Sequence record: OL539454.1
DNA length: 59,985 nt
Reading direction: 5' to 3' (one strand)
Origin: Escherichia phage vB_EcoS_OddieOddie
Below the pieces are notes generated by a model, which saw only the letters and a program-made list of their open reading frames with translations, had not been told where the DNA came from and did not search any database. The position numbers and the translations under genes are program-made. Positions within the stretch are counted from its first letter, which is position 1; each line of letters begins with the position of its first letter. Shown one piece after another: positions 1-59,985 of this stretch.

Positions 1-558
1 ATGAACGGGGCAAGTCAAGAGCAATATGATCGTGACTGGACGAACTATATCCAGTATGCAAATAGCTTGTCCGCTGACGAGATGGCAATACGTGACAAAG
101 TTGTTGCTGAGTATATGTTCGACTACAATTGGACTAACGCTTGCATGAGATGCGGGTTCAATGCTATGTTTGCACAGGAGCTTGGCCAACGCTTTGCCAC
201 GGACTGTTACGTTCGATGGAAGCTCAAGGAGATTGAAAGATCCCGTGTTCAACGTACTTCTGAGCAAGCTAACATTGAAGCAGACCTAGAGCGTCAGCAT
301 ATCATTGAAGCATTAAAACGTGAAGCTCATTATACAGGACCGGGATCTTCTCAAGCTGCTAGAGTAGCTGCATTGGGCAAGCTTGCACAAATTTATGATT
401 TGGATGCGCCCAAGAAGGCTAAAATTGATGTTACTAACAGAGGCGGCGTAATGATAGTCCCTGCTGTAGCAAATATTGACGAATGGGAAAAAACTGCATC
501 CGAGTCTCAACAACGACTAGTTAAAGAGACTGAAGATGGAGCTAAACCGACAACCTGA
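1..558 (+). CDS. putative terminase small subunit (first gene of packaging module)
   Basis: 185-aa ORF directly upstream of and overlapping the terminase large subunit gene; charged helical composition; call is by position only. Confidence 0.45.
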   Translation: MNGASQEQYDRDWTNYIQYANSLSADEMAIRDKVVAEYMFDYNWTNACMRCGFNAMFAQELGQRFATDCYVRWKLKEIERSRVQRTSEQANIEADLERQHIIEALKREAHYTGPGSSQAARVAALGKLAQIYDLDAPKKAKIDVTNRGGVMIVPAVANIDEWEKTASESQQRLVKETEDGAKPTT

Positions 559-2095
559 TAACATGCCGCGAGTAGTCTGGAAGCCACATCCAGGTTCACA
601 GACGCTCGCTTTATCCTGTCCTGCTGATATCATTTTATACCACGGTACTCGCGGTCCTGGAAAAACAGACTGCCAGCTTATGCGTTTCCGTAAGAATGTT
701 GGCGTAGGGTACGGTAAATTCTGGAAGGGTATTATATTCGACCGTGAATATAAAAACCTTGATGACCTTGTAACTAAGTCACAGCGTTGGTTTCCTGAAT
801 TTAAAGATGGTGCTAAATTCCTTAGCTCGAAGTCTGATTATAAATGGGTTTGGCCTACTGGGGAAGAATTGCTGTTCCGTGTTGCTTGCAAAGAAAAGGA
901 TTATTGGTCTTATCATGGTCACGAATACCCGTTTATCGGATGGAACGAATTAACAAAGTATCCGGACGGGCGTTTGTTTGAAGCAATGATGTCCTGTAAC
1001 CGTTCATCCTTCCTACCCGAAGATAATCCAATTATCAATCCGGACGGTACTGTTACATATTTACCAGACATTCCTCTGGAAGTGTTTGCTACCAGTAACC
1101 CGTTTGGTGCGGGGCATAACTGGGTTAAGAAACGCTTCATTGACGCTGCACCGATGGGTAAGATACTCAGGAAAACTACGCGAGTGTTTAACCCGCGGAC
1201 GCAGAAAGAGGAAGATGTGGTTACGACGCAATGTCATATCTTCGGATCTTACCGCGAGAACAAAAACCTGAGCCCGAAATATATTGCAGAGCTTATGTCC
1301 ATCACAGACCCGAACAAACGCGCTGCATGGTTGGGCGGTAGCTGGGATATCACCTCCGGTGGTATGTTCGATGATCTGTGGCGTAGCACTGTTCATAAAA
1401 TACGTCCATTTCCAATTCCTTCAAGCTGGAAGATTACACGTTCTTTCGACTGGGGTTCTTCAAAACCATTCTCTGTCGGCTGGTGGGCTATTAGTGATGG
1501 TTCGGATGTTGTACGTGAAGATGGTACTACATTCTCTACTGTTCGCGGTGACTTGTTCCGTATTAACGAATGGTACGGCACTAACGGTAAAACAAACGAA
1601 GGTCTACATTTGCTGGACTCAGAGATTGCAAGCGGTATACTGGAGCGGGAATTGGCCTGGGGTATACACGACCGTGTAGTTCCTGGACCTGCGGATAATT
1701 CTATTTGGGATCTGGAGAACAATAACTCTACCGCCGCAACAATGGCGAAGAAAATCCGTCTTAACGGCAAGCTGTATAACGGTATCCATTGGAAGAGAAG
1801 TGATAAATCTGCTGGGTCGCGTAAACGCGGATGGCAGAAAATGCGTGAGTTTCTTAAAGCTGCATTGCGGGAAGATGCAAACGGTAAACCTTTGCCGGGA
1901 CCACGTGAAAATCCAGCAATGTATGTTTTCGATAACTGCAATTATTTCTTTGAACTGGTTCCAAGTCTTCCGCGCGATGAAGTAGATCAGGACGACGTTG
2001 ATACGGAATGCGAAGACCATATGGGCGATGAAGTACGTTATATGGTTCTGGATCAAGCTGTTTATACAGGTGTTGGTAAAACTATCGGTATTTAA
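536..2095 (+). CDS. terminase large subunit
   Basis: 519-aa ORF with P-loop-like motif YHGTRGPGKTD near N-terminus; sits between small subunit candidate and portal. Confidence 0.8.
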   Translation: MELNRQPDNMPRVVWKPHPGSQTLALSCPADIILYHGTRGPGKTDCQLMRFRKNVGVGYGKFWKGIIFDREYKNLDDLVTKSQRWFPEFKDGAKFLSSKSDYKWVWPTGEELLFRVACKEKDYWSYHGHEYPFIGWNELTKYPDGRLFEAMMSCNRSSFLPEDNPIINPDGTVTYLPDIPLEVFATSNPFGAGHNWVKKRFIDAAPMGKILRKTTRVFNPRTQKEEDVVTTQCHIFGSYRENKNLSPKYIAELMSITDPNKRAAWLGGSWDITSGGMFDDLWRSTVHKIRPFPIPSSWKITRSFDWGSSKPFSVGWWAISDGSDVVREDGTTFSTVRGDLFRINEWYGTNGKTNEGLHLLDSEIASGILERELAWGIHDRVVPGPADNSIWDLENNNSTAATMAKKIRLNGKLYNGIHWKRSDKSAGSRKRGWQKMREFLKAALREDANGKPLPGPRENPAMYVFDNCNYFFELVPSLPRDEVDQDDVDTECEDHMGDEVRYMVLDQAVYTGVGKTIGI

Positions 2096-2106
2096 CTGGA
2101 GGGTAT

Positions 2107-3603
2107 ATGGGTATTGATGCAACTCACCCGCTATATGACAAGTGGAAGGATGCATGGGTTAAGTGCAACGACTGTTATGAGGGTGAAGATAAAATTAAGG
2201 AAGAAGGTGTTAAATATCTACCACCTTTAGCTTCCATGATTATTGATGGGATGAATAATCCTAATGATTTGGGCTTTCAACGTTGGCTCGCTTATCGCCT
2301 GCGTGCTAACTTCCCTGACGATTATTCAAGTGCGGTCACAAACAATTTAGGTCTGTTGCACCAGAAGCCACCTACAATCCAGCTTCCTCCTGAAATGGAG
2401 TACATGCGGGAGCTGTGTACTGCGGACGGTGAAGACATTATTGCTCTGCTACGTCGCATCAACGAAATGCAGTTAAAAAATGGACGTTTGGGCCTGCTGC
2501 TGGACTTGCCGAAAGGTGAGGATGTAAATAACAGACCTTATATTAGCGTTTATGATGCTTTATCCATTATCAACTGGGATGATGGTAAAGATGAATTAGG
2601 TAATATCAACTTGAACATGGTTGTTCTGGATGAAAGCGGTCCTGTACGTGTCAATCAGTTTGACTGGAAAGAAGAGAAGCGTTATCGCGTCCTGCAATTA
2701 GGCCCGATGGACACAGATGAAGTTGCAGGTGGGGCGGTCTACTCCCAGCATTTGTTTATCAACAATACCAATTATGATGAAGGGCAAATGATTGCTCCTT
2801 ATTATAAAGGTAACACGCTGGACGAAATACCTTTCCAGTTTGTCAATACAACAGATATTACACCAGCACCGGAAGCGCCTCCATTGTTGGGGCTAGCTAA
2901 CATCTGCCTAAGCATGTACCGAAGTGATGCTGATTACCGTCAGAGTCTGCATATGCAGGGGCAGGACACATTAGTTGTTGTTGGCGGCACTGGGGAGAAT
3001 GGAGATAAAGCCCCTCAGCGCATCGGTCCTGGAGCGGTCATTAACGTTGCTATTGGTGGTGACGCTAAATATGTAGGCGTTAGCGGTGACGGTTTGTCCG
3101 AGCAACGCCTTGCACTAGCAGCGGATAAACAAGAAGCTCAGATTAAAGCCGGGCAGATGGTGAACAACACCAAGAGCACGCAGGAATCAGGCGAAGCTAT
3201 GAAAACGCGTATTGCTGCGCGTACCGCTAGCCTGATTCGAATTGCGTATACTGGTGCGGCAGGTTTGGAAAACTTGCTGAAGGTTTGTGCTAAATGGATG
3301 GGTGCGGATCCCGAGAAGGTTGTGGTTAAGCCTAATCTTGAATTTACCAAGAGTATGTTCAATGGTCAGGACTTTGTTCAAATTATTGCTGCACGCAACC
3401 TTAAGGCTCCGATCAGCTTGCAGTCTATTCATGGCTGGCTTGTTGATCAGGGCTTAACCACACTAAGCTTTGAAGAAGAAATGGCAATTCTTGAAGAAGA
3501 GCTTAAGAAGTGGCCTCTGCCCGATGATGCTAAGGCTGATTTAAACGCAGAGCAGCAAGTAAACAAAGATCCTAAGGAAGACGACGCTTCCGATAAAGAA
3601 TAG
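2107..3603 (+). CDS. portal protein
   Basis: 498-aa ORF immediately after terminase, acidic C-terminus, SD GGAGGG upstream; synteny. Confidence 0.7.
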   Translation: MGIDATHPLYDKWKDAWVKCNDCYEGEDKIKEEGVKYLPPLASMIIDGMNNPNDLGFQRWLAYRLRANFPDDYSSAVTNNLGLLHQKPPTIQLPPEMEYMRELCTADGEDIIALLRRINEMQLKNGRLGLLLDLPKGEDVNNRPYISVYDALSIINWDDGKDELGNINLNMVVLDESGPVRVNQFDWKEEKRYRVLQLGPMDTDEVAGGAVYSQHLFINNTNYDEGQMIAPYYKGNTLDEIPFQFVNTTDITPAPEAPPLLGLANICLSMYRSDADYRQSLHMQGQDTLVVVGGTGENGDKAPQRIGPGAVINVAIGGDAKYVGVSGDGLSEQRLALAADKQEAQIKAGQMVNNTKSTQESGEAMKTRIAARTASLIRIAYTGAAGLENLLKVCAKWMGADPEKVVVKPNLEFTKSMFNGQDFVQIIAARNLKAPISLQSIHGWLVDQGLTTLSFEEEMAILEEELKKWPLPDDAKADLNAEQQVNKDPKEDDASDKE

Positions 3604-3698
3604 TTGCAACTTCCAAATTGATTGGTTTATATTAACGAACACGGGGCTGGGACGGCTCAGCCCCAAAAACGTCACACGGGTGACAACGGAGATAAGAA

Positions 3699-4571
3699 AT
3701 GAAAAAGAGTTCTGTAGCTATTAGTGTTGGTTTTGCTCTAATTAATCCACGCGCTCGCGGTGAAGGTGATGTGGAACTGGAATACGAATATGCATCTGCG
3801 GAAGAGATCCCGGCAGAGTTTGCTGCCCTTTACGCAGAGCAGGGTGGTAAATACGTTCTTGCAAAAGTTAAAGGTGTAGCACCTGCTGATAGCGTTCGTC
3901 GTCTGGAAAGTGCATTAGCAAAAGAACGTAACGATCATCGTCAGGTGAAGCAACAGATTAGCGCACTTGGACGTCCGGTTGAAGAAGTTCTTGCGGACCT
4001 TGATCGTATCCCTCAACTGGAAGCTGCCGCTAACGGTAAAGGTACTCCGGAAGACATCGAAAAGATGGTTAAAGCTCGTCTTGCGCCGCTTGAGCGCCAA
4101 TTGCAAACTGTTATCACCGAGCGTGACACGGTTAAGCAGGAAATTGAAGGCTACCGCACTCGCGAAACTAAAGCGAAGATTAAAGATGCAGTTATTGCCG
4201 CTGCTTCTGGTGCTAAATTGCGTCCATCTGCTATCGAAGACGCTGTAACTTATGCACAGTTGCAGATGACCGTCGACGAGAACGGCAATGTGGTTACGAA
4301 AGATGGGGCTGGTGTAACTCCATACCTAACTCCAGCGGATTGGCTTAACGAGATCCTCCCGAAACGTCCTCACTGGGTCGAGGGTTCTGCTGGTGGTGGT
4401 GCATCTGGTCCTGGCGCTGGAGGCCATCACGGTGAAGACCCATACAGTCACGACGGTTGGAACATCTCTAAGCAGATGAACCTCTGGAAAACTAACCAAT
4501 CTTTAGCTAAACGCTTAGCTGAAAAGAATGGCGTAGATCCGCTGAAGCCTGTACGTCCTGCTAAGAAATAA
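3699..4571 (+). CDS. putative scaffolding protein
   Basis: 290-aa charged, helical (K/E/A-rich) ORF between portal and capsid genes; synteny only. Confidence 0.45.
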   Translation: MKKSSVAISVGFALINPRARGEGDVELEYEYASAEEIPAEFAALYAEQGGKYVLAKVKGVAPADSVRRLESALAKERNDHRQVKQQISALGRPVEEVLADLDRIPQLEAAANGKGTPEDIEKMVKARLAPLERQLQTVITERDTVKQEIEGYRTRETKAKIKDAVIAAASGAKLRPSAIEDAVTYAQLQMTVDENGNVVTKDGAGVTPYLTPADWLNEILPKRPHWVEGSAGGGASGPGAGGHHGEDPYSHDGWNISKQMNLWKTNQSLAKRLAEKNGVDPLKPVRPAKK

Positions 4572-4693
4572 GTTGACATCCCGACGTCCCTGATGTTAAG
4601 TTTCAACACATCAGGGACACGGGTTCCTAAACAGCCTTCCACGGGGAAAGGCTACCAACAGTAAACAAATCAATCCTTTTCCTGGAGACAAGT

Positions 4694-5755
4694 ATGTCTA
4701 AATCTAAAATTATTCTACCATTTGGTCGTGGTGAAACTGACCTGACTCGTTTGAAGGATGTCATTGTCCCTGAGATCTTCACTGGTTATGTGCAGACGCA
4801 GACCGCTGAACTTTCTGCCCTGATCCAATCCGGTGCGGTTGTAATGGACGAGCGTTTATCTGCTAACCTTGCTGGTGCAGGTTTGACTTTTAACGAGCCG
4901 TTCTATAATGACCTGAAAGACGAAGACGAAGATATTGCGATCGATAAAGGTGCTCCGTCCAAACCGTCAAACATCACTACCGGATCTGAAGTTCAGGTTC
5001 GTATGAGTCGTTCAAAATCCTGGGGTTCTGCGGATCTGGTATCTGCTTTGATTGGTAACGACCCAATGACCGCTATCGGCAACCGCGTGTCTGCGTGGTG
5101 GGTTCGCCGTCTGCAAGCTGCATACATCGCAACCTGGAAAGGTGTATTTGCTAATGCGAAGAAATCCCATAACGACGATTTGACTTTCGATATTTCCGGT
5201 TCTTCGTTTGTAAACAACCAGACCAACTTTACCGCGTCTAACTTCATCAACGCAACGGCAACGATGGGTGATGCTGCTCGTGGTCTGACCATGATTATGG
5301 TACACTCTACCGTTCGTAACCGTATGCGTCAGTTGAACCTGATCGACTTCATTCCAGATGCTCGCGGTGAAACTCAGTTTGAGTATTATCAGGGTCTGCG
5401 TATTATTGAAGACGACTCCATGCCGCACGATCCGGCTACTGGTATCTTTGAAAGCTGGCTGTTCGGCCCGGGCGCGACTGCAATGGGTGCTGGTTCACCA
5501 AAAGTTCCGACCGCTGTGGTTCGTGACGAAGCTGCTAACAATGGCGCTGGTGAAGAAGTTCTTCACAACCGTGTTGAATGGATTCTGCATCCGGTCGGTC
5601 ATGCTTGGGCTGCTGCCCAAACTGCTAAAGGTGGTCCGTCTAACGCTGCTACCACTAACAACCTGGCCCATGAAGATTCCTGGCGTCGTGCGTTCCCTGA
5701 GCGCAAGCAGCTTAAAGTCGCACGCCTGATCACTCGTGAGTATCAGGGTTCCTAA
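4694..5755 (+). CDS. major capsid protein
   Basis: 353-aa ORF after scaffold candidate, followed by a strong terminator; synteny and size. Confidence 0.65.
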   Translation: MSKSKIILPFGRGETDLTRLKDVIVPEIFTGYVQTQTAELSALIQSGAVVMDERLSANLAGAGLTFNEPFYNDLKDEDEDIAIDKGAPSKPSNITTGSEVQVRMSRSKSWGSADLVSALIGNDPMTAIGNRVSAWWVRRLQAAYIATWKGVFANAKKSHNDDLTFDISGSSFVNNQTNFTASNFINATATMGDAARGLTMIMVHSTVRNRMRQLNLIDFIPDARGETQFEYYQGLRIIEDDSMPHDPATGIFESWLFGPGATAMGAGSPKVPTAVVRDEAANNGAGEEVLHNRVEWILHPVGHAWAAAQTAKGGPSNAATTNNLAHEDSWRRAFPERKQLKVARLITREYQGS

Positions 5756-5776
5756 GGCTTCACTCAACGCCGCGCT

Positions 5777-5802
5777 GTAGTATTTTGGGGACATTTATGT
5801 CC
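5777..5802 (+). terminator. rho-independent terminator after capsid gene
   Basis: GGGGACAT-TT-ATGTCCCC hairpin followed by TCTTTTTT. Confidence 0.6.
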
Positions 5803-5824
5803 CCTCTTTTTTAGGAGAACAACC

Positions 5825-6148
5825 ATGCGTTATCAACGTTATGAACGACATGACTTGATGGAAAAATCGTTGCAGGTGGAGCCAATTTCGATTACTCTCG
5901 ATCCTGCTAAGATTGACACCACAACTTCAGAAGTAAAGACGGTTACTGTTAAAATAAACTTTGTCCCAGGCGGAACTACAAACAAAGCGTATAGCGCGTC
6001 AGTTGACGGTTCCTCTGCTACAATTAAAGACAACGGGGACGGTACAATTACCGTGACCACAACCGCAAGTAGTGGTACTTCAAACTTGACAGTAACGTCC
6101 AAGGCAAAGGATAGTGTTACTGGTACATGTGTTATTAATGTGACCTAA
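5825..6148 (+). CDS. Ig-like domain protein (possible capsid decoration)
   Basis: 107-aa T/S/V-rich beta-type sequence (TVTVKINF...TITVTTTASSGTSNLTVTS) typical of bacterial Ig-like folds; follows capsid gene. Confidence 0.45.
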   Translation: MRYQRYERHDLMEKSLQVEPISITLDPAKIDTTTSEVKTVTVKINFVPGGTTNKAYSASVDGSSATIKDNGDGTITVTTTASSGTSNLTVTSKAKDSVTGTCVINVT

Positions 6149-6164
6149 AAATAAGGATTAAACA

Positions 6165-6818
6165 ATGAAGACATTAATTGAAGCATTGTTAGAACTTGAT
6201 CCGGATAACCCGAATCATTGGACCAGCGATGGCTTACCTAAAGTTGACGCTCTGCGTTTCGCTACCGCTAACCCGTCTTTAACCCGCGACGATATTACAA
6301 CTGCTGCTCCGCTGTTTACCCGCGATAACCGCGTGCTGGAAGAGCCAGAGCCAGTGGAACCTGTTAAATCTGCTGATCCAGTTTTACATGAAGCTGTCAA
6401 ACAGGAGAAAGCTCATGAAGAACAAAAGAAAGTCGCGGTTGCAACGATGCAAATCGAAGTTAAGATTAGCGAAGCACTGCGTGCTCTTCTGGAGCCGGAA
6501 AAAATCGGTGACACTTCCAGCTTAACCGATGAAGAACTGAAAGCGAAGCGTGAAAAGCTTAGCAATGTGGTTAAAGAGATTGCTGACACTAAGCACGCGC
6601 TGGAGCTTGCTATTGCCGACGTTCAAGCGGATCTGGATAAGATTATCGTTGAGCAGGAAAGTCGTCGTCCTAAGTCCGGTCTTACTGCAACTCAGATGTA
6701 TCTCGAGGCGCAGAAAAAACGTAAACCTGAAGACATGCTTTCTGACCATCGCTTCCAGAACCCTATCGACGATCCGGTTGCCCGTATGGTTGCACGTAAT
6801 ATGATGCGTCGAGGTTAA
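6165..6818 (+). CDS. hypothetical structural-module protein
   Basis: 217-aa ORF in late arm, SD upstream. Confidence 0.45.
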   Translation: MKTLIEALLELDPDNPNHWTSDGLPKVDALRFATANPSLTRDDITTAAPLFTRDNRVLEEPEPVEPVKSADPVLHEAVKQEKAHEEQKKVAVATMQIEVKISEALRALLEPEKIGDTSSLTDEELKAKREKLSNVVKEIADTKHALELAIADVQADLDKIIVEQESRRPKSGLTATQMYLEAQKKRKPEDMLSDHRFQNPIDDPVARMVARNMMRRG

Positions 6819-6956
6819 TCATGGAAATGAGCCATAGACAATATGTGTTGTGGCTCCTCCGACGTAATAGAAAACGGCGTCAAGAAGACGCCGTTTCTGT
6901 TCCTGAAGAAGGGCTCCCGCCACTTATCCCTACAACCATCGCAATGAGGAAGAAAG

Positions 6957-7463
6957 ATGGAGATTCCACTGATAGTTGAAGATGGTACTGGTGTATCTGA
7001 CGCCAACAGTTATGTGACCATTGAACAAGTCCGCATGTATGCCGCAATGCGAGGTATTGTACTTCCAAGTGAAGATGAAGATCTAAAGACAAAGATCTTC
7101 GACGCTATGGATTTTGTGGAAGGGTACGGTCAACGGTTTAAGGGTTACAAAATGGACCCACAGCAACCGCTAAATTGGCCACGCTACGGGGTGTTTGTGG
7201 ATGGGTTCGAGCTACCCCAAAGCCCTTTGCCAAAGGCGCTTATAAACGCGGTTTGCCAGCTTACAGCGGACTCTGCATCTGGCGGTCCTCTTAACGGTAA
7301 AACTACAGCATATGCAGTCAAAAGAACTAAAGTGGAAGGGCTTGAGATTGAATATGCAACTGGTAGTACCGCGCAATCCGGACCAGCAAAGACTTACGAT
7401 AAAGCAATGACGTTTTTATCACCTTTGCTGGGTTATCAAATGGGTAACAGGTTAATACGGTGA
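6957..7463 (+). CDS. putative head-tail connector/adaptor protein
   Basis: 168-aa ORF in conserved head-tail joining position; synteny only. Confidence 0.4.
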   Translation: MEIPLIVEDGTGVSDANSYVTIEQVRMYAAMRGIVLPSEDEDLKTKIFDAMDFVEGYGQRFKGYKMDPQQPLNWPRYGVFVDGFELPQSPLPKALINAVCQLTADSASGGPLNGKTTAYAVKRTKVEGLEIEYATGSTAQSGPAKTYDKAMTFLSPLLGYQMGNRLIR

Positions 7464-7466
7464 TTT

Positions 7467-7847
7467 ATGAGCTTTCCTTATGAGCAGTTAGTTGAAGCTG
7501 CAAAGCAAATGATCAACGACGCTGGCGTGAACTGTACCCTTGTGGTCATGGAAAAAGGAGAAGGTCAAGATGAGTGGGACGATCCTAGTGTTGAAAAACG
7601 CTACCCATTTATCGGAGCTTTTCTTTCTCCGAAGGAAAAAATGATCGGTGGGAGCCTTGTTGCTACTGGCGAATTGAAAGTCTTAACCTATCCAATGACT
7701 CCACCATTGACACGAGATAAAGCAATGACTGCACGCATTGAGCGTATGTCTCCTGATGGTGAGTTGGAAGTATGGACAATTAACGAGTTCGTTGATACAA
7801 GACCTGCTAATGTTTCTGTTCTTTATACTTTCAAGGTGACGCGATAA
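7467..7847 (+). CDS. putative head closure protein
   Basis: 126-aa ORF tightly packed after previous gene; synteny only. Confidence 0.35.
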   Translation: MSFPYEQLVEAAKQMINDAGVNCTLVVMEKGEGQDEWDDPSVEKRYPFIGAFLSPKEKMIGGSLVATGELKVLTYPMTPPLTRDKAMTARIERMSPDGELEVWTINEFVDTRPANVSVLYTFKVTR

Positions 7848-8254
7848 TGGGATTCGGAGCGGATATACGGCGTGCAAGTCAAAAGGTGCTTGTCCAGACT
7901 GGGGAGCAAGCCAAAAAGGTTGTTGTCAAGTTCACGGAGAATGTAATTCAGGATACTCCTGTTAAGACCGGACGTACAAAAGGCGGTTGGCGTTCATCCA
8001 TTGGTGCACCATATGCGACGGAAACTATCCGCCTCGATCCTACTGGGGAATTAGCTAAAGCGGAAGCTAGGGTTATCGTAAGACAGTTGCCAGATGATAA
8101 AGACTGGACTTTCTACTTTAGCAACTTAACCCCGTATGCTCCGAAACTTGAATATCTTGGTTGGTCGCAGCAAGCGCCAAATGGCATGGTGCGTATTAAC
8201 GTAGCGAAGCTACCAATGTTGATACGCCAAGCTATTGTAGAAGGAAAACTATAA
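7847..8254 (+). CDS. putative neck/tail completion protein
   Basis: 135-aa ORF, start overlaps upstream stop (ATGA-type coupling); synteny only. Confidence 0.35.
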   Translation: MGFGADIRRASQKVLVQTGEQAKKVVVKFTENVIQDTPVKTGRTKGGWRSSIGAPYATETIRLDPTGELAKAEARVIVRQLPDDKDWTFYFSNLTPYAPKLEYLGWSQQAPNGMVRINVAKLPMLIRQAIVEGKL

Positions 8255-8703
8255 TGCTGGGATACGATTTTATCAATGACGCATTTAATAAGATGCTACG
8301 CGAAGCCGTTGGACCGGATATAGGTATAGCGTGGAAGAACAAGAAGTTTACACCTAAAGCGAATCAGATGTGGTTAAAGGCAATCAATGCACCTGCATCT
8401 ACATACGCGGCAACGTTAGGTGACAACGGTCTGAATGAAATTCCAGGATTCTATCAAGTTACAGTGTACAGTCCGTTAAACACTGGAACGTCTAAACAGA
8501 ATCAAATCTTGGATTCCATTCGGAAAAAGTTTAAACTGGGCTTGCGTATCCCGTGCCCGGATGACCACACGATACGAATTGTCAGCTTAGACTTTTCGCA
8601 GGGTGGACAAACTTCGCTGAATAATTTTACCAGAGGCGGGGTTGAAGACAACTGGGACGTTAACTTTATTACAATCTATTGGTCGGCTCGTGAGCCGAGG
8701 TAA
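8254..8703 (+). CDS. putative tail terminator/completion protein
   Basis: 149-aa ORF immediately upstream of major tail protein; synteny only. Confidence 0.35.
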   Translation: MLGYDFINDAFNKMLREAVGPDIGIAWKNKKFTPKANQMWLKAINAPASTYAATLGDNGLNEIPGFYQVTVYSPLNTGTSKQNQILDSIRKKFKLGLRIPCPDDHTIRIVSLDFSQGGQTSLNNFTRGGVEDNWDVNFITIYWSAREPR

Positions 8704-8717
8704 GAGAGGATCTAAAT

Positions 8718-9641
8718 ATGGCTACAGGTTCACGTTATTCGTGTTATTACGTCAAAGAAGATGTGAGCAACACAACTCCAGCAAGCGCGAAGTTTACCCC
8801 GTTTCGTGTAACGAGTTCCGGTCTGGATATTAACATTGCGACGCTGGAGTCTGAAGAACTGCGTGATGACGCAGAAACCGCAGACTTCCGTCTTGGCGCT
8901 CGAAGCGTTGAAGGTACGGTAACAGGTGAAATGTCCTTCGGTACGTTTGACGACCTCATTGCGGCAGCACTGCGCGGTGAATGGCAGGACAACGTCCTTA
9001 AAGGTGGTATTGTTCGCCAGTCATTTACTTTTGTAGACTATAACGCAGATCTGCCATCAGGTAAATACACAATCTATCGCGGTTGTGAAGTTAACAGCAT
9101 GACTTTCTCATTGTCTGCTGAAAACATGACCACAGTAGAGTTCGGCATTGTTGGTCGCTCGATGGAAATTGCTGAATCACTTCCTGCTGGTGCTTCCATC
9201 AAAGCTCGTACAACTTCTTCACCGATGGACGGCTTCTCCGGTCGCTTGCTGGAAGGCGGTCAGGAGATTAGCGTTATTACGGAAATCGGTCTTACCGTTG
9301 AAAACGATATCTCTCCGCGCTTCGTTGTTGGCTCGAAGTTCTCCATTGAACCGTCTGCTGGTCGCCGTGCTGTAACTGGTACAGCTAACGTTTACTTCCT
9401 GGATAACAAACTGCGTAAGAAGTATCTGGACGAAGTGGAAACTTCAATCAAGTTTGATTTGATTGACCCAAGCAATCCGCAACAAAAATACACTGTGGAA
9501 ATCCCTCGCGTGAAATTCACAGAGGCTCCGCGTCCTATTGACGGTGAAGGCGATATCATGCTTAATATGGGCTACCGCGGATTGCTGGACCCAACAACCG
9601 CAAGTTCCATCAAAATTACCCGCGTTTTAGCGGCAGCATAA
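8718..9641 (+). CDS. major tail protein
   Basis: 307-aa ORF with strong SD, located just before the chaperone and tape measure genes. Confidence 0.55.
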   Translation: MATGSRYSCYYVKEDVSNTTPASAKFTPFRVTSSGLDINIATLESEELRDDAETADFRLGARSVEGTVTGEMSFGTFDDLIAAALRGEWQDNVLKGGIVRQSFTFVDYNADLPSGKYTIYRGCEVNSMTFSLSAENMTTVEFGIVGRSMEIAESLPAGASIKARTTSSPMDGFSGRLLEGGQEISVITEIGLTVENDISPRFVVGSKFSIEPSAGRRAVTGTANVYFLDNKLRKKYLDEVETSIKFDLIDPSNPQQKYTVEIPRVKFTEAPRPIDGEGDIMLNMGYRGLLDPTTASSIKITRVLAAA

Positions 9642-9650
9642 GGATAAGAA

Positions 9651-10058
9651 ATGACCGACACCAAAAAAGCCAAAGTTGCAGTAGCTAAAAGCTTCCGTGA
9701 TTTTAAAACTGTGAGCCGGGCAAATGATCCGGCAAACACTAAGCCTATGAATGTGGTTATTCCTGGTGTAGGCGACACTGGCGAAAAACTCTACATTCGT
9801 AGTCGCTACTGCACAGAGTATCGTGACGCAGAATTGAAAGCACAACGTCAACTGTTGGCACTTATGCAGGGTAAAGACGGTGAAGTAACGGATGCTATGA
9901 AGGAAGACATCCTTACCCGTTCACTGTGTAATCTTGTAGCAGGTTGGACGTTTGACGAGCCCCCAACTGTTGACAACGTGTTTGAGTTCTTAACGGAGAA
10001 CCCAACTGTCCGAGAAGACCTTAACGTATTTGCCGCTAAAGATAGTAATTTTTTCTAA
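9651..10058 (+). CDS. tail assembly chaperone (G-like)
   Basis: 135-aa acidic ORF immediately upstream of tape measure; ends at a slippery heptamer. Confidence 0.55.
   Translation: MTDTKKAKVAVAKSFRDFKTVSRANDPANTKPMNVVIPGVGDTGEKLYIRSRYCTEYRDAELKAQRQLLALMQGKDGEVTDAMKEDILTRSLCNLVAGWTFDEPPTVDNVFEFLTENPTVREDLNVFAAKDSNFF
10049..10055 (+). other. candidate -1 programmed ribosomal frameshift slippery site (T TTT TTC)
   Basis: Heptamer X XXY YYZ in the zero frame of the chaperone ORF, two codons before its stop; the -1 frame stays open to 10455. Confidence 0.5.
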
Positions 10059-10455
10059 AAGCGCGCAGACAGTTAATTGATAAGAAGATCCTCCAATGGG
10101 AACTAAATAGTAAAGTCCCCGGCGGGGGATCTTCTTTATTATCGCAACTGCAAAAGGTTGAGGAACAGTCTGGTAAGACGCCACCTAAGCTTAAAGAATA
10201 TCGGGAAAAGGAAATACCGATTTGCTTCGAATATCTATCTACTTTATTTGATGATATCTACACTGGAGGAGATTTTAGTTATACAGAATTGCACAGCTAT
10301 CAAGTGACAATGGGCTTACATCTTCAACCGTACGAATGCGAAATACTGCGGCAGCTATGGCTTGAAAAGCGCGTGTCAGAAGCTGAACAAAATGCTAAAC
10401 TCATGGAAAGTCAAATGCAAAATCAAAATAAAGGTAGAAGAAAAAGGAGAAGATA
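10049..10455 (+). CDS. frameshift extension of tail assembly chaperone (GT-like product)
   Basis: -1 frame is open for about 135 codons with no usable ATG until near its end, and stops immediately before the tape measure start at 10456. Confidence 0.45.
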
Positions 10456-13400
10456 ATGGCCGAAACCGCTTCGCTAGTAATCAGAGTTGACGCGAGAGGG
10501 ATTAGTACCGCGGACTCTATGTTGCGGAACTTAGCGCGTACAGGTGACACAGCGGAGCGGTCTGCTCAACGTGTTACCTCCAGCTATAAAACATTGTCTA
10601 ACACATCTAACGAACTTGCAACCGTCACAAGTCGTTTGGATGCTGCAATTGTAGGCATGATTAGCGTTGACACTATTAGCCGTGTTATATCGCTGTCTGA
10701 CTCCTGGACCATCCTTACCAACAAACTTGAACTGGCTCGTACGGGTAATGAAACCGTTGCGGATGCGCAGCAACGCGTGTTTGATATTGCCCAGCGGTCA
10801 CGTACAAGCTTGGAAGCGACTGCAACTCTGTACTCCCGTCTCCAGCGTGCGATGAAGAATACTGGTATGACTGGTATGGAGCTTGGACGTATCACGGAAA
10901 CAATTAACAAAGCAATGATTGTTTCCGGTGCAACATCCCATGAAGCAAGTGCTGCTCTTATTCAGTTTTCGCAAGCGATGGCATCCGGTGTTTTGCGCGG
11001 GGATGAATTCCGATCTGTTGCAGAACAGGCACCGCGCTTAACTCAAATCATGTCCGATTCGTTAGGCGTTACCATTGGACAATTGCGTGAGCTGGCGTAC
11101 AGCGGAAAGTTAACATCAGATGTGGTTATCAAATCGTTGTCTGGTGCTGCGGATACAATTGATAAAGAATTTAGCCGCACTATGCCAACGTTCAACCAGC
11201 AATGGACAGTTGCAACAAACAACCTGACTAAGTTTATGGGTGAATCCCAAAAGACTCAAGGTGCGGTTGCTGCATTGGGACAGACGTTTGTTGCATTATC
11301 CGAAAACTTAGGAACGGTTGTAACGGTTGGTTCAGCTTTAGCCACAGTGATTACCGCCCGTATCATTACGGCAATGCTTGCTAAGACTAAAGCGTCTATA
11401 GCTGCTGCAAAAGCATCTCAGATGGAAGCTGCACAAACTGCGGCAACTACGGCGGTGATGCAAAGCTCTATTGGCGTTACCGCACAGAAAGCGGCGGCGG
11501 ATCGTGCTGCTTCTCTTGCCGCGTTACAGGTCGCTCGCGGGTCATTAGCGGTTGCTAAGGGTACGGCAGCGGAAGCAGGTGCTCGTCTTGCGCTTATTAA
11601 TGCTACCCGTGCGCATTCTGCGGCAATTATGGCGGACGTACAAGCGCGGCAAGCGCTCAATGCTGCTCTTAACGCAACTGTACCAGCCGCAAGCCGGGCA
11701 GCTACAGCAATGAGCGTGCTACGCGGTGCTATGGGGTTAATTGGCGGTCCTGTTGGTGTAGCAATGCTGGCAGCGGGTGCAATTTATTCCTATAAAGCGT
11801 CGCTGGAAGCGGGTCGTGCGGAAAACAATCAGTTTGCAGATAGCGTTGATAGTGTACGCGAAAAACTGATGCAAATGACAGAAGCTCAGTTGGCAGCTAA
11901 CGCGGTCAAAGCTAGAGCAATCCTTCCTGAGCTTGAAGAGCAAATGAAGCGGGAACAGACCGCTTTAAAATCTGCAACAGAAACGCAAAAGTTCTACGAA
12001 GCACAATTAAAACGTCGAGCTGCATCCGGTCGAGATACTGCTAGTGCGGAAAAGAACTTACAGATTGCTACGGATAACGTCAAGCTAGCTGCTGAACGCG
12101 CGGAAGACGCACAACGTCGATATAACAATGTGCTTGAAATGACAAGCCCCGCTATAGAGAAAATAATCCCTCTAGCACGTCAGCTTGCTGCGGATATGAA
12201 GGCTGTCCTTAGCATTAAATCCGGTCCGTTAATTGACGAAAAAGTATTGGATCGCTTTAAAGGTCAACTCGGGGACGTTAACCGTGAGATTGATGTTAAC
12301 ACGGTTAAGGGCGCTGGTAATGCTCGCCAAGCTGCAATCCTTAGTGGACTGTACCAGACGCTGGGCAAGGATGCGGATACATACGGAAGTCTTATTCGCA
12401 AAGTAGCTATGGGGCAGGATGTTAGCTCTGAAGCAACAAGCGAATCCGCTAAAGAGCTTGTTAAATATGCTCAAGATTTAGCCCAAGCTCTTGGCAAAAA
12501 CTACGATCTTGAAGAAGCAGAGAGAAACCGGACTAAAGCTACAAAAGACGCTATTAAGGCAGATCAACAAAACGCTAAGGTTATTGACGATTTACGAAAC
12601 AAGCTTAACGAAGTAACCACAGGGGTTAAGGAAAACGCCAAAGCGAAAGCGCAAGCGGTGGCACTTAATAAGCTCAATGCGTCTGCAACGGCTGCGGAAA
12701 AAGCAGAAGTCGTTAGTCTTGCTGCTGCAATTTACGATGCAGAAGAAGCTCAAAAGAAACTGGACGAGCGTAAGAAGAATCGTAAGTTTGCTCAGGGTCT
12801 GTTAGATGAAGGTATGACAGACTACGCGCAAATCGAATACGAGATGCAAGAAAAGATTATGAAGCTTCACAGGGATCAACAAGCGGATGATCTTGAGCAT
12901 TATAAGCTCTACGAAGATGCAAAGACGCAAGTCCTGAAGAAAGCAAGTATGGAAAGAGAAAATCTGGATAAAGTTCTTATGAACCGAATGATATCCTTTT
13001 CTCAGGAATCCTTAGGCGTTATAATGGATGGACTGTCACAGGCTGTAAGCCAGCAGAACTTCTTTTATAAAGCTATGTTTGCAGCACAGAAAGCAATGCA
13101 AATCCCGTCAATCCTTGCCAACACGGAAACGGCAGCATCCGCGGCGCTTGCATGGGGTACACAGCAAGGCGGTGCCACAATGGGCGCAACTATGGCGGCT
13201 ATAGTGAAAACTATGGGTTATGCGTCAGCCGCTACTGTGGGTGGCTTAGCAATTGCTGGTATGGCTCACGACGGTATTGATAACGTTCCGCGTGAAGGTA
13301 CATGGTTGCTGGATAAGGGTGAACGTGTACTTAATGCTCCGTCTAATGACAAGTTAAATCGCTTCCTGGATAGCCAAGCTTCACAACAAGGTGGCGTGAA

Positions 13401-13572
13401 TATGTCCGGTGGTGTTAGCATTGTTCAGTATATCACGGTGCAAGGAAATGGCGATGCAGCACTCACACAAGCTATGCAAAAAGCAGCCCGTGATGGCGCT
13501 GAGCAGGGATATAATAAAGTTCTTAATGACTTTGCATCCCGAGGAACAATTCGTAGAACTGCAATGGGGTAA
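10456..13572 (+). CDS. tail tape measure protein
   Basis: 1038-aa ORF, Ala/Gln-rich helical, hydrophobic segments; follows chaperone pair. Confidence 0.8.
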   Translation: MAETASLVIRVDARGISTADSMLRNLARTGDTAERSAQRVTSSYKTLSNTSNELATVTSRLDAAIVGMISVDTISRVISLSDSWTILTNKLELARTGNETVADAQQRVFDIAQRSRTSLEATATLYSRLQRAMKNTGMTGMELGRITETINKAMIVSGATSHEASAALIQFSQAMASGVLRGDEFRSVAEQAPRLTQIMSDSLGVTIGQLRELAYSGKLTSDVVIKSLSGAADTIDKEFSRTMPTFNQQWTVATNNLTKFMGESQKTQGAVAALGQTFVALSENLGTVVTVGSALATVITARIITAMLAKTKASIAAAKASQMEAAQTAATTAVMQSSIGVTAQKAAADRAASLAALQVARGSLAVAKGTAAEAGARLALINATRAHSAAIMADVQARQALNAALNATVPAASRAATAMSVLRGAMGLIGGPVGVAMLAAGAIYSYKASLEAGRAENNQFADSVDSVREKLMQMTEAQLAANAVKARAILPELEEQMKREQTALKSATETQKFYEAQLKRRAASGRDTASAEKNLQIATDNVKLAAERAEDAQRRYNNVLEMTSPAIEKIIPLARQLAADMKAVLSIKSGPLIDEKVLDRFKGQLGDVNREIDVNTVKGAGNARQAAILSGLYQTLGKDADTYGSLIRKVAMGQDVSSEATSESAKELVKYAQDLAQALGKNYDLEEAERNRTKATKDAIKADQQNAKVIDDLRNKLNEVTTGVKENAKAKAQAVALNKLNASATAAEKAEVVSLAAAIYDAEEAQKKLDERKKNRKFAQGLLDEGMTDYAQIEYEMQEKIMKLHRDQQADDLEHYKLYEDAKTQVLKKASMERENLDKVLMNRMISFSQESLGVIMDGLSQAVSQQNFFYKAMFAAQKAMQIPSILANTETAASAALAWGTQQGGATMGATMAAIVKTMGYASAATVGGLAIAGMAHDGIDNVPREGTWLLDKGERVLNAPSNDKLNRFLDSQASQQGGVNMSGGVSIVQYITVQGNGDAALTQAMQKAARDGAEQGYNKVLNDFASRGTIRRTAMG

Positions 13573-13575
13573 TAT

Positions 13576-14160
13576 ATGCTCACTTGGCCCGAAGAAATTA
13601 GACCTTCCGAGATGGAATGGTATCTTGTTTCAAACTCTGTTGAATTTACAAGCCCCTTTAATGGGGCTTCACAAACTGTGTCCTATCCTGGGTCACGATG
13701 GGAAGCAACATTAACTTTCAGCAACTTAAATGACTGGCAATCCAGAAAGCTTGAATCGACATTAGCTAAGCTTGATGGTAAAGCTGGTCGAATTATGCTT
13801 CAAGATTTTGGTCGTTGGGGACGCGCACCGATTGGATCACCTGTGGTTAATGGTGCAAACAATACAGGGACAACTTTATCAACTAAAGGTTGGACTCCTA
13901 ACAGAAAGGTTCTATGGGAAGGGGATTACATCGCAGTAAATAACGAATTAAAATTAATAACCGAAGATGCGTGGAGCGATTCTTCTGGTAACGTGATTTT
14001 AAACATTGCTCCAATGTTAAGGACTATCCCGCCAAACGGGGCTAAAATTGAAACTCAAAAGCCACAAGGAGCTTTCCGTTTATCTGACAATACTAACGGA
14101 GTTAAGCGTCAACCAGCTTTTAATAATTCATTCACTTTAAAATTCTCGGAGGCGTTCTAA
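13576..14160 (+). CDS. minor tail protein (lambda M-like position)
   Basis: 194-aa ORF directly after tape measure; synteny only. Confidence 0.45.
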   Translation: MLTWPEEIRPSEMEWYLVSNSVEFTSPFNGASQTVSYPGSRWEATLTFSNLNDWQSRKLESTLAKLDGKAGRIMLQDFGRWGRAPIGSPVVNGANNTGTTLSTKGWTPNRKVLWEGDYIAVNNELKLITEDAWSDSSGNVILNIAPMLRTIPPNGAKIETQKPQGAFRLSDNTNGVKRQPAFNNSFTLKFSEAF

Positions 14161-14744
14161 TGCTATTCAGTCCTTTCAGCGATACGCTTCTTAATGCAAT
14201 GGAGCAGCCAAACGTTAGTCTTGTTCTTGCTGCGGAAATCGACTTTCCTTCTGGTGTAACGCGTGTACATACTGGGACAGGTGTTGTTGTTATTAACGGT
14301 CAAACGTTCCTGGGTGTTGGTACGCTTGGAGACGTAGGATCTGTAACAGAAGAAAACAGCACAAGCTCAAGCACAATGTCCATGGCGTTAAGCGGTCTGG
14401 ACATGAGTCTTGTCGGGGAAACGTTAAACGAAGAAGTTATCGGGCGCAATGTTGTTTGTTATATTGCGGTAATGAACGATCAAGGTAACGTTACCGCTGC
14501 CAATGTTTTATTTGAAGGTTTTATTACGGATACAGCGTTACAAGCAGGTCAACAGAATGCACTGAGTTATGTTATTTCCAACGTGTTTGAGCGTTGGTCA
14601 CAAGGTTTACCGGATCGCTATACGGATGAAAGTCAACAGCGTTTATATCCGGGCGACCGTTTCTTTAGATATATTGCACAAATGGCTGAACGTTCAATCT
14701 TTTGGGGGAGTAAAAAAGATGCGCCAGGGTTCTCCTATGAGTAA
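14160..14744 (+). CDS. minor tail protein (lambda L-like position)
   Basis: 194-aa ORF, translationally coupled to upstream gene; synteny only. Confidence 0.45.
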   Translation: MLFSPFSDTLLNAMEQPNVSLVLAAEIDFPSGVTRVHTGTGVVVINGQTFLGVGTLGDVGSVTEENSTSSSTMSMALSGLDMSLVGETLNEEVIGRNVVCYIAVMNDQGNVTAANVLFEGFITDTALQAGQQNALSYVISNVFERWSQGLPDRYTDESQQRLYPGDRFFRYIAQMAERSIFWGSKKDAPGFSYE

Positions 14745-15153
14745 GTTGCCAGGCTGGCAGACACGTTTATTAACCACAGTAAAGGAGTTGTCATCGACTC
14801 CTTTTTCTTGGGGTGAAAATGATTGCTGCACCTTCGCGGCAAAATGTGTTGATGCGCAATACGGAACAAATATCTACGAACAAGTCGCTGGAAAATATAG
14901 TACAGAGCTTGGAAGTAAAAAATTCACTATTGAAAGAGTTGGAACCGCTTACCTTCCATTGTTATTGGATACTTACCTCAGCGAACGCGTTGACAAGAAC
15001 TATGCGCAAAGAGGCGATGTGGTTACATTTGAGGGAGCATTGGGCTTAACTGCTGGCATATTATGGACTGGATATGTATGGGCTATGGGTCCGAACGGTG
15101 TGGAAACATTCCCGCTTAATAAGATCAAAATTACGGATATTTGGAGGGTCTAA
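14719..15153 (+). CDS. tail assembly protein (lambda K-like position)
   Basis: Longest ORF starts at 14569 but overlaps upstream gene; internal ATG at 14719 has SD GGGGAG; contains SWGENDCCTF cysteine motif. Confidence 0.4.
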   Translation: MRQGSPMSKLPGWQTRLLTTVKELSSTPFSWGENDCCTFAAKCVDAQYGTNIYEQVAGKYSTELGSKKFTIERVGTAYLPLLLDTYLSERVDKNYAQRGDVVTFEGALGLTAGILWTGYVWAMGPNGVETFPLNKIKITDIWRV

Positions 15154-18100
15154 TGCCACCAGCAATAATTGGAGCAGCGATAGCTTTAGGTGCGTCGGCG
15201 GCTGCTGCGGCTAGTATTATTTCGGCAACTACCGCTCTCGTTATCGGTATTGCTGCAACTGCGGCAGGTGCTCTTTTAACTAAGACACCAAATATGAACT
15301 TTGATGCTTACAAGGGGCAGCAAGAGCGTAAACAGGTTCTGCGTGCGGCTACAGCGTCACGTTCTGTTGTATATGGCACGACCGTAGCGTCCGGACTATT
15401 AGCATTTGCGGAGGAAGAAGCTGGAGATCAAGATGAAGGTGAATGGATGCATCTTGTTGTTGTTCTTGCTAGTCATAAATTGGAAGGTATTGAAACGATT
15501 TGGTTGGGTGATGACGGAATTGATTGGTTTGGTGAAAACGCTACTTGGGAGTTTCATAACGACCGTCAGACTGTTGACCCATTCATGTTAAGACATTGTC
15601 CTTCCTGGAAGGAGGATATGATTGGCAAGGGTATTGCATGGCTACGTTTAAGCTTAAAGTTTGATGCTGAAAAATTCCCATCCGGTTTGCCAAACGTCAA
15701 GGTGTTGAAAAAGGGACGTAGAGTCTATGACCCTCGTTCCGGTCAAACTGTCTTTAGCGATAACGCTGCTCTTGTTATTCTTGATTATTTCCGCACGTAT
15801 TTAAAGCGCAAGGACGAGAATATTAACTGGGACCAATTCAAGGAAGCTGCTAACATCTGCGATGAGTTTGTTACTAACGCAGATAGCACTACGGAGAGAC
15901 GCTACCGCATTAACGGTGAGTTTGAAGTGGATGAAGCACCTGCCAAAATCCTTGATGCTATGCTTGAAGCTTGCGGTGGGGAACTAACCTATATTGGCGG
16001 CAAACACGGTCTGTTAGTTGGTGCTTATTACGGTCCAGCTACCATGACTTTGGACGAAAGCTGCATTGCTGGGGATATTAAAATTATCCCTGAAACATCT
16101 TATAAAGAGCGCACCAATACCATTACAGGTACATTTGTCGACCCGAAGCAAACATACGCTGAAGCAGATTTTCCTCCAGTTGTGGTTAAGGAATGGGTGG
16201 AAAAAGATGGCGGCGAAATAACACAAGACATGGATTTCCGCTTTGTTACAAGTGAATATCAAGCTCAACGTCTTGCTAATATTATTTTACGTCGTAAGCG
16301 TGTTGGTCGAACAATTGAAGTGCCGTGTAACATGAAGGGGTATAAATTCCGCCCGGGCATGTATGTCGACGTGTCAATTTCAAATATTGGAATGAAAAAT
16401 GTTGAGATGCGCGTTACTAAATGGTCATTCGATCCTAAAGGTGGAATTAATCTTGTCCTTCGTCAAGACTTCCTGGAAATGTGGGACGATGCTATTGGTA
16501 AACCAATGGAGCGTCCGGATCTGGTAGACCTTCCGTCTGGTGCTATTGCTCAACCGCAAAACCTTCAGTATCAGGTATTGCAGATCAGCGATGTTGTGCA
16601 AGGTGTTTTAACATGGAGCAATATTGGACAGGTAGCGTATAACCGCGTAGCCGTGCGACAGGGAGGTACAACGGTTTGGACCGCACAAGTCCCTGGCCAA
16701 AACGTTCGCGTTACTGGGTTGCTGCGGGGCGCGTATACAGCGCATGTTCAAGCGGTAGCTTATAGCGGGGCAATATCGCCTGAAGCATATCTGGAATTTA
16801 ATATTCAGGCTCCGCCGCCACCAACATCTATTGAAGTACAACAGGGTTACTTTGCTATAAACCTGATCCCTAAATCTGCGGACATTGCAAACGTTAGCAC
16901 GCAGTATGATTTCTGGACTTCCGGTGAAACAAGATTGTCATCTGTGTCTACAGACGTTGTTGAGCGTGAAGCAACTCGTAAAGGTATGGGCACAACCTGG
17001 ACTTCGGAAGGTTTGAAAAATGACCACACTTATTACTGGTATGTGCGCACCATTAACGCTTTCGGATCATCTGCATTTGTAGAAGTAGCTGCATTGTGCT
17101 TTACAACAGCTACAGATTTGATGCCACAAATTGATTCTGAATTCAAGAAGACGGAGACTTATAAAGAGCTCACTACTGAAATCACAGGTGTTAAAGATGG
17201 AGTTACTCAGCTTAGCCAAACTGTAGTAGAAACTGAACAGCGTTTAAGTCAAAGCGTTAGCAATGTTCAACAAAGCGTTATCACTTTAGATGGTGTTGTT
17301 CAGGATCAGGGCGTTACCATTAATGAACAAGGACAGCTCATCGATGCACAGGGTAAGTTGATTGACACTCAAGGTAAGACTATTGAAACGGTTAGCGCGA
17401 CCGTGCAGGAGACAAGTAAAGCAGTTGTAGATCTGGAAGGTAATGTTAACGCTCAATGGGGTGCTAAAGTACAGGTAGATGGTAAAGGGCAAAAATACGT
17501 TGCTGGTATCCAGTTAGGTATGGAAGGGTCCGGTGGAGCTGTTCAGTCTTACTTCATGGTAAGCGCTAACAACTTTGCTATCTATAACCCGACAAATAGC
17601 GTAGCAGAACTAGCATTTGCTGTTAAGAACGGTCAAGTGTTCATGAAGGCTGCGTTTATTGAAAATGGTACTATTGACAGCGCTAAAATTTCAAATCAAA
17701 TTCAGTCAACAAACTACGCAAGCAATAGCGCGGGTTGGATGATTAACAAGAATGGTAGCGCTCAGTTTAACAACGTAACGATAAGGGGTACGGTATACGC
17801 CAACAACGGGTCTTTCACAGGTACAGTCAACGCCACAAGCGGTAAATTCAAGGGTACTGTGGAAGCTACCAGTTTTGTGGGTGATGTTGCGAATATGTGT
17901 GTCATTGCTGAGTCTGCAATACCAAACACACAAACTACAAGTTCAAGAACCTGGACAAAAACTTTCAAAGACTCATCCGGTTCAACATTATCTAAAGACT
18001 TTGTGTTGTTATTAAGTTATAGTTTAACTGCATATACATCAAATCAGGCAAGTCGTATAATTGTGACTGCTAACATAGGTGGAACATCAATTACAAGGAG

Positions 18101-18275
18101 GATTGAGCGAGCTGCCAATGGACCTGCGATGGATGTAACCATACCTTTAGCAGTGAAAGGAAAGACAGCGTCGAGCGTAACAATAAGCGTTAAGGAGGAG
18201 TATACGAACGTCTATGGGAGCTACTTGCGTCCGTCTGTAATATTAATGACTCGCGGAACTGGTAGTTGGTCGTAA
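15141..18275 (+). CDS. tail tip / host specificity protein (lambda J-like)
   Basis: 1044-aa ORF after minor tail genes; Ala/Gly-rich hydrophobic N-terminus, beta-rich middle, T/S/N-rich C-terminal region. Confidence 0.6.
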   Translation: MEGLMPPAIIGAAIALGASAAAAASIISATTALVIGIAATAAGALLTKTPNMNFDAYKGQQERKQVLRAATASRSVVYGTTVASGLLAFAEEEAGDQDEGEWMHLVVVLASHKLEGIETIWLGDDGIDWFGENATWEFHNDRQTVDPFMLRHCPSWKEDMIGKGIAWLRLSLKFDAEKFPSGLPNVKVLKKGRRVYDPRSGQTVFSDNAALVILDYFRTYLKRKDENINWDQFKEAANICDEFVTNADSTTERRYRINGEFEVDEAPAKILDAMLEACGGELTYIGGKHGLLVGAYYGPATMTLDESCIAGDIKIIPETSYKERTNTITGTFVDPKQTYAEADFPPVVVKEWVEKDGGEITQDMDFRFVTSEYQAQRLANIILRRKRVGRTIEVPCNMKGYKFRPGMYVDVSISNIGMKNVEMRVTKWSFDPKGGINLVLRQDFLEMWDDAIGKPMERPDLVDLPSGAIAQPQNLQYQVLQISDVVQGVLTWSNIGQVAYNRVAVRQGGTTVWTAQVPGQNVRVTGLLRGAYTAHVQAVAYSGAISPEAYLEFNIQAPPPPTSIEVQQGYFAINLIPKSADIANVSTQYDFWTSGETRLSSVSTDVVEREATRKGMGTTWTSEGLKNDHTYYWYVRTINAFGSSAFVEVAALCFTTATDLMPQIDSEFKKTETYKELTTEITGVKDGVTQLSQTVVETEQRLSQSVSNVQQSVITLDGVVQDQGVTINEQGQLIDAQGKLIDTQGKTIETVSATVQETSKAVVDLEGNVNAQWGAKVQVDGKGQKYVAGIQLGMEGSGGAVQSYFMVSANNFAIYNPTNSVAELAFAVKNGQVFMKAAFIENGTIDSAKISNQIQSTNYASNSAGWMINKNGSAQFNNVTIRGTVYANNGSFTGTVNATSGKFKGTVEATSFVGDVANMCVIAESAIPNTQTTSSRTWTKTFKDSSGSTLSKDFVLLLSYSLTAYTSNQASRIIVTANIGGTSITRRIERAANGPAMDVTIPLAVKGKTASSVTISVKEEYTNVYGSYLRPSVILMTRGTGSWS

Positions 18276-18282
18276 TAAATAA

Positions 18283-18310
18283 TTAACCCCTCAAACGAGG
18301 GGTTAATTTT
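18283..18310. terminator. bidirectional terminator between convergent genes
   Basis: TTAACCCCTC-AAAC-GAGGGGTTAA 10-bp stem with TTTT downstream and A-run upstream. Confidence 0.6.
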
Positions 18311-18543
18311 CAATAATCAATCACACAGTTTGAAGGTGAGCCAATTCGTCGGTATTCATGATCAATCTCATGGCACCATTGCCCAGTCATTGGAAGCTTT
18401 TCGGTATCATAAATCAAAGAACCGTTACCATCACGATCTAACGGTTTTGGAATAACGCCGGAATTAGGTTTACCAGTATTTAAACCGTTACCACATGCAG
18501 TGAGGGATAAAGTTAATGCCAGCATAGTTAAAGCGCGTTTCAT
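18310..18543 (-). CDS. small lipoprotein (candidate superinfection-exclusion factor)
   Basis: 77-aa minus-strand ORF inside the plus-strand tail module; N-terminal signal peptide with lipobox-like LTAC, then G/N/D-rich mature part. Confidence 0.55.
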   Translation of the reverse strand: MKRALTMLALTLSLTACGNGLNTGKPNSGVIPKPLDRDGNGSLIYDTEKLPMTGQWCHEIDHEYRRIGSPSNCVIDY

Positions 18544-18613
18544 TGGGCCTCCTTTGTGTTGTTGTCAAGGTTCAATTCTAATATACTTGTTGTGTTGAGT
18601 AAGTCAAATAAAT

Positions 18614-21600
18614 GTGGGAGATATTATGGCAACTCGTTTACGTGGTACTTTAGTTGATGGTTTAAATAAACCAATTGTCAACGCTACAGTTGCACTTTTA
18701 GCGAAAGGGAATAGCTTATTGGTATTGTCCGGTAGTGAAGCTATCTTTAAAACAAGCGCAACCGGAACATATGATATTACAGTCCAAACAGGCTATTACA
18801 AGGTTATTATCGGTCCGCAAGGTAGCGAGCCTTATAAAGCTGGTGAAATTGCTATTTACGCGGACAGTAAAGAAGGTACGCTCAATAACTATTTAACTTC
18901 CTGGGCACCGGAAGAGCTAACTCCGGAAGTCATTGCACAGGTTAAAGATTTAGTTTCACAAGCTGAGACAGCTAAGAATGCTTCTGCTACATCTGCAACT
19001 AAATCCGAGCAAGAACGCGTTAAAGCAGAGACTGCGGCTCAGAATGCTGTAAACACTGCTAACGGTATGAAAGCTTCTATTGGTTTGACTACTGCACCAA
19101 GACATGTTGCAGATATTACAGTCAACCCGTCATCATTCTTGGGTTTTATACGGATTTTACGGTCTAGTACAGTAGGTTATCCGGATATTGCGTCCTCAGA
19201 AAACGTATTAGCCGGTTTTGTTTCCGCTATGGATGGAACCCCTGGATTTATAGGTGTTTTTGTTGGAGACATGACCGGGACTATATATAGCTATAGATGG
19301 ATCAAGGACGTTGGCGTTACATGGTGGAAGCAGGTTAACTATTCTACTGTCAACAGATATACCCAGCTAAACGCAGAAACTAATTTTACAAACCAATTAG
19401 GTAATGCAAAACTCCTCATAGATAATAATAAAGTTTGGGGGGCATATGACAATGAAAATAAACGCTTCATACCTCTAGCAATAGCTCAAGGTGGTACAGG
19501 GGCGCTCACAGACGCGGATGCTCGTACAAACTTAAGACTTGGTTCTAACGATACACCTCAATTCAGAAACCTTAATCTTGTTACAGTAGCAGACTCCGCA
19601 CAAGCGCCTTCCGGCATTGTGAGCGGTTATTTAAATAATAGCTCTGGAGTTCAAAGATGTCGCTACCGCATATATTCTGAAATAAGAGGCGACAATAAAG
19701 CGTGGTTAACCTTACACCTTCAATCAGACACAGCAACAAATAAATATGCTGGTCTAAGCGTTGATGGTAATTTTCAAATCAATGGAAATTTTATTGGTAA
19801 TGCTTTGCAGTTGTCAGACGCTCCAAATTCCAGGATTAATCTACAGTTAGATCGTTTTTATCAAAGTGCTAACGAAACGGTTATTTATACTCCGTCTCGT
19901 CAAGCATATATGACAATTTCTAATAACAAGACTTGGGGCGCTTATGACGCGGAAGCTCAAAACTTCATTCCTTTACCTATTAATAGGGGAGGGACTGGTG
20001 CCCTAACAATATCCGACGCTAAGACTAATCTTCAAATTCCGTCTGTAGGTGGGGGTGATTGGTTAACTTATAACGCTCCTCCTGGCGTGGAAGCTGGAAA
20101 GTATTATCCAGTTATCATCGATATGGCATACAGTTCTTTATATGCTTCTGGTGCTTTTATAGATATAAAGACACGTTCTGCCGCTGGTGACGACCCAATG
20201 AACTGTTGCACTTTTAACGGATTTATTAGATGTGGTGGTTGGAGCGACCGAAAAGACGGCGGTTATGGTTACTTCAACAACTATGCAAAAAATGAAATTG
20301 CTATGAAATGTATTCTTTCTTCATCTAAAGATGCGGAAAGATACGTTGCAATATATGTTGAAGGTCGTGGTTTCCCTCTTCAATTGCGTGTCCCTGCATT
20401 CTGTGAAGTAACAGTACCAACATCAAACTTTACTTATAAAAATACGACCTATGCGTGGGGTACAGCTAACCCTGCAACGGATTCTGTAGCTATAAACACC
20501 TTATTTGATTTTTCATTAAACCGCGTTGGTTTTTACCAGGCCACGACAGAAGGTAATTATTATATCGGAAATGGGGAACGTATTGTTTTATCTAACGGAA
20601 TGTCTGTGGGCGAAGAGTTAAGTCTAACCACACCTAAAGTGTCTTTCAGTGGAACCATTGCTGCTGGTAACGGTGTCATTGCAGATGGAACATCTGTATC
20701 CAATGCTACTTTTTATAGTCGTTATCGTGTTGGTGACGTGATATATGACAGCGAGTTTCGCGCAAGTGAAAATGCTGGTCAAATTATAGTCCGCGATCCA
20801 ACGGGTGGGACTGCGCATCAATTCTTTAACTTCAATCTCAACGGGACATTCAGCGCTCCCGCTGGTTTGCTATCTTCTACTGGAGTAGATTGGAACGGTC
20901 AGATTAATACCGTCAATAAATTCTATGGGATTGCTGGACAAGTTAACACACCAGAAAACAATGTGGTTTATGGTGGTATACATGTTGGATTCAGCGGCAA
21001 CTATGCTTTCCAGATATGCGGAAGGAAAGGTAAATCCTTCTTCCGCACATTTGAAGCAGGAGTAGAAGGACAATGGCAACAATTAGTAACTAAAGGGAAC
21101 TACGGAGTTGGTCTAATTGGAACTTTTAAACCGGAAGATGGTTCAAGTGGTTTTTACACTGATTCCGATGGGGCAAATACTTGGTCGCCCGCTAACGGAG
21201 GGGGTTTTCAATCTTCGTATACTCAGCAGCGAATATTCCAATTTTGGATGACATCAAGCTCGCAGGGGTTTATTCGTTTTAACGATAGCGGTAACGCTCA
21301 AGCTTCTAAGACGGATAAACCTTGGACAACACTTCAAGCAGCTGGCACATCGGATATTAATTTCAAGCGTGTTCACGGAGTGATGGATACAGATGTTGCA
21401 TTGGATAACATAAGCAAGCTTGAATTTGTATACTTTAACTATCTGTCCGATGGTCCAGAGCGTGAAATCCGTAGGGGTGTCATTGCTCAACAGGCCCAGG
21501 AAGTTGATCCTGAATATGTGCATAGTGCTGAAACATCCGGGAAAATGACTTTGGATTCTAACCCATTGTTATTGGATGCATTAGCTGCAATACAATCCCT

Positions 21601-21712
21601 CAAGAAAAAGGATCAAGATAATAAAGACCGTATTAGTAAACTTGAAACTGAAGTTGAGGAACTTAAGACGTTAGTTGCTACGCTTGTTAATAAAGAGCAA
21701 CCATTACCATAA
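18614..21712 (+). CDS. tail fibre protein with C-terminal intramolecular chaperone-like domain
   Basis: 1032-aa ORF; two internal copies of a WGAYD...FIPL...GGTGALT...A(R/K)TNL motif; C-terminus has SDINFKR ... GVIAQQAQEVDPEYV followed by coiled coil. Confidence 0.65.
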   Translation: MGDIMATRLRGTLVDGLNKPIVNATVALLAKGNSLLVLSGSEAIFKTSATGTYDITVQTGYYKVIIGPQGSEPYKAGEIAIYADSKEGTLNNYLTSWAPEELTPEVIAQVKDLVSQAETAKNASATSATKSEQERVKAETAAQNAVNTANGMKASIGLTTAPRHVADITVNPSSFLGFIRILRSSTVGYPDIASSENVLAGFVSAMDGTPGFIGVFVGDMTGTIYSYRWIKDVGVTWWKQVNYSTVNRYTQLNAETNFTNQLGNAKLLIDNNKVWGAYDNENKRFIPLAIAQGGTGALTDADARTNLRLGSNDTPQFRNLNLVTVADSAQAPSGIVSGYLNNSSGVQRCRYRIYSEIRGDNKAWLTLHLQSDTATNKYAGLSVDGNFQINGNFIGNALQLSDAPNSRINLQLDRFYQSANETVIYTPSRQAYMTISNNKTWGAYDAEAQNFIPLPINRGGTGALTISDAKTNLQIPSVGGGDWLTYNAPPGVEAGKYYPVIIDMAYSSLYASGAFIDIKTRSAAGDDPMNCCTFNGFIRCGGWSDRKDGGYGYFNNYAKNEIAMKCILSSSKDAERYVAIYVEGRGFPLQLRVPAFCEVTVPTSNFTYKNTTYAWGTANPATDSVAINTLFDFSLNRVGFYQATTEGNYYIGNGERIVLSNGMSVGEELSLTTPKVSFSGTIAAGNGVIADGTSVSNATFYSRYRVGDVIYDSEFRASENAGQIIVRDPTGGTAHQFFNFNLNGTFSAPAGLLSSTGVDWNGQINTVNKFYGIAGQVNTPENNVVYGGIHVGFSGNYAFQICGRKGKSFFRTFEAGVEGQWQQLVTKGNYGVGLIGTFKPEDGSSGFYTDSDGANTWSPANGGGFQSSYTQQRIFQFWMTSSSQGFIRFNDSGNAQASKTDKPWTTLQAAGTSDINFKRVHGVMDTDVALDNISKLEFVYFNYLSDGPEREIRRGVIAQQAQEVDPEYVHSAETSGKMTLDSNPLLLDALAAIQSLKKKDQDNKDRISKLETEVEELKTLVATLVNKEQPLP

Positions 21713-21729
21713 CCACATCTAACTTCAAC

Positions 21730-21754
21730 AGCGCGTCTTCGGGCGCGCTTTTTA
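21730..21754 (+). terminator. rho-independent terminator after tail fibre gene
   Basis: AGCGCG-TCTTCGGG-CGCGCT hairpin followed by TTTTTATT. Confidence 0.55.
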
Positions 21755-21808
21755 TTGGCTGTCAATCCCAATTTATAAAATCTTTACATATGGATCATTG
21801 TAAAAAGC

Positions 21809-22591
21809 ATGTTAAGGGGTATGCTTTACTTCGTAACCAGTTGGTTACATCCGCTTAACAAATCCATATATGGAGATTTTCCTATGTCTGACATGACTCT
21901 TTTACCTACTAATCTCGGTGGCGACGGTTTCGGTGGTGAAGCTGGTGCGGCTGGTATCGGTGGCGCGATCGGTGGTTTAATTGGTTCCTGGATCGGTAAT
22001 GGTTGGGGTGGCAATGGTGGTTGGGGTGGTCGCGGTAACTTCGCTGGTCCGGTAGAAGTGCAAGCTTCTGTTGACACCAACGCAATTCTGCAGGCTATCA
22101 ACAACGGTACTCTTCAGACCATTCAGGGGCAGAACGGTACTAACCTGACTGTTGAGCGCTCTGCTGCTTCTACCTATAACGGCATCACTCAGCAGAACAC
22201 TCAGAACCTGCTGGCTTCCGTTCAGGGCTTCGCTGGTCTGAACACGCAAATTCAGGGCGGCACCAGCCAAGTGCTCGCGGCTCTGTGTAGCAACGAAGCG
22301 GCTAACATTACCCGTTCTTTCCAGGCCCAGTTAGCAGCCGAGAAGTGTTGCTGCGAAACCAACCTGAACATCGAGCGTCAAGCTGAAGCTACCCGTGCGC
22401 TGATCCGTGACCAGCACGCACAGGCGCAAGCAGTTCTGATCTGTGACCTGAAATCTCAGTTGCAGGAAGCTCGCTTTGCAAACTCTCAGTTGGCACAAAC
22501 GGCTGGTCTTACTTGTAAGATCAATCAGGTTGAGCAGTTAGTTAACTTTAAACTGCCAACTCCTCCAACTCCTCCGACTGGCTGCTGCTAA
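21809..22591 (+). CDS. glycine-rich / glutamine-rich protein of unknown function
   Basis: 260-aa ORF (possible true start at 21884); Gly/Trp-rich block GGNGGWGGRG then Q/A/N/T-rich region, Cys cluster and C-terminal PTPPTPPTGCC; bounded by terminator-like hairpins. Confidence 0.45.
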   Translation: MLRGMLYFVTSWLHPLNKSIYGDFPMSDMTLLPTNLGGDGFGGEAGAAGIGGAIGGLIGSWIGNGWGGNGGWGGRGNFAGPVEVQASVDTNAILQAINNGTLQTIQGQNGTNLTVERSAASTYNGITQQNTQNLLASVQGFAGLNTQIQGGTSQVLAALCSNEAANITRSFQAQLAAEKCCCETNLNIERQAEATRALIRDQHAQAQAVLICDLKSQLQEARFANSQLAQTAGLTCKINQVEQLVNFKLPTPPTPPTGCC

Positions 22592-22613
22592 TCGTTGAAG
22601 TGTGGTTAAACTA

Positions 22614-22648
22614 AAGCGCCTTTCGCTCCTCCGCTTGGGGCGCTTTTA
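22614..22648 (+). terminator. possible terminator
   Basis: AAGCGCC ... GGCGCTT inverted repeat followed by TTTTAA; long loop, so weak. Confidence 0.3.
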
Positions 22649-22662
22649 ACAGAGGTACTATC

Positions 22663-23031
22663 ATGAGCCACATTAAATTCGCAACGATGGGAATGCCACG
22701 GGTCAAATTGCCTAAGGTTGCTTTACCTCGCATTAGCGTAGGTGAGCACCACCATGAGCATGAGAAAGAGGAATATAAACATGCTCACTCTTATGCTCGA
22801 GATCATGAACATATGGCAGCTATGTCAAATGTTCTTGACCGGATGGAAGAACCTCCGCATACGTGGGCGGCGTACCACGACAAGCCCGGCGGTATGATGT
22901 CCATTGTTGAAATGGAATACCGCGAATTAATGGAGTGTAAGAAAGAAGGCGACCGCGCAGGGATCATGAAAGAGTTGACTGATCTTGCCGCAGCTTGTAC
23001 TTGCGCTCTTCAAAAAATGAAAGATATGTAA
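22663..23031 (+). CDS. histidine-rich hypothetical protein
   Basis: 122-aa ORF with strong SD; His/Glu cluster VGEHHHEHEKEEYKHAHSYARDHEH. Confidence 0.45.
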   Translation: MSHIKFATMGMPRVKLPKVALPRISVGEHHHEHEKEEYKHAHSYARDHEHMAAMSNVLDRMEEPPHTWAAYHDKPGGMMSIVEMEYRELMECKKEGDRAGIMKELTDLAAACTCALQKMKDM

Positions 23032-23046
23032 GAATAGGAAGCCGAC

Positions 23047-23577
23047 ATGCAAAACGTAAACGCAGGAATGGGCGTAACCCAGTTCAACGGGATGAAACCG
23101 AAAAACTCCATCAACATGGGCGGTGTTGATTGGACGTTACGTCGGGACGCTACCGATTCAACTACCATGTTCCCACACCAGAAGGTTAGCTGGCTTAATG
23201 CTGGCTGTGAACCTATGGGTGATGGAAGGGTTCATTACTGTTGGATTATGGGAGTGATACCGCCTACGCCGGGCACTATCGAACGACCCGTGAATGTGAT
23301 GTATGTCGGCTTCCACCAGTTTAAAATCACGATCGCTCCAAACTCCATTAGTCAGTCTGATCTTGATCGTATGCACGTTTACGTCAGCGATGGTACAGAC
23401 TTTGCAGGTGATTTTATTAATAAGTTTCTTGGCGTGCAACCGGAGCAACCTGTAGAAGCCCGCGAACATATTAGTCCGTGGCCACCAATGATTGATCAGG
23501 AAGTGTTGCAGCCAAAGACCGCTCAAACGGTCCCTCAGAAACCGGAGCAGAAGGTAAAACCAAATGACGAAGAATGA
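23047..23577 (+). CDS. hypothetical protein
   Basis: 176-aa ORF in late arm. Confidence 0.45.
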   Translation: MQNVNAGMGVTQFNGMKPKNSINMGGVDWTLRRDATDSTTMFPHQKVSWLNAGCEPMGDGRVHYCWIMGVIPPTPGTIERPVNVMYVGFHQFKITIAPNSISQSDLDRMHVYVSDGTDFAGDFINKFLGVQPEQPVEAREHISPWPPMIDQEVLQPKTAQTVPQKPEQKVKPNDEE

Positions 23578-23848
23578 AGGTATTGATAACGTTGTTGAAG
23601 GACTTTCTATTCGTGCTCATGTTATAGTCGATGAAGGTCATGATCAACTTACTATTATGAAATCCGCATTCAGCGATTTCAAGTCGCTTGGAAACTTAAG
23701 CGGATTAATGACCGTGGTGTCAACCGGAAAATTAACCCAGCAGCAAATCAGTCTGGCTCAGCGTATTGCTGTTAAAGTTATTGCGGTACTTGGGATGATT
23801 GAAGCTGAAAAGCTCAGTTCCAAGCAGGATAACGAAAGCGACCTTTAA
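23564..23848 (+). CDS. hypothetical protein
   Basis: 94-aa ORF overlapping upstream stop. Confidence 0.4.
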   Translation: MTKNEGIDNVVEGLSIRAHVIVDEGHDQLTIMKSAFSDFKSLGNLSGLMTVVSTGKLTQQQISLAQRIAVKVIAVLGMIEAEKLSSKQDNESDL

Positions 23849-23859
23849 GGAGGTCTACA

Positions 23860-24063
23860 ATGTGTGGTAATACTAACCGTTGCTGTCTAGGCAGTCCTGC
23901 AACACAAGCAGGTATACTTCAGGGGCAATTGGCTCAAGCAGCGTGTAATTGCAAAACTTTTCAACCAGTAGCGCCAACTCCTGTTTTTGTGAATGGTTTT
24001 GCACCGCCTGTTTTCAATACTTTTGGCGTATACCCATATGGTGCTTTCTTTCGTATATTCTAA
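23860..24063 (+). CDS. small cysteine-containing hypothetical protein
   Basis: 67-aa ORF with SD AAGGAGG; last gene of rightward arm. Confidence 0.4.
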   Translation: MCGNTNRCCLGSPATQAGILQGQLAQAACNCKTFQPVAPTPVFVNGFAPPVFNTFGVYPYGAFFRIF

Positions 24064-24065
24064 GA

Positions 24066-24096
24066 AGAGAAAAGGGGCAAAAGCCCCTTTCTTTAA
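24066..24096. terminator. bidirectional terminator at convergence of the two arms
   Basis: AAAGGGGC-AAAA-GCCCCTTT hairpin flanked by A-run and T-run. Confidence 0.65.
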
Positions 24097-24374
24097 CGCT
24101 TATGAAAAGCTGACAGGATTGCAAGTGTTACAGCACCCAATCCGACGACGGTAGCATAAGTAAGTTGGTGTTGAACTTTAACAAAACCGTAATAGGTGCT
24201 AGGGATCTCCACAATCCCAAACGCCATAGCAAAGCTGGTTCCAACCAGTGCGACAGCAAGGGCGCGTAATAACGCCCTGCTCATTGCTGTGAAACCTTTC
24301 TCGTTACTGTCTCCAGTCATTATAACCACAATAATAAGAAACAGTGCAACAATTACTAGCAGGTATTCCATCAA
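24093..24374 (-). CDS. small membrane protein
   Basis: 93-aa ORF with about three hydrophobic helices. Confidence 0.45.
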   Translation of the reverse strand: MMEYLLVIVALFLIIVVIMTGDSNEKGFTAMSRALLRALAVALVGTSFAMAFGIVEIPSTYYGFVKVQHQLTYATVVGLGAVTLAILSAFHKR

Positions 24375-24577
24375 CGTCTTCTCCGGTACATGTATTGATC
24401 ATAAGTAGTCGCAATAATAGTGACTGGCCAGCAAGCGAGTATGCATAGAAGACTCACAATCTTCTCCCAACGTTTCTTATAGGCTAGCGCATAATCATAG
24501 TTATTCCAACAAAAGAAATAAGTCATTGCTGCAATCACAGCACCAATAATAAAATAAATAACTACATATTCATTCAT
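24371..24577 (-). CDS. small membrane protein
   Basis: 68-aa ORF with two hydrophobic segments and basic C-terminus. Confidence 0.45.
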   Translation of the reverse strand: MNEYVVIYFIIGAVIAAMTYFFCWNNYDYALAYKKRWEKIVSLLCILACWPVTIIATTYDQYMYRRRR

Positions 24578-24765
24578 TTAGTAAACTCCCATTCTAAAGT
24601 ATTACGATAGCTTGATGGTACATAACGCCCAGGACGAGGATCAAAACTTTTAACGGAAAATTCTAAAGTTGCTGCGCTATACAACTGAACCTTTTGCCCG
24701 TCCCACGGTCCACCAATTAGCTTAAAAGTCTGTCTGTAACCTTTTGCTGCTCTAGCCATATTCAC
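24574..24765 (-). CDS. hypothetical protein
   Basis: 63-aa ORF, coupled to neighbours. Confidence 0.4.
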   Translation of the reverse strand: MNMARAAKGYRQTFKLIGGPWDGQKVQLYSAATLEFSVKSFDPRPGRYVPSSYRNTLEWEFTK

Positions 24766-24801
24766 TCCTTAAAATACCCGCGCGAACGCGGGTATTATTT
24801 A

Positions 24802-25008
24802 TTACGCTTCCGGTGATTCCGGAGTTGGCTCATCTGGAACAACAATAACGTCCGCTAAAACTTTCAACGCTTCTTGTTGCTCCGCTGTCATATTATTCCA
24901 GTAATAGACGTGAATGTAAACTACTGGTTTGTCACCATGTTGCCACGGTTCGCGACTTACTACATCCACACCTAAATCGCTTGCTACGCTCTTTTCTTTA
25001 CCAGCCAT
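24802..25008 (-). CDS. hypothetical protein
   Basis: 68-aa acidic ORF. Confidence 0.4.
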   Translation of the reverse strand: MAGKEKSVASDLGVDVVSREPWQHGDKPVVYIHVYYWNNMTAEQQEALKVLADVIVVPDEPTPESPEA

Positions 25009-25041
25009 GCTAATGTACCCCTTTAAGGTTTTTACACGCGG

Positions 25042-25335
25042 CTAGCCCCCAAAAGTACCCCTATGATCAAGGGTTCTAATGCGCTGCTCCAGCCAACGTG
25101 CGTTCTTTTCAAAATGTTTATTGGTACGCGCTGCTTTGCACGCATCAATAATACCTAACTCACATCCAAGCTGCGTTTGTCCCATCACGTAAGAATGAGT
25201 TAACATGCTGGATACAAGGTCTTCACATTGTAACTTAATAGGATGGTCTTGGCATAGTTTCTTTGCTGCATCTTTTAAATCCACAGCTTGGACACCAGGT
25301 GCTATCAGCAAAGTTACGAGTAATAAACGTTTCAT
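25042..25335 (-). CDS. secreted/periplasmic small protein
   Basis: 97-aa ORF with N-terminal signal peptide MKRLLLVTLLIAPGVQA and four cysteines. Confidence 0.45.
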   Translation of the reverse strand: MKRLLLVTLLIAPGVQAVDLKDAAKKLCQDHPIKLQCEDLVSSMLTHSYVMGQTQLGCELGIIDACKAARTNKHFEKNARWLEQRIRTLDHRGTFGG

Positions 25336-25691
25336 TATGCTTTCCCTTTACGACATAAGGCTTGAAGTTCCAGAAGCGCATCAATGTCTTCCTGTGGAGT
25401 TACACCAACGTGAATTGGATATTTAGCGCGACATTCGTAGCCAACGTCAACAGTGTGGTCAATGTAGCCGTAAACACATCCACCAATAACAGTGAAGATA
25501 AGCGCAACAATCATTGTAAGGTATTTGCCTTGTTTGCGTTCTTCATTTTGTTTATTAAGCTGACGGTTAAGTTCCACCGCGTCGATTTTACCTTTGTTGT
25601 AATCGTCTACTAAGCTCATTTTGCATCTCCTCTTGTTGTATGCATATATTAAAACAGACCCGCGAAGGGTCTGCAAGTAGAATTTAGGCAT
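25335..25691 (-). CDS. membrane-anchored hypothetical protein
   Basis: 118-aa ORF with one central hydrophobic helix. Confidence 0.4.
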   Translation of the reverse strand: MPKFYLQTLRGSVLIYAYNKRRCKMSLVDDYNKGKIDAVELNRQLNKQNEERKQGKYLTMIVALIFTVIGGCVYGYIDHTVDVGYECRAKYPIHVGVTPQEDIDALLELQALCRKGKA

Positions 25692-27723
25692 ATCCCATGT
25701 CTTCGAGATACTTCTCTGCTTTAGCTATATAAGCATCATAATCTATGTCGTCCGGTATTTTATCCGGTAGCGTCATGATTGGGACACCTCCCGCGCTACC
25801 AGCTACACGGTTGCCCGAGTTAGCATAGATTATTTCGGGAGTTTCTTCATTGGTGCTTAAATACCAGCGTACAACCTTACCCAAAAATTCGCCATTCCAT
25901 ACCGCGCCACCTTTCACCGCACGTAGGATAATGAATTTTCTAATATCGTTGCAATTGCGTATAGTACGAGAAACAGGCGTACCGTGGGCCAGGCATTCGC
26001 ATACAGCTTCCATGATAATTTCACCCGTACAGTTCTTTTGAAGTCCCGTCTTAGCAAACCAGCCTTTACGTTTGATTTCAACATTTCCTTCCTCATCAGG
26101 TTCTTTTACTGCAACATAGTTATTGACGTTAGCACTGTACAGCTTGTCATAGTAGTTGGATTCCATTTCAAAGCCTGTCACAGACTCCCACCACTTGATC
26201 ATGTTATCAACGAAGCCCTGCATGTGGTCAGGATACTTAACCACAATACCATCCGTGTTAGCAGAAATTACTTTAACACCGTTCAGCTCGAATGCTTCAA
26301 TAAGCATTAACAGGGATAGCTGTCCGGTGATAGTTACCTGTATCAATAATTGCGGCGCGTACAATACGGACCACATTGAACCCAATTTACCAAACGATCC
26401 GTTGATAACGATCTTCAGCGTGTTGGCTGTGTTCTTGTCCCCTGAGTGCTTAGCCGCAATACGACGGTCTACAATGCTTTTATAAACACGAAGAAACGCT
26501 GGTCCCAACTGCTCAGGGTATAAGCCCTGATTAAGAATAATTGAAGGGTAATAGGACGTTACGTCAATGTCCCGCTTCTTAATACCTGGCTCTTTACCGT
26601 GACCAGCACACTCTTCGGAGCTATGCAAACCGCCAATACCCATACGGTAGACACCGTCCGCAATCTTGATCTCCAGGCCTGATAACGCTGGGGGCAAGCT
26701 AACGCCACCGTTATCGCTAACAACAAAGCGGCAGTCCCGAACAATATCCAAAACACTATTCATCAGAGGTGTTTGAAAACGAATAAAGTCCGGTATGTTA
26801 TATGCATATTTAGTTCCAGGATAAACTTGTGGACGCTGCGGACGCACGCCCGTTAACGCTTGAATTTCGTGTTTAATCACGTCTTCTGCAATCTGCGCAT
26901 CAGAACGTGAACGCAGATCCACACCGTATTCTTGCGACATAATTTCACGAAGATGTAAAGGTTCCTGTAATGCAATAAAACATTCTTCCGTCTGTACAAG
27001 GTCGTTAATACAGTACCAGCGTACAATCAACATCTGGTCCTGCGTCAGCATTGTATTTGGCTTGAACGGTAAATCCTGCATACGGCGAGTATGTACACGT
27101 CCGCCATATTGTTTCAAACCACCGGACCCAGGCAGCACTTCCATAATATCAATGTGGTTAACGTTCTGCATACGCTTAAGGCGGTAACTCTTCAACACAT
27201 CAGAAGGACGCCAGTCTTCCACGATTATCTTATCGGTTGCATCTTTAAGCTGAGCATTAGAGCATCCGTTAAGCGCAAGCGTAGCAATGGGCATATCGTA
27301 CCCGTTGCCGTTAAAGCTCACGATAAGGAAGTTTATCATTACCCAGTTAAGTAACAAGCAATTTAAACTACAACCGTGATACATTTCGAAATAGACAACT
27401 TTCTTAGTCCTTACTCCGCGGAATGCGATCAAGAAGTAGTTTGGATAACATTCGATATCGTATACAAGCGGTTCGCGGTTAATCCATGCTTGAATAAGTT
27501 CATCCTGTGTATACAGGTTGTATTGGAAGTTCCGCGCTTCCTCAAGGTTAGGCAAATAATCCGGGCGCTCCCAAGTGCGCTCCGGCGGTAAACGTTTAAC
27601 TTTTTCTTTCTTTGCTTTTGGCTCAGGCGGTAAGTCCTGCCAAAAGAAACCAATAGCATCTGTCCGCATTAGACACGTTCTCCAATTAATACACCGCGAA
27701 GATTTTCCCCAAAGAATGCGCAA
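25684..27723 (-). CDS. family B DNA polymerase with 3'-5' exonuclease motifs
   Basis: 679-aa ORF; exo-I-like YDIECYP; motif A-like DVTSYYPSII; motif B-like KIVINGSFGKLG; motif C-like SANTDGIVV. Confidence 0.7.
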   Translation of the reverse strand: MRILWGKSSRCINWRTCLMRTDAIGFFWQDLPPEPKAKKEKVKRLPPERTWERPDYLPNLEEARNFQYNLYTQDELIQAWINREPLVYDIECYPNYFLIAFRGVRTKKVVYFEMYHGCSLNCLLLNWVMINFLIVSFNGNGYDMPIATLALNGCSNAQLKDATDKIIVEDWRPSDVLKSYRLKRMQNVNHIDIMEVLPGSGGLKQYGGRVHTRRMQDLPFKPNTMLTQDQMLIVRWYCINDLVQTEECFIALQEPLHLREIMSQEYGVDLRSRSDAQIAEDVIKHEIQALTGVRPQRPQVYPGTKYAYNIPDFIRFQTPLMNSVLDIVRDCRFVVSDNGGVSLPPALSGLEIKIADGVYRMGIGGLHSSEECAGHGKEPGIKKRDIDVTSYYPSIILNQGLYPEQLGPAFLRVYKSIVDRRIAAKHSGDKNTANTLKIVINGSFGKLGSMWSVLYAPQLLIQVTITGQLSLLMLIEAFELNGVKVISANTDGIVVKYPDHMQGFVDNMIKWWESVTGFEMESNYYDKLYSANVNNYVAVKEPDEEGNVEIKRKGWFAKTGLQKNCTGEIIMEAVCECLAHGTPVSRTIRNCNDIRKFIILRAVKGGAVWNGEFLGKVVRWYLSTNEETPEIIYANSGNRVAGSAGGVPIMTLPDKIPDDIDYDAYIAKAEKYLEDMGYA

Positions 27724-28622
27724 GGTTGCGGATATAAACTAAAGTCCGCAGTCTTAACCACATTTTCGAGTAATAACAGGATGTCAATATTGTAAACTCC
27801 CGTTATTGATCTGTCCTGCAATACGAAGCTTGCACCTTCCGCATCATCGTAATGAGTACGCGCTAGACCGTTTTCAATATATACGCGAGGACGATCTTCT
27901 GCAAAAGGTTTAATTTTATGCAAACCCTCAAAAAGACCGGGATCAACAGGATGTGCATTGCATTGAACATTTAAAATACGACGTATATCAGGCCACTCCG
28001 CATCAATAAGCTGTGTTCGCAACCAGCGACCTTCCGGATAATGAAATGTTACATTGTTCTTACTAACCTGAATATGTGTCGGGTTAGCTTTAATGCGCAG
28101 TATTTCTTTAATAGCAACAGACGGTATTATGCAGTCAATAGGGAATTGATTACCAAACCAATATTCCGCAATGGTGACGTTATTTGTAGCAAACAGGCTA
28201 CCGTTATTAATCAGAATACCGCAAGCCCACGGGCGGGACGCATCCGAGCCTACAAACGGAGCAACAGACTTCACACCGTGTACGAAGCGAGCACCGTCTA
28301 TTTCGTATAACTCCCCTTCAGGGAATACGTGAGGCGTTTCCTTGTCAATGCAGCGTATAGCAACACGAAACGGTCCGGATTTGATATTAAGTTTACCGTT
28401 AGCCATCATTGTTAACTGTACGGTTTCGTCACAGTTTGAAATAGCTTTAATCATAGGTCCAGCTTCGGGCTTGCAATCAATATCCAGCTCAATAGGGCTA
28501 CCCAGTGCAATAACACCGTTAAATCCCTGTACCTGTCCATCACGAATAAGAAAGCTGGTAAGACCTTCTACCAGTTCCTTTTTAGCGACGGAGCCTTGAA
28601 CAAATTTAAGAGCGTCTAACAT
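27669..28622 (-). CDS. hypothetical protein (possibly sliding-clamp-like)
   Basis: 317-aa ORF between polymerase and dpdA; function not determinable by eye. Confidence 0.4.
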   Translation of the reverse strand: MLDALKFVQGSVAKKELVEGLTSFLIRDGQVQGFNGVIALGSPIELDIDCKPEAGPMIKAISNCDETVQLTMMANGKLNIKSGPFRVAIRCIDKETPHVFPEGELYEIDGARFVHGVKSVAPFVGSDASRPWACGILINNGSLFATNNVTIAEYWFGNQFPIDCIIPSVAIKEILRIKANPTHIQVSKNNVTFHYPEGRWLRTQLIDAEWPDIRRILNVQCNAHPVDPGLFEGLHKIKPFAEDRPRVYIENGLARTHYDDAEGASFVLQDRSITGVYNIDILLLLENVVKTADFSLYPQPCAFFGENLRGVLIGERV

Positions 28623-28849
28623 TAGCGGTCCTCGATTGCTCTAATTGTGGTTAAATCTAATTCACATGTTGGAGGGTATCCATAAAGTCCCATTTGTTTT
28701 CCTTGTGCATTAAACCATGTACCTGACGGATCCTGCCACTGCTTAGGTGTCTTGTGGAGAAATACTACTCTGTTTTCACCGTAATAATTAATTCTTACAC
28801 CTGTGTGAGTATATTTACGTTTACCTTTTGGTCTTCTTAAGTTAGCCAT
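28622..28849 (-). CDS. hypothetical protein
   Basis: 75-aa basic ORF. Confidence 0.4.
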   Translation of the reverse strand: MANLRRPKGKRKYTHTGVRINYYGENRVVFLHKTPKQWQDPSGTWFNAQGKQMGLYGYPPTCELDLTTIRAIEDR

Positions 28850-29769
28850 CAGAACAACTCCATTACACGATCACGGAATGTGCCGTCATGGGTAGCGTTA
28901 ATGTTTGCAGCAATTACACCATACGCCCATAAATTGAAGGCAGCACGTGATTCATAGATTGTTGATAAACGTTCGTAAGTGAAACCGTTTTGCTCAAGGT
29001 ATTTAAGGACAGCGTCTTGTTCAATTTCAGTTAATGTTGAAACATGCTTGCCAAAATGGTGGCGATCCGGTGACTTATCAGATACGCGCATTGGACCCCA
29101 CGGAGGAGTAACCACACTTCCAAACGCTGCCGCTTGAATCCAGGAGGAAGAGTCGCAGCTATACCACGGATAACGTTCCATAATGGTTGTGGACGTAATA
29201 CCAAACGCATGAAGTTTAATCTTAGCACGTCCGCTACCGTCGCAAATGTATTTGTCCCACATGCGGTCCAGCCAAGTTTTAAGCGTGTCCGTGGAACGCC
29301 CTACCATGCCCCCGATGGTGATATATTCGTAGTTCTTCATGTAGTATTCAAGATAGCGGAAGTCCTCCCCAAAGTGAAAGCAAGGTAACGGTTTAGCACC
29401 GCGTGCTTCCATTTCAAGTTGGTTACGGTAGGTTTGCAACGGATCACCAATACCATCGAGCACTGACGCCATTACTGCGCCATCTTCTACACGAAGGATG
29501 TCTTTGTTGCGCTTAATGTATTCGCAGTATTCAACAATATCAATGTGAGCACCCAAAGAGTGCGCGGAGAATGCACCGGAGTCGAGAAACACTTTAGCCC
29601 CGTCAGCACGCATCTGATCAACATACTTTTGACGTCCAACGTAGTGGTATGATTCCAAAATATGGGGCAGATTGCGCGTGATATTTTTCTCATGCTCGGA
29701 CAGCTTTTCATAACGCTGCTGGCCGGGCATATATCCGTTTGTGTAAACTGCTGCCATAAAAACGTTCAT
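28849..29769 (-). CDS. dpdA: tRNA-guanine transglycosylase-like DNA-modifying enzyme (DpdA-like)
   Basis: 306-aa ORF with TGT-like nucleophile motif VFLDSGAFS; located beside folE/queD/queC/queE. Confidence 0.6.
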   Translation of the reverse strand: MNVFMAAVYTNGYMPGQQRYEKLSEHEKNITRNLPHILESYHYVGRQKYVDQMRADGAKVFLDSGAFSAHSLGAHIDIVEYCEYIKRNKDILRVEDGAVMASVLDGIGDPLQTYRNQLEMEARGAKPLPCFHFGEDFRYLEYYMKNYEYITIGGMVGRSTDTLKTWLDRMWDKYICDGSGRAKIKLHAFGITSTTIMERYPWYSCDSSSWIQAAAFGSVVTPPWGPMRVSDKSPDRHHFGKHVSTLTEIEQDAVLKYLEQNGFTYERLSTIYESRAAFNLWAYGVIAANINATHDGTFRDRVMELF

Positions 29770-29999
29770 TTTTGGAACGGTCCTCCAAACTGATCAATTA
29801 GTTCTAAAGTACGCCACACTTCATTAAATGCTTCGTCCGCTCGATGTTTAGCGTCAATAAGCTGCTGCTTTAAGATATTTGTAGGCGCATCATTCTGTAT
29901 TGCAGAGCAAGCATCCGCAGTACCTGCTTTAAGCTTGTAGAATGCAGCTTCTAAAATTAATTGTCTTGACATATTTTCCCCAATGACTAAAAAGCCCAT
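29766..29999 (-). CDS. hypothetical protein
   Basis: 77-aa ORF between dpdA and folE. Confidence 0.4.
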   Translation of the reverse strand: MGFLVIGENMSRQLILEAAFYKLKAGTADACSAIQNDAPTNILKQQLIDAKHRADEAFNEVWRTLELIDQFGGPFQK

Positions 30000-30043
30000 A
30001 CCAGTATTATGACCGATATGGGCTTGATCTGTAAAGCTATCTA

Positions 30044-30658
30044 TTATTTACAAGCTTCAAGGAACTCACGGCGCCATTCTTTACCAATATCGCTACCATG
30101 CTCCAGTTCTGTAGCGCCACGGAACGCTTTAGTAATAGTAGAGCTGCCGCATACCTGCTTAACACCGCGCGACTCCATGCACATATGCTTGGCGTCAATA
30201 TAAACACATACAGCTTTCGGGTTTAAATGCTCCTGAATAGCGTCTGCAATCTGGTTAGTAAGACGTTCCTGAACTTGCAGTCGACGACTAAAAGCATCCA
30301 CAACGCGAGACAGCTTACTAAGCCCAACGATCTTCCCATTGGGAACATAACCCACAACAGCATGACCGATAATAGGAGCCATGTGATGCTCACAATGACT
30401 GTATACAGGAATATCACGGACAATGACCATTTCATTGGTGTTTTCCGCTCCGTCCTCAAAGGTCTTAAACAACCCAGCAATATCTACATCATAACCGCCG
30501 AACCACGTCTGGTATGCTTTAGCAACACGTTCAGGAGTCTCTTCCAACCCAGGACGGAGTTCTGTTGAACCTTCAATATTTAAAAGTAATGAACTAATGG
30601 CAATTTTTACAGTATCTTTACGCATGGTTTGCAGTTTCCTTGTTGTTAATGTGGTCAT
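30044..30658 (-). CDS. folE: GTP cyclohydrolase I
   Basis: 204-aa ORF with SHCEHHMAPI and VGLSKLSRVVDAFSRRLQVQERLT signature. Confidence 0.8.
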   Translation of the reverse strand: MTTLTTRKLQTMRKDTVKIAISSLLLNIEGSTELRPGLEETPERVAKAYQTWFGGYDVDIAGLFKTFEDGAENTNEMVIVRDIPVYSHCEHHMAPIIGHAVVGYVPNGKIVGLSKLSRVVDAFSRRLQVQERLTNQIADAIQEHLNPKAVCVYIDAKHMCMESRGVKQVCGSSTITKAFRGATELEHGSDIGKEWRREFLEACK

Positions 30659-30660
30659 AC

Positions 30661-31152
30661 TTACAGGCTATAGTTTACGTGACATTTCGAAGTTTCTTCG
30701 ATGGTGCATTCTACAAGTTGAACACCATGTTCGTCAAGCAGTTGCGGTCCAATTACTTCAACCATATATGCAGCTAGGTTTTCGGCGGTAGGGTTGAACG
30801 GTAAAGATACCAGCGAGTTGTCAAAGTCCCTTACATCGTGACCCGTAGCTTCGTCACAAAGTTCAAGATCAACCTGAAGAGCTTTAATCAAAGGATCTTC
30901 TTCCCAGTGTAGGAATTTATGATCCCAATTATCTTCCAACCACTGGCAGAGCGTAGTTTTAACCACACTAAAATCGATAACTCGCCCAACGTCGTCCAGC
31001 AAAATACTATTGATTTCTTGCGACCCTTTTTTCGGTGCAACCTTAAAGTGAAACTTATAGTTGTGACCATGAAGGTGACGACACTTACTTTCATGACCCA
31101 CAACACGGTGACCAGCGCAAATTTCATGTGAACGAATTACTGTATAACTCAT
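30661..31152 (-). CDS. queD: 6-carboxy-5,6,7,8-tetrahydropterin synthase
   Basis: 163-aa ORF with CAGHRVVGH...CRHLHGHNYKF (Cys-His-Gly-His zinc motif). Confidence 0.75.
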   Translation of the reverse strand: MSYTVIRSHEICAGHRVVGHESKCRHLHGHNYKFHFKVAPKKGSQEINSILLDDVGRVIDFSVVKTTLCQWLEDNWDHKFLHWEEDPLIKALQVDLELCDEATGHDVRDFDNSLVSLPFNPTAENLAAYMVEVIGPQLLDEHGVQLVECTIEETSKCHVNYSL

Positions 31153-31766
31153 TTTAATACCTCTTTAGACTGTTCAATTTCTAACGCACGTTGCGCCGAC
31201 GCAATAATGTCTTTTAAGTCTTCTACCAGACTTTTATGACCGCGTTCGCCCGGCCGCAACGCTTTTTTGATTAAATGCTGCAAAGCTGGGTTCGTTGTTT
31301 CCCAGGCGGTAAGAACATCATACACATCTACAACAATTGAAGCAACATGCCCGTCAATATCTTTACCGCGGATAAGGCGCTGGTATTTGGTCAGACGGTT
31401 ATCTTCAGGATAGCTCTGGTAACGTGCTTCTGGAACCGTCATTGCAATTTCCATCACTTCTTTAAACTCGTGCTCGGTTATCGGACCTTCGCTAGCTTGC
31501 TTGGCATAATCCTCCGCAACGATATATCGCCAAGATATAACTGAATCCCTTTCTAACGGTATTACGTTATCACAGGATTTTTTATACCAGTCCCATCCTT
31601 GCTTATGGTTTTTCTTAAGAGAACCGTCAGCTAATTGAACTTCAAACTGCTCGTTTTGAAGAAAAATGGGCATCCCTTTTCCATCATGTTTGTGCCAGAT
31701 TTTATTAAGATTATCTTTCATTTTTACGCTCTCGCTGTACGTGAATGAACTTCGTAAACAACCCAA
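31149..31766 (-). CDS. hypothetical protein inside deazaguanine cluster
   Basis: 205-aa ORF between queD and the transporter gene; no motif recognised. Confidence 0.45.
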   Translation of the reverse strand: MGCLRSSFTYSESVKMKDNLNKIWHKHDGKGMPIFLQNEQFEVQLADGSLKKNHKQGWDWYKKSCDNVIPLERDSVISWRYIVAEDYAKQASEGPITEHEFKEVMEIAMTVPEARYQSYPEDNRLTKYQRLIRGKDIDGHVASIVVDVYDVLTAWETTNPALQHLIKKALRPGERGHKSLVEDLKDIIASAQRALEIEQSKEVLK

Positions 31767-32203
31767 AGGATGGCAGATGCTGTGAACTTACTTAAGCTCA
31801 TTGCTACCATTGATCCCGGATTAACAATACCTATAATACTTAAGAACACAATGGAGTCAATCGGTACAGCTACCAAAGAGCTGATAAATACTCGTTGATG
31901 GAAAGGCTTCTTAGTAATCGTATACACCGCGTAATCCGCAAACTCACTAAGTGCAAATGACGCAACGGATGCAACTACAACCGCAGGATCTCCGAACACC
32001 CAGCTAAGAATGCAACCGACAATCATTGCAGGGATAACGCCTTTGCCAGCGTTACGCTGTGCGTAGTCACGCAGGACGAAGATAATACCTACGAAGAAAG
32101 CCATCATGGGTACTACGCCAAGCGGCGTGTTAAGCATTGGAAGATAGGAAAAGCCCAGGTTTACGAATGTAATTGCAGCCAGATAAGCAACGATAAATTT
32201 CAT
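31724..32203 (-). CDS. queuosine-precursor transporter-like membrane protein (YhhQ/DUF165-like)
   Basis: 159-aa polytopic membrane protein in the que cluster; composition resembles YhhQ family. Confidence 0.45.
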   Translation of the reverse strand: MKFIVAYLAAITFVNLGFSYLPMLNTPLGVVPMMAFFVGIIFVLRDYAQRNAGKGVIPAMIVGCILSWVFGDPAVVVASVASFALSEFADYAVYTITKKPFHQRVFISSLVAVPIDSIVFLSIIGIVNPGSMVAMSLSKFTASAILWVVYEVHSRTARA

Positions 32204-32323
32204 ACTTTTGTTCTCCAGTTTTAACAGCGTTATTCGCTGGTTGTTGGGTTTAAAAGCTTTAGTAGTATAGTTGGGTTACCGCACCCTAAACAATAAGCTA
32301 GCGGTGCGGTTTTCGCGGTAAGA

Positions 32324-33031
32324 TCAAGCTTTGCTAATAAATTCGCTGTACCCTTTAGCACGGAGTTTACACGCCGGGCATTCCCCGCAACCATATCCCC
32401 AGTCATGCAGAGTGCGACGAACGCCGTTATAACACGTATGGGACTGTTCAATTACTGTGGTCAAGAAACCAACCTTATCCGCCAGCTCAAACGTTTCTGC
32501 TTTATTTAAACGCATAAGCGGTGTAACAAAATGGATATCAGTTTCATATCCAACGTTTAATGTAGCTTCAAGGAGATCAACAAACTGCTGACGACAATCC
32601 GGATAACCGCTATAGTCTGTTTCACATACGCCTGTAACCACATATCGGGCTCCAACCTTCTGCGCATAAGCGTGCGCGGTTGTCAGAAAAAGAGCATTAC
32701 GGTTTGGCACAAAACTTGCCGGAAGGTTACTGTGCTGTTCGTGATGTTCGTTAACATCACCTTCGTTCCCGATCAAAGCGCTATTACCGATCTGTTTCAA
32801 AGCTGGTAATTCAAAGACAACAAACGGGACATTGTGCTCTTTACAAATTTGATTAGCACAAGCCAGCTCAATGTTATGACGTTGACCGTATGCAAAACCA
32901 ATAGCGTAAACTTTATCATAGTTATTAAGCGCAAGACCTAGGCAAGTCACGCTATCCTGGCCGCCAGACAGGACGACAACGGCGGAGTTATGATTTTTTA
33001 CAGGGAATACCAGTTTATCTAATTTATTCAT
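32324..33031 (-). CDS. queC: 7-cyano-7-deazaguanine synthase
   Basis: 235-aa ORF with PP-loop VVLSGGQDSVTC and C-terminal zinc site CGECPACKLR. Confidence 0.8.
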   Translation of the reverse strand: MNKLDKLVFPVKNHNSAVVVLSGGQDSVTCLGLALNNYDKVYAIGFAYGQRHNIELACANQICKEHNVPFVVFELPALKQIGNSALIGNEGDVNEHHEQHSNLPASFVPNRNALFLTTAHAYAQKVGARYVVTGVCETDYSGYPDCRQQFVDLLEATLNVGYETDIHFVTPLMRLNKAETFELADKVGFLTTVIEQSHTCYNGVRRTLHDWGYGCGECPACKLRAKGYSEFISKA

Positions 33032-33032
33032 T

Positions 33033-33230
33033 TTAGAAACCTTTAAGGCTAATATTAAGGTTAACGACTACTTGTTCAACTACATCTTCACAGGTCATCT
33101 GACGCTTGTGAATTTCAAGTTCCGAATATATTTTCTTTGAAGCTGCGCGACACAGGGCATCATTCAATTCGTCTTGCAGACGTTGAATCTTCTGCATAAG
33201 CAGTATAGTTTCTTCATTCATCTTCCACAC
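33033..33230 (-). CDS. hypothetical protein
   Basis: 65-aa ORF between queC and queE. Confidence 0.35.
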   Translation of the reverse strand: MWKMNEETILLMQKIQRLQDELNDALCRAASKKIYSELEIHKRQMTCEDVVEQVVVNLNISLKGF

Positions 33231-33426
33231 CTTTAATATGACAAGGGTTGATTGTTACATTTGACATTACAATTGGATGATTACGTGCTCCAATTGTACT
33301 AACGTGATTAATATCTAATTCTACATGCACACCCTGCATAGTAGCATGAGCAATTGCAGAATTAAGTTTTTCAACCAGCTCAGTGATCATTTCCTGATGC
33401 TGTTTCGCTTCTTCCAAAGTGATCAT
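33214..33426 (-). CDS. hypothetical protein
   Basis: 70-aa ORF between queC and queE. Confidence 0.35.
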   Translation of the reverse strand: MITLEEAKQHQEMITELVEKLNSAIAHATMQGVHVELDINHVSTIGARNHPIVMSNVTINPCHIKGVEDE

Positions 33427-33681
33427 TTAAACCTCCGTTAATGTTTGAGTCCAGTCTAAGCCTTCAAGGTCTACATCAGCTATTTCATCGTACTCGTAAG
33501 CTCCCGGATCTGCTGGCAGCCATCTATCAAATCGATGGCTGAGTTCTGGAGGAATTGCTTCATACCCCCAAACCTTCCCATCCTTGTCGGCTGCCAGATA
33601 ATCAACTCGACTTGGAACGGTTAAAGTGACACCACAAAAATTAACATCTTTAGTATGCACAACCTGACTTAACACACGCAT
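33427..33681 (-). CDS. hypothetical protein
   Basis: 84-aa acidic ORF, coupled to queE. Confidence 0.4.
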   Translation of the reverse strand: MRVLSQVVHTKDVNFCGVTLTVPSRVDYLAADKDGKVWGYEAIPPELSHRFDRWLPADPGAYEYDEIADVDLEGLDWTQTLTEV

Positions 33682-34388
33682 TATTCCACCCCGATATATT
33701 TGTGAACCTGAAGCTGCAACGTGTACCCGTGTTTCATACAGCTTTGGATAACGGCTTGGATGTTACTGTGGTTAAGATCTTCATCCTGCTCGTCCATTGG
33801 CTGTAAATATATCTTACCCTTGAACCCCTTCGGAGGTCTAGCGATAAATGGCGTAGCTTGATGATCTAATGCTTGAAGAGGTAAACCGTCTTCCACGTTT
33901 ACACAGCACGCTTTAAGTACATATTTAAATGCATTAGCGCGGTACAGCACAGAAGGATGAATCTTTGAAGTCTTAGGACTGCATACAATGACAGGTAGCT
34001 GGGAAAAGTTCTTAGGTAAAGGCATAGACCCATTAGTTTCGATTTGCACCAAATAGCCCCGCGATAACAGTTGTTCAATGAACGGGTTAATTTGCTGACG
34101 GAACGGTTCACCCCCAGTAATAACCACAAGTGAGGTGCTATTGCCTGATTCCAGCTTACGGCTTTCGATTAAACGCATGATATCAACAATGTGGTAAAGA
34201 GAACGACCAACAGTATAATCCGTGTCGCAGCCCGGGCATTGCAGGTTACATCCAGCAAGACGCACAAATACAGCAGGTTGGCCGCAGAACGGACCTTCAC
34301 CCTGAATGGTAGAGAATACCGAATGCACGTCTAAATACATATCGTTTTCTTTAGAACGAGACTCGGGAGCTTGTTGATTAATATCCAT
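33681..34388 (-). CDS. queE: 7-carboxy-7-deazaguanine synthase (radical SAM)
   Basis: 235-aa ORF with STIQGEGPFCGQPAVFVRLAGCNLQCPGCDTDY. Confidence 0.8.
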   Translation of the reverse strand: MDINQQAPESRSKENDMYLDVHSVFSTIQGEGPFCGQPAVFVRLAGCNLQCPGCDTDYTVGRSLYHIVDIMRLIESRKLESGNSTSLVVITGGEPFRQQINPFIEQLLSRGYLVQIETNGSMPLPKNFSQLPVIVCSPKTSKIHPSVLYRANAFKYVLKACCVNVEDGLPLQALDHQATPFIARPPKGFKGKIYLQPMDEQDEDLNHSNIQAVIQSCMKHGYTLQLQVHKYIGVE

Positions 34389-34457
34389 CTTAAATCCTCT
34401 AGTGAAAAAGAAAGCGCCTCATTGGGCGCCTTCATTATAACGTGATATGTTTTGATA

Positions 34458-35270
34458 TTACAAGCCGTTCAGGGCTTCCGGTACTGGTACAGGTACGCGA
34501 CCAGTCACACCATTAAATTTCTTCCAGCGTGCATACTGGGTTTTAACAGTATCTTCGTTCAGACCGTGACGACCAGCCAGGTTCAGAACATAAGAGATCG
34601 GGGCAGGCTGACCCAGCGTAGCGCTAATCTGGTCCATCAGAGCCCAAGCACGACCGCAGGAAGTTTCCGGTTGCGGACGGCGAACACCGTTCTGTTCCGG
34701 CATACGATTAGCTTCTTTTTCTTTCTCGCGGAGCTCTTTAGCGCGTGCTTTTTCCGCTTCTTTTTCTGCCTGTTTTGCAGCACGGATCTTGTCTTTGAAG
34801 CCTTTAATAGTAGCTTCCAGACCATCCACCAGACCCTGAGCAGAAGTTACAGCACCGGACAGGTCTTCACCTTTAGACTTCTTAACGACAGCTTTCAGCT
34901 CTTTCAGAGCTTCTTTAATGGTCTTCAGGTTTGCAGATCCCTGAGTTTCTGCTTCCGTGATCTGTTCAACAGTGCTTTCGTCGGTGACGGTAGCCAAAGA
35001 GTTTTTCAGGATTTCAGCAGCGTTAGCAATCGCATTAAATTTGTTTTCCGCTTCAGTGCGGATTTCAGCTTGTTTCTTTTCAGCGGCAGCTTTTTTCTCT
35101 GCTTCTTTTTTCTCTTTTGCTACGCGTGCAGCTTCAGCGGCAGCGGCTTTCTTAGCTTCTGCATCATTCACAGTAGCTTCTTTCTTTGCAGGTTTAGCAG
35201 ATTTTGCAGCGGCGGCAGCAGCGGCTGCGGCAGCAGCTTTTTTGTCTTCAATGTTGCTCATTCTCTTCAC
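34458..35270 (-). CDS. Lys/Ala-rich low-complexity protein (histone-like DNA-binding candidate)
   Basis: 270-aa ORF with 12-residue poly-Ala run and K/A/E repeats, then a non-repetitive C-terminal domain. Confidence 0.45.
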   Translation of the reverse strand: MKRMSNIEDKKAAAAAAAAAAAKSAKPAKKEATVNDAEAKKAAAAEAARVAKEKKEAEKKAAAEKKQAEIRTEAENKFNAIANAAEILKNSLATVTDESTVEQITEAETQGSANLKTIKEALKELKAVVKKSKGEDLSGAVTSAQGLVDGLEATIKGFKDKIRAAKQAEKEAEKARAKELREKEKEANRMPEQNGVRRPQPETSCGRAWALMDQISATLGQPAPISYVLNLAGRHGLNEDTVKTQYARWKKFNGVTGRVPVPVPEALNGL

Positions 35271-35388
35271 TCCGAATTGTTATGGGTTCGTTTGTTACCA
35301 ACGGGGTTAAATGTACCAAAGGATTTTGTGACACGCAACCCCTTATCTGAATATTTTTAAAAATATTTTTGATCAAGCTTAGAACTTA

Positions 35389-35883
35389 CTAACTCTTTGC
35401 CCCTCTGCCCGGTGTCCATGCGGCTTGCAATGCGGGTTGCTCACAAACGACCCTGGCACCGGAAATAATACCACCCTCCCGTTCAGCATCGTATTTGACA
35501 CGGGCAGGTTTCCAAAGTCCTTCATCCATTGACGGAACGTATTGTCCAATTTGAGGTGAGCAAAAGCCTTGGATATCGTATTCCACACAGAATTCGGCTT
35601 GTGCGCTGATTTGGGCGTGATCCAGGATTGTTTCTGGAAGTTGCGTAAAGTAATCAAACAAAATGCGCTCAACGATTTCCCGTTCATAAGGTGCAGCTCC
35701 TAAGTTTTCTGTCAAGTTAATATAAAGCATTTGAAGATCAACATCTCCAAGATCATGTAAATCGTCTACTGGTGTCACCAGTGTTGACTCAGGGCAACAA
35801 ATAATTCCAAGTTGGTGTAGTGTCAGCCAATTGGGATGCTTTGCCAAGAGTTCAAATTTATCTGTATCAATCAGGACGTACAT
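35389..35883 (-). CDS. hypothetical protein
   Basis: 164-aa ORF. Confidence 0.4.
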   Translation of the reverse strand: MYVLIDTDKFELLAKHPNWLTLHQLGIICCPESTLVTPVDDLHDLGDVDLQMLYINLTENLGAAPYEREIVERILFDYFTQLPETILDHAQISAQAEFCVEYDIQGFCSPQIGQYVPSMDEGLWKPARVKYDAEREGGIISGARVVCEQPALQAAWTPGRGAKS

Positions 35884-35942
35884 TGCAATCCCCTATAAAT
35901 AAGTAATGCCCCAATAGTAGGGGCATTAGATGTTGAAGTCAA

Positions 35943-37925
35943 TTAGAACGGAACGTAATCCGGATCATCTACTTGTACAGGGTTAACCACATTGTTCACC
36001 GTTATGCCTTGCGTATTCTGTGAAACAATATCATCCCAGCTCACATCATCATTATAGCTTGGACCTTCTGTTGTTCCATCCTGCCCGTATACTTTAACCT
36101 GAATAGCTTCGTCGTCCTGTGGTGCTTCAAACTTACCGAAACACGTACCATCATAATCATAGTTCAAAATCTCAGGCCATTTCTTATTGGTATGAACTTT
36201 GATGTATTTCGGCGTTTTGAGCATCGCAGCAACATCAAGGGCTTCTTCAATAGTTTGTGGTAAAGGAAGATGCGTCCTTTTCTTCCACCATGCAACCGCT
36301 TTACGACCAGCCCAGTCGCCATGCAGCAAAGCTACCCATTCGCTGAATATTTTACTACCGCAATAATAAGTCACCTTCATTGTTGGAGGTTTGGAGCTGT
36401 CATTGCGTTTAGTGTGCTTCGCATAAGTAACATGCGTAACTTTGAAGTCTTCAACTACCGGAATGTCCTGTTTGATCAGTGCTTCGGTACTTGCTGCCTT
36501 TTTAAGTTTCGTCTGGAACTTAAACTCATGACCGCAAAATCCTTCTTTAACATAATCCGTTCCACGTAGTCTAAATCCCTTCAAATATAATTGTTGAACT
36601 TGTTCCTGTGTAACGCTGTCCATAGGAATTGGTGCAAAGCCACCACAATAGCGAGCAGATGCATGATTATACGACCCGCACACATCGCATTCTTTAACCG
36701 GAGCAGTACCAGCACCTTTTTCGCCCGGGCGCTTGGGTTTAACAGGGTCGTTAATAGGGCCCAAACGACGCGTATTACCGCTGAAATCCAGTACAAGGCA
36801 GTTCTGCTTAGGGCTTGCTGCAATAGCTTGCAAGCGACCTTCCTGCGTGGAAAGATCAAAACCCTCCGCATATACCGGACGCGTACCGCGACCCAACATC
36901 TGAACCCATAGCACCGCCGAGGCAGTGGGGCGAAGCATGATAATTAGATCAAGCATCGGATGGTCGAACCCTGTGGTTAAGACGTTGTTGTTCGTCAGGG
37001 CTCGAAACTCTCCACGCTTGAATTTTTCAATAATTTCATCACGCTCTTTTGCATCAAGCTTTGAGTGAATACATCCGCAGCTAATACCCATATCGTTCAG
37101 CATATCACACGCATCTTTAGCGTGTTCAATACCAGAACAAAATATAAGCCAGCTTTGACGGTCTTCACCACATTCAATGGCTTCCTCAAGTGCGCGGAGT
37201 GTTGCGTCGTCGCGGTTCACCGCACTTTGCAGCTCACTCTGAATAAACTCACCGCCTCGTTTACCTACCCCGTTGATGTCCAGTTCCATCTTTGTACGCT
37301 TTGGCACAACTGGAAGTAAATAGCCTTGCTCCAGGAACCAGTTAAAGGCTTCAGGGGTAGTTGCATCAAACGTTACTTTATCAAATAAAGCATCATCGTC
37401 TTCGTTTTCCTTAACAATTGAGCCGTAACCCAGTCGGTAAGGTGTAGCGGTAAGACCGATAATTTTTAAATACGGGTTAACTTCACGCAATGCTGCAAAG
37501 AACTTCTTATACATTGTTGCATCACGCGGACTAATAAGGTGCGCTTCATCCACAAAGATTAGATCAACCTTGCCGAACTTTTTAGGATGCTTGGCAACAG
37601 ATGCAATCCCCGCAAATGTGATAAGATTATAAACTTCTTTACGCTTCAAACCTGCGCTGTAAATACCTGCTGGCGCTTCAGGCCAGACTTTCATTAATTT
37701 ATCATAGTTTTGTGCAATTAACTCTTTGACGTGAGTTAACATCATTACGCGCTGGTTTGGATACCATTTATAAAGCAGATCGAGGAACCCCGCGATAACG
37801 AGCGATTTTCCTGTCCCTGTTGGTAACAGGATTAAAGGGTTCCCCGCGTTACCCTTTTCAGCATCAAAATAGCGGAATACGCTATAAACTGCTTCCTGTT
37901 GATAATCGCGGAGCTGCATAATCAA
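35943..37925 (-). CDS. superfamily 2 DEAH-box DNA helicase
   Basis: 660-aa ORF; Walker A LLPTGTGKS, Walker B FVDEAHLI, C-terminal Cys cluster. Confidence 0.7.
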   Translation of the reverse strand: MIMQLRDYQQEAVYSVFRYFDAEKGNAGNPLILLPTGTGKSLVIAGFLDLLYKWYPNQRVMMLTHVKELIAQNYDKLMKVWPEAPAGIYSAGLKRKEVYNLITFAGIASVAKHPKKFGKVDLIFVDEAHLISPRDATMYKKFFAALREVNPYLKIIGLTATPYRLGYGSIVKENEDDDALFDKVTFDATTPEAFNWFLEQGYLLPVVPKRTKMELDINGVGKRGGEFIQSELQSAVNRDDATLRALEEAIECGEDRQSWLIFCSGIEHAKDACDMLNDMGISCGCIHSKLDAKERDEIIEKFKRGEFRALTNNNVLTTGFDHPMLDLIIMLRPTASAVLWVQMLGRGTRPVYAEGFDLSTQEGRLQAIAASPKQNCLVLDFSGNTRRLGPINDPVKPKRPGEKGAGTAPVKECDVCGSYNHASARYCGGFAPIPMDSVTQEQVQQLYLKGFRLRGTDYVKEGFCGHEFKFQTKLKKAASTEALIKQDIPVVEDFKVTHVTYAKHTKRNDSSKPPTMKVTYYCGSKIFSEWVALLHGDWAGRKAVAWWKKRTHLPLPQTIEEALDVAAMLKTPKYIKVHTNKKWPEILNYDYDGTCFGKFEAPQDDEAIQVKVYGQDGTTEGPSYNDDVSWDDIVSQNTQGITVNNVVNPVQVDDPDYVPF

Positions 37926-38830
37926 TCTTTCCCGTAATAGTTAGCTACTTGATAGTTTTGACAACCAACCTTCTGACCTTGCGTGTCCACTGACGCGGAA
38001 TGGAAATTGCAATACCATGTTCCATCATCTTTTGGCTCAAGAAATTGACATGTGCGACAGTTTACTTCCGGCATAGTTTTACGCCAGCACAATGAGGAAT
38101 GGTCGCACCATTTGCATTCGAAGAAGGTAGAGTCTTTGAATGCACGGTCAGGAATATCCGTAGCAATAGCAATCTGCACACCACGATCAATATACATGTC
38201 CGCAGTGACAGGATCAAATGGAATAATTTCTGCGTAAACTTCATCATCGTTCTTGTTTACAGCAAGATATAACGCTGCGCCAAGTCCAAGCTTTCGCATG
38301 TACACGTTCATCTGCACATAGTGCTCAGGTTTAGCTTCTTTGACACCTTTAGCTTTCAGCTTCTTGAAAGACTTATCGTTGTGGGTCTTCATTTCAGTAA
38401 GCACAGGCATCCCAGGCTGAACGTCCGGACAACCTATAACCACACCATCACAGGAACCGCCAAAGTGTCCGCCAGCTTCGCTGATACGGAACTGGTGTCC
38501 GTTTTCATCCTGCTGGTAGACCTGCATACCTGCCGCAAGAAGCATAGCAATGAAACGCGCTTCTTCCAGATGCCCGCGGTTAAATAGGCGGAGCTGGCGT
38601 CCATCGAACTCTTTACGCGTAGCCCAGCGATATCCGTAGAACAGCTTGCGAGCACATTGCTGTCCAATAAGGGAAGCGCCTAAGTGGCTGCGGTTTCCGC
38701 TTTCAGGGCGGTATGCGTCTTCAATTGTGGGAATAACTACGCCAAGATATTTACGGTAAGTCCCACCCTGATCTTTTTGCACACCGTCATTGATCGCTTG
38801 AAGTGTTTTTTCTGCAATATAAATAGCCAT
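37922..38830 (-). CDS. putative nuclease with C-terminal cysteine cluster (PD-(D/E)XK-type candidate)
   Basis: 302-aa ORF coupled to helicase; C-terminal CKWC...CRTC...C motif; nuclease call is tentative. Confidence 0.4.
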   Translation of the reverse strand: MAIYIAEKTLQAINDGVQKDQGGTYRKYLGVVIPTIEDAYRPESGNRSHLGASLIGQQCARKLFYGYRWATRKEFDGRQLRLFNRGHLEEARFIAMLLAAGMQVYQQDENGHQFRISEAGGHFGGSCDGVVIGCPDVQPGMPVLTEMKTHNDKSFKKLKAKGVKEAKPEHYVQMNVYMRKLGLGAALYLAVNKNDDEVYAEIIPFDPVTADMYIDRGVQIAIATDIPDRAFKDSTFFECKWCDHSSLCWRKTMPEVNCRTCQFLEPKDDGTWYCNFHSASVDTQGQKVGCQNYQVANYYGKD

Positions 38831-38895
38831 TGGAGTACCTTAGAAAAATAAGCCGTCTTTCGACGGCTTAGGGACACTACAGAGGGAGGGTTAAC

Positions 38896-39780
38896 TTACT
38901 GCTGCCACGGCGGGACTGCTGCTTGTGCCGGATGCGGTTCAGCTTGCTGCTGTGGCTGCGCTTGCTGCTGTGGTGCTGCTGCCTGGCCCGGCTGTGCTAC
39001 CTGCTGCGCCCACGGCTGCTGAGCTGCTTCCGGTGCTACTGGCTGTTGTACCGGAGCTTGCTGAACGGGCTGCTGCGGCGCTGCGTTTTGAGCAGGATTA
39101 TCCCACGGCTGCGGTGCTGCGTTCTGCCACGGTTGAGCTGCTGCGCCCTGCTGCGGTGCTGGTTGCTGCTGCACAGGTTGCTGAACTGGCTGCTGTTGCT
39201 GTACCGGAGCTTGCTGCTGTACAGGCGCTTGCTGTTGCTGAGCAAACGGGTTAGCTGCTGGCTGCTGTGGCGCTGCGCCCGGGAAAGTCGGTTGCTGTGC
39301 TGGCGCACCTGCACCAAACGGGTTAGCTACTGCTGGAGCACCCATTGATGGAGCCTCTGCTGCTTTTTCTGCATATTTAACCGGATCGTTGATGTTAGCG
39401 TAACCGTTAGGCTCGTTGCTGTCTTCATAACCTTCCTGAGAACGAACTTTCAGACGCAGGTTCAGCGGAATGTTATGCAATTGAGCAGGAGTATCCCAGC
39501 GAATTACACCAACTGCATGAGACAGAGCGCCCAGTTGCTCGTAAGCGATACGCACAGTATCTTCGTTGTCATTGATGACGTTATAACGAGCGAAGATTTT
39601 ACGACCTTTAGCAAAACCGTCAATGATGCTAAACGTTACCTGGATCGCCATACCGCCATTTTTGGTCGGTTTAAATTCAGATGCTTCAATTACTGCTTTA
39701 TACCAACCTTTCGGCAATGCGCCGTAAGAAGGTGCTTGATAGCTGCTCGCGTCAAAGTGGAAATTAGTTGGCATAGTCAT
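38896..39780 (-). CDS. putative ssDNA-binding protein with Gln/Pro/Ala-rich disordered tail
   Basis: 294-aa ORF; globular N-terminal domain then long QQQ/PVQQ/AP low-complexity region; upstream of a Sak4-like ATPase. Confidence 0.45.
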   Translation of the reverse strand: MTMPTNFHFDASSYQAPSYGALPKGWYKAVIEASEFKPTKNGGMAIQVTFSIIDGFAKGRKIFARYNVINDNEDTVRIAYEQLGALSHAVGVIRWDTPAQLHNIPLNLRLKVRSQEGYEDSNEPNGYANINDPVKYAEKAAEAPSMGAPAVANPFGAGAPAQQPTFPGAAPQQPAANPFAQQQQAPVQQQAPVQQQQPVQQPVQQQPAPQQGAAAQPWQNAAPQPWDNPAQNAAPQQPVQQAPVQQPVAPEAAQQPWAQQVAQPGQAAAPQQQAQPQQQAEPHPAQAAVPPWQQ

Positions 39781-40508
39781 TAGTTGATACCTTTCATTTT
39801 GTTGATAACAGAACCTAAGTGTGGGACTTCAACCGCATCTAAACGTCCCGAACGATCCTTAGCGATTGTATTAAAGTCCGGTTGAGTTTGCAAGTAACGA
39901 TATGAGTTACCTTGCTGATCCTTATTTACATTCAGACGAAACACTTCGTCGAAGAAGTAAGGGAGCATTTGCCCCAATTTGGACCCAGGCATAGATGGAG
40001 CATACGCGGTAACACCGGAGACTTCATCTTTGTCTTTGCCCATTTTAGCAGACATATAAACATGTTTGCCAGGAATATCGCGAAATTTACGGATCAGATC
40101 TTGCATCTTTTCAAGCAAAGTACCATAAGCTTGACGAGGATCTTTTGTTCCTTTTTTCGCATTGTTTAAACATTGTTCAGCAATTTCGCTCAAGCTGTCA
40201 AGCGCAATAGAATCGAAATACTGCTGGTTAGCTGGAGTTATACACCACTGATAAGCAGCTTCAACGTCCTCCAGACATTTAACTTCGATAACAGGAATGT
40301 CATAAACGATCGGCAATCCCATGTTACCATAAACGCGATTAAGGTTTTCCGCTGCAATAGATAACAGACCGGACTCTGCGCTGATCAAAATTGGTTTAGG
40401 TAGTGTGGCTACAAGGCTGGTTTTACCCATACCCGCTTCGCCGTAAACCAGAATTTTAACGCCTGTGTCTTGCACTACTTGTGAAGACATTTTAATTTCA
40501 ATGGCCAT
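39780..40508 (-). CDS. RecA-fold recombination ATPase (Sak4-like)
   Basis: 242-aa ORF with Walker A VYGEAGMGKTS; paired with the SSB-like gene. Confidence 0.55.
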   Translation of the reverse strand: MAIEIKMSSQVVQDTGVKILVYGEAGMGKTSLVATLPKPILISAESGLLSIAAENLNRVYGNMGLPIVYDIPVIEVKCLEDVEAAYQWCITPANQQYFDSIALDSLSEIAEQCLNNAKKGTKDPRQAYGTLLEKMQDLIRKFRDIPGKHVYMSAKMGKDKDEVSGVTAYAPSMPGSKLGQMLPYFFDEVFRLNVNKDQQGNSYRYLQTQPDFNTIAKDRSGRLDAVEVPHLGSVINKMKGIN

Positions 40509-40573
40509 TTAACGCCTCTCTTTTAAGTTCGTGCTCATTGTAACGTAATATACTTTGAACCCTCAATTACTTT

Positions 40574-41500
40574 TTAATCTAAAGCCTGATCAGTTTCATC
40601 GCGGAAATGCATAAAGTTAGCAAAACGCGGTTTATCTTTAACACCATGAGGGAAGTGTTTATATGAAATAGTCCGACCTTTAATCTTGTCAGGGTTATTC
40701 CAATAATAAATCTTATCCTCTTGCGTTAATTTACCAGGACTAACGTTGATTGTATTGCCCGTCTTAACGTCTTTACAAACAAGCGTCCCGATCATACCGT
40801 TAGGAACTTTATTTTCCTGATGTGAAGATCGTGTAGTCCTTCCCAGCTCGTTAACAGTAGCTTCATTAAGATTAGTTTCACCCTCAATAATATCGAGGAC
40901 AATAGCGTCTTCCTGAATAAAGCGTTTAATACGAAGATATCCACCTTCGCGAACTGTACCGCGCCCATGCTTATAAGGCTTTTCAGGATCGCGGATGATA
41001 ATACCTTCATAACCCATATCAAGCCAGATGTTTTCCCAGTAGAGCAGCTCTTGCAAAGACTTAACCACATACATCGGCACAACTTGCAGATCGAGCAATT
41101 CGCCTTTAGCGTGCTGTGTGGTTATAAAGTCTTTCATCATGTTGTAGCGTGCTTCATAGCCCAGCTCTGCAACACTTTCCGCGCACAGATCAAAGATGTG
41201 CCATTTCAGGAATGGTTCACCTTCAATTGTGTTTACCGCACTGGTTGTTTTACGGCACAGATCCGGGTCCGTTTCAACTCCTGCCGCAAGCTCACCATCA
41301 TAGCCCATGTATTGAGGACCGCTGAAAATCGCGCTTGTATGGCGGTTTTTAAACAGCTTTAAACTGCGCCCTACTATTTGCCCATCCGGATTTAAACCGC
41401 GCACACCGTCGATTTTGGGCAGTATGCAGCACGGAAACTTAATCTTTTCTTCAACCGCGTCAGTCGCTAAATGTGGTTTGAATGCCATTGTTAACCTCAT
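40574..41500 (-). CDS. ATP-dependent DNA ligase
   Basis: 308-aa ORF with adenylation motif I KIDGVRG near N-terminus. Confidence 0.65.
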   Translation of the reverse strand: MRLTMAFKPHLATDAVEEKIKFPCCILPKIDGVRGLNPDGQIVGRSLKLFKNRHTSAIFSGPQYMGYDGELAAGVETDPDLCRKTTSAVNTIEGEPFLKWHIFDLCAESVAELGYEARYNMMKDFITTQHAKGELLDLQVVPMYVVKSLQELLYWENIWLDMGYEGIIIRDPEKPYKHGRGTVREGGYLRIKRFIQEDAIVLDIIEGETNLNEATVNELGRTTRSSHQENKVPNGMIGTLVCKDVKTGNTINVSPGKLTQEDKIYYWNNPDKIKGRTISYKHFPHGVKDKPRFANFMHFRDETDQALD

Positions 41501-42120
41501 TCATAATAATCATGTTGATGGGAACTGCTGCGTATACCGCAACGTTCTAAAAGTATTGCAGCTTTTTGAGCTTTCTCTTTCATACGGGTATTACGGCGTA
41601 AATGTCCGCTACCCTTTTTAGGTCTGTTTTCCTTTTTCTTTGCTTCGGAAATAAGCTCTTTGCATTCCTGCAAACGGATCTTGCTTCTTTCCAATCGCAT
41701 AGCAGAACGCGCACGTTCATCACAAAATCTTTGAGCTTTGCTACGCTGGTCCTGATTACTTGTATGACCTTTAACGTGGCGAAACTCAATAGTAAGGTTA
41801 TATTTACGAAGTTGATCGTTCAACCATTTGAAAGCTGTACCTTCCTGTTCGCTTTTCCAGCTTGCCTCTTTATACACTTTAATAGCTGTTGAGCAATCTG
41901 TTTGCACAATTAAATGATCACCCGATTGAATTAAATTAGCTTTCAATCCTTCCCAAATGACATTACAAATTGCCATTGTTTCAGCTGCATTGTTATCCGG
42001 AGCACCGCGTAATGGGCCACCATTAGCATTATTTCCACGGTTACAGACTACCCATCCACCATATCCCGCGGCTTTTGTATTTGGGCAAAAACTTGCATCA
42101 GAAATAATTGTTACTCTCAT
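41497..42120 (-). CDS. RNase H-like protein
   Basis: 207-aa ORF with RNase HI-like acidic residues (ISDASF, ETMAI, QTDCSTAI) and HVKGHT. Confidence 0.45.
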   Translation of the reverse strand: MRVTIISDASFCPNTKAAGYGGWVVCNRGNNANGGPLRGAPDNNAAETMAICNVIWEGLKANLIQSGDHLIVQTDCSTAIKVYKEASWKSEQEGTAFKWLNDQLRKYNLTIEFRHVKGHTSNQDQRSKAQRFCDERARSAMRLERSKIRLQECKELISEAKKKENRPKKGSGHLRRNTRMKEKAQKAAILLERCGIRSSSHQHDYYE

Positions 42121-42164
42121 TGTTTTTCCTTAATAAAAAGGGGGTCGAAAGACCCCCTTGTAAG

Positions 42165-42395
42165 TTATGCAGGAATAGATTCTTCCGGTTCTTCAGGGAT
42201 CACGATTTCAATCTCTTCTTCATTTTGGAAGGTTAGACGGAAACCATCTCCTGGGCGCCCGAAAGCAAAGGTAAGGGCTATCGTATTATCCTGCTCGTAA
42301 TGACAGATACTTTCTACTTTCATTTCGTTACCGTAAAAGTCACGGTAAACCATTCCAGGAAGTGCATCAGTCGCTTTGATCTTTCTTACAGCCAT
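42165..42395 (-). CDS. hypothetical protein
   Basis: 76-aa ORF. Confidence 0.4.
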   Translation of the reverse strand: MAVRKIKATDALPGMVYRDFYGNEMKVESICHYEQDNTIALTFAFGRPGDGFRLTFQNEEEIEIVIPEEPEESIPA

Positions 42396-42407
42396 TATTC
42401 CCCCCGT

Positions 42408-43199
42408 TTATAATTTGTCTTTGAACTCTTCGATATATTTCTCAATCGGGTACTGTTTGCGTTTGAAACGATCAAACAAAATCTTAGCAGCTTTTACCTC
42501 CTCTTTATTCTCCTTATTTGCGCCCGGTACCATAAAGTCATGCCATGTGAAACCGTTCAGAGTATACATGTTTGCAATGTGTTTATTGTAACGGCTTTCC
42601 CAGTCTACACGCGGACCTTCCATTGTGCGCAAACCGCGTCCAAGAACTTGGTCATATACATCTTTCTGACGTTGTACAGCTTCACCATTATAAGGTCCGG
42701 TTTTAAACTCAACAACACTACCGTTAAGATCTGCACCATCTGCAAAATTTTGCAACAGAGTGTCAATAACGTCATTGAACGTCTGGACCATCACTTTTCC
42801 CTGAGCAATACCTGCCAAATAACCGACGTTTTCTTCACCGTACAACTCAATCAGTTCTTTCTTGGTCGCTTCTGCTTCTTTGATTGCGGACAAAGCCAAC
42901 ATCTGTTGTTCGAACATGTACTCCTGTTCCAGGAAGTGCGTATATCGCTCTTCATCCACTTTGCAGACAATCCATTTGTATTCAACATCCTTACTGAAGT
43001 CCGGATACTGATCTACTTCTACTACTTCCGTAGTGAAGAACTTGCCGTTGTATTGAATAACAACAGTATCACCAGGCTGCAATTGATCGCTTTCCAGAGC
43101 ACGGTAGGTATAAAGACGACCACCTGCTTCAAACTTAACTTTGACAGTTACAACACCTTTTAACAGGGCATGATAAGCTTTCTGAAATTCTTTACGCAT
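42408..43199 (-). CDS. hypothetical protein
   Basis: 263-aa ORF in replication arm. Confidence 0.45.
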   Translation of the reverse strand: MRKEFQKAYHALLKGVVTVKVKFEAGGRLYTYRALESDQLQPGDTVVIQYNGKFFTTEVVEVDQYPDFSKDVEYKWIVCKVDEERYTHFLEQEYMFEQQMLALSAIKEAEATKKELIELYGEENVGYLAGIAQGKVMVQTFNDVIDTLLQNFADGADLNGSVVEFKTGPYNGEAVQRQKDVYDQVLGRGLRTMEGPRVDWESRYNKHIANMYTLNGFTWHDFMVPGANKENKEEVKAAKILFDRFKRKQYPIEKYIEEFKDKL

Positions 43200-43240
43200 T
43201 TTAGTTTCCTCTTGGGCGGATACACCGCCCTTTGATATGG

Positions 43241-43651
43241 TTAGGCTTTGTTCGGAACAATTTCCAGAGATGCTGAACCAACTTTCGATTCAACGCACTG
43301 GTTGAAGACTGCCGCTTGTTCTGCTGTAAGTTTGCGCCAAGCTGCAACTTTCAATACAGGTTTATTTTCCACAAGCTGGTCAACGTTAACACCAACTTTA
43401 ATCAAATCACCCAGGATTCCGTTAAGGCTTGGAAGATCAATCTTACGATCAATCTTGTGGGTCATTTTCATAACCCCGCCAGTAATCTCAACTTTATTAG
43501 TCCCCTCAGACGGCGCTGGGAAATAGGACTTAATAATCTTATCACGGAGTGCTCGCTCACGAGCTTGCAGCTTCTGCAATTCCGCTTTAGTTTTATACCA
43601 CTCAATTACATCTGCTTCTGTTGCTTGTACTGCTTTATCTGCGTCGAACAT
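43241..43651 (-). CDS. hypothetical protein
   Basis: 136-aa ORF. Confidence 0.45.
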   Translation of the reverse strand: MFDADKAVQATEADVIEWYKTKAELQKLQARERALRDKIIKSYFPAPSEGTNKVEITGGVMKMTHKIDRKIDLPSLNGILGDLIKVGVNVDQLVENKPVLKVAAWRKLTAEQAAVFNQCVESKVGSASLEIVPNKA

Positions 43652-43912
43652 TTTTATATCCTCTGTGTTGTTTCGATGTAGCTATAGTAACACATCCATG
43701 TGTTTGGGCAAGACTCAATCTGTATCAATTAATCTTTTTAAACGGATTAGTAATCTAGCAACCTTCCTCCATTCAGCATCCTCCATTAATGGTGAAGGCT
43801 TATACGCTTCAGGTATCGGACAAGGTATATAGGGTTCCATGTCAGATATTACTTGCTTTGATAACTTTTTCTTCCGTTTACCCATAAATAGCCTATTTCA
43901 AATAGCGGCAAG

Positions 43913-44548
43913 TCATAATTGGATGCAAAGACACTTCTTCTCAGATGTAACCACATCAGTCGCAGGTACAAAGTTGTTGGACTGCTCGTCTCCAAGTTTC
44001 CACCCTTTGCCGTTACCCTTTTTAAGTTCGCCCGTACCAGTGGACCCAAAGCCATTAGCACCGCGCTCGGTTGTTTTAAGCTCGTCTACTTCTACCAGTT
44101 GCACGCAAGGCACCTTGATAAGCATAGCTTGCGCAATACGGTCACCATGACTAACAGTAAAGCCCCAATTGCTATCGATGGTAAGTTTGACCTTAACTTC
44201 CCCAGTGTAGTCGCTGTCAATAACGCCTACACAGTTAGCTAAGCGAACGTCATTTTTAAACCCGTGACCGCTACGGGAATACACCATAAGTGCATATCCT
44301 TTAGGGATATCAAATGCTAAACCTGTTCGGAATATGTAGTCACCTGAGAAAATAATTTGTTCACATCCATCTTCACTCTTAAGGTCCGCGTGCAGGTCAA
44401 AGCAAGCTGCCCCAGCACTAGCAAACACTGGCAGAATAGCGGTGTCCGTTAAGCGTTTTACCCATAGTGGTATTGTGCTTAATGCTGAGGCAAATTTTTC
44501 AACATCAATTGCATAAGAACTTTGTGTGGTATTTAATACGTCAGTCAT
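43913..44548 (-). CDS. dut: dUTP diphosphatase
   Basis: 211-aa ORF with dUTPase motifs SRSGHG, GVIDSDYTGEV, GDRIAQ, RGANGFGSTG. Confidence 0.8.
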   Translation of the reverse strand: MTDVLNTTQSSYAIDVEKFASALSTIPLWVKRLTDTAILPVFASAGAACFDLHADLKSEDGCEQIIFSGDYIFRTGLAFDIPKGYALMVYSRSGHGFKNDVRLANCVGVIDSDYTGEVKVKLTIDSNWGFTVSHGDRIAQAMLIKVPCVQLVEVDELKTTERGANGFGSTGTGELKKGNGKGWKLGDEQSNNFVPATDVVTSEKKCLCIQL

Positions 44549-44560
44549 AATTTCACCTTA

Positions 44561-45034
44561 TTAAGAATATGTACCTGTTTGAACAATGTGGCTAATAGCA
44601 TGTGCTCTGAAGATTTCTCTAAAATCTTCAAGCTCTATTGTAGCGCGAATCGGTTCCTTCTTGATATAATAATTGAACTCATTAATATCAAAGACGGAAG
44701 GATTCATACATATAACAACTTTCCAACCAGCTCTAGGAATCTTATACATTAAGACCGGAATTTTATTACATTCACGTGCAGACTTAACAGTTTGCTTCCA
44801 CCATGTATTAACAGCAAGAGTTGCATGGTTTTTAATCTCTACACAATATTGACAAGTGTTATCAATGTCCGCACCACCTACAGCCGATTGATTCTGTCGT
44901 CTTTGTGCGATAGGTTTAGGTGGTAAAGGTCTACCGATAAGCTCATGTACTTCAGCATAAATATCGTTGAAAAAATCACAAGCTTCTCGTTCCGCACGCT
45001 GACCCTTTTGTCGTATGTTAACCATGATTCGCAA
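44561..45034 (-). CDS. small PD-(D/E)XK-type nuclease candidate
   Basis: 157-aa ORF with GGADID ... VEIKN (D...ExK pattern). Confidence 0.4.
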   Translation of the reverse strand: MRIMVNIRQKGQRAEREACDFFNDIYAEVHELIGRPLPPKPIAQRRQNQSAVGGADIDNTCQYCVEIKNHATLAVNTWWKQTVKSARECNKIPVLMYKIPRAGWKVVICMNPSVFDINEFNYYIKKEPIRATIELEDFREIFRAHAISHIVQTGTYS

Positions 45035-45503
45035 ATTCCTTATGTAATTCTAATCTTTTAGACTTAACCCAACTTTTAGCAGATTGTAAACCTTCAGGTG
45101 TAAAATCAAAATATTTTGATACCAAAACACCTCTTACGTGTAGGTTTGCATAATAAACTTGGATACCGTTATGTTTTGCAATGGTGACGCATTTAACTCC
45201 TGTTTTTGAGTCTTTACGAATAACCATATTATAATTGTTCTGTGAACGATCTGCCAGTCTAAGATTTTCTATTCTGTTATCGTCTTTAACTCCATTAATA
45301 TGATCTATCACCATCCCTTCAGGTATAGGTCCGTTAAAGTATTGCCATATTAACCTGTGAGCAAAATAAAACCTCTTATCAATCTTGCCTTGAATATAAC
45401 CGTCCTGACGTTTTGTACCAAATGGTCTTTTATTATAGCCGTTTTTATTTCTTTGAAACAATTTACCGTCTATATAAATAAAGCGTTCGTTTACATTGAT
45501 CAT
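45018..45503 (-). CDS. HNH homing endonuclease
   Basis: 161-aa ORF with DHINGVKDDNRIENLRL HNH motif and AP2-like C-terminal region; preceded by a terminator-like hairpin. Confidence 0.7.
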   Translation of the reverse strand: MINVNERFIYIDGKLFQRNKNGYNKRPFGTKRQDGYIQGKIDKRFYFAHRLIWQYFNGPIPEGMVIDHINGVKDDNRIENLRLADRSQNNYNMVIRKDSKTGVKCVTIAKHNGIQVYYANLHVRGVLVSKYFDFTPEGLQSAKSWVKSKRLELHKEFANHG

Positions 45504-45550
45504 ATCGACCTCCTTTATATTATTTTAATATGAAGTCAAATCAACCTCAA

Positions 45551-45583
45551 TAAAAAAGCGCAACGTTTTCACGCTGCGCTTAG
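45551..45583 (-). terminator. possible leftward terminator upstream of HNH gene
   Basis: AGCGCAACG-TTTTCAC-CGCTGCGCT imperfect hairpin (8 of 9 pairs) with A-run on plus side (T-run for leftward transcript). Confidence 0.4.
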
Positions 45584-45886
45584 TTTAGATAAGGTACTTG
45601 ACTATTCAGCTTCCCCTATCACCGGTAAATTGTACAGCCTCGCCAAAGGCTGGTGACGGTTTGGTACATCTGGCGCCGTCGCGTTAAACATCGTTCACAT
45701 CGTTCAGTAAGTTGCGGGTTTATCCTGTTCGCTCCAGGAAGCCCAGCGAAAGTAGTTGCTGTAAGGAGGTACAGCTACCGCTTTCAAGGGCTTGAGTTAA
45801 GCATCGTTCACTAAGTTAATGTTGTTAAATTGTTAAACCTCGTTAACTGTGGTTATCTTAAAGGATGCAGTCTTGAATGGCAAGCT

Positions 45887-46204
45887 TCAATTTTGCGCGG
45901 TTCCCTTTGCCGCTTTTAGTGCTAAAGTACCATCATTTAACATCAACTCAAAACCTGTTACTTGATCGGTTGGAACAATAGGGTAATTCATAATAGCCAT
46001 GTGGATACGACACCCTCCATCACATTCGTCGATGTATTCACTACCCCAATAGTATAAATGACCATCTCTTCGAATATCCATTGCTGTAGGGAAATCTACA
46101 AGAATTCTTTTGATTTCTTTTCGTCCTTCTTTATGCAGATTAGTTTCAATACGGATAAGCTCCGCATAAATTGCTTCACAGATAGTATTTACAATTCCCA
46201 TCAT
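45887..46204 (-). CDS. hypothetical protein
   Basis: 105-aa ORF. Confidence 0.4.
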   Translation of the reverse strand: MMGIVNTICEAIYAELIRIETNLHKEGRKEIKRILVDFPTAMDIRRDGHLYYWGSEYIDECDGGCRIHMAIMNYPIVPTDQVTGFELMLNDGTLALKAAKGTAQN

Positions 46205-46572
46205 TTACCCCTTAAGTTTTGAATCATTCTATCGCAGGCAGCTTTTACAGAAGAGTTCTGCCAGTCTTCTTCAATTTGTGAAGGTTCTTCAGGCGAATAA
46301 GCAGCACTAATTAAACACTGATTATAACCTTCAATATAAGCCTGTTTTGCGGTATCTAATATTGCTTGTAAAGCAATATTAGATAATTGTTGATCCATCT
46401 CACACCTCACAGAATATACATAAACCAGAAGTAACCAGCTACGAAAATAGCACCCGCAAATAATTTTAAAAGCTCGAACATTGTTCCCTCCGTTAACTTT
46501 ATGCTGTAAGTATAGCAGGACTTGAGATGTATGCAACAACTTTAGACTTGAAATGCATCTATAAAATAGCAC
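46201..46572 (-). CDS. hypothetical protein
   Basis: 123-aa ORF coupled to downstream gene. Confidence 0.4.
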   Translation of the reverse strand: MLFYRCISSLKLLHTSQVLLYLQHKVNGGNNVRAFKIICGCYFRSWLLLVYVYSVRCEMDQQLSNIALQAILDTAKQAYIEGYNQCLISAAYSPEEPSQIEEDWQNSSVKAACDRMIQNLRGK

Positions 46573-46639
46573 GATTTGCCTTTACATCTGATCAGTCTAA
46601 CTGTACTATTAACTCATAAGCAAAACGGAGGATTACAAA

Positions 46640-46864
46640 ATGGTCATGCTGAATAAAGTATATAGCACAATGGGCGCGGATTATAAAGTTGTACGTCACC
46701 CGCGTACTGGCAAATTTGAAGCATATATCCGTCCAATGGGTGAAGGTTGGATGTATTACGGTACTTATGACGACGCTGAGCAAGCTTATGAAGAAGCGGA
46801 AAGTGCAGCGGAAGCATCCGAAATTATGGCAAGGTACGACGTCGATGATTACTATCTCAACTAA
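46640..46864 (+). CDS. small acidic hypothetical protein on the opposite strand
   Basis: 74-aa ORF with SD ACGGAGGA, promoter-like TTTACA-N17-TACTAT upstream, terminator immediately downstream. Confidence 0.45.
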   Translation: MVMLNKVYSTMGADYKVVRHPRTGKFEAYIRPMGEGWMYYGTYDDAEQAYEEAESAAEASEIMARYDVDDYYLN

Positions 46865-46865
46865 C

Positions 46866-46896
46866 AATAAAGGGCCTTTCGGCCCTTTATTTATTT
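46866..46896. terminator. bidirectional terminator
   Basis: AAGGGCC-TTTC-GGCCCTT hairpin with TATTTATTT downstream and A-run upstream; abuts the primase stop codon. Confidence 0.6.
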
Positions 46897-49227
46897 GCTT
46901 AAGTCTTTGAAAACACTCTCAATTGACTCGTCTATATACCATCCCAACCCCCTGAAATTACGCTTCAATGCATCCTCACGCGTAACCGGAACAAGCGCGC
47001 CCATGTCTACAAGTTGTTTGATAGTCAGGTCTGTCGCAGTACCTGCCCCCATCCTGTGATTCTTGAATGCTGCTAACCCGTAGGTTCTGCGTGTGATAGT
47101 TGCCTTCGGAATAATACCGTCAACTCGCAGCTCCTTACGATCACATGCAATTTTACCGCCAAGATAATCTTTGCAGACCTGACAGATAGCCTTCACACGC
47201 GTTTCATCATCACCGCCAATAGTACCTTTTTCCCATGCGTTGATCATGATATCCTGCCCATGCGTAACAAAATCTACCGCCCATTGCATGTGATTGGGCT
47301 GAACGACAGGATTGATCCAGTTTTCCCCCACTGCTAACAGGGAGGCAAGACGCAGAGCTTTAAGGTGTGCACGGTTCCACGGCTGACGAATTGCTTCGTC
47401 TTTAGTTGCGTTAATGTGTTCATCACATAACAAGTTAAACCCCCGTTCAATCCTTTCCGCTTCAGGGCTTAACTGGACGGTAACGGTCTGGAATTTTGCC
47501 ATTGTCACTAACGTGTGGTTAACGAGATGGCAGACCATGTCCTTTAATTGTTGCGGCATTGTGATTTCAGGATTTTCGTTTGCAGGAACACGATCCCCTT
47601 CATATTGCACAATGTGGAAACGGGACAAGAAACCGTCTTCCATCATTTCACGGGTTAACGCTTCAAAGAATGTGTCCGGTGTTGTTTCGCCCAGCACGCT
47701 GAACGCCACCCCTTCCATCGTTTTGGTATTGTTAGCCTTATCAGAATATCCGATACCGCCAACAACATCCATAGCACCAGATTTTTGATACACATCTGTG
47801 ATAGTTTGCTTCAGGGTGTAGTTTGCAGTGCCAGGTTGAGCTGTCGCCATACCTTTGATGGTTTTACCAAACTCACCGTTAATATTCACAAACGAAGTGT
47901 GATCCGCAAAACTTTTACGCAAGGCAGGACCGGAAGCATAGTTAGTCATATCTACAAACTCATGCACTTGCGGTAATTGCTCGCCTACTTGCTTACAGAT
48001 ATAACTAGGTCCAGCGTGAAGCATTTCTTTACCCACACCTGATCGAGCAATAAGCACAAAGTAACCGTTCAGCCCTGTGTTGGTGATAGTATTCCACACC
48101 TTGCCGCATACGCCGGATAAGAATGCTAACGATGCGGTGATTGCAATTTCTTTCACCGGACGCTGCGACGCCTTGTAGATATACTTCGCAAGCTCACCAG
48201 CAAGACCCGGCGGCCATTCAATAGCTGTTGCATCAATGGACGTGCTTTCAGCAACTACAATTTCACCGGACGGGCTGACTGTGGTTACAGGCATTTCCGT
48301 TACCTGCTGCATTGCACTGTGTGCGGCTTGCATACGGGCAGCGTAATCCCGCGCCAGCGCCGCTACGTTTTCCTGGGCAATACGCTCACGCTCCATGCGA
48401 CCGCGACACATACGCAAGCAACGGTCAATATGAACATTGTTCTTATTAGCCTTCTCACGTTTGCCCAGTGCACTGTAACGGAACAGACGGCGACATTGCT
48501 CATTACTTTCTGTGTAAAATGCATACATGGAAATAAGGGCAAGGTCTGCTTCAGACTGGGAAGGGAATCCCATTTCAACCCATTCGCCATTGAATAGGCG
48601 TGCATACTTATCCCCGTTGTCCGCTTCAAGTGCTCGCTGGTGAATAGTCGCATCGTCTTCTACCGGATCTTTTTCTACCAGTTCAATCTCATATGTCTTG
48701 CGCTGAAGATCAATTTCATTCACAAGCATAGTAAGATAATGATCACGTTCTGCAACTGGTTTGTTATAGACAGGATTACCCGTGCAGATAATAAAACGCT
48801 CCTGACTATAAACCTCGACACCATCACGTCGGCGACCTTTACCGATGTTCCCTCTTAACCACAGGTGGACGCCCAAGCCTGAGCGACTTACTTCGGTGTA
48901 AGTATCGAACGCAGTCATGATCTGTTCGAAGCGGCGCAACTGTTCCGGCGTCGTGTGCTTCTTGGGATCAGGCTCATTGGTTGCGTTCTTCACATCCAGG
49001 TCGATGCAGGTGAACGGGTCTTGCGCAGTAAGCACGAAGCCAATATAAGGTTTATTGAAATGAGCGGCGCAACCTTTAGCGGCTTCAAACGTCATAAGCA
49101 TATCCGGATCGGTAACGTCTGCCGCCATCAAACGTCCGATATCGTTGTCCCATACAAGCGGCTTTTTATCCGCATCGGCGACCGCCCATTGTGGAAAAGC
49201 TTTAATTTCAGCGGGAAACAGTTCCAT
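46891..49227 (-). CDS. primase-helicase (archaeo-eukaryotic primase-like N-terminus fused to ATPase)
   Basis: 778-aa ORF; primase-like SRSGLGVHLW motif; central P-loop-like ARSGVGKE. Confidence 0.6.
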   Translation of the reverse strand: MELFPAEIKAFPQWAVADADKKPLVWDNDIGRLMAADVTDPDMLMTFEAAKGCAAHFNKPYIGFVLTAQDPFTCIDLDVKNATNEPDPKKHTTPEQLRRFEQIMTAFDTYTEVSRSGLGVHLWLRGNIGKGRRRDGVEVYSQERFIICTGNPVYNKPVAERDHYLTMLVNEIDLQRKTYEIELVEKDPVEDDATIHQRALEADNGDKYARLFNGEWVEMGFPSQSEADLALISMYAFYTESNEQCRRLFRYSALGKREKANKNNVHIDRCLRMCRGRMERERIAQENVAALARDYAARMQAAHSAMQQVTEMPVTTVSPSGEIVVAESTSIDATAIEWPPGLAGELAKYIYKASQRPVKEIAITASLAFLSGVCGKVWNTITNTGLNGYFVLIARSGVGKEMLHAGPSYICKQVGEQLPQVHEFVDMTNYASGPALRKSFADHTSFVNINGEFGKTIKGMATAQPGTANYTLKQTITDVYQKSGAMDVVGGIGYSDKANNTKTMEGVAFSVLGETTPDTFFEALTREMMEDGFLSRFHIVQYEGDRVPANENPEITMPQQLKDMVCHLVNHTLVTMAKFQTVTVQLSPEAERIERGFNLLCDEHINATKDEAIRQPWNRAHLKALRLASLLAVGENWINPVVQPNHMQWAVDFVTHGQDIMINAWEKGTIGGDDETRVKAICQVCKDYLGGKIACDRKELRVDGIIPKATITRRTYGLAAFKNHRMGAGTATDLTIKQLVDMGALVPVTREDALKRNFRGLGWYIDESIESVFKDLSK

Positions 49228-49236
49228 TGCAGATCC

Positions 49237-49530
49237 TTACTTACAAGCTAGTTTTAACATGGATATAATTGCCGCCTTAATAGTATCAACTGTGTCCTGG
49301 ACTTCTTGCTTGGACGCAAATGTGTTAACATATTCCACGCTATCCAAAACTTTAATATATAAGATATAACCTTCACCTTCTACATGTTCAACAACATAAC
49401 CGTTGATGTCTAAAGACTTGCCAAAATAGTAACATGCAGATTTTGAATTAACCTTTTTCATAAAAGGATCAATTGTAGCCATAGATCTGTTTCCTCCGCC
49501 ATTCTTCGTATGCTGAATTATTTGCGTCAT
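49237..49530 (-). CDS. hypothetical protein
   Basis: 97-aa ORF. Confidence 0.4.
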   Translation of the reverse strand: MTQIIQHTKNGGGNRSMATIDPFMKKVNSKSACYYFGKSLDINGYVVEHVEGEGYILYIKVLDSVEYVNTFASKQEVQDTVDTIKAAIISMLKLACK

Positions 49531-49774
49531 ATACTTCGCAAGCGTCTTTCATGCTGTCATACAGTCCAAGGAAAGTTCGCCTTGTTTCTCCACCTGCATC
49601 CACCCATGTTAATCGGGCGAGCCATTTACCCGTTTTGTAATCGAAAGTAACGCCCTCACGCCCGCTCACATTCTCCCGAGGTACTCGAGGTTTCCGGCGT
49701 GCAAGCCCGCGCCCTTTGAAGTTGCTCCCCGGCACCGTGCGACACTTACGACCCACGACCAACCTCCGACACAA
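49469..49774 (-). CDS. AP2-domain-like DNA-binding protein
   Basis: Contains GVTFDYKTGKWLARLTWVDAGGETRRTFLGLYDSMKDACEVYDAN resembling AP2 fold; true start probably internal. Confidence 0.4.
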   Translation of the reverse strand: MCRRLVVGRKCRTVPGSNFKGRGLARRKPRVPRENVSGREGVTFDYKTGKWLARLTWVDAGGETRRTFLGLYDSMKDACEVYDANNSAYEEWRRKQIYGYN

Positions 49775-49961
49775 TCCGACCAGCGTGCAACATTAAGACA
49801 GGCTCTGCAACTTCGCGGACGTAAACGTACACATTAGCAATTTTAACTTCGCCAGGCAGCTTACCGCGCAGCGAACACAACTTGCGACGGCTAAGACCGA
49901 AGCGGTTTTCAATTTCTGATGTGGTTATGTATTTAAGATCAAATTCTTTTTGACAGTCCAT
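49746..49961 (-). CDS. hypothetical protein
   Basis: 71-aa ORF, first gene left of the AT-rich repeat region. Confidence 0.4.
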   Translation of the reverse strand: MDCQKEFDLKYITTSEIENRFGLSRRKLCSLRGKLPGEVKIANVYVYVREVAEPVLMLHAGRIVSEVGRGS

Positions 49962-50790
49962 ACCTACCTCCTAACAGCACTATACACAATCCATAGTAAT
50001 GCAGCCACAATTATTCCACCTGAAGTTATGATGTGAGCGGATTGTTAATATATAACCACATGTGAAGGAAAGTTTTGGGTAGGAATAGTTGGTGCTCCAC
50101 GGTTTGCGCAATGTGACCGAAAGTTTTGTGAGTTTTGCAAAGTTTTGCGAAGTTTTGTGGTGCCACTGTTGCTAAAAACTTTAATAAAAACAATAAGTTG
50201 GTGCAGTAAGTTTTTGCGTTTTGGGGTAAAACGCATTTTTTACCCTAACACCCAAATCCCGACTGTTAGTAAAAAACGTATATAAATCAATAGCATAGAT
50301 ACTAAATGAATAGTGGATGGAATGGGTAGAAATCCAAATGATGGAAGTGGAATAAATTATTCCTACTTGATAGAATAATGGAATCGGTACTCCAGAGCGC
50401 AAAAACCTAAAACTTTCAGTCAACAGGCTAAAAACGGATAGAAACTAAAAGTTAATAAGTAATACCATAAATATATATAAAATAAGGATTTATTATTAAT
50501 GTATATAGTACCTATTGGTATTATTTGAATGTTTTTGGGTCATTGTTAAAAAGTCCCAAAACTCACAAAAAGTGAAAGAATACAATTCGTGACAGGATTG
50601 TTAATGGAATATTGTGTATGGATATACAGTATTATTCCAGATTCCGGAATAATTGGAATAATGGAATAAATTATTGAACTATTGTGATCGGAAGGTATAT
50701 CAAGCTATAATGCGCTTAATCGCGGGATATTGGAGGAGGACTTTATTGCGCGGTTAACCGGACCAGTAGGAGGGCTGGCCCGGAAGTAGT
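49962..50790. promoter_or_regulatory. AT-rich repeat-dense noncoding region (candidate replication origin or regulatory hub)
   Basis: About 830 bp without a convincing ORF; contains tandem and dispersed short repeats. Confidence 0.5.
50121..50160. repeat. four tandem ~10-bp units containing AGTTTTG
   Basis: AAGTTTTGTG AGTTTTGCAA AGTTTTGCGA AGTTTTGTGG; further copies at 50071-50077 and inverted at 50555-50563. Confidence 0.7.
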
Positions 50791-51117
50791 TTAGAGTTGT
50801 ACAGGTGTGAAGTGGGCTAGCGTATCGTCGGACATGATACCCGACAGTTTTTCGTTTACCCAGTCGGACCAAATGCTATCCGGTTCCTGGCGGTGCACGA
50901 ACCAGATTTCGGATGTGCCTTCTTTGCGCATTGGTTGCACTTCTGCAAGGAACTTGTCCTGCATAAGGCGGGTGAAGCATACGCTGGTCATTGGAACCGG
51001 CTTTTCGTCTTTATTGTAATAAGGGACCAATATTTTATTCCCGAAGTCGGCAACTTCATAAACGGTTCCTTTTCGCAAGCCTCTGATGTCAGTGTAAGAG
51101 CGGATGAACGTTTTCAT
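50791..51117 (-). CDS. hypothetical protein
   Basis: 108-aa ORF. Confidence 0.45.
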   Translation of the reverse strand: MKTFIRSYTDIRGLRKGTVYEVADFGNKILVPYYNKDEKPVPMTSVCFTRLMQDKFLAEVQPMRKEGTSEIWFVHRQEPDSIWSDWVNEKLSGIMSDDTLAHFTPVQL

Positions 51118-51351
51118 GTTTATTTCCTTACGAACACAGAGCCGACGAATAATGTTGACTGAGTGGCAGCTTGCTCGATTAATTCGCCAACAAGCTGGGA
51201 CTGCGTTAGAGGCTTGAGGCCTTCTTTGGCGCGTGCTTCATTTACACGGCGCTGAAGGTCTTTTAGGTATTGAGTTGCGAAACTATCTAATTGCATTTTC
51301 TTATCCTTAGGGCTCCCGCAGAAGCCCGTCAGTGAACAGTGTGGTTATAGA

Positions 51352-51965
51352 TTATGCGTCCAGACCGTTATATTTGCGCCAGGCGTAGAACTGAATGGCT
51401 ACCGTAGTCCCGTTGTAAGAAGGCATTGCAGCTTTCATCTCTTTCAGCTCCGGCGTGCGGCCCAGTTCAGCTAAAAGTTTGTCGCCCATTGCCCACACTT
51501 CGGCAGTTTTTCCTTTCAGCGGCTTGCGAGCGCCATTTTTGAAATCACAGCGAGCAGCTTTTACATCCTGTTTTGGCGCGGCAGCTTTTGGCTCTTCAAT
51601 TTTGATTTCAGAAACCTGCGTGGCAGCTTTTGCGTGTTTCATATCTTTCTCTTCCTCCTGCTCCAGAGCTTCGAGGCAGCTTTTGACAATTTCCGGATTT
51701 ACCATCGGGCGCAGTACCGAGACGCTAGCAGCTGGCGCGGCGGTCGGTGCTGGGACTTTCTGCTCGGGCTTTTGAGCTTTTTCGTGATCGCGCAGCACCT
51801 GAAGCACTTCCTTCTCGATGATGTAAAAACCAATATCGTCCTGATGGATTAGCTGTTCGTGTGCATCGCGTGCAACCTGACCCCAGCGGGTCTTAAGGGC
51901 GCGGCGTGCATTCGTTTTCATGGTGTAGCGCATTTTGTCCTGTTCGCGGTGAGTTACTTTAGACA
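51352..51965 (-). CDS. hypothetical protein
   Basis: Longest ORF extends to 52011; ATG at 51965 has SD AGGAG; charged, helical. Confidence 0.45.
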
Positions 51966-52039
51966 TGGTATAGCTCCTTTCGTTAATATTAGTTTGCTTA
52001 TTACTGCCCACCGTAATGATGAGCAGTGTATAAGAAAAC

Positions 52040-52288
52040 TTATTGCACGATTGCTACGAAATCGGCGTTCGCGATACCCATACTTGCGAAAGCAACAATG
52101 CCATAGTCGGTGTCGTTGTCCGCGTTAAACGCTTTGAGGAACTGCTGTACCGCTGCTTTATGGTTAAGCGTTACGTCGATAGCATAGTCCCAGCTATAGA
52201 CTTTGCGCTTGCCAAAACCTTTAACTGCAATGCGTGCGCCTTTGGTGTTAGTTGGTGCCAAAAATTTGGTGACGATAGAAGTAGCCAT
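52040..52288 (-). CDS. hypothetical protein (first gene of leftward arm)
   Basis: 82-aa ORF with SD GAGGA. Confidence 0.45.
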   Translation of the reverse strand: MATSIVTKFLAPTNTKGARIAVKGFGKRKVYSWDYAIDVTLNHKAAVQQFLKAFNADNDTDYGIVAFASMGIANADFVAIVQ

Positions 52289-52751
52289 GATGTAATCCTC
52301 GTTTTGTTTAAGTTGACTTATTATTGCCCAGTCAGATCAACTAGGCAAGATATAAATCACTTAATTTGTACTAAATCGTATTCCTTGTAGATGTCGCTAA
52401 TGTACATATCGAACTGGCCCATTAAGAAGATTTCGGCCTCCTCCCAGCTTGGGGCAGATACATAACCAGCTATTTTACCGGACTCGAGTTCCACTAATTT
52501 GAATTCCATGATGCAACCCTTAATGTGGTTAAGCAGTATTGCTTTGTTGAAGTAATAATAGCCTTACATCGTGATATTGAATAGGCCAAAAGTGCTATTT
52601 TGATATTGTTTTGCATCTAATGAAAATTATGCTTGCCATGCATATTTAGCACTAATGGCCTAACTAACATCACATTATCTGGAGTATTCGCGCGGGCGCA
52701 CACATACATATAAAGCTGCCAAATATTTTTATAAAAAGATGCAAAAAGGTG

Positions 52752-52791
52752 TAGACACATGATCGGTCTAGCACTACTATATACACATACC
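52752..52791 (+). promoter_or_regulatory. candidate early promoter, copy 1
   Basis: TAGACA-CATGATCGGTCTAGCAC-TACTAT about 40 bp upstream of the 52829 gene. Confidence 0.4.
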
Positions 52792-52828
52792 GCAAGGGTA
52801 CTACAAATTAACTTAAAGGGTTCACATC

Positions 52829-53113
52829 ATGTCCATCGTTACTATGTCGTTCTTCGACCATTGCAATAACGAAAAACAAATTATCGTTAACCTGCAAAAA
52901 GGGTTGGTTGTTGCACGCAATGCTAACCGTCAATGCATCGCGCTAACCGATTTTGCTTTCCGCCTTAACGTGGACAACACCACCGCCAAAAATATCGTTC
53001 ACGATACAGCGATGGAAGCCGCTCATGCTGCGAAGGATAAAGGTATCCGTGCCGCACGCGAAATCATGCACAAAGCGCTCGGCATCACGTTCTTCATCGG
53101 CATTAAGGGGTAA
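52829..53113 (+). CDS. hypothetical early protein
   Basis: 94-aa ORF, first gene of rightward early arm. Confidence 0.45.
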   Translation: MSIVTMSFFDHCNNEKQIIVNLQKGLVVARNANRQCIALTDFAFRLNVDNTTAKNIVHDTAMEAAHAAKDKGIRAAREIMHKALGITFFIGIKG

Positions 53114-53259
53114 CTACTATGGCACGCAAATACACGCTTACACGCGCACAGCACGCGTTATTATTGCAGGTTATGCGCATGGAGTACGAAGAGACTACAT
53201 GGGCGCAGGCTATGCAAACTGGGCGCGAGTTCTACGCGCAATTAATAGCACAAAATGCC

Positions 53260-53300
53260 TAGACAACATGATCGGTCTGGTGGATACTACACACATCAAC
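53260..53300 (+). promoter_or_regulatory. candidate early promoter, copy 2
   Basis: TAGACAACATGATCGGTCTGG shares a 20-bp core with 52752-52772; upstream of ATG at 53321. Confidence 0.4.
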
Positions 53301-53320
53301 CAAACAACGGGGTAAACAAA

Positions 53321-53560
53321 ATGCGTAGTTTCAAATGTGTAAGCGTAAACGATAATGCTAAGGCTAGTGCTAAGGGTCTGTTCACAGTAGGTAAAGTGTA
53401 TGACTTCAACATGGAAAGTTATATACACATGACCCTCACGGGCGTAATGTTCGGCGACGTTGGTGCTGTACGCTGCGAGTTAAACAAGTACACGGAAAAG
53501 GAATATGCCCTTATCAGCCGCTACACGGGCGAGCCGTTAGCTGTGTTCCATGCAGCTTAA
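53321..53560 (+). CDS. hypothetical early protein
   Basis: 80 aa from the internal ATG of ORF 53255..53560, chosen because the repeated promoter-like element overlaps the longer 5' extension. Confidence 0.4.
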   Translation: MRSFKCVSVNDNAKASAKGLFTVGKVYDFNMESYIHMTLTGVMFGDVGAVRCELNKYTEKEYALISRYTGEPLAVFHAA

Positions 53561-53587
53561 GCTATAACGCACACAGCGCCACGCTAG

Positions 53588-53626
53588 CGAGCTAATGCAC
53601 AAAGGCAATGGTAATGCATTAGCTCG
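53588..53626. repeat. perfect 12-bp inverted repeat with 15-nt spacer
   Basis: CGAGCTAATGCA ... TGCATTAGCTCG. Confidence 0.7.
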
Positions 53627-53636
53627 GGCGAAACAG

Positions 53637-53706
53637 GCGCACAGCTTCGCGCACAGCTCGCACAGCGCACACCGACCCACGCAGGCCCAGCCGCGCGACC
53701 CGACCC
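53637..53706. repeat. GC-rich short tandem repeats
   Basis: GCGCACAGC-like units x3-4 followed by CGACCC x3. Confidence 0.65.
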
Positions 53707-53993
53707 ATCCTTTTCCAGGTACTTGGAGCGCTGGGCGTGCCCTGTCCATCCTGATAGTAAGTGCTTGTCTAAATCTCACCCATCACTTTACTATCCACCT
53801 ACATCCATGACCCCACCTACCTTCTTTTTGAATATATACAGCTCATTTCTTCTAAATATATGGATTTTGGTAGTAAATTCTGAGTCGTCAACGTATAATT
53901 CGTCTTGTAGCTTCTCCATAGCTACCATCTTTAAGCGATGCAACCAATTTCTAGTTAATCTCATCAGTTCCAGAGCATTTTCGGAGGTATTTA

Positions 53994-54244
53994 TGTGCGA
54001 CTCCAGTGCAAGCGCTACACCCAGCACCTCCAGCAATGTGGTTACAGAGGTAAATGCAATGCGATTAGGTCCATATCGCGGCTATTATGGTCGTGCTGCA
54101 TGGAATGACGCTACTCAACGTTTTGAAGGCTGGATTATCTGCCCGGAACGTGTTAAATTTCACTCCGTAAAAGAGAAAAATATCGTTCTTAATTTTCAAA
54201 AATGTGTCACTAAATATGTAGAGGAGCAAGAAGAATGCGTGTAG
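53994..54244 (+). CDS. hypothetical early protein
   Basis: ATG with SD GGAGG at 53994; upstream part of longest ORF lies in repeat block. Confidence 0.4.
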
Positions 54245-54531
54245 AAGAGATTGTTGAAGGTAAAGAGTATCGTTTGCTGACTGACATTGGTGGTGTTGGG
54301 TATACTCCGGATGGTGCAGCTTGTTTTAATGTCTTACCGCAAGCGGCAATTGTCACAGTTAATAAGGTTGTGACAAATTTATACACTACTTCGCCTGACG
54401 GCAATTGGCCACATGCGGTTATTGTCACCTTCGGTAAAGATGGCTATGTTGACCTTGAAGATGACGAAAATGACGCTTATGAAGTAAGTTATACCGGGCT
54501 TGTAAGTCCTAATTTCCTGGAGGAAGTATAA
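54235..54531 (+). CDS. hypothetical early protein
   Basis: 98-aa ORF, start overlaps upstream stop. Confidence 0.45.
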   Translation: MRVEEIVEGKEYRLLTDIGGVGYTPDGAACFNVLPQAAIVTVNKVVTNLYTTSPDGNWPHAVIVTFGKDGYVDLEDDENDAYEVSYTGLVSPNFLEEV

Positions 54532-54582
54532 TTATCAATCTATAATGGGCTCTACGGAGCCCTTAATTATCTGGAGGTTGTT

Positions 54583-54885
54583 ATGTTATATTTAGGTATG
54601 GACGAGACTGGACACGCAATCCCTTCCGTTGACGAGAAAACTAAACTGTATACCGAGTATTACGGTTTTGCTGTGCCCGTTGAACCTTGGACTAATTTTA
54701 TTGCTGTAGACGCAGATGGTAAAGTCCATTGCTATGACGCAAAACCTTCTTTCTATGAATCCGGTAAGCAATGGATGATGGGAATCTATGGACATCATGT
54801 CCGCTACTGCGGCGAGTTTGCTCTTGAAGGTGTAGACTGGCGCGATACACTGAAGGAAGTTAACCACTTTAAGTGTCAGCCATGA
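54583..54885 (+). CDS. hypothetical early protein
   Basis: 100-aa ORF with SD GGAGG. Confidence 0.45.
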   Translation: MLYLGMDETGHAIPSVDEKTKLYTEYYGFAVPVEPWTNFIAVDADGKVHCYDAKPSFYESGKQWMMGIYGHHVRYCGEFALEGVDWRDTLKEVNHFKCQP

Positions 54886-55095
54886 AAATTAGCATTGATT
54901 AGGCGTTATATTAGCCGCTTTTGTTGTATTTGCGATTGTAGAGTCCAAAGAAATGGAGCTGCAAAATTGTCAGCGTACTGGTAATAGTCGGGATGATATT
55001 ATCTGGCAATACATTTACGATGCAAAAGGTAATGTTGTGTCAACGTATCCTCAGGTTATTACTGAGTATGAATATAAATGTGATGACCGTAACAG

Positions 55096-55647
55096 GTGGA
55101 GATGATAATGAGCTGTCAAAAATGTAACGGAACGGGAATGGTTGATAGTGGTGGCGTTCAACCGTGGGGTGAACCTATTCTTGTGGAGTGTGATTGTTTA
55201 TATCGTGAGCGCGACGCTTGGGAACTGGATCAAGCTGGAGGTTATTACTCCCGTCATGTTATGGCAATGACCTCCGAAGGTTTGCACGGCAAAGGTGATA
55301 TTGCTGCGGAGCTGGGTTATCGCGATATGCGGATTGACCAGTTAGAAGCAGAATGGCGAGCTCAGGAAGAACGTGCTGAAAATGCTGAAACTAACCTTGT
55401 CGACATGCGTGCTGCTGAGCACGCTCTATCCGATTCTTATATTCGTTTGCGTCAAATTGTTGGTGCAATGAATCCGCCGGGCGTGACCAGCGAAGAGGTG
55501 TGGGCGCATACCGAGAAGAAGGCTCAAGAGTTGCGTGATCGCTGCGAAGCTCTGGAAGCTGTAGCAAAGGACTTCCTGCGTCGTAACGCTAACGGTCCGT
55601 TGTTCTATCGCGATCTGTATAACCGTTTTAAGGAGATTGTAAAATGA
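55096..55647 (+). CDS. zinc-ribbon protein with DnaJ-type CxxCxGxG motif
   Basis: 183-aa ORF; N-terminal CQKCNGTG plus ECDC, then coiled coil. Confidence 0.45.
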   Translation: MEMIMSCQKCNGTGMVDSGGVQPWGEPILVECDCLYRERDAWELDQAGGYYSRHVMAMTSEGLHGKGDIAAELGYRDMRIDQLEAEWRAQEERAENAETNLVDMRAAEHALSDSYIRLRQIVGAMNPPGVTSEEVWAHTEKKAQELRDRCEALEAVAKDFLRRNANGPLFYRDLYNRFKEIVK

Positions 55648-55913
55648 TTACTGCTCAAGAAGCCCGTGAATTAAGTGATAAGCTGGATATTAGTGAAGAT
55701 ATTGCAGTCATTAGTGATAGCATTCGCGCAGCTGCTACAAAGGGGTACAATAAAGTATTACTGGTAACTAAATACGGAGCTGTTGGTAATCCCGACACTC
55801 AAGACCCGACCACTATGAAGATTGCTAAATGGTTAGCTGATTCTGGTTTTACGGTATTATATTACCCTTCAATGGATCAACGCGACAACGAGCGTACTGA
55901 GGTGGCATGGTGA
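55644..55913 (+). CDS. hypothetical early protein
   Basis: 89-aa ORF. Confidence 0.4.
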   Translation: MITAQEARELSDKLDISEDIAVISDSIRAAATKGYNKVLLVTKYGAVGNPDTQDPTTMKIAKWLADSGFTVLYYPSMDQRDNERTEVAW

Positions 55914-55980
55914 TTGAAGAAAATATCAAATATTGGAAAGGCTTTATTGATGAAATGTTGAAACCATTGGTGAAGAAATA

Positions 55981-56373
55981 ATGCTATTAGTCGTCACCGG
56001 AGGTCGAGATTTTAAGCATGTGGATTATATTTATGCTCAACTGGATAAGCTGCATATGCAAAGAAGGATAACCACACTTCGCCACGGTGACGCTGACGGT
56101 GTTGACCGGATTTGTGCACATTGGGCGGAGCGCAACGGTATTACGACAGAAGCGTTCCCTGCCCCGTGGGACAATCTTTCCTTACCAAATACCAAGATAC
56201 GGTATAACGCCAAGGGTGCTTATAATGCACAAGCTGGCGCATACCGTAACCAATTAATGCTGGATACTGATCCTAAACCAGATCACGCTATTGTGTTTCC
56301 TGGCGGAGCTGGTACTATGGATATGTACAGACGGATTAAAGCATCCGGTATCCCTTACACATTAGCGGAGTAA
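55981..56373 (+). CDS. Rossmann-like hypothetical protein (possible SLOG/DUF2493-like)
   Basis: 130-aa ORF starting LLVVTGGRD, with HGDADGVD and FPGGAG motifs. Confidence 0.4.
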   Translation: MLLVVTGGRDFKHVDYIYAQLDKLHMQRRITTLRHGDADGVDRICAHWAERNGITTEAFPAPWDNLSLPNTKIRYNAKGAYNAQAGAYRNQLMLDTDPKPDHAIVFPGGAGTMDMYRRIKASGIPYTLAE

Positions 56374-56376
56374 ATA

Positions 56377-56847
56377 ATGGCTGACGTTAAAACTATTGTT
56401 GATGCAATGGACGAATCCAAAGACTGCCAACTGAAGAAGTCATTTGAAGTAAAACAGGTTACAGAAACTCAGTTAATAGCAAGATTCGCACGTCGTTGCG
56501 GCTTGGGACGCGGGAAAGACTGGAACGGGCTTATTGTTATGCCCACATCACAGATCCTTGTCTATGTCCGTAATGTTGTAGAAGATCTTTTGCGTCTTCA
56601 AATAGATATTGGTGACGTAGAAATTAACATGACTGCGAGCTCCACCATTGTGGTTAAATGGCAGTCGGGCGAGACACTTCGTTTGGAAGCGTGTCATTGT
56701 GCTAAGAGCTTACACCACCTGCGCGGTTGTCATTACCAGTTCGTTGGGTTTGTACATCCGCAAGGGTTAAGCGAGCGTACGGCGCTGGTAGCGCGTTTGC
56801 TGCTGCGTCCTTATAATAACGAGCCGGAAGTCATATACGAGGCATAA
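56377..56847 (+). CDS. hypothetical early protein
   Basis: 156-aa ORF. Confidence 0.45.
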   Translation: MADVKTIVDAMDESKDCQLKKSFEVKQVTETQLIARFARRCGLGRGKDWNGLIVMPTSQILVYVRNVVEDLLRLQIDIGDVEINMTASSTIVVKWQSGETLRLEACHCAKSLHHLRGCHYQFVGFVHPQGLSERTALVARLLLRPYNNEPEVIYEA

Positions 56848-56848
56848 G

Positions 56849-57055
56849 ATGGAAACTCCATTAGCTAAACAAATGATAGAGCGTGCGGATCGGGACGGTT
56901 TACCGGAACACCATGCTATGCGTCGAACTGCCCAAGTATTTGACGAAATCAGCGTTAAATATGCGATGGGTAAGAGCACGCCTAAAGATTTATTGGGTGC
57001 TTGGGCTCGCGCTCGACGCTGCTGGTGTAACTATACCGGAGAACCGCTTGTATGA
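56849..57055 (+). CDS. hypothetical early protein
   Basis: 68-aa ORF filling the gap between neighbours. Confidence 0.4.
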   Translation: METPLAKQMIERADRDGLPEHHAMRRTAQVFDEISVKYAMGKSTPKDLLGAWARARRCWCNYTGEPLV

Positions 57056-57474
57056 TAAAACACGTTAAACAGCCAACTTTAAATACATGCGTTTCTGCGT
57101 GTTTGGCAATGATCCTTAATAAACCTGTTGAGAAGGTCATTGAGGAATTTCATAGTCGTTATTATAACAACTGGGAAATCACTATCAGCGAATATTTGAC
57201 TAAAAACGGCGTCAAGCATCATTGTTCAGAAGGTGGTGGGCGTGAAACTTTGCATATGGGAGGTCTGTTCCTGTGCACAGTGCCAAGTCTTAATATTCCT
57301 GGCGCATTGCACCAGATTGTGATCGATATGACGGATCACAAGTTTATTGTGCACGATCCAATTAAAGGATGGGAAGGTAAAAAGTTCTATGTTGGTCCGG
57401 ATCAAGATCCTGAGGAACCTGGAGCTTTTATCATTCATACTTGGGTCAAAGACGTTGAAATCCTACCTTATTAA
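57052..57474 (+). CDS. papain-like cysteine peptidase, C39-like
   Basis: 140-aa ORF with N-terminal QPTLNTCVSACLAMIL resembling the C39 catalytic-Cys motif. Confidence 0.45.
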   Translation: MIKHVKQPTLNTCVSACLAMILNKPVEKVIEEFHSRYYNNWEITISEYLTKNGVKHHCSEGGGRETLHMGGLFLCTVPSLNIPGALHQIVIDMTDHKFIVHDPIKGWEGKKFYVGPDQDPEEPGAFIIHTWVKDVEILPY

Positions 57475-57536
57475 TTTTCTTGCTATCACATAACCCTTCA
57501 TTGTATTGTGTACCCATCGAATAAGAGGGGTACACA

Positions 57537-57722
57537 ATGACCAAACTATACGCCGGATTGTTTTTATTTGCGACGTTAATGTTCGCTGGGCTTTATACCT
57601 ATACAGTAGTCGAACAACCTTCCACGGTTATCCGAATCTTTGCAAGTACAGGGCTTTGCATCTGTCTTATTCTATTTGTTTTATGCATTGTTATTATCCA
57701 AGACCAAAGGAAAGTTAAATGA
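57537..57722 (+). CDS. small two-helix membrane protein
   Basis: 61-aa ORF with SD AGAGGGG; two hydrophobic helices and basic C-terminus. Confidence 0.45.
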   Translation: MTKLYAGLFLFATLMFAGLYTYTVVEQPSTVIRIFASTGLCICLILFVLCIVIIQDQRKVK

Positions 57723-58183
57723 CCACAATTGCGTTTGATGGAAAAGTATTAGCTGCGGACCGTGGCGTTATGCGCGGGGAAGCTGTGACTGCTTATAAGA
57801 AAGTTCATAGCGTGAATGGACATCGTGGACGGTTTTTACTGGGCTTGTGCGGTTTGACGGCATTTACCGATCAGGTGTTGCGTTATTTTAATAGCGCGGA
57901 ACCTGTTAAGTTCCCTGATATTAAACTTTACAGTAAAGATGATGATTACGGGCAAACTTGCGGTCTTGCTGTTACTCCGGAAGGCACTTGCCATTTTATT
58001 TATAATGATGGTACTTTGAGCGAACCCATGCTGGATGGATGGGGTTCGGAGGGTAGCGGTTGTGTGTTTGCCGCTGGTGCGTTGGCTGCTGGTGCGAGCG
58101 CAAGCGAAGCTATTGAGCTGGCTATTAAACATACTACATGCGCATTCCTGGGAGTTGACACAATATCGTTTGAGGGTTTTTAA
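57719..58183 (+). CDS. proteasome-beta/HslV-like Ntn-hydrolase candidate
   Basis: 154-aa ORF starting MTTIAFDGKVLAADRG, matching the N-terminal Thr signature of proteasome beta/HslV subunits; has GSEGSG glycine motif. Confidence 0.45.
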   Translation: MTTIAFDGKVLAADRGVMRGEAVTAYKKVHSVNGHRGRFLLGLCGLTAFTDQVLRYFNSAEPVKFPDIKLYSKDDDYGQTCGLAVTPEGTCHFIYNDGTLSEPMLDGWGSEGSGCVFAAGALAAGASASEAIELAIKHTTCAFLGVDTISFEGF

Positions 58184-58453
58184 ATGACTACATTCAGTCA
58201 CCTGATCCCACCTGCTTATATGAGCAAGGTAGTTGACCACGGGACGCATGTTGTAATTGGTGGCGAAATCTTTATCACAGATAACGAGGAAATCGCCATT
58301 GCAATTATTGACAGCACTCAGCCTGACTTTATGGTTATCCTGCAACACGAACCAGATCAGTTCACTTTTTACTCCAGTTACGGGGTCGACAAAGGTGGAC
58401 AAGATCTTGTTAAGTGGTACATTAACGAATGGTTTGAGCACTGTTCTATCTAG
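58184..58453 (+). CDS. hypothetical protein
   Basis: 89-aa ORF coupled to upstream gene. Confidence 0.4.
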   Translation: MTTFSHLIPPAYMSKVVDHGTHVVIGGEIFITDNEEIAIAIIDSTQPDFMVILQHEPDQFTFYSSYGVDKGGQDLVKWYINEWFEHCSI

Positions 58454-58526
58454 ATCAATTCTCCTTGCGCCGTATCAAGTTTCTCTGTTACCCTTCATGG
58501 GTTCATGTCAAGCGGAGGAACTCGAT

Positions 58527-58964
58527 ATGGCGCTTCAACCTCGTGGTATTCGTAACAACAATCCAGGAAATATTCGCTGGGGTGACAATTGGCAGGGTTT
58601 AGTACCTGTTGATAAACGAACCGATAAATCTTTTGCACAGTTTACGCAACCGATCTACGGTATTCGTGCTCTAGCTAAAGTCCTGACTAACTACACCAAA
58701 CGCGAAGGCTTACCCAATGTGGGTAAGAAAAATATTGATACTGTACGTGAAATTATCGCTCGCTGGGCACCGCCTAACGAAAACGATACGGAAGCGTATA
58801 TTCGCTCTGTTGCCAAAGCAATTGGTGTTGAACCTAACGATCCAATCAATGTCTTCGACAAGACGATAATGTCAGGTTTGGTAAAAGCAATCATTCGTCA
58901 TGAAAATGGCATGATGCCTTATACGGACGACGTAATTAACCGCGCTATTGCAATGGTACTTTAA
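58527..58964 (+). CDS. candidate endolysin (by position)
   Basis: ATG at 58527 with SD GGAGGA; conserved-looking RGIRNNNPGNIRWG motif; directly upstream of holin and spanin candidates; enzymatic class not identified. Confidence 0.35.
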   Translation: MALQPRGIRNNNPGNIRWGDNWQGLVPVDKRTDKSFAQFTQPIYGIRALAKVLTNYTKREGLPNVGKKNIDTVREIIARWAPPNENDTEAYIRSVAKAIGVEPNDPINVFDKTIMSGLVKAIIRHENGMMPYTDDVINRAIAMVL

Positions 58965-58967
58965 CTG

Positions 58968-59345
58968 ATGGGGCGTCAGCCCCTTTTTATTGGAGGGAAC
59001 ATGTTCAACTCATCGAACGAACATTGGGCAGTTCTAGCGGGGTTTGCGCTGATCTCCCTCATTGGGGGAGCTCTCGGTTACGTCATGCGTACAATTGACG
59101 CTGGTAAGAAGGTACGGATAAGCATTGCATGTCTTGAAGGTTTATCCGCCGCGTTCTTTGGCGTTATAATGTACGCGATCTACAGGGAGTTTAATATCAG
59201 CCTTTGGTTCGCTTTTGGCCTTGCTGGCCTATTCGCTTGGGCGGGTTCACGTGCTACGCTAAAAGCTCTAAAGTCGCTTCTAGCATCGCGGACAGGGATC
59301 AAACTCGACTCAGAGGACTGCAAACATGAAAATGATTCTAAATAA
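58968..59345 (+). CDS. holin-like membrane protein
   Basis: 125-aa ORF with about three hydrophobic helices and charged C-terminus. Confidence 0.45.
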   Translation: MGRQPLFIGGNMFNSSNEHWAVLAGFALISLIGGALGYVMRTIDAGKKVRISIACLEGLSAAFFGVIMYAIYREFNISLWFAFGLAGLFAWAGSRATLKALKSLLASRTGIKLDSEDCKHENDSK

Positions 59346-59802
59346 CTTCTTCAGTTTTATAAAAGCTAAGCCCCGTCTGTTTATCGAGTACCTGATGATC
59401 GGCGCGGTTGTGTTTTTATGCGGAGTGGCTGCTTACCTGTGGTCACAAAACGAGCTTAACAAATCAAATTTAAGCTTAGCTGAAGAACGTTTAACCGTTG
59501 TGGAGAAGGACAATGCTAAGCTGGGCGAAGCTGTTGTATTTCTTGCTGCACAAAGGGAGAAAGATACGGACTCTTTCAAGAAACTAACTTCTGCAATTCA
59601 GAACGAACAACATAACCACAAGTTGCTTCAGGACAAGTTGCAGACACTGGAGAAAAGCAATGCCGACGTCAAAGCTTATCTTAACGAGCGTATTCCTGAT
59701 GATTTGCGCAGGTTGCTCGACGCAGACTCAACCTCCTCCAGCCCCACAGATAGTGAAGGTAAGACTACCCGCACATCTACTGGTGGAATGTCGGGAAGTT
59801 GA
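59326..59802 (+). CDS. inner-membrane spanin (Rz-like)
   Basis: 158-aa ORF; N-terminal transmembrane helix followed by coiled-coil periplasmic region. Confidence 0.5.
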   Translation: MKMILNNFFSFIKAKPRLFIEYLMIGAVVFLCGVAAYLWSQNELNKSNLSLAEERLTVVEKDNAKLGEAVVFLAAQREKDTDSFKKLTSAIQNEQHNHKLLQDKLQTLEKSNADVKAYLNERIPDDLRRLLDADSTSSSPTDSEGKTTRTSTGGMSGS

Positions 59803-59965
59803 GAAAATTCCTTTGGTTTACACAAGAGATATTATCCGACGTTTACAGGATACAGAAACTGCTCTGACTGAATGTAAGCTAAGGGTTAAGGAAATCATAC
59901 GCTATGAAGCTGAAAATGTTTCGCTTGATTTTGTAGGATCAAGCAATTATATTCAGCCTAAATAG
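59660..59965 (+). CDS. outer-membrane lipoprotein spanin (Rz1-like), overlapping the Rz-like gene in another frame
   Basis: 101-aa ORF; signal peptide with lipobox-like ICAGC followed by proline-rich PPPAPQ. Confidence 0.5.
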   Translation: MPTSKLILTSVFLMICAGCSTQTQPPPAPQIVKVRLPAHLLVECREVEKIPLVYTRDIIRRLQDTETALTECKLRVKEIIRYEAENVSLDFVGSSNYIQPK

Positions 59966-59985
59966 CAATAAGAAGGGGAGCTTCC

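Follow-up and report, generated by a model that had tools for sequence, protein, structure and literature searches.

The DNA analysed here, referred to as the window (sequence record OL539454.1; 59,985 nt), is a Seuratvirus (Queuovirinae) genome and contains a gene-free gap of 432 nt (53561–53992), the largest in the genome once spurious ORFs are discounted. The gap is bounded by the stop codon of orf 53321–53560 and by the ribosome-binding site and ATG of orf 53993–54244. It separates the immediate-early genes nearest the promoters from a further 6 kb or so of early genes and lies 270–700 nt downstream of the early promoter P2. Its first part is GC-rich (53561–53830, 57% G+C) and is followed by the AT-rich segment that an earlier note on this DNA had described (53831–53992, 35%), the genome as a whole having about 44%. 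That note proposed a structured RNA or protein-binding locus rather than coding sequence and held that a lack of conservation in related phages would speak against it. All of the sequence features that it listed (inverted repeat, short repeats, C/T-biased stretch, AT-rich segment and ORFs) are present where it placed them, and the block is conserved, at 85–94% identity in about 30 phage records, with a sharp edge of homology at position 53564 regardless of which gene stands upstream. The block is real, conserved, non-coding and a compositional outlier; it contains a hairpin in which compensatory changes occur and a promoter-like site that is conserved. Most likely it is a phage control region of an ordinary kind, this particular one never having been described before. 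Its features, together with P2, are as follows.

53260–53288, plus strand: early promoter P2, TAGACA-N17-GATACT; a scan match and a paralogue of P1.
53562–53577, plus strand: H0, a weak stem GCTAT/ACAGC with loop AACGCAC; the conserved block starts here, at 53564.
53588–53626, plus strand: H1, a stem of 12 perfect base pairs closing a 15-nt loop, followed by a U-tract on neither strand; folding z −2.99.
53637–53672, plus strand: cluster of short direct repeats GCGCACAGC, GCGCACAGC, CGCACAGC and GCACACC; GCACAGC copies occur in all five lineages.
53640–53824, plus strand: C-rich, G-poor, weakly structured untranslated tract, a candidate rut site; top C-minus-G segment, score 29.6.
53698–53725, plus strand: conserved core ACCCGACCCATCCTTTTCCAGGTACTT, including CGACCC repeats and the pseudo-palindrome CCAGGTACTTGG; near-invariant across lineages.
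53743–53759, plus strand: most conserved motif, TGTCCATCCTGATAGTA; identical in five lineages save for single variable positions.
53811–53821, plus strand: conserved CCCCACCTACC, the junction preceding homing-endonuclease or other inserts in some relatives.
53871–53899, plus strand: candidate sigma-70 promoter, TAGTAA (53871–53876)-N17-TATAAT (53894–53899); the most conserved stretch (pi 0.011).
53891–53864, minus strand: overlapping promoter match TTGACG-N16-CAAAAT from the scan.
53926–53940, plus strand: short hairpin CATC-TTTAAGC-GATG within what is presumed to be the 5′ UTR; the window clade shares it with STP-SP5, L074 and L075.
53983–53995, plus strand: GGAGG ribosome-binding site and ATG of orf 53993–54244; right edge of the non-coding block.

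Two plus-strand ORFs do lie over the block (53595–53810 and 53723–54244), but the view that this is not coding sequence holds up, and the block is well supported as non-coding on both strands. Frame-breaking indels of 1, 2 and 31 nt separate relatives across it, and two bases present in all relatives are missing from the window, each as a private 1-nt deletion. The ORF from ATG 53595 encodes 53, 58, 71, 79, 92, 96 or 126 residues or is open-ended, depending on the phage, and distant relatives have no ATG; in the window this ATG falls within a hairpin arm and has no ribosome-binding site. Searches with the block ORFs of both strands gave no PHROG or Pfam match, whereas both flanking genes do match PHROG, and tblastn with the same ORFs returns the same loci only, frequently split over two frames. 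It is accordingly extremely improbable that a small ORF here is a real gene, be it the 71-residue plus-strand ORF from 53595 or a 45-residue ORF on the minus strand (53928–53791). Some GenBank records annotate such ORFs and the minus-strand ORF is whole at 45 residues in most E. coli-clade relatives, but its polymorphisms are distributed 6/7/3 over codon positions 1/2/3, so that a third-position excess is absent, and one nonsense and two frameshift variants occur among relatives; reading of the sequences places a stop in STP-SP5 and finds the start absent in yong3. Annotators of public records disagree over the ORFs in the block, and gene callers placed nothing in the gap in five metagenomic relatives. 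Spurious 'hypothetical proteins' are annotated over the block in roughly half of the public records.

The perfect 12-bp inverted repeat of the earlier description is found as the two arms of H1, CGAGCTAATGCA (53588–53599) and TGCATTAGCTCG (53615–53626). Inverted repeats with perfect arms of 12 bp or more and loops of up to 30 nt occur at only three loci in the 60-kb genome, compared with 0.12 expected from Markov simulations. Pairing in H1 can be continued outward to a total of about 21 irregular pairs (53575–53639). Among relatives, three independent C-to-T changes in the stem keep pairing as G·U on the plus strand only, the same changes producing A·C on the minus strand; there are also two disruptive changes. 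The counterpart of H1 in the Salmonella phage STP-SP5 (GAGCTAGCCC/GGGCTAGCTC) has three pairs altered on both sides in a compensatory manner. H0 is a perfect 7-bp stem (GCGCTGT/ACAGCGC) in STP-SP5, L075 and L078, with one G·U pair in yong3. A 94-nt stretch around H1 folds at z of about −3 in four lineages, and the hairpin module gives z of −0.3 in yong3 and −0.9 in L074.

The proposal of a structured RNA finds support in this hairpin and its surroundings but not in the remainder. Shuffled sequences fold as well as the GC-rich repeat block does (53627–53740; z +0.18), and the fold of the whole block has z of −1.9 on the plus strand and about −0.2 (−0.22) on the minus strand. A globally structured RNA was rejected, as these whole-block folds are not significant and the RNAalifold consensus lacks covariation support, its covariation term (+1.72) being positive and hence penalising. 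A search of the whole window against Rfam gave no matches at the gathering threshold and, at E values up to 10, only two chance-level matches (15 bits compared with thresholds of 50–76); no tRNA or tmRNA was found. Support for RNA structure thus appears to be limited to the 12-bp hairpin and its neighbourhood only. There is no terminator-like site for intrinsic termination in 53561–53992: the sequences coming after H1, GGCGAAACAGG on the plus strand and CTAGCGTGG on the minus strand, are not U-tracts, whereas a canonical terminator at 18281–18308 in the same genome does carry one.

Composition is the strongest feature of the block. The runner-up to the tract at 53640–53824 among sense-strand C-minus-G segments scores 17.2, and the other plus-strand segments are all antisense to minus-strand genes. 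The stretch previously called a polypyrimidine tract does show the C/T bias (72% pyrimidine in 53775–53852, with 29 C and 3 G) but is better described as G-depleted, and the longest G-free run of the genome (41 nt, 53768–53808) lies here. The predicted fold of 53736–53830 reaches only −10.4 kcal/mol over 95 nt, and YC dimers occur at 25.9 per 100 nt in 53739–53823 compared with 9.9 genome-wide. A rut site was taken to be a C>G 'bubble', a C-rich and G-poor transcript stretch of about 70–80 nt or more; the segment 53640–53824 shows such a bubble and is untranslated and poorly structured. The plus-strand C/G ratio is 1.3–1.9 in all lineages, even in those with unrelated sequence (1.52 in the unrelated alternative module B and 1.6–1.9 in Providencia phages), compared with about 1.0 in other gaps and about 0.8 in coding DNA. 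In the Providencia phages the G-poor tract comes after an intrinsic terminator and YC dimers are few (7.5 per 100 nt), suggesting that the shared trait may be G depletion and not a rut site. G depletion recurs in Seuratvirus, in the replacement module of unrelated sequence and in the repeat array of Providencia Craquatrovirus, the last of which has a promoter and a terminator-like hairpin of its own. It is conceivable, though very unlikely, that what is conserved is not a particular sequence but the G depletion of a 200–300-nt untranslated plus-strand RNA which is itself the product, an unstructured decoy, with the short invariant blocks as specific contact points; the host single-stranded RNA-binding factor titrated early in infection would then be Rho, Hfq, S1 or a cold-shock protein.

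The short repeats are less regular than first described. Copies of GCGCACAGC at 53637 and 53649 and of CGCACAGC at 53659 are present, but with spacings of 12 and 9 nt they are not strictly tandem, and Tandem Repeats Finder reports no array for the cluster; all three genome copies of the 9-mer GCGCACAGC lie inside 53144–53657. The CGACCC repeats are as reported, with three copies at 53673, 53696 and 53701. The core ACCCGACCCATCCTTTTCCAGGTACTT is nearly invariant in the window clade, STP-SP5, yong3, L074 and L075, and the invariant blocks of the region include TGTCCATCCTGATAGTA and ACCCGACCCATCC...GGTACTT. Identity over the block as a whole is close to that of the neighbouring gene at its third codon positions (0.65 versus 0.65 for STP-SP5; 0.59 versus 0.53 for yong3); constraint is seen in the short blocks and not over the region as a whole. 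Convincing matches to boxA, ops, Chi or DnaA-box motifs were not found; the best boxA (CGCTCTTA) match in 53400–54000 has two mismatches and lies within the upstream ORF. A CsrB-type GGA sponge RNA on the minus strand was considered and rejected, the motifs being neither enriched nor conserved (six TCC on the plus strand, i.e. GGA on the minus strand, versus 4.5 expected; three CATCC in the window and 0–2 in other lineages).

At least five mosaic breakpoints fall within the block (53564, 53621/22, 53738/39, about 53785 and 53821/23). The repeat block is swapped for unrelated DNA in GottfriedDienst, SA126VB, ECP2304 and Skure; the GottfriedDienst/SA126VB type has at the same place a strong hairpin annotated as a terminator (z −4.9), and PSTCR7 has a canonical intrinsic terminator at the corresponding place. 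Two lineages with unrelated sequence have predicted promoters and terminators on the plus strand. The Providencia counterpart contains about 12 (A/G)TAACA repeats and two GTCAC-N5-GTGAC palindromes; its homology to modules C/D is weakly supported. A host or plasmid source for the GC-rich island was sought in 5,426 E. coli genomes and PLSDB with no match. The block is single-copy, no paralogues or PeSL-like multi-copy cassettes being found inside the genome. Motif scans of viral and metagenome collections returned mainly chance matches and few close relatives, and searches with the flanking proteins found no counterpart in Nonagvirus. A genome terminus (cos/pac) at the block was also considered; no support for it was found in the literature, and public records begin at arbitrary places.

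Two promoters of the P1/P2 type occur in the genome, P1 (52752–52780) and P2, which have the spacer CATGATCGGTCT in common, and there is no third downstream. The candidate sigma-70 promoter in the AT-rich segment matches the −35 consensus at 3/6 and the −10 consensus at 6/6 positions and falls under the per-hexamer rule of the scan. A homologous TAGAAA-N17-TATACT is the sole promoter-like match in STP-SP5, L074 and L075; yong3 lacks the −10 element. The spacer contains a palindrome that covaries, reading CTGAC..GTCAG or CTGAT..ATCAG depending on the lineage; three divergent lineages carry it, and the window's own version (53878–53893) is degenerate. Protein binding at the short repeats would be plausible, but judged from sequence comparison this palindrome is the best candidate for a protein-binding site, outside the segment to which the earlier note drew attention. 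The 5′ UTR hairpin reads CATCTTTAAGCGGATG in relatives. The downstream gene, orf 53993–54244, belongs to PHROG 24875 with weak HicB-like similarity, and its synteny with the block holds in all lineages. Two further candidates were dropped. Anti-Shine–Dalgarno pairing of UACCUUC (53819–53825) with the GGAGGUA of orf 53993 is present in one minimum free-energy fold, but the complementarity is lost in STP-SP5 and yong3 as read from the sequences, and a P1-type minus-strand promoter in 53760–53775 (TAGACA...TACTAT) has the wrong spacing (6 nt; 21 nt in relatives).

Tentatively, and with somewhat less than even confidence, 53561–53992 may be explained as cis-acting punctuation of the rightward early operon, in which Rho-dependent termination or insulation of the P1/P2 transcripts is followed by a regulated restart promoter. 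Transcripts from P1 (52752) and P2 (53260) would cross three small genes and enter 432 untranslated nucleotides, meeting in order the H0/H1 stem-loop without a U-tract (53562–53626), the GC-rich short repeats and the C-rich unstructured tract (53640–53824). Should this tract act as a rut site, host Rho would terminate or attenuate read-through in the AT-rich zone that follows, and H1, left at or near the RNA 3′ end, could serve as a stabilizer or processing site. The AT-rich part would supply the downstream operon with its own sigma-70 promoter, an operator-like spacer palindrome, a 5′ UTR hairpin and the ribosome-binding site of orf 53993, so that the GC-rich/C-rich block would insulate this promoter from the constitutive immediate-early promoters. 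In this scheme we infer the Rho dependence, the restart-promoter activity and any regulator. The terminator-type hairpins that other lineages hold at the same place favour the scheme; the −35 match of only 3/6, the degenerate palindrome and the missing −10 element of yong3 count against it. Rut sites are normally not sequence-conserved, yet several blocks of 10–17 nt are invariant across five lineages, which points to sequence-specific recognition that operon punctuation leaves unexplained. A literature search on Seuratviruses found no transcriptome and no experimental transcript, Rho or promoter data.

The composition of the tract also counts against termination by Rho in that it would equally fit a 'sense' unit on the minus strand: G>C marks the sense strand in this genome, and the G-rich strand here is the minus strand. 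A minus-strand noncoding RNA gene with its promoter at TTGACG (53891–53886)-N16-CAAAAT (53869–53864) would yield a G-rich RNA of about 290 nt running leftward through 53824–53640 and ending at H1/H0, either antisense to P1/P2 read-through, like lambda OOP, or forming a stable R-loop on the C-rich template that primes replication, like ColE1 RNA II and the phage T4 origins. We regard this as rather unlikely in either role. The scan finds the minus-strand site in the window, GottfriedDienst and yong3 (GTGACG-N16-TAAAAT), G runs (GGTAGGTGGGGT, GGGTCGGGTCG) come directly after the putative start, the sharp left edge of conservation at 53564 would equal the RNA 3′ end, and on the minus strand of STP-SP5 and yong3 a short tail containing U comes after H0. 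However, in STP-SP5, L074 and L075 the scan gives only the plus-strand promoter at this place, and the palindrome in the spacer may by itself account for the minus-strand match. The three H1 substitutions that pair on the plus strand alone, the minus-strand fold indistinguishable from shuffles, the absence of a real U-tract after the hairpins on the window's minus strand and the plus-strand orientation of the predicted promoters and terminators in the two unrelated-sequence lineages likewise argue against it.

The region could also be largely neutral spacer apart from the promoter, left over from decayed genes and from recombination junctions and retained because the relatives are recent and the block provides homology for mosaic exchange. 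The overall divergence, equal to that at synonymous sites of the neighbouring gene, the mosaic breakpoints, the replaceability of the whole module and the private deletions in the window all agree with this, but it is unlikely given that the gap measures 400–560 nt in every one of these lineages of compact genomes, that TGTCCATYCTGATAGTA is kept against a background identity of about 60–65%, for which chance is a very unlikely explanation, that compensatory changes maintain the hairpin, and that unrelated replacement sequences are G-depleted as well. Another reading is a protein-binding locus at the DNA level, at which the GCACAGC/CGACCC repeats and invariant blocks would serve an early protein of the phage as iterons or operators and, together with the adjoining 35% G+C segment, would form a replication origin or other nucleoprotein site. 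The repeats are clustered and unique to the locus, motifs of 10–17 nt are invariant in five lineages, the Providencia counterpart has repeats and palindromes of its own, and the promoter spacer holds the covarying palindrome. Such a locus is nevertheless distinctly unlikely: the repeat spacings (12, 9 and 7 nt, and 15 nt in Providencia) are out of helical phase, four phages dispense with the repeat block, there is neither a good DnaA box nor an IHF-type site, the replication genes are far away, and strand-specific G depletion is unexpected for duplex DNA-binding sites.

The block resembles several known systems in part. As in lambda nutR–tR1 and Rho-dependent terminators, it stands just past the first promoter-proximal early genes and passes from an untranslated hairpin through C-rich, G-poor RNA of weak structure to an AT-rich zone, and like nutR–tR1 it divides immediate-early from later early genes. 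It differs in having no boxA/boxB consensus and no recognizable N-like protein, in the size of H1 (a 12-bp stem and 15-nt loop rather than the 5-bp stem and pentaloop of boxB) and, as a candidate Rho-dependent terminator, in that several of its motifs are conserved in sequence, which is unusual for rut sites. The RNase III hairpins R0.3–R1.3 of phage T7 are likewise intercistronic stem-loops without a U-tract in an early operon transcribed by the host RNA polymerase, and the helix of about 21 irregular pairs available in the window is similar; however, this extension is not conserved: STP-SP5 forms two short hairpins apart from each other, and in L074 and yong3 there are only small ones. The PeSL (promoter-early stem-loop) cassettes reportedly found in T4-type phages are also conserved noncoding cassettes with a stem-loop that border mosaic, exchangeable small early genes, comparable to the exact onset of homology at 53564, whereas the present block is single-copy per genome, far longer and modular, and its stem-loop is not beside an early promoter consensus. 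Clustered short direct repeats beside an AT-rich segment recall iteron origins such as lambda ori and P1 oriR, but the repeats here are of 7–9 nt, few (3–4) and irregular, the module is replaceable and absent from one sub-lineage, and no initiator is known. A promoter-like site aimed into a tract that would give G-rich RNA recalls R-loop origins (ColE1 RNA II, T4 oriF/oriG), whereas the hairpin, by its G·U pairs, speaks for the plus strand.

Seuratviruses (CAjan, Seurat and BASEL Bas21–25) are widely used E. coli model phages and therapy candidates. If the block is a Rho-dependent gate followed by a regulated restart promoter, the early programme would have its temporal switch here, and the block would offer a concrete site for testing the involvement of host Rho. 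It is also a hotspot of mosaic exchange and homing-endonuclease insertion, suggesting a natural and probably safe landing site for engineering, provided that the regulatory parts are respected.

The block occupies the gap between the stop codon of orf 53321–53560 and the GGAGG-N6-ATG of orf 53993–54244, and these 432 nt (53561–53992) form the largest gap in the genome once spurious ORFs are taken out. Cumulative GC skew and long ORFs delineate three gene blocks in the window, and breakpoints split the block itself into four modules. The 1.1 kb around the finding is matched by 34 phage records at 85–97% identity, nearly all of them Escherichia phages of the genus Seuratvirus, Queuovirinae (Seurat, CAjan, slur01, BASEL Bas21–25 and CSP1).

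Features of the window and of the alternative module
1–24 kb, + strand: structural genes
24–50 kb, minus strand: replication and modification genes
~52.8 kb to end, + strand: small early genes, including the finding
52752–52780, + strand: predicted early promoter P1, TAGACA-N17-TACTAT
53260–53288, + strand: predicted early promoter P2, TAGACA-N17-GATACT
53564–53621: module A, hairpins
53622–53738: module B, GC-rich repeats
53739–53823: module C, G-poor tract
53824–53992: module D, AT-rich part
within 53862–53900, + strand: candidate promoter, TAGTAA-N17-TATAAT
53926–53940: small conserved hairpin downstream of the candidate promoter, followed by the RBS
L017 659–914 (GottfriedDienst; also SA126VB, ECP2304 and Skure): alternative 257-nt module of unrelated sequence in place of the GC-rich repeats

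The second-largest ORF-free gap (383 nt, 45504–45886) lies in the minus-strand replication block, and a nearby gene contains a perfect 33-bp near-palindrome at 46353–46385 (ATCTAATATTGCTTTACAAGCAATATTAGAT; two 15-bp arms around a 3-nt centre); either could be relevant to mapping of the replication origin.

The perfect 12-bp inverted repeat described in the earlier note is present (53588–53599 and 53615–53626, with a 15-nt loop). Genome-wide, three loci combine perfect arms of ≥12 bp with a separation of no more than 30 nt, compared with 0.12 expected from simulation, the other two being a canonical terminator and a palindrome inside a gene. Three copies of CGACCC are likewise found. The units described as tandem do recur (GCGCACAGC at 53637 and 53649, and CGCACAGC again at 53659) but are interspersed, and TRF detected no tandem array at the repeat cluster; the 9-mer has three copies in the genome, all within 53144–53657. 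The supposed polypyrimidine tract is indeed a biased stretch, but is better called G-depleted, with 3 G among 78 nt; no G-free run in the genome is longer than that at 53768–53808. An AT-rich segment follows the tract as described (160 nt at 35% G+C).

The view that the block is not coding sequence is borne out by indels in relatives, varying ORF lengths and a lack of family matches. Both flanking genes have strong PHROG matches, whereas the three ORFs over the block matched no family. Among ∼20 aligned close relatives, the block shows indels of 1, 2 and 31 nt. Depending on the phage, the + strand ORF from the ATG in the hairpin arm spans 53–126 aa, remains open-ended or lacks its ATG, which explains why GenBank annotators disagree, with 0, 1, 2 or 3 'hypothetical proteins' over the block. 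The minus-strand 45-aa ORF (53928–53791) is intact in most E. coli-clade relatives; its polymorphisms are distributed 6/7/3 over codon positions 1/2/3, its variants include one nonsense change plus frameshifts, and it has a stop in Salmonella phage STP-SP5 and no start in Hafnia phage yong3. Searches with either ORF using tblastn returned the same loci only, often in two separate frames, and gene callers gave the gap no gene in five metagenomic relatives. It is highly improbable that any small ORF here is a real gene. Two single G residues present in all ∼20 relatives are missing from the window (after 53732 and after 53936), and a cluster of six substitutions at 53838–53849 is private to it; these could be real lineage-specific noncoding changes or assembly errors.

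Conservation in related phages, on which the earlier note had made its reading depend, extends to distant lineages: STP-SP5, yong3 and the metagenomic L074 and L075, the last two recovered via homologues of orf 53993. In these relatives the block always lies immediately upstream of the orf 53993 homologue. Homology starts sharply at 53564, three bases past the stop codon, regardless of the upstream gene, which differs among Seurat, CAjan, SLUR76 and VogelGryff. No counterpart was found in E. coli genomes or plasmids and no second copy within the phage genome. Averaged over its length, the block diverges approximately as do third codon positions of the orf 53993 homologue (close-clade π of 0.052 versus 0.057), and there is therefore no blanket constraint. 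Invariant across five lineages are the GCACAGC copies, CCCGACCCA.C..TTT.C..GGTACTT, T.TCCAT.CTGATAGTA, ACCCCACC.ACC, GGATTT, AAATTCTGA and CATCTTTAAGCGGATG. The finding is real, conserved and above chance. Inserts occur directly after CCCCACCTACC (53811–53821) in WildeMaa, Skure and phiG7, where they are HNH homing-endonuclease genes, and in SD04 (∼450 nt with a small ORF). This site belongs to an insertion hotspot at 53776–53823 (also L018 1727–2330, L073 900–1500 and L014 828–1277 in sequences of relatives); slur01, SeppeHuegi, SD04 and L076/77 carry a 31-nt insertion after 53776.

The sense strand of the genome is G-rich (C/G ∼0.8). The top C-rich, G-poor + strand segment is 53640–53824 (score 29.6); the best other sense-strand segment scores 17.2, and the remaining + strand segments of this kind are all antisense to minus-strand genes. 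In module C the density of YC dimers rises to 26 per 100 nt. An excess of C over G on the + strand is kept in every lineage (C/G 1.3–1.6), and the unrelated sequence that replaces module B is no exception (1.52); elsewhere in the window, gaps have values of ∼1.0 or below. The 600-nt noncoding region of the Providencia phages PSTCR7 and PSTCR4, with at most faint similarity to the window, has a C/G of 1.6–1.9. Because this strand-specific depletion of G outlasts sequence replacement, one strand, most simply as RNA, would appear to be selected, and this is the best evidence for such selection. Depletion kept without sequence conservation is the less ordinary feature of the block.

The proposal of a structured RNA holds for the hairpin only, the signal being weak or null for the whole block and the repeats. 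Rfam and tRNA searches gave no matches. Compared with shuffled sequences, the whole block folds with z = −1.9 on the + strand (marginal) and −0.2 on the minus strand, the GC-rich repeats by themselves give +0.18, the G-poor tract reaches only −10 kcal/mol per 95 nt, and RNAalifold on nine representatives returned a positive (penalising) covariation term. A 94-nt module A piece scores z ∼ −3 in the window, STP-SP5, a metagenomic variant and the GottfriedDienst type, with a weaker signal in yong3, L074 and L075. At the position of the window hairpin, STP-SP5 has a 10-bp hairpin (GAGCTAGCCC/GGGCTAGCTC) with three inner pairs changed on both sides, preceded by a perfect 7-bp hairpin (GCGCTGT-AACGCAC-ACAGCGC). 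Three independent stem substitutions in the close clade (C53598T, C53588T and C53625T) allow G·U pairing on the + strand only, and two others disrupt the hairpin; the 3:0 pattern is weak evidence that the hairpin may matter as + strand RNA. It is not an intrinsic terminator, since no U-tract follows it on either strand.

The paralogous early promoters P1 and P2 have the spacer core CATGATCGGTCT in common, and no third promoter of this type occurs in the genome; conservation of the spacer suggests that a factor additional to σ70 recognises them. Given their positions, their transcripts would have crossed no more than three small genes on reaching the block. The most conserved stretch of the block, 53862–53900 (π = 0.011), contains the candidate promoter, and the homologous site (TAGAAA-N17-TATACT) is the only promoter-like report from scans of STP-SP5, L074 and L075. 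The spacers in these lineages hold the palindromes CTGAC-TT-GTCAG, CTGAT-CT-ATCAG and CTGAT-CA-GTCAG, the second showing a compensatory C..G to T..A change; the window form is degenerate (CTGAG-TC-GTCAA). A promoter spacer is a classic operator position. This candidate promoter with its operator-like palindrome, just outside the 53561–53830 of the earlier note, is the functionally clearest element as judged from sequence. Scans of the window, GottfriedDienst and yong3 also report an overlapping match on the minus strand (TTGACG-N16-CAAAAT in the window), which the palindrome may have produced incidentally.

Where the sequence is unrelated, the + strand carries terminator-type elements in the front part of the region. 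In GottfriedDienst and SA126VB a strong hairpin of 11 bp (z = −4.9), which carries a terminator annotation, precedes a 10/12 promoter match; this alternative module also contains a further small hairpin (ACGAAT/ATTCGT) and has CATAGACC in two copies, and appears to be a functional analogue made of unrelated sequence. The PSTCR7/PSTCR4 region (L070 1–672, L071 1–681) opens with a canonical intrinsic terminator, predicted in PSTCR7, behind which lie two promoter-like sites on the + strand. These are followed by ∼12–15 (A/G)TAACA repeats, partly with a 15-nt period; the palindrome GTCAC-N5-GTGAC, present twice, and a terminator-like hairpin complete the set, and the region looks like a self-contained noncoding RNA gene or binding array.

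The simplest model using all observations, offered tentatively, is that the block serves as operon punctuation. Its first part, over 53561–53830, would close the P1/P2 immediate-early unit: a stem-loop is followed there by the most rut-like tract in the genome, and the RNA concerned would never be translated; untranslated RNA with such a tract is an expected Rho substrate in E. coli. The second part would supply the next unit with a promoter under separate control, and a regulated promoter requires insulation from read-through. The block would then represent an undescribed case of a familiar intercistronic terminator/promoter region in a phage early operon. The invariance of short blocks such as TGTCCATCCTGATAGTA is left unexplained by this model.

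The main rival is a G-rich minus-strand RNA that would start at the overlapping promoter, end at the hairpins and serve in antisense regulation or as an R-loop primer. It accounts for the composition and the left boundary as well as the punctuation model does. It is considered unlikely, being disfavoured by the G·U pattern and by the promoters and terminators predicted on the + strand of other lineages. Slightly less probable than this is an essentially neutral mosaic spacer, promoter excepted, and lower still ranks DNA binding of an iteron or origin type.

For the gene downstream of the punctuation proposed here, orf 53993–54244 (PHROG 24875), weak similarity to HicB-like antitoxins was found (E = 0.005), and sequence comparison gave no relative in the PDB; nothing here supports the 'Hfq' label given to it in one GenBank record. 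Upstream, the 47-aa early gene at 53119–53262 (PHROG 37795) carries a fourth CGCACAGC copy in a small hairpin loop (53142–53158). It is 97.9% identical in nucleotides to yong3 (L020 403–546), whereas the surrounding locus is only ∼60–70% identical, reflecting either recent mosaic transfer or nucleotide-level constraint.

Follow-up and report, generated by a model that had tools for sequence, protein, structure and literature searches.

The window analysed here, 59,985 nt of sequence record OL539454.1 (Escherichia phage vB_EcoS_OddieOddie), is a complete Seuratvirus (Queuovirinae) coliphage genome in which two predicted peptidase genes and a small membrane-protein gene lie directly upstream of the lysis cassette. 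The features of this region, in window coordinates, are as follows.

55981-56373, + strand: SLOG-domain protein (YspA/cpYpsA-related, PF10686), 130 aa, 680 bp 5′ of ORF1
57052-57474, + strand: ORF1, 140 aa, containing QPTLNTCVSACLAMIL; predicted free-standing C39-like (papain-fold, clan CA) cysteine peptidase
57504-57539, + strand: RNA hairpin of 12 bp in the ORF1-ORF2 spacer, arms CAUUGUGUACCC and GGGUACACAAUG
57537-57722, + strand: ORF2, 61 aa, with a basic C-terminus and two hydrophobic helices
57719-58183, + strand: ORF3, 154 aa, beginning MTTIAFDGKVLAADRG; predicted minimal HslV/proteasome-beta-like Ntn threonine peptidase
58184-58453, + strand: ORF4, 89 aa, hypothetical protein
58527-58964: endolysin, lysis cassette, downstream of ORF1-ORF4
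58968-59345: holin, lysis cassette
59326-59802: Rz-like spanin, lysis cassette

The sequence-only reading of this DNA had placed ORF1 to ORF3 immediately before the lysis genes, and they are indeed found at those positions on the + strand, with the endolysin starting at 58527. The genes are tightly packed: the ATG of ORF1 overlaps the stop codon of an upstream 68-aa ORF, the ORF2 stop overlaps the ORF3 start (ATGA), and the first base of ORF4 directly follows the ORF3 stop. A series of small + strand ORFs beginning at about 52.5 kb ends in ORF1-ORF3 and the lysis genes, and the + strand run goes on across the genome ends into TerS, TerL, the portal, the scaffold and the major head protein, while the replication and modification genes occupy the opposite strand from 25.7 to 52 kb. 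The cluster shares its strand with the lysis, terminase and structural genes, which it directly precedes. The window is about 96% identical to phages KurtStettler, Greed and CAjan, and the 1.7-kb region around the cluster is 95-96% identical to that of KurtStettler, Greed, KS_A3 and CAjan. A consensus scan of 52.5-60 kb for promoters and terminators gave no excess over shuffled sequence (21 promoters against 16.3 ± 4.4, and five terminators against 6.1), so it speaks for neither early nor late timing.

When the window was compared with other Seuratviruses at 93-97% DNA identity, ORF3 showed 20-31 synonymous and only 0-2 nonsynonymous differences (pN/pS ≤0.02), ORF1 had a pN/pS of 0.03-0.07, similar to the endolysin, and ORF2 had 0-1 nonsynonymous changes. 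ORF1, ORF2 and ORF3 are genuine genes under strong purifying selection and not chance ORFs. ORF4 evolves far faster than its neighbours among the Seuratviruses (pN/pS 0.65, with indels), and since it is so weakly constrained its membership of the cluster is doubtful on these comparisons. It belongs to PHROG 23528, of unknown function, and had no match in Pfam, NCBIfam or PADLOC. For ORF1-ORF4 as a whole the NCBIfam scan returned nothing meaningful, and the PADLOC models of anti-phage defence gave no hit at E ≤1.

ORF1 falls in a PHROGs family of "unknown function" and its Pfam PF03412 match is sub-threshold, with 13.9 bits against a cutoff of 22 and covering residues 3-24 only. A two-step homologue search recovered approximately 129 relatives, most of them 135-180 aa long; two are named "Peptidase C39 domain-containing" in UniRef, and a distant one (P0142) bears a precomputed PF03412 match. 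In a 74-sequence alignment, Gln7, Cys13, Cys17, His87 and Asp102 are kept in all 72 full-length relatives, forming a Q-x5-C-x3-C...H...D motif of the C39 type. AlphaFold models ORF1 with very high confidence (pLDDT 96.4, pTM 0.90) as a papain-like alpha/beta fold whose nearest solved structures are C39 domains; the Cys opens the N-terminal helix, the Gln is six residues before it, and the His and Asp come after it. The C39-like fold and catalytic Cys that had been suggested from the letters alone were therefore borne out by the profile search, the structure prediction and the conservation among homologues. We propose Gln7 as the oxyanion-hole residue and Cys13 as the nucleophile, together with His87 and Asp102, and with a conserved Cys17 at i+4. 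The family profile matched no PDB chain by sequence, which makes it a divergent C39 branch, and its viral structural neighbours are all uncharacterised phage proteins. ORF1, labelled "hypothetical protein" in every phage record that we saw, is here newly predicted to be a complete C39-type enzyme.

Family C39 includes the double-glycine leader-peptidase domains of PCAT/ABC exporters (PCAT1, ComA, LahT). Whereas these are fused to the exporter, ORF1 is a free-standing protein of 140 aa borne by a lytic phage: no signal peptide or TM segment was found in its sequence, and neither an ABC transporter nor a double-glycine precursor peptide was found near it in the window or in 33 related loci. C39 domains can also act as specific intracellular toxins in interbacterial warfare, a recent finding that involves the cleavage of GyrB and ParE. 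In contrast to the C39 toxins StbD-CT (CDI) and Cpe1 (T6SS), ORF1 lacks a domain for delivery or entry and no immunity gene is recognisable; it resembles these toxins no more closely than it does the exporter domains. To our knowledge, every characterised C39 enzyme cleaves after a Gly-Gly-type motif. ORF1, which has no transporter fusion, would be a cytoplasmic, sequence-specific endopeptidase and, by analogy with them, would most likely cut after such a motif in one or a few specific proteins. Its targets are probably host proteins, given that phages of very different kinds carry the gene by itself.

ORF3 is matched by PHROG 1040, "peptidase HslV family" (E = 5e-32), and RefSeq already uses that name for its homologues in CAjan, Seurat, slur01 and the Nonagvirus phages, so that the earlier remark that a paired peptidase module in a phage early region is not a standard feature was overstated for ORF3. 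The Pfam PF00227 match is sub-threshold (15.4 vs 22.4 bits). A profile built from 18 ORF3 relatives matched PDB chains of HslV, BPH and proteasome beta (best E 3e-8), and the predicted structure is an Ntn-hydrolase alpha-beta-beta-alpha sandwich nearest to HslV or proteasome beta. An exhaustive profile search with the family recovered 11,548 cluster representatives with a cutoff of E ≤1e-3, and 8,075 when this was tightened to E ≤1e-10; almost all have 140-155 aa (median 148 aa) and align from residue 1. Of the best 150 representatives, 141 carry Thr and nine carry Ser at position 2, Asp14 is kept in 149, Lys28 in 148, Gly45 in 150, Gly112 in 150, Ser113 in 131 and Gly114 in 150. ORF3 itself has the N-terminal Thr and equivalents of Asp17, Lys33, Gly47 and Ser129-Gly. 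The HslV-like fold and N-terminal Thr proposed for it at the outset thus agree with the profile search, the structure prediction and the homologues. The proposed catalytic set is Thr2, as nucleophile after removal of the Met, with Asp14, Lys28, Gly45 and Gly112-Ser113-Gly114. Since 144 of the best 150 representatives start with "MT" or "MS", Met excision alone would expose the nucleophile, as in HslV, and ORF3 would bare its N-terminal Thr in this way with no propeptide. We considered whether ORF1 processes an ORF3 propeptide and rejected it, because ORF3 and those 144 relatives start directly with Met-Thr or Met-Ser. A recent capture of the host hslV gene was rejected as well, as ORF3 is only a remote homologue of E. 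coli HslV (27.6 bits).

Next to HslV (ClpQ), the peptidase component of bacterial HslUV, ORF3 is shorter and trimmed: it lacks about 20 residues, alignments to two HslV structures leave a gap of 12-13 residues at the helix-2 segment, the H3-H4 loops of its family are shorter, the ORF3 model has only a loop at residues 59-79, and the identity in the structural alignment is only about 21%. HslU docks on the apical helix-1/helix-2 surface of HslV. Pfam families of the 130 immediate neighbours of HslV-like genes included no hslU-like gene or other AAA+ unfoldase. Because the helix-2 segment is missing and no unfoldase is encoded by the phage, ORF3 is probably a small, self-assembling peptidase without canonical HslU docking, the independence from HslU being suggested by a helix missing in a monomer model and by where HslU contacts HslV; ORF3 may still use the host HslU. 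The orphan bacterial proteasome homologues BPH and Anbu also have no known unfoldase; they are about 185-230 aa long, in contrast to the 148-aa median of the phage proteins, which form their own large and overwhelmingly phage-borne sequence family. The size, minimal architecture and conserved catalytic set of this phage HslV-like family are new here.

In phage SeppeHuegi (MZ501104.1, 2220-2760 of the extracted locus, corresponding to window position 57719), a homing-endonuclease gene has entered precisely at the start codon of the HslV-like gene and has taken over that ATG as its own. Beyond the insertion the HslV-like frame picks up with ATC ACT ACT ATT (Ile-Thr-Thr-Ile...), four bases past a Shine-Dalgarno-like GGGGGTG, and has no in-frame ATG, GTG or TTG before Met18, the annotated start. 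The remainder of the gene carries 20 synonymous changes and one nonsynonymous change. As judged from the sequence, either the ATC would serve as start codon and keep the Thr N-terminus, or this viable BASEL phage would hold a copy without the nucleophile.

The protein encoded between the two peptidases was said to be a two-helix membrane protein, which agrees with hydropathy peaks at residues ~4-22 and ~33-54 of the 61-aa ORF2. It belongs to PHROG 22841, of unknown function, and is confined to Seuratvirus-type phages. The hairpin that precedes it has an MFE of -20.1 kcal/mol (z = -3.6), with none of 200 shuffled sequences as stable; its 3′ arm includes the ORF2 AUG and part of its Shine-Dalgarno sequence, and the same hairpin sequence is present in SeppeHuegi. 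This suggests either that translation of ORF2, a small membrane protein that may be toxic, is held back or that the RNA is processed at this site.

In regards to the pairing of the two peptidases, we searched for partners with local HMMs. Both genes occur in the same order just upstream of the lysis and terminase genes in Seuratvirus, Nonagvirus JenP1, Klebsiella phage Kpn2-P2, Pantoea phage Vid5 and Providencia Craquatrovirus PSTCR7, all siphoviruses of 57-61 kb, and the paired homologues are only 27-39% identical to the ORF1 and ORF3 proteins of the window. The flanking genes are homologous across these phages too, with 65% identity for the endolysin, 36-39% for the holin and 38-45% for the small terminase, along with the spanin; because these lysis and terminase genes are co-inherited, the synteny of the pair is largely expected from descent. 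Outside this lineage the genes are seldom together. With a partner counted when it lay within 6 kb, the HslV-like partner is absent from 29 of the 33 viral loci seeded with the C39-like gene, the four exceptions being three Seuratviruses and Vid5, and the C39-like partner is absent from 78 of the 80 viral loci seeded with the HslV-like gene, the two exceptions both being Seuratviruses. By tblastn the C39-like gene was found in 196 records and the HslV-like gene in 59, the former alone in Ackermannviridae, Vibrio podophages, Pseudomonas phages and others. We infer that the two families are mostly independent, and the evidence for this independence is new here. Of the "paired peptidase module" originally put forward, then, the recurrence in related siphoviruses stands, while the idea of a unit is weakened by the absence of the partner from most viral loci.

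The gene between the peptidases is not constant either. A membrane protein had been taken as the middle component, but in place of the two-helix protein of Seuratvirus there are proteins of 120 aa and 97 aa in JenP1, a SLOG protein in Vid5, and a Mor-like helix-turn-helix protein in Kpn2-P2 (locus L012, 3160-3504; HTH_28 and Mor Pfam matches just below their cutoffs; annotated "late transcriptional activator"), and in PSTCR7 there is nothing at all, the two peptidase genes overlapping by 4 bp. ORF2 was accordingly rejected as an integral component of a module, being not conserved outside Seuratvirus. This activator-like gene hints that in the Kpn2-P2 lineage the boundary between early and late transcription may fall between the two peptidase genes.

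The SLOG protein of the window (Pfam PF10686, E = 6e-18) is a possible third associate of the pair, judging from gene neighbourhoods. Its homologues abut or overlap the peptidase genes, in the order SLOG-C39-HslV in PSTCR7 and C39-SLOG-HslV in Vid5, and the window has SLOG-C39-HslV with spacer genes, which makes three lineages altogether with the order shuffled (the SLOG genes are at 55981-56373 in the window, 2531-3046 in locus L010 and 6465-6833 in locus L026). In one further locus, L081, a SLOG gene precedes the HslV-like gene by 1.7 kb. No SLOG homologue was found in the JenP1 and Kpn2-P2 arms. In the relatives this gene is annotated "GTP-binding domain" or "putative DNA binding protein".

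When they are alone, the two families have different surroundings. Lone C39-like genes neighbour RusA, a DNA helicase, a Sak4-like annealing protein, DNA methyltransferases, or a CI-type repressor with Mu-type transposase A/B, and these read as early, replication or nin-type regions. For lone HslV-like genes, a terminase, portal, major head, Ad1, head-tail adaptor or Neck1 gene is at most three genes away in at least 38 of 65 loci (≥58%), and the Pfam census of the 130 immediate neighbours returned terminases and portal/connector families. Locus L089 runs from portal through MuF-like, scaffold, major head, Ad1, HslV-like and Hc1 to Neck1, and its portal, scaffold and major-head genes belong to the same PHROGs as those of the window (145, 206 and 247). 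The Seuratvirus head module itself (window 2107-5755; KS_A3 1-24000, locus L126) contains the portal, the scaffold and the major head protein, and no prohead maturation protease was recognisable or annotated in it. The head arrangement and PHROG families of the window and KS_A3 match those of unrelated contigs in which an HslV-like gene stands between Ad1 and Hc1. The peptidase pair is located where the accessory arm joins the late block, which fits the usual habitat of each family and leaves the "early-arm" label of the sequence-only reading tentative.

Taken together, the cluster probably consists of two separate and catalytically competent accessory peptidases, and is probably not a dedicated two-protease system; both the activity and the independence are read from conservation, models and gene neighbourhoods. 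Their adjacency would reflect the junction of an accessory-gene arm with the lysis/packaging block in an ancestral layout that Seuratvirus, Nonagvirus, Vid5-like phages, Craquatrovirus and related phages would have in common. Several observations speak against this reading. The adjacency is kept at 27-39% identity in at least five genera, which exceeds the neutral synteny expectation for accessory genes, the two genes overlap in PSTCR7, the SLOG gene has moved between them in Vid5 with the cluster unbroken, and both ORF1 and ORF3 are below the Pfam curated cutoffs. Apart from the cutoffs, these same observations, with the SLOG gene near the HslV-like gene in L081, speak for a functional module, in which the two peptidases, possibly with the SLOG protein, could serve for example in anti-defence or host takeover; a nucleotide-binding SLOG protein and two proteases might then target a single host pathway, or one of the proteases could process or regulate the other. 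We nevertheless consider such a module rather unlikely, since the partner is missing from most loci of either family, the co-inherited flanking genes make the synteny expected from descent, the arms of JenP1 and Kpn2-P2 showed no SLOG gene, an ORF3 that begins Met-Thr requires no processing protease, and PADLOC gave no matches.

The habitat of the HslV-like genes raises another explanation, namely that ORF3 is a late morphogenesis protease that removes the scaffold or trims the head or connector of an SPP1/P22-type head, with ORF1 unrelated to that role. The frequent location of these genes inside packaging, head and connector modules, the L089 gene amid Ad1, Hc1 and Neck1 with head PHROGs as in the window, the lack of an annotated prohead protease in Seuratviruses, and the position of ORF3, co-oriented with and just upstream of the lysis and terminase genes, would all agree with it. 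However, scaffold-dependent heads of the P22 and SPP1 types normally require no protease, the neighbours of the HslV-like gene vary (terminase, tail fibre, connector) as for a mobile accessory gene, and SeppeHuegi is viable even though a homing endonuclease displaced its ORF3 ATG, and we regard this role as unlikely. An equally improbable but broader proposal is that the ~148-aa family could be an unrecognised class of late phage protease of SPP1/P22-type head modules and, in Seuratvirus, Vid5 and Craquatrovirus, also be coupled with C39 and SLOG as a host-manipulation or anti-defence cluster; the family would then serve virion morphogenesis or the removal of host proteins, possibly through a borrowed host unfoldase, and the C39 enzyme would be cytoplasmic and Gly-Gly-directed. 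Finally, the proximity of ORF1 to the lysis genes could be read as that of a papain-fold amidase or endopeptidase (PeiR- or NlpC/P60-like) acting on the cell wall and aiding the lysis cassette. This is highly improbable, as its best matches and its motif are those of C39 peptidases, its sequence has no signal peptide or TM segment, and its lone homologues belong to replication, recombination and Mu-early regions rather than to lysis cassettes.

The assignment of the two folds is not new in itself, since each protein falls in a known peptidase clan and the family name of ORF3 is already in PHROGs and RefSeq. A search of the available literature library found no paper that addresses the ORF1 or ORF3 gene: an Avs2 paper that names Seuratvirus uses "protease" only for a protease-inhibitor cocktail, a TAC preprint names the HslVU of the host solely for a deletion background, neither peptidase gene is mentioned in the paper on the Vid5 genome and proteome, and "peptidase HslV family" appears in a single unrelated paper on phage characterisation. 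Both families are common in phages and have no published function, and the HslV-like one, with more than 8,000 clusters that are nearly all phage-borne, is among the larger uncharacterised phage enzyme families. If the two are merely independent accessory genes, which we judge most likely, the result corrects "hypothetical protein" labels and cautions against equating adjacency with a system. A free C39 peptidase in phages, if true, would extend the toxin role of C39 domains from interbacterial warfare to phage-host conflict. The phages concerned belong to the tractable BASEL coliphage collection (e.g. Bas24 SeppeHuegi), for which making point mutants and trapping substrates in E. coli K-12 is straightforward.

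The neighbourhood of the cluster offers some further observations. An ORF at 59660-59965 lies within and beyond the i-spanin gene and has a lipobox-like LMICAGCSTQ, consistent with an o-spanin, so that the lysis cassette appears complete with endolysin, holin, i-spanin and o-spanin. A long antisense ORF at 57836-58441 (201 aa) overlaps ORF3 and ORF4 and is presumably spurious. The 68-aa ORF upstream of ORF1 (56849-57055) is present in the window, KurtStettler, Greed and KS_A3 and absent from CAjan, Seurat, Skure and SeppeHuegi, which explains an "87% covered" class of BLAST hits.

Follow-up and report, generated by a model that had tools for sequence, protein, structure and literature searches.

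The lysis genes of Escherichia phage vB_EcoS_OddieOddie come last in the genome in the present layout, with terS directly downstream. The window, meaning the whole stretch of DNA that was analyzed, is 59,985 nucleotides long (OL539454.1) and comes from a Seuratvirus (Queuovirinae) coliphage, with about 96% DNA identity to phage CSP1 over the cassette. The cassette comprises four genes (Table 1), and for all four chance ORFs are excluded by family-profile matches. An earlier note, made from the letters of the sequence, had proposed a lysis cassette in which a lysin comes first, followed by a holin and then by a spanin pair, the Rz1-like lipoprotein gene starting inside the Rz-like gene in another frame and running past its stop. 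The profile matches support all of these assignments, and the coordinates and the lipobox agree with the proposed arrangement of the spanin genes. The best explanation, which we hold with high confidence, is that this Seuratvirus has a canonical lysis cassette of holin, endolysin and spanins, with a soluble Enc34-class endolysin and P2-type spanins. A cassette of this kind is already known, as are the order of its genes and the four protein families, and the finding is in that sense ordinary.

Table 1. Features of the lysis cassette and of the distant candidate regulators; positions are those of the window.
Feature	Position	Strand	Remarks
Lysis cassette	58527-59965	+	Four same-strand ORFs: lysin, holin, Rz-like, Rz1-like
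Shine-Dalgarno GGAGG, endolysin gene	58514-58518	+	8 nt 5' of ATG; read from sequence
Endolysin	58527-58964	+	145 aa; globular Enc34-type (PHA02564) catalytic domain
Family motif RGIRNNNPGNIRWG	58542-58583	+	Endolysin residues 6-19
Predicted catalytic Glu126 codon	58902-58904	+	Endolysin
Terminator-like hairpin GGGGC-GTCA-GCCCC, then TTTTTATT	58970-58991	+	Terminator scan; 36-nt endolysin-holin gap
Shine-Dalgarno GGAGGG, holin gene	58992-58997	+	3 nt 5' of ATG 59001; read from sequence
Holin	59001-59345	+	114 aa; LydA-type (Phage_holin_3_3)
i-spanin (Rz / P2 LysB-like)	59326-59802	+	158 aa; 20-nt overlap with holin gene end
o-spanin (Rz1 / P2 LysC-like)	59660-59965	+	101 aa; +1 frame relative to Rz
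o-spanin signal peptide MPTSKLILTSVFLMI, then lipobox C-A-G-C	59705-59716 (lipobox)	+	Cys19 predicted lipidated, Ser +2
Tail-fiber gene, CSP1_020 homologue	18614-21712	+	
Antiholin candidate, CSP1_021 homologue	21884-22591	+	
CSP1_022 homologue	22663-23031	+	

The endolysin gene begins at an ATG that is kept, together with its Shine-Dalgarno sequence and surroundings (caagcGGAGGa), in phages WildeMaa, CSP1, STP-SP5, yong3 and SA126VB. A longer lysin ORF of 235 aa, starting from a TTG at 58257 and thereby acquiring a hydrophobic, lipobox-like N-terminal extension, was considered and rejected. It overlaps a conserved upstream gene (phrog_23528), and the extension meets stop codons in STP-SP5, yong3 and SA126VB and is unrelated in SA126VB; the conserved start is the one at 58527.

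The class of the lysin was determined from PHROGs, a sequence search of the PDB and fold comparison. The protein matches phrog_873 'endolysin' (E 3.1e-62), and in a phmmer search of the PDB its residues 5-130 match 7Q47, the catalytic domain of the ORF39 endolysin of Hafnia phage Enc34 (E 5.3e-33). Its fold, all-alpha with six helices, is that of the Enc34 domain, and its W80, Y91 and E126 align with W79, Y95 and E131 of Enc34 and are invariant in a 43-sequence family alignment. In Enc34, Glu131 is the proposed catalytic residue, and roles have been described for Tyr95 and Trp79 as well (PMC8943055). Searches of Pfam, NCBIfam and PADLOC with the lysin gave no match. The earlier note had seen no recognizable classical catalytic signature in the lysin, a fair remark given that neither the Pfam nor the NCBIfam models match it. 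The note had gone on to call the lysin unclassified and possibly of an uncommon class, and had proposed a profile search. Searches returned the endolysin family and the solved structure, and the 145-aa lysin clearly belongs with the Enc34-type (PHA02564) endolysin catalytic domains; the label of an uncommon class is not supported. The domain has a crystal structure at 1.6 A, its muralytic activity has been demonstrated and a catalytic Glu has been proposed; Enc34 ORF39deltaC was found to be muralytic on Gram-negative peptidoglycan by turbidity reduction (PMC8943055). The domain is also widespread, with 793 phage records and over 4,500 database proteins containing it, and the versions in close relatives are already annotated 'endolysin'. 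The best-scoring 120 homologues in the protein database are all 121-214 aa long, most of them about 135-150 aa.

The bond that the enzyme would cleave is less narrowly indicated. An N-acetylglucosaminidase activity was inferred for Enc34 from structure only, while HPLC analysis of M4Lys, from Salmonella phage BSPM4, suggests both glucosaminidase and endopeptidase activity (PMC8943055). By analogy, the bare all-alpha domain may be a glucosaminidase only or may have the dual glycosidase/endopeptidase specificity suggested for M4Lys. The lysin has no detectable sequence similarity to GH73 N-acetylglucosaminidases (T. maritima TM0633, FlgJ, C. difficile Ecd09610) or to GH23 lytic transglycosylases. 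Compared with these enzymes it lacks the beta-lobe, the order of its core helices is permuted, and the structural scores fall in the range of unrelated helical proteins. A distant relationship to GH73 and GH23, as opposed to membership, is possible. The gene order differs between Enc34 and OddieOddie, being holin-endolysin-spanins in Enc34 and endolysin-holin-spanins in OddieOddie.

The holin scores 39.8 bits with PF16083 (gathering score 28.4) and matches phrog_785 'holin' at E 4.8e-24. Going by hydropathy analysis alone, there are peaks at about residues 9-29, 38-60 and 64-82, and the last 29 residues, with six basic and five acidic side chains, form a charged tail. The small size, the three hydrophobic segments and the charged C-terminus are shared with the LydA-type holins of phage P1 (PF16083, holin superfamily III). 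The open frame of the holin spans 58968-59345, and its first in-frame ATG, at 58968, would give a protein of 125 aa, the form given for CSP1 in GenBank. That ATG was rejected: it falls within the hairpin, lacks a Shine-Dalgarno sequence and is ACG in WildeMaa and STP-SP5. The Shine-Dalgarno sequence of the second ATG is conserved in CSP1, WildeMaa, SA126VB and STP-SP5. Judged by these sequence features, the holin most likely starts at ATG 59001, and annotations would gain from setting its start at this second ATG. With the 58968 ATG rejected, a dual-start holin/antiholin reading is unsupported.

The i-spanin matches phrog_5975 (E 3.6e-54) and phrog_89 'Rz-like spanin' (E 2.4e-11). It has an N-terminal transmembrane domain (TMD) at about residues 18-40, with a hydropathy of 2.25 over residues 16-41, and then a long periplasmic part that is largely helical. 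A single-sequence AF2 model of modest confidence (pLDDT 71) places helices over residues 2-135 with a break near residue 80, followed by a low-confidence tail at 137-158. The tail is disordered and rich in Ser, Thr and Gly; it is encoded in the part that overlaps Rz1 and is variable among relatives. The match to the LysB model TIGR03495 (E 1.2e-7) scores 32.1 bits, below the equivalog cutoff of 92.75, and BLASTP against P2 LysB finds a 19-residue local match alone, in the C-terminal stretch (E 0.021). The i-spanin is thus LysB-like in architecture and not a LysB equivalog. Its sole cysteine, C32, lies within the TMD, leaving none in the periplasm.

The o-spanin scores above the cutoff of 27 bits with both PF23793 LysC (45.3 bits) and NF038368 P2_Rz1 (29.2 bits), and tblastn finds the full-length ORF conserved from Met1 in 33 phage records. 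Its lipobox has Gly at -1, Ala at -2 and Cys at -3, with no Lol-avoidance residue at +2. The textbook lipobox consensus is [LVI][ASTVI][GAS]C, and the Cys at -3 falls outside it. The lipobox prediction suggested earlier for the Rz1-like ORF nevertheless gives CAGC with Cys19 as the predicted lipidated residue, and C-[AV]-[GS]-C-S is conserved in yong3, Erebus, STP-SP5 and Bhz54. Past the lipobox there is a Pro-rich linker, and two periplasmic cysteines, C44 and C72, are conserved in the same four phages and are available for intermolecular disulfides.

The overlap between Rz1 and Rz measures 143 nt, and another 163 nt of Rz1 follow the stop of Rz; the pair fits the definition of overlapped spanins (Kongari et al., 2018). 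The same arrangement is found in yong3, Erebus and Bhz54. The prototype of this type is the LysB/LysC pair of phage P2, where the architecture is the same and the overlap is 146 nt. P2 LysC, with LMLCAGC, is 32% identical to the o-spanin (E 4e-7), and an LM(I/L)CAGC lipobox is common to both. The P2 genes follow the order holin Y, endolysin K, lysA, lysB and lysC, and the P2 endolysin is of a different type from the lysin here. In the part of the spanin supplements of Kongari et al. (2018) that was available, there are no entries for Seurat, CAjan or slur01 and no CAGCS lipobox string. A literature search likewise gave no usable description of the Seurat lysis cassette.

The closest experimental reference is CSP1, a Cronobacter/Escherichia phage with a clear-plaque mutant, CSP1C. 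Its endolysin (CSP1_091) is 97.9% identical to the one described here, its holin (CSP1_092) 100%, its i-spanin 96.8% and its o-spanin 100%. Three residues differ between the two endolysins and five between the two i-spanins. Experiments on lysis, lysis suppression and collapse of the PMF have been carried out with the CSP1 holin and endolysin, including co-expression of the two (PMC13577005; J Microbiol 2025). Lysis suppression was broken by overexpression of the holin and not of the endolysin, and DNP gave rapid lysis. The CSP1 holin is predicted to be class I and interacts with the antiholin CSP1_021 in a two-hybrid assay, and CSP1_020-022 together suppress holin-dependent lysis (PMC13577005). 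In the window, the region 21700-23600 is 98.6% identical to CSP1, and its ORFs and their sizes agree with those reported (PMC13577005). On the strength of this homology, we infer that the homologues of CSP1_020-022 act as distant regulators of the cassette in OddieOddie. P1 (LydA/LydB) and CSP1 are alike in that each has a single-TMD antiholin partner of a LydA-type holin (for CSP1, PMC13577005). However, unlike in P1, the candidate antiholin set here is about 36 kb off, in the tail-fiber region and not beside the holin, and in CSP1 three genes are needed together. With near-identical proteins already studied in CSP1, the cassette has little discovery value.

The role of the lysin could be read in two other ways. 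It might be a structural peptidoglycan hydrolase of the virion, used for DNA entry, the true endolysin being encoded elsewhere. Many lysin homologues indeed bear structural names ('structural protein P5', 'virion protein', 'capsid protein'), and the Enc34-type domain is found fused in the 'internal virion protein D' of Kayfunavirus-like podophages (e.g. Citrobacter phages CR8 and SH3, Shigella phage SFPH2), in a 'tail injection transglycosylase', in PHROG families annotated as tape-measure and head proteins, and as the N-terminus of the 1295-aa Gp29 in PDB 9vvp. The lysin, however, is a bare 145-aa domain with no virion-attachment module, and the 'P5 / V virion protein' names derive from the provisional CDD label PHA02564 (PMC7143992), not from experiments. 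It lies directly 5' of the holin and the spanins. In related cassettes the position 5' of a Phage_holin_3_3 holin and LysB/LysC-type spanins is taken by different enzymes: an L-Ala-D-Glu peptidase annotated as endolysin in Bhz54, a DUF3380 endolysin in Vid5 and, in Erebus, a gene annotated only 'metallopeptidase', followed by an unannotated ORF at the place of the holin. The occupation of this slot by other enzymes marks it as that of the endolysin. The 97.9%-identical CSP1 protein has been treated as an endolysin (PMC13577005). The earlier note had named another gene providing the muralytic activity as what would overturn its reading. No other glycosidase-type lysin was found in the window, nor was a second copy of the lysin domain (tblastn and family HMM, six frames), nor a lytic Pfam domain in the tape measure, the J-like protein, the tail fiber or two further tail-module ORFs. 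The sole other peptidoglycan-related gene recognized encodes a DUF6950/NlpC-P60-like tail protein (14719-15150), which is regarded as a virion-associated entry enzyme and not as an endolysin. A virion role for the lysin is therefore very improbable. Equally slight is the chance that export or membrane tethering of the lysin does not depend on the holin, as with M4Lys, Enc34 and SAR endolysins, the holin then being a pinholin that only depolarizes the membrane. The precedent is real, in that the characterized Enc34 ORF39 and M4Lys have a C-terminal TMD that makes them toxic or lytic without a holin (PMC8943055). Unlike these two proteins, the lysin consists of the catalytic domain only: it ends at residue 145, right past that domain and before any two-helix TMD, and so represents a globular subtype. 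No signal peptide, SAR domain or TMD was found in it, the maximal 19-residue Kyte-Doolittle hydropathy over the whole protein being 0.78, and its N-terminus, MALQPRGIRNNN, is polar. The hydrophobic in-frame extension upstream is the one that is not conserved and has stop codons in relatives, and the holin has three TMDs, as in class I holins, against the two-TMD layout of pinholins. With no TMD, the lysin should be a soluble, holin-dependent endolysin; its release through the holin should follow from the missing TMD and, by analogy, from the CSP1 experiments.

The third alternative concerns the o-spanin. The 101-aa Rz1-like ORF might not be a gene, or only a 3' part of 50-61 aa might be real, in which case the outer-membrane step would be carried out by Rz alone or by something else. 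GenBank annotations point that way: WildeMaa has a 61-aa, late-starting o-spanin, CSP1 has only a 50-aa 'hypothetical protein', and the region is left without annotation in yong3, STP-SP5, Erebus, Bhz54 and SA126VB. However, the short versions are without any signal sequence, whereas conservation in the o-spanin is strongest over the signal peptide and the CAGC|S lipobox, which are common to P2 LysC. Residues 8-85 score above the curated cutoffs of the LysC and P2_Rz1 models, and the conservation from residue 1 is seen not only in the 33 records but also, at 39-45% identity, in four more distant relatives (Hafnia phage yong3, Aminobacter phage Erebus, and Stenotrophomonas and Pseudomonas phages). 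Gene callers, moreover, routinely miss overlapped o-spanin genes (Kongari et al., 2018). That the full-length gene is an artifact is accordingly improbable in the extreme, and the 101-aa call improves on what GenBank gives for every relative examined. In every GenBank record examined the Seuratvirus o-spanin is missing or truncated; it should be given as a 101-codon ORF with a P2 LysC-type CAGC lipobox.

Taken as a canonical cassette with a soluble endolysin, the locus suggests the following course of lysis. The endolysin would be a glycosidase of the Enc34/PHA02564 class, soluble and consisting of one all-alpha domain; Glu126 is predicted to be its catalytic acid, and its bond specificity is presumed from its relatives. 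Having no export signal, it should build up fully folded in the cytoplasm. The 114-aa holin, with its three predicted TMDs, would gather in the inner membrane and trigger at a programmed time, presumably forming large holes, and its timing would probably be modulated by the antiholin set about 36 kb away (the CSP1_020-022 homologues). The holes would free the endolysin into the periplasm, where it would cleave the glycan strands of peptidoglycan. The N-terminal TMD would hold the i-spanin in the inner membrane, and the lipidated Cys19 would hold the o-spanin in the outer membrane. Together they would form a P2 LysB/LysC-type complex spanning the periplasm, and once the murein meshwork is gone this putative spanin complex would fuse the membranes and complete lysis. 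Cells in which spanins are defective normally turn spherical and stay unlysed.

The class assignment also bears on other records. The names 'structural protein P5', 'virion protein' and 'capsid protein' are given in databases to proteins that carry RGIRNNNPGNI and have no Pfam match; those among them that adjoin a holin are Enc34-type endolysins. The globular form of the lysin is a possible TMD-free scaffold for enzymology of the Enc34 class.

The hairpin between the endolysin and holin genes stands apart from these protein-based assignments. Its folding energy alone is unremarkable (z -1.37), the counts of promoter-like and terminator-like sequences in the scan are not above those of shuffled controls, and an Rfam search of 57000-59985 gave no RNA family. 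One RNA fold pairs CCCCUU with the Shine-Dalgarno sequence of the holin; it was set aside, being conserved in neither yong3 nor STP-SP5 and not the MFE structure in a longer context. The GGGGC-N4-GCCCC stem and the T-run are kept in CSP1, WildeMaa, SA126VB, STP-SP5 and yong3, while the loop varies among relatives (GTCA, GTTA, TTCG) and the flanking intergenic sequence differs in yong3. This pattern of conservation is compatible with a partial terminator or attenuator that would hold the holin and spanin transcripts in a fixed proportion to those of the endolysin, a tentative and rather doubtful proposal. Such an attenuator, if it is real, would help to set lysis timing transcriptionally, beside the distant antiholin set. 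In P2, a putative attenuator is annotated inside lysC.

The window runs from the terS ATG to 20 nt past the Rz1 stop and therefore represents a complete Seuratvirus (Queuovirinae) genome, written with terS at the front and the lysis cassette at the end. The cassette DNA is 95-96% identical to that of its relative, the Cronobacter/Escherichia phage CSP1, the clear-plaque mutant CSP1C and several further coliphages, and about 90% identical to Seuratviruses of the BASEL collection, e.g., WildeMaa. At the protein level, identity to CSP1 is 97.9% for the endolysin, 96.8% for the i-spanin and 100% for the holin and the o-spanin. All four ORFs described in the earlier note were found on the plus strand, and their reading as lysin, holin, Rz-like and Rz1-like genes proved right by profile matches: the endolysin to phrog_873 'endolysin' (3e-62), the holin to PF16083 (Pfam, 39.8 bits, cutoff 28.4), the Rz-like protein to phrog_5975 (3.6e-54) and phrog_89 'Rz-like spanin' (2.4e-11), and the Rz1-like protein to Pfam LysC (45.3 bits, cutoff 27) and NCBIfam P2_Rz1 (29.2, cutoff 27). 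Because of these matches, the four are not chance ORFs. Minus-strand ORFs across the region are short and unsupported, an Rfam scan of 57000-59985 found no RNA family, and a defence-system profile search gave no match. Both the cassette and the phage genus are known, and our additions are limited to corrected annotation of the o-spanin and of the holin start, plus a conserved hairpin between two genes.

Features of the lysis cassette and of functionally related regions in the window
Feature	Position	Strand	Remarks
DUF6950/NlpC-P60-like protein gene	14719-15150	+	tail module; sole other peptidoglycan-related gene recognised
CSP1 lysis-suppression homologues	18614-23577	+	tail fibre CSP1_020, antiholin candidate CSP1_021, CSP1_022, CSP1_023
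14-bp direct repeat GTGCAACCGGAACA, two copies	18756-18769 and 23434-23447		one mismatch; flank suppression region
Endolysin	58527-58964	+	145 aa; GGAGG Shine-Dalgarno 8 nt upstream
Family motif RGIRNNNPGNIRWG	endolysin residues 6-19		
Holin open frame	58968-59345	+	likely start ATG 59001, 114 aa
Hairpin GGGGC-GTCA-GCCCC then TTTTTATT	58970-58991	+	between endolysin stop and holin Shine-Dalgarno
Rz-like i-spanin gene	59326-59802	+	158 aa; 20-nt overlap with holin stop
Rz1-like o-spanin gene	59660-59965	+	101 aa; +1 frame relative to Rz

The lysin had been thought unclassified and possibly of an uncommon class. That no familiar signature was seen is explained by Pfam and NCBIfam, neither of which has a model matching the endolysin. 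A PDB sequence search retrieved the catalytic domain of the Hafnia phage Enc34 endolysin (7Q47, E 5e-33), and also the N-terminus of Gp29, a 1295-aa phage protein in 9vvp. The Enc34 domain (CDD PHA02564) has an all-helical fold like the alpha-lobe of lysozyme, and shows muralytic activity against E. coli, P. aeruginosa and H. alvei with permeabilised outer membranes (PMC8943055). Its proposed catalytic residue, Glu131, and the likewise conserved Trp79 and Tyr95 (PMC8943055) align with E126, W80 and Y91 of the endolysin here, which are invariant, together with the RG-RN-NPGNI motif, in a 43-sequence family alignment. This is a sizeable family and by no means a rare one: 4,566 database proteins match at E <= 1e-5, and there are matches in 793 of 50,697 phage records. 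Among the matches are the endolysins of Nonagvirus, Chivirus, DMS3-like Pseudomonas phages, Redjac and Xanthomonas XAP3. Kayfunavirus-like podophages have the domain embedded in their 'internal virion protein D', and it also occurs in the records of Gluconobacter phage GC1 (16.5 kb), 13-15-kb Vibrio phages and one member of the Microviridae. The names 'structural protein P5' and 'virion protein' originate from a provisional CDD label (PMC7143992). The endolysin is a member of this Enc34/PHA02564 class, which was solved in 2021-22, has been assayed and is widespread, and the annotation of close relatives already names it an endolysin.

The window was also examined for another gene that could supply the muralytic activity. 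No endolysin paralogue was found in the window by tblastn or by a family HMM over all six frames, and a lytic Pfam domain is absent from the tape measure, the J-like protein, the tail fibre and two further tail-module ORFs. Only the DUF6950 tail protein (DUF6950 E 2e-39, faint NlpC/P60 similarity) came up. It is 100% identical to the product of a CSP1C gene annotated 'peptidoglycan endopeptidase' and is probably a virion-associated cell-wall peptidase acting at entry. The position upstream of the holin is an endolysin slot, because other enzymes fill it in related cassettes that have the same holin and spanin types. In Bhz54 the enzyme is an L-Ala-D-Glu peptidase with an endolysin annotation, and in Vid5 it is a DUF3380 endolysin. 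In the Aminobacter phage Erebus, the slot gene is annotated only 'metallopeptidase' and precedes an unannotated ORF at the holin position.

Enc34 ORF39 and M4Lys, the endolysin of Salmonella phage BSPM4, have a two-helix C-terminal TMD, and lysed or poisoned cells without holin (PMC8943055). In contrast, the endolysin here ends directly after the catalytic domain, and hydropathy analysis found no hydrophobic stretch in it (maximum 0.78). An in-frame ORF from TTG 58257, which would add a hydrophobic N-terminus, was rejected: it overlaps a conserved upstream gene, stop codons interrupt it in STP-SP5 (a Salmonella phage), yong3 (a Hafnia phage) and SA126VB, and in SA126VB the sequence is unrelated. 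The Shine-Dalgarno and ATG 58527 are kept in the same three phages. Since there is no TMD or hydrophobic stretch and the TTG extension is not real, the endolysin is predicted to be soluble and cytoplasmic and should need release by a hole-forming holin. The short form dominates the closest homologues; the best-scoring 120 of the 4,566 are all 121-214 aa, mostly about 135-150 aa.

The holin has hydrophobic peaks at about residues 9-29, 38-60 and 64-82 and a charged C-terminal tail, a three-peak profile that agrees with the class I holin predicted for CSP1 (PMC13577005). Its start is most likely ATG 59001, which GGAGGG precedes by 3 nt. The in-frame ATG 58968 is without a Shine-Dalgarno, lies inside the hairpin and reads ACG in WildeMaa and STP-SP5; because of this, both the 125-aa holin of the CSP1 GenBank record and a lambda-style dual start are unlikely. 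The hairpin stem and T-run are retained in five Seuratvirus relatives (CSP1, WildeMaa, SA126VB, STP-SP5 and the divergent yong3), the loop varies (GTCA, GTTA, TTCG), and the flanking intergenic sequence of yong3 is different. No covariation was found among the relatives compared, because the stem never varies. The folding energy is unremarkable by itself (z -1.37), and the SA126VB record annotates terminators elsewhere and none at the hairpin. Possibly the hairpin acts as a partial terminator, in which case the holin and spanin genes would be transcribed less than the endolysin gene.

As the earlier note held, the Rz1-like gene starts inside Rz in another frame and runs past its stop. It shares 143 nt with Rz (146 nt in P2, the prototype) and extends 163 nt beyond. 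In the i-spanin, a hydropathy of 2.25 over residues 16-41 marks an N-terminal TMD; a single-sequence model, of modest confidence, predicts a helical periplasmic domain that is broken near residue 80 and ends in a disordered tail of Ser, Thr and Gly. Its score against TIGR03495 (32 bits, cutoff 92.75) and a local match of 19 residues to P2 LysB suggest a protein only distantly LysB-like. In the o-spanin, the anticipated lipobox is present (CAG-C19, then Ser) after the signal peptide MPTSKLILTSVFLMI, followed by a Pro-rich linker and two conserved periplasmic Cys. The Cys at -3 is off the textbook consensus [LVI][ASTVI][GAS]C (Kongari et al. 2018). P2 LysC, to which the o-spanin aligns at 32% identity, has the same Cys at -3 (LMLCAGC), and C-[AV]-[GS]-C-S is retained in yong3, Erebus, STP-SP5 and Bhz54. 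Across the overlap, relatives retain the signal peptide and lipobox of Rz1 and vary in the tail of Rz, the same pattern as described for overlapped spanins (Kongari et al. 2018). The 101-aa call improves on the GenBank annotation of every relative examined, where the gene is omitted or truncated: WildeMaa has 61 aa without the signal peptide, the CSP1 region is annotated as a 'hypothetical protein' of 50 aa, and no o-spanin annotation is present in yong3, STP-SP5, Erebus, Bhz54 and SA126VB. The STP-SP5 ORF (2501-2807 of that sequence) has a stop after codon 86, with the last 16 residues in another frame; the cause may be a frameshift or an error in sequencing, or the o-spanin may truly be shorter in this phage.

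In CSP1, lysis suppression is broken by overexpression of the holin but not of the endolysin, and DNP causes rapid lysis of lysis-suppressed cells (PMC13577005). The holin interacts with CSP1_021 in a two-hybrid assay, and the three tail-fibre-region genes CSP1_020-022 jointly form an antiholin set (PMC13577005). Their counterpart in the window is 18614-23031; the tested stretch, 21700-23600, is 98.6% identical to CSP1. In CSP1, the GTGCAACCGGAACA repeats mediated the 4,672-bp deletion that gave rise to clear-plaque CSP1C (PMC13577005). Like CSP1, vB_EcoS_OddieOddie may show lysis suppression with turbid plaques, and may undergo deletion by this route.

Two genes upstream of the endolysin lies a gene for a 154-aa HslV/proteasome-beta-like peptidase (57719-58183, +; phrog_1040 5e-32, weak Pfam Proteasome match), whose N-terminus, MTTIAF, has Thr directly after Met. 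Its synteny is kept in yong3, STP-SP5 and SA126VB, with an HNH endonuclease inserted after it in SA126VB; a link to lysis control would be pure speculation. Its start is overlapped by the stop of 57537-57722 (+), whose 61-aa product (phrog_22841, unknown function) is a small membrane protein containing two hydrophobic segments. The 140-aa product of 57052-57474 (+; phrog_4049, unknown function) has an N-terminus, KHVKQPTLNTCVSACLAMIL, weakly like the region around the catalytic Cys in peptidases of the C39 type (Pfam E 0.05, below cutoff). Farther away, at about 29700-34000 (-), homology to the CSP1C annotation places a 7-deazaguanine (queuosine/archaeosine-type) DNA-modification cluster, typical of Queuovirinae, with QueC, QueD, QueE, GTP cyclohydrolase I and a tRNA-guanine transglycosylase-like gene. 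Part of this cluster is 82-92% identical to CSP1C, markedly more divergent than the rest of the genome.
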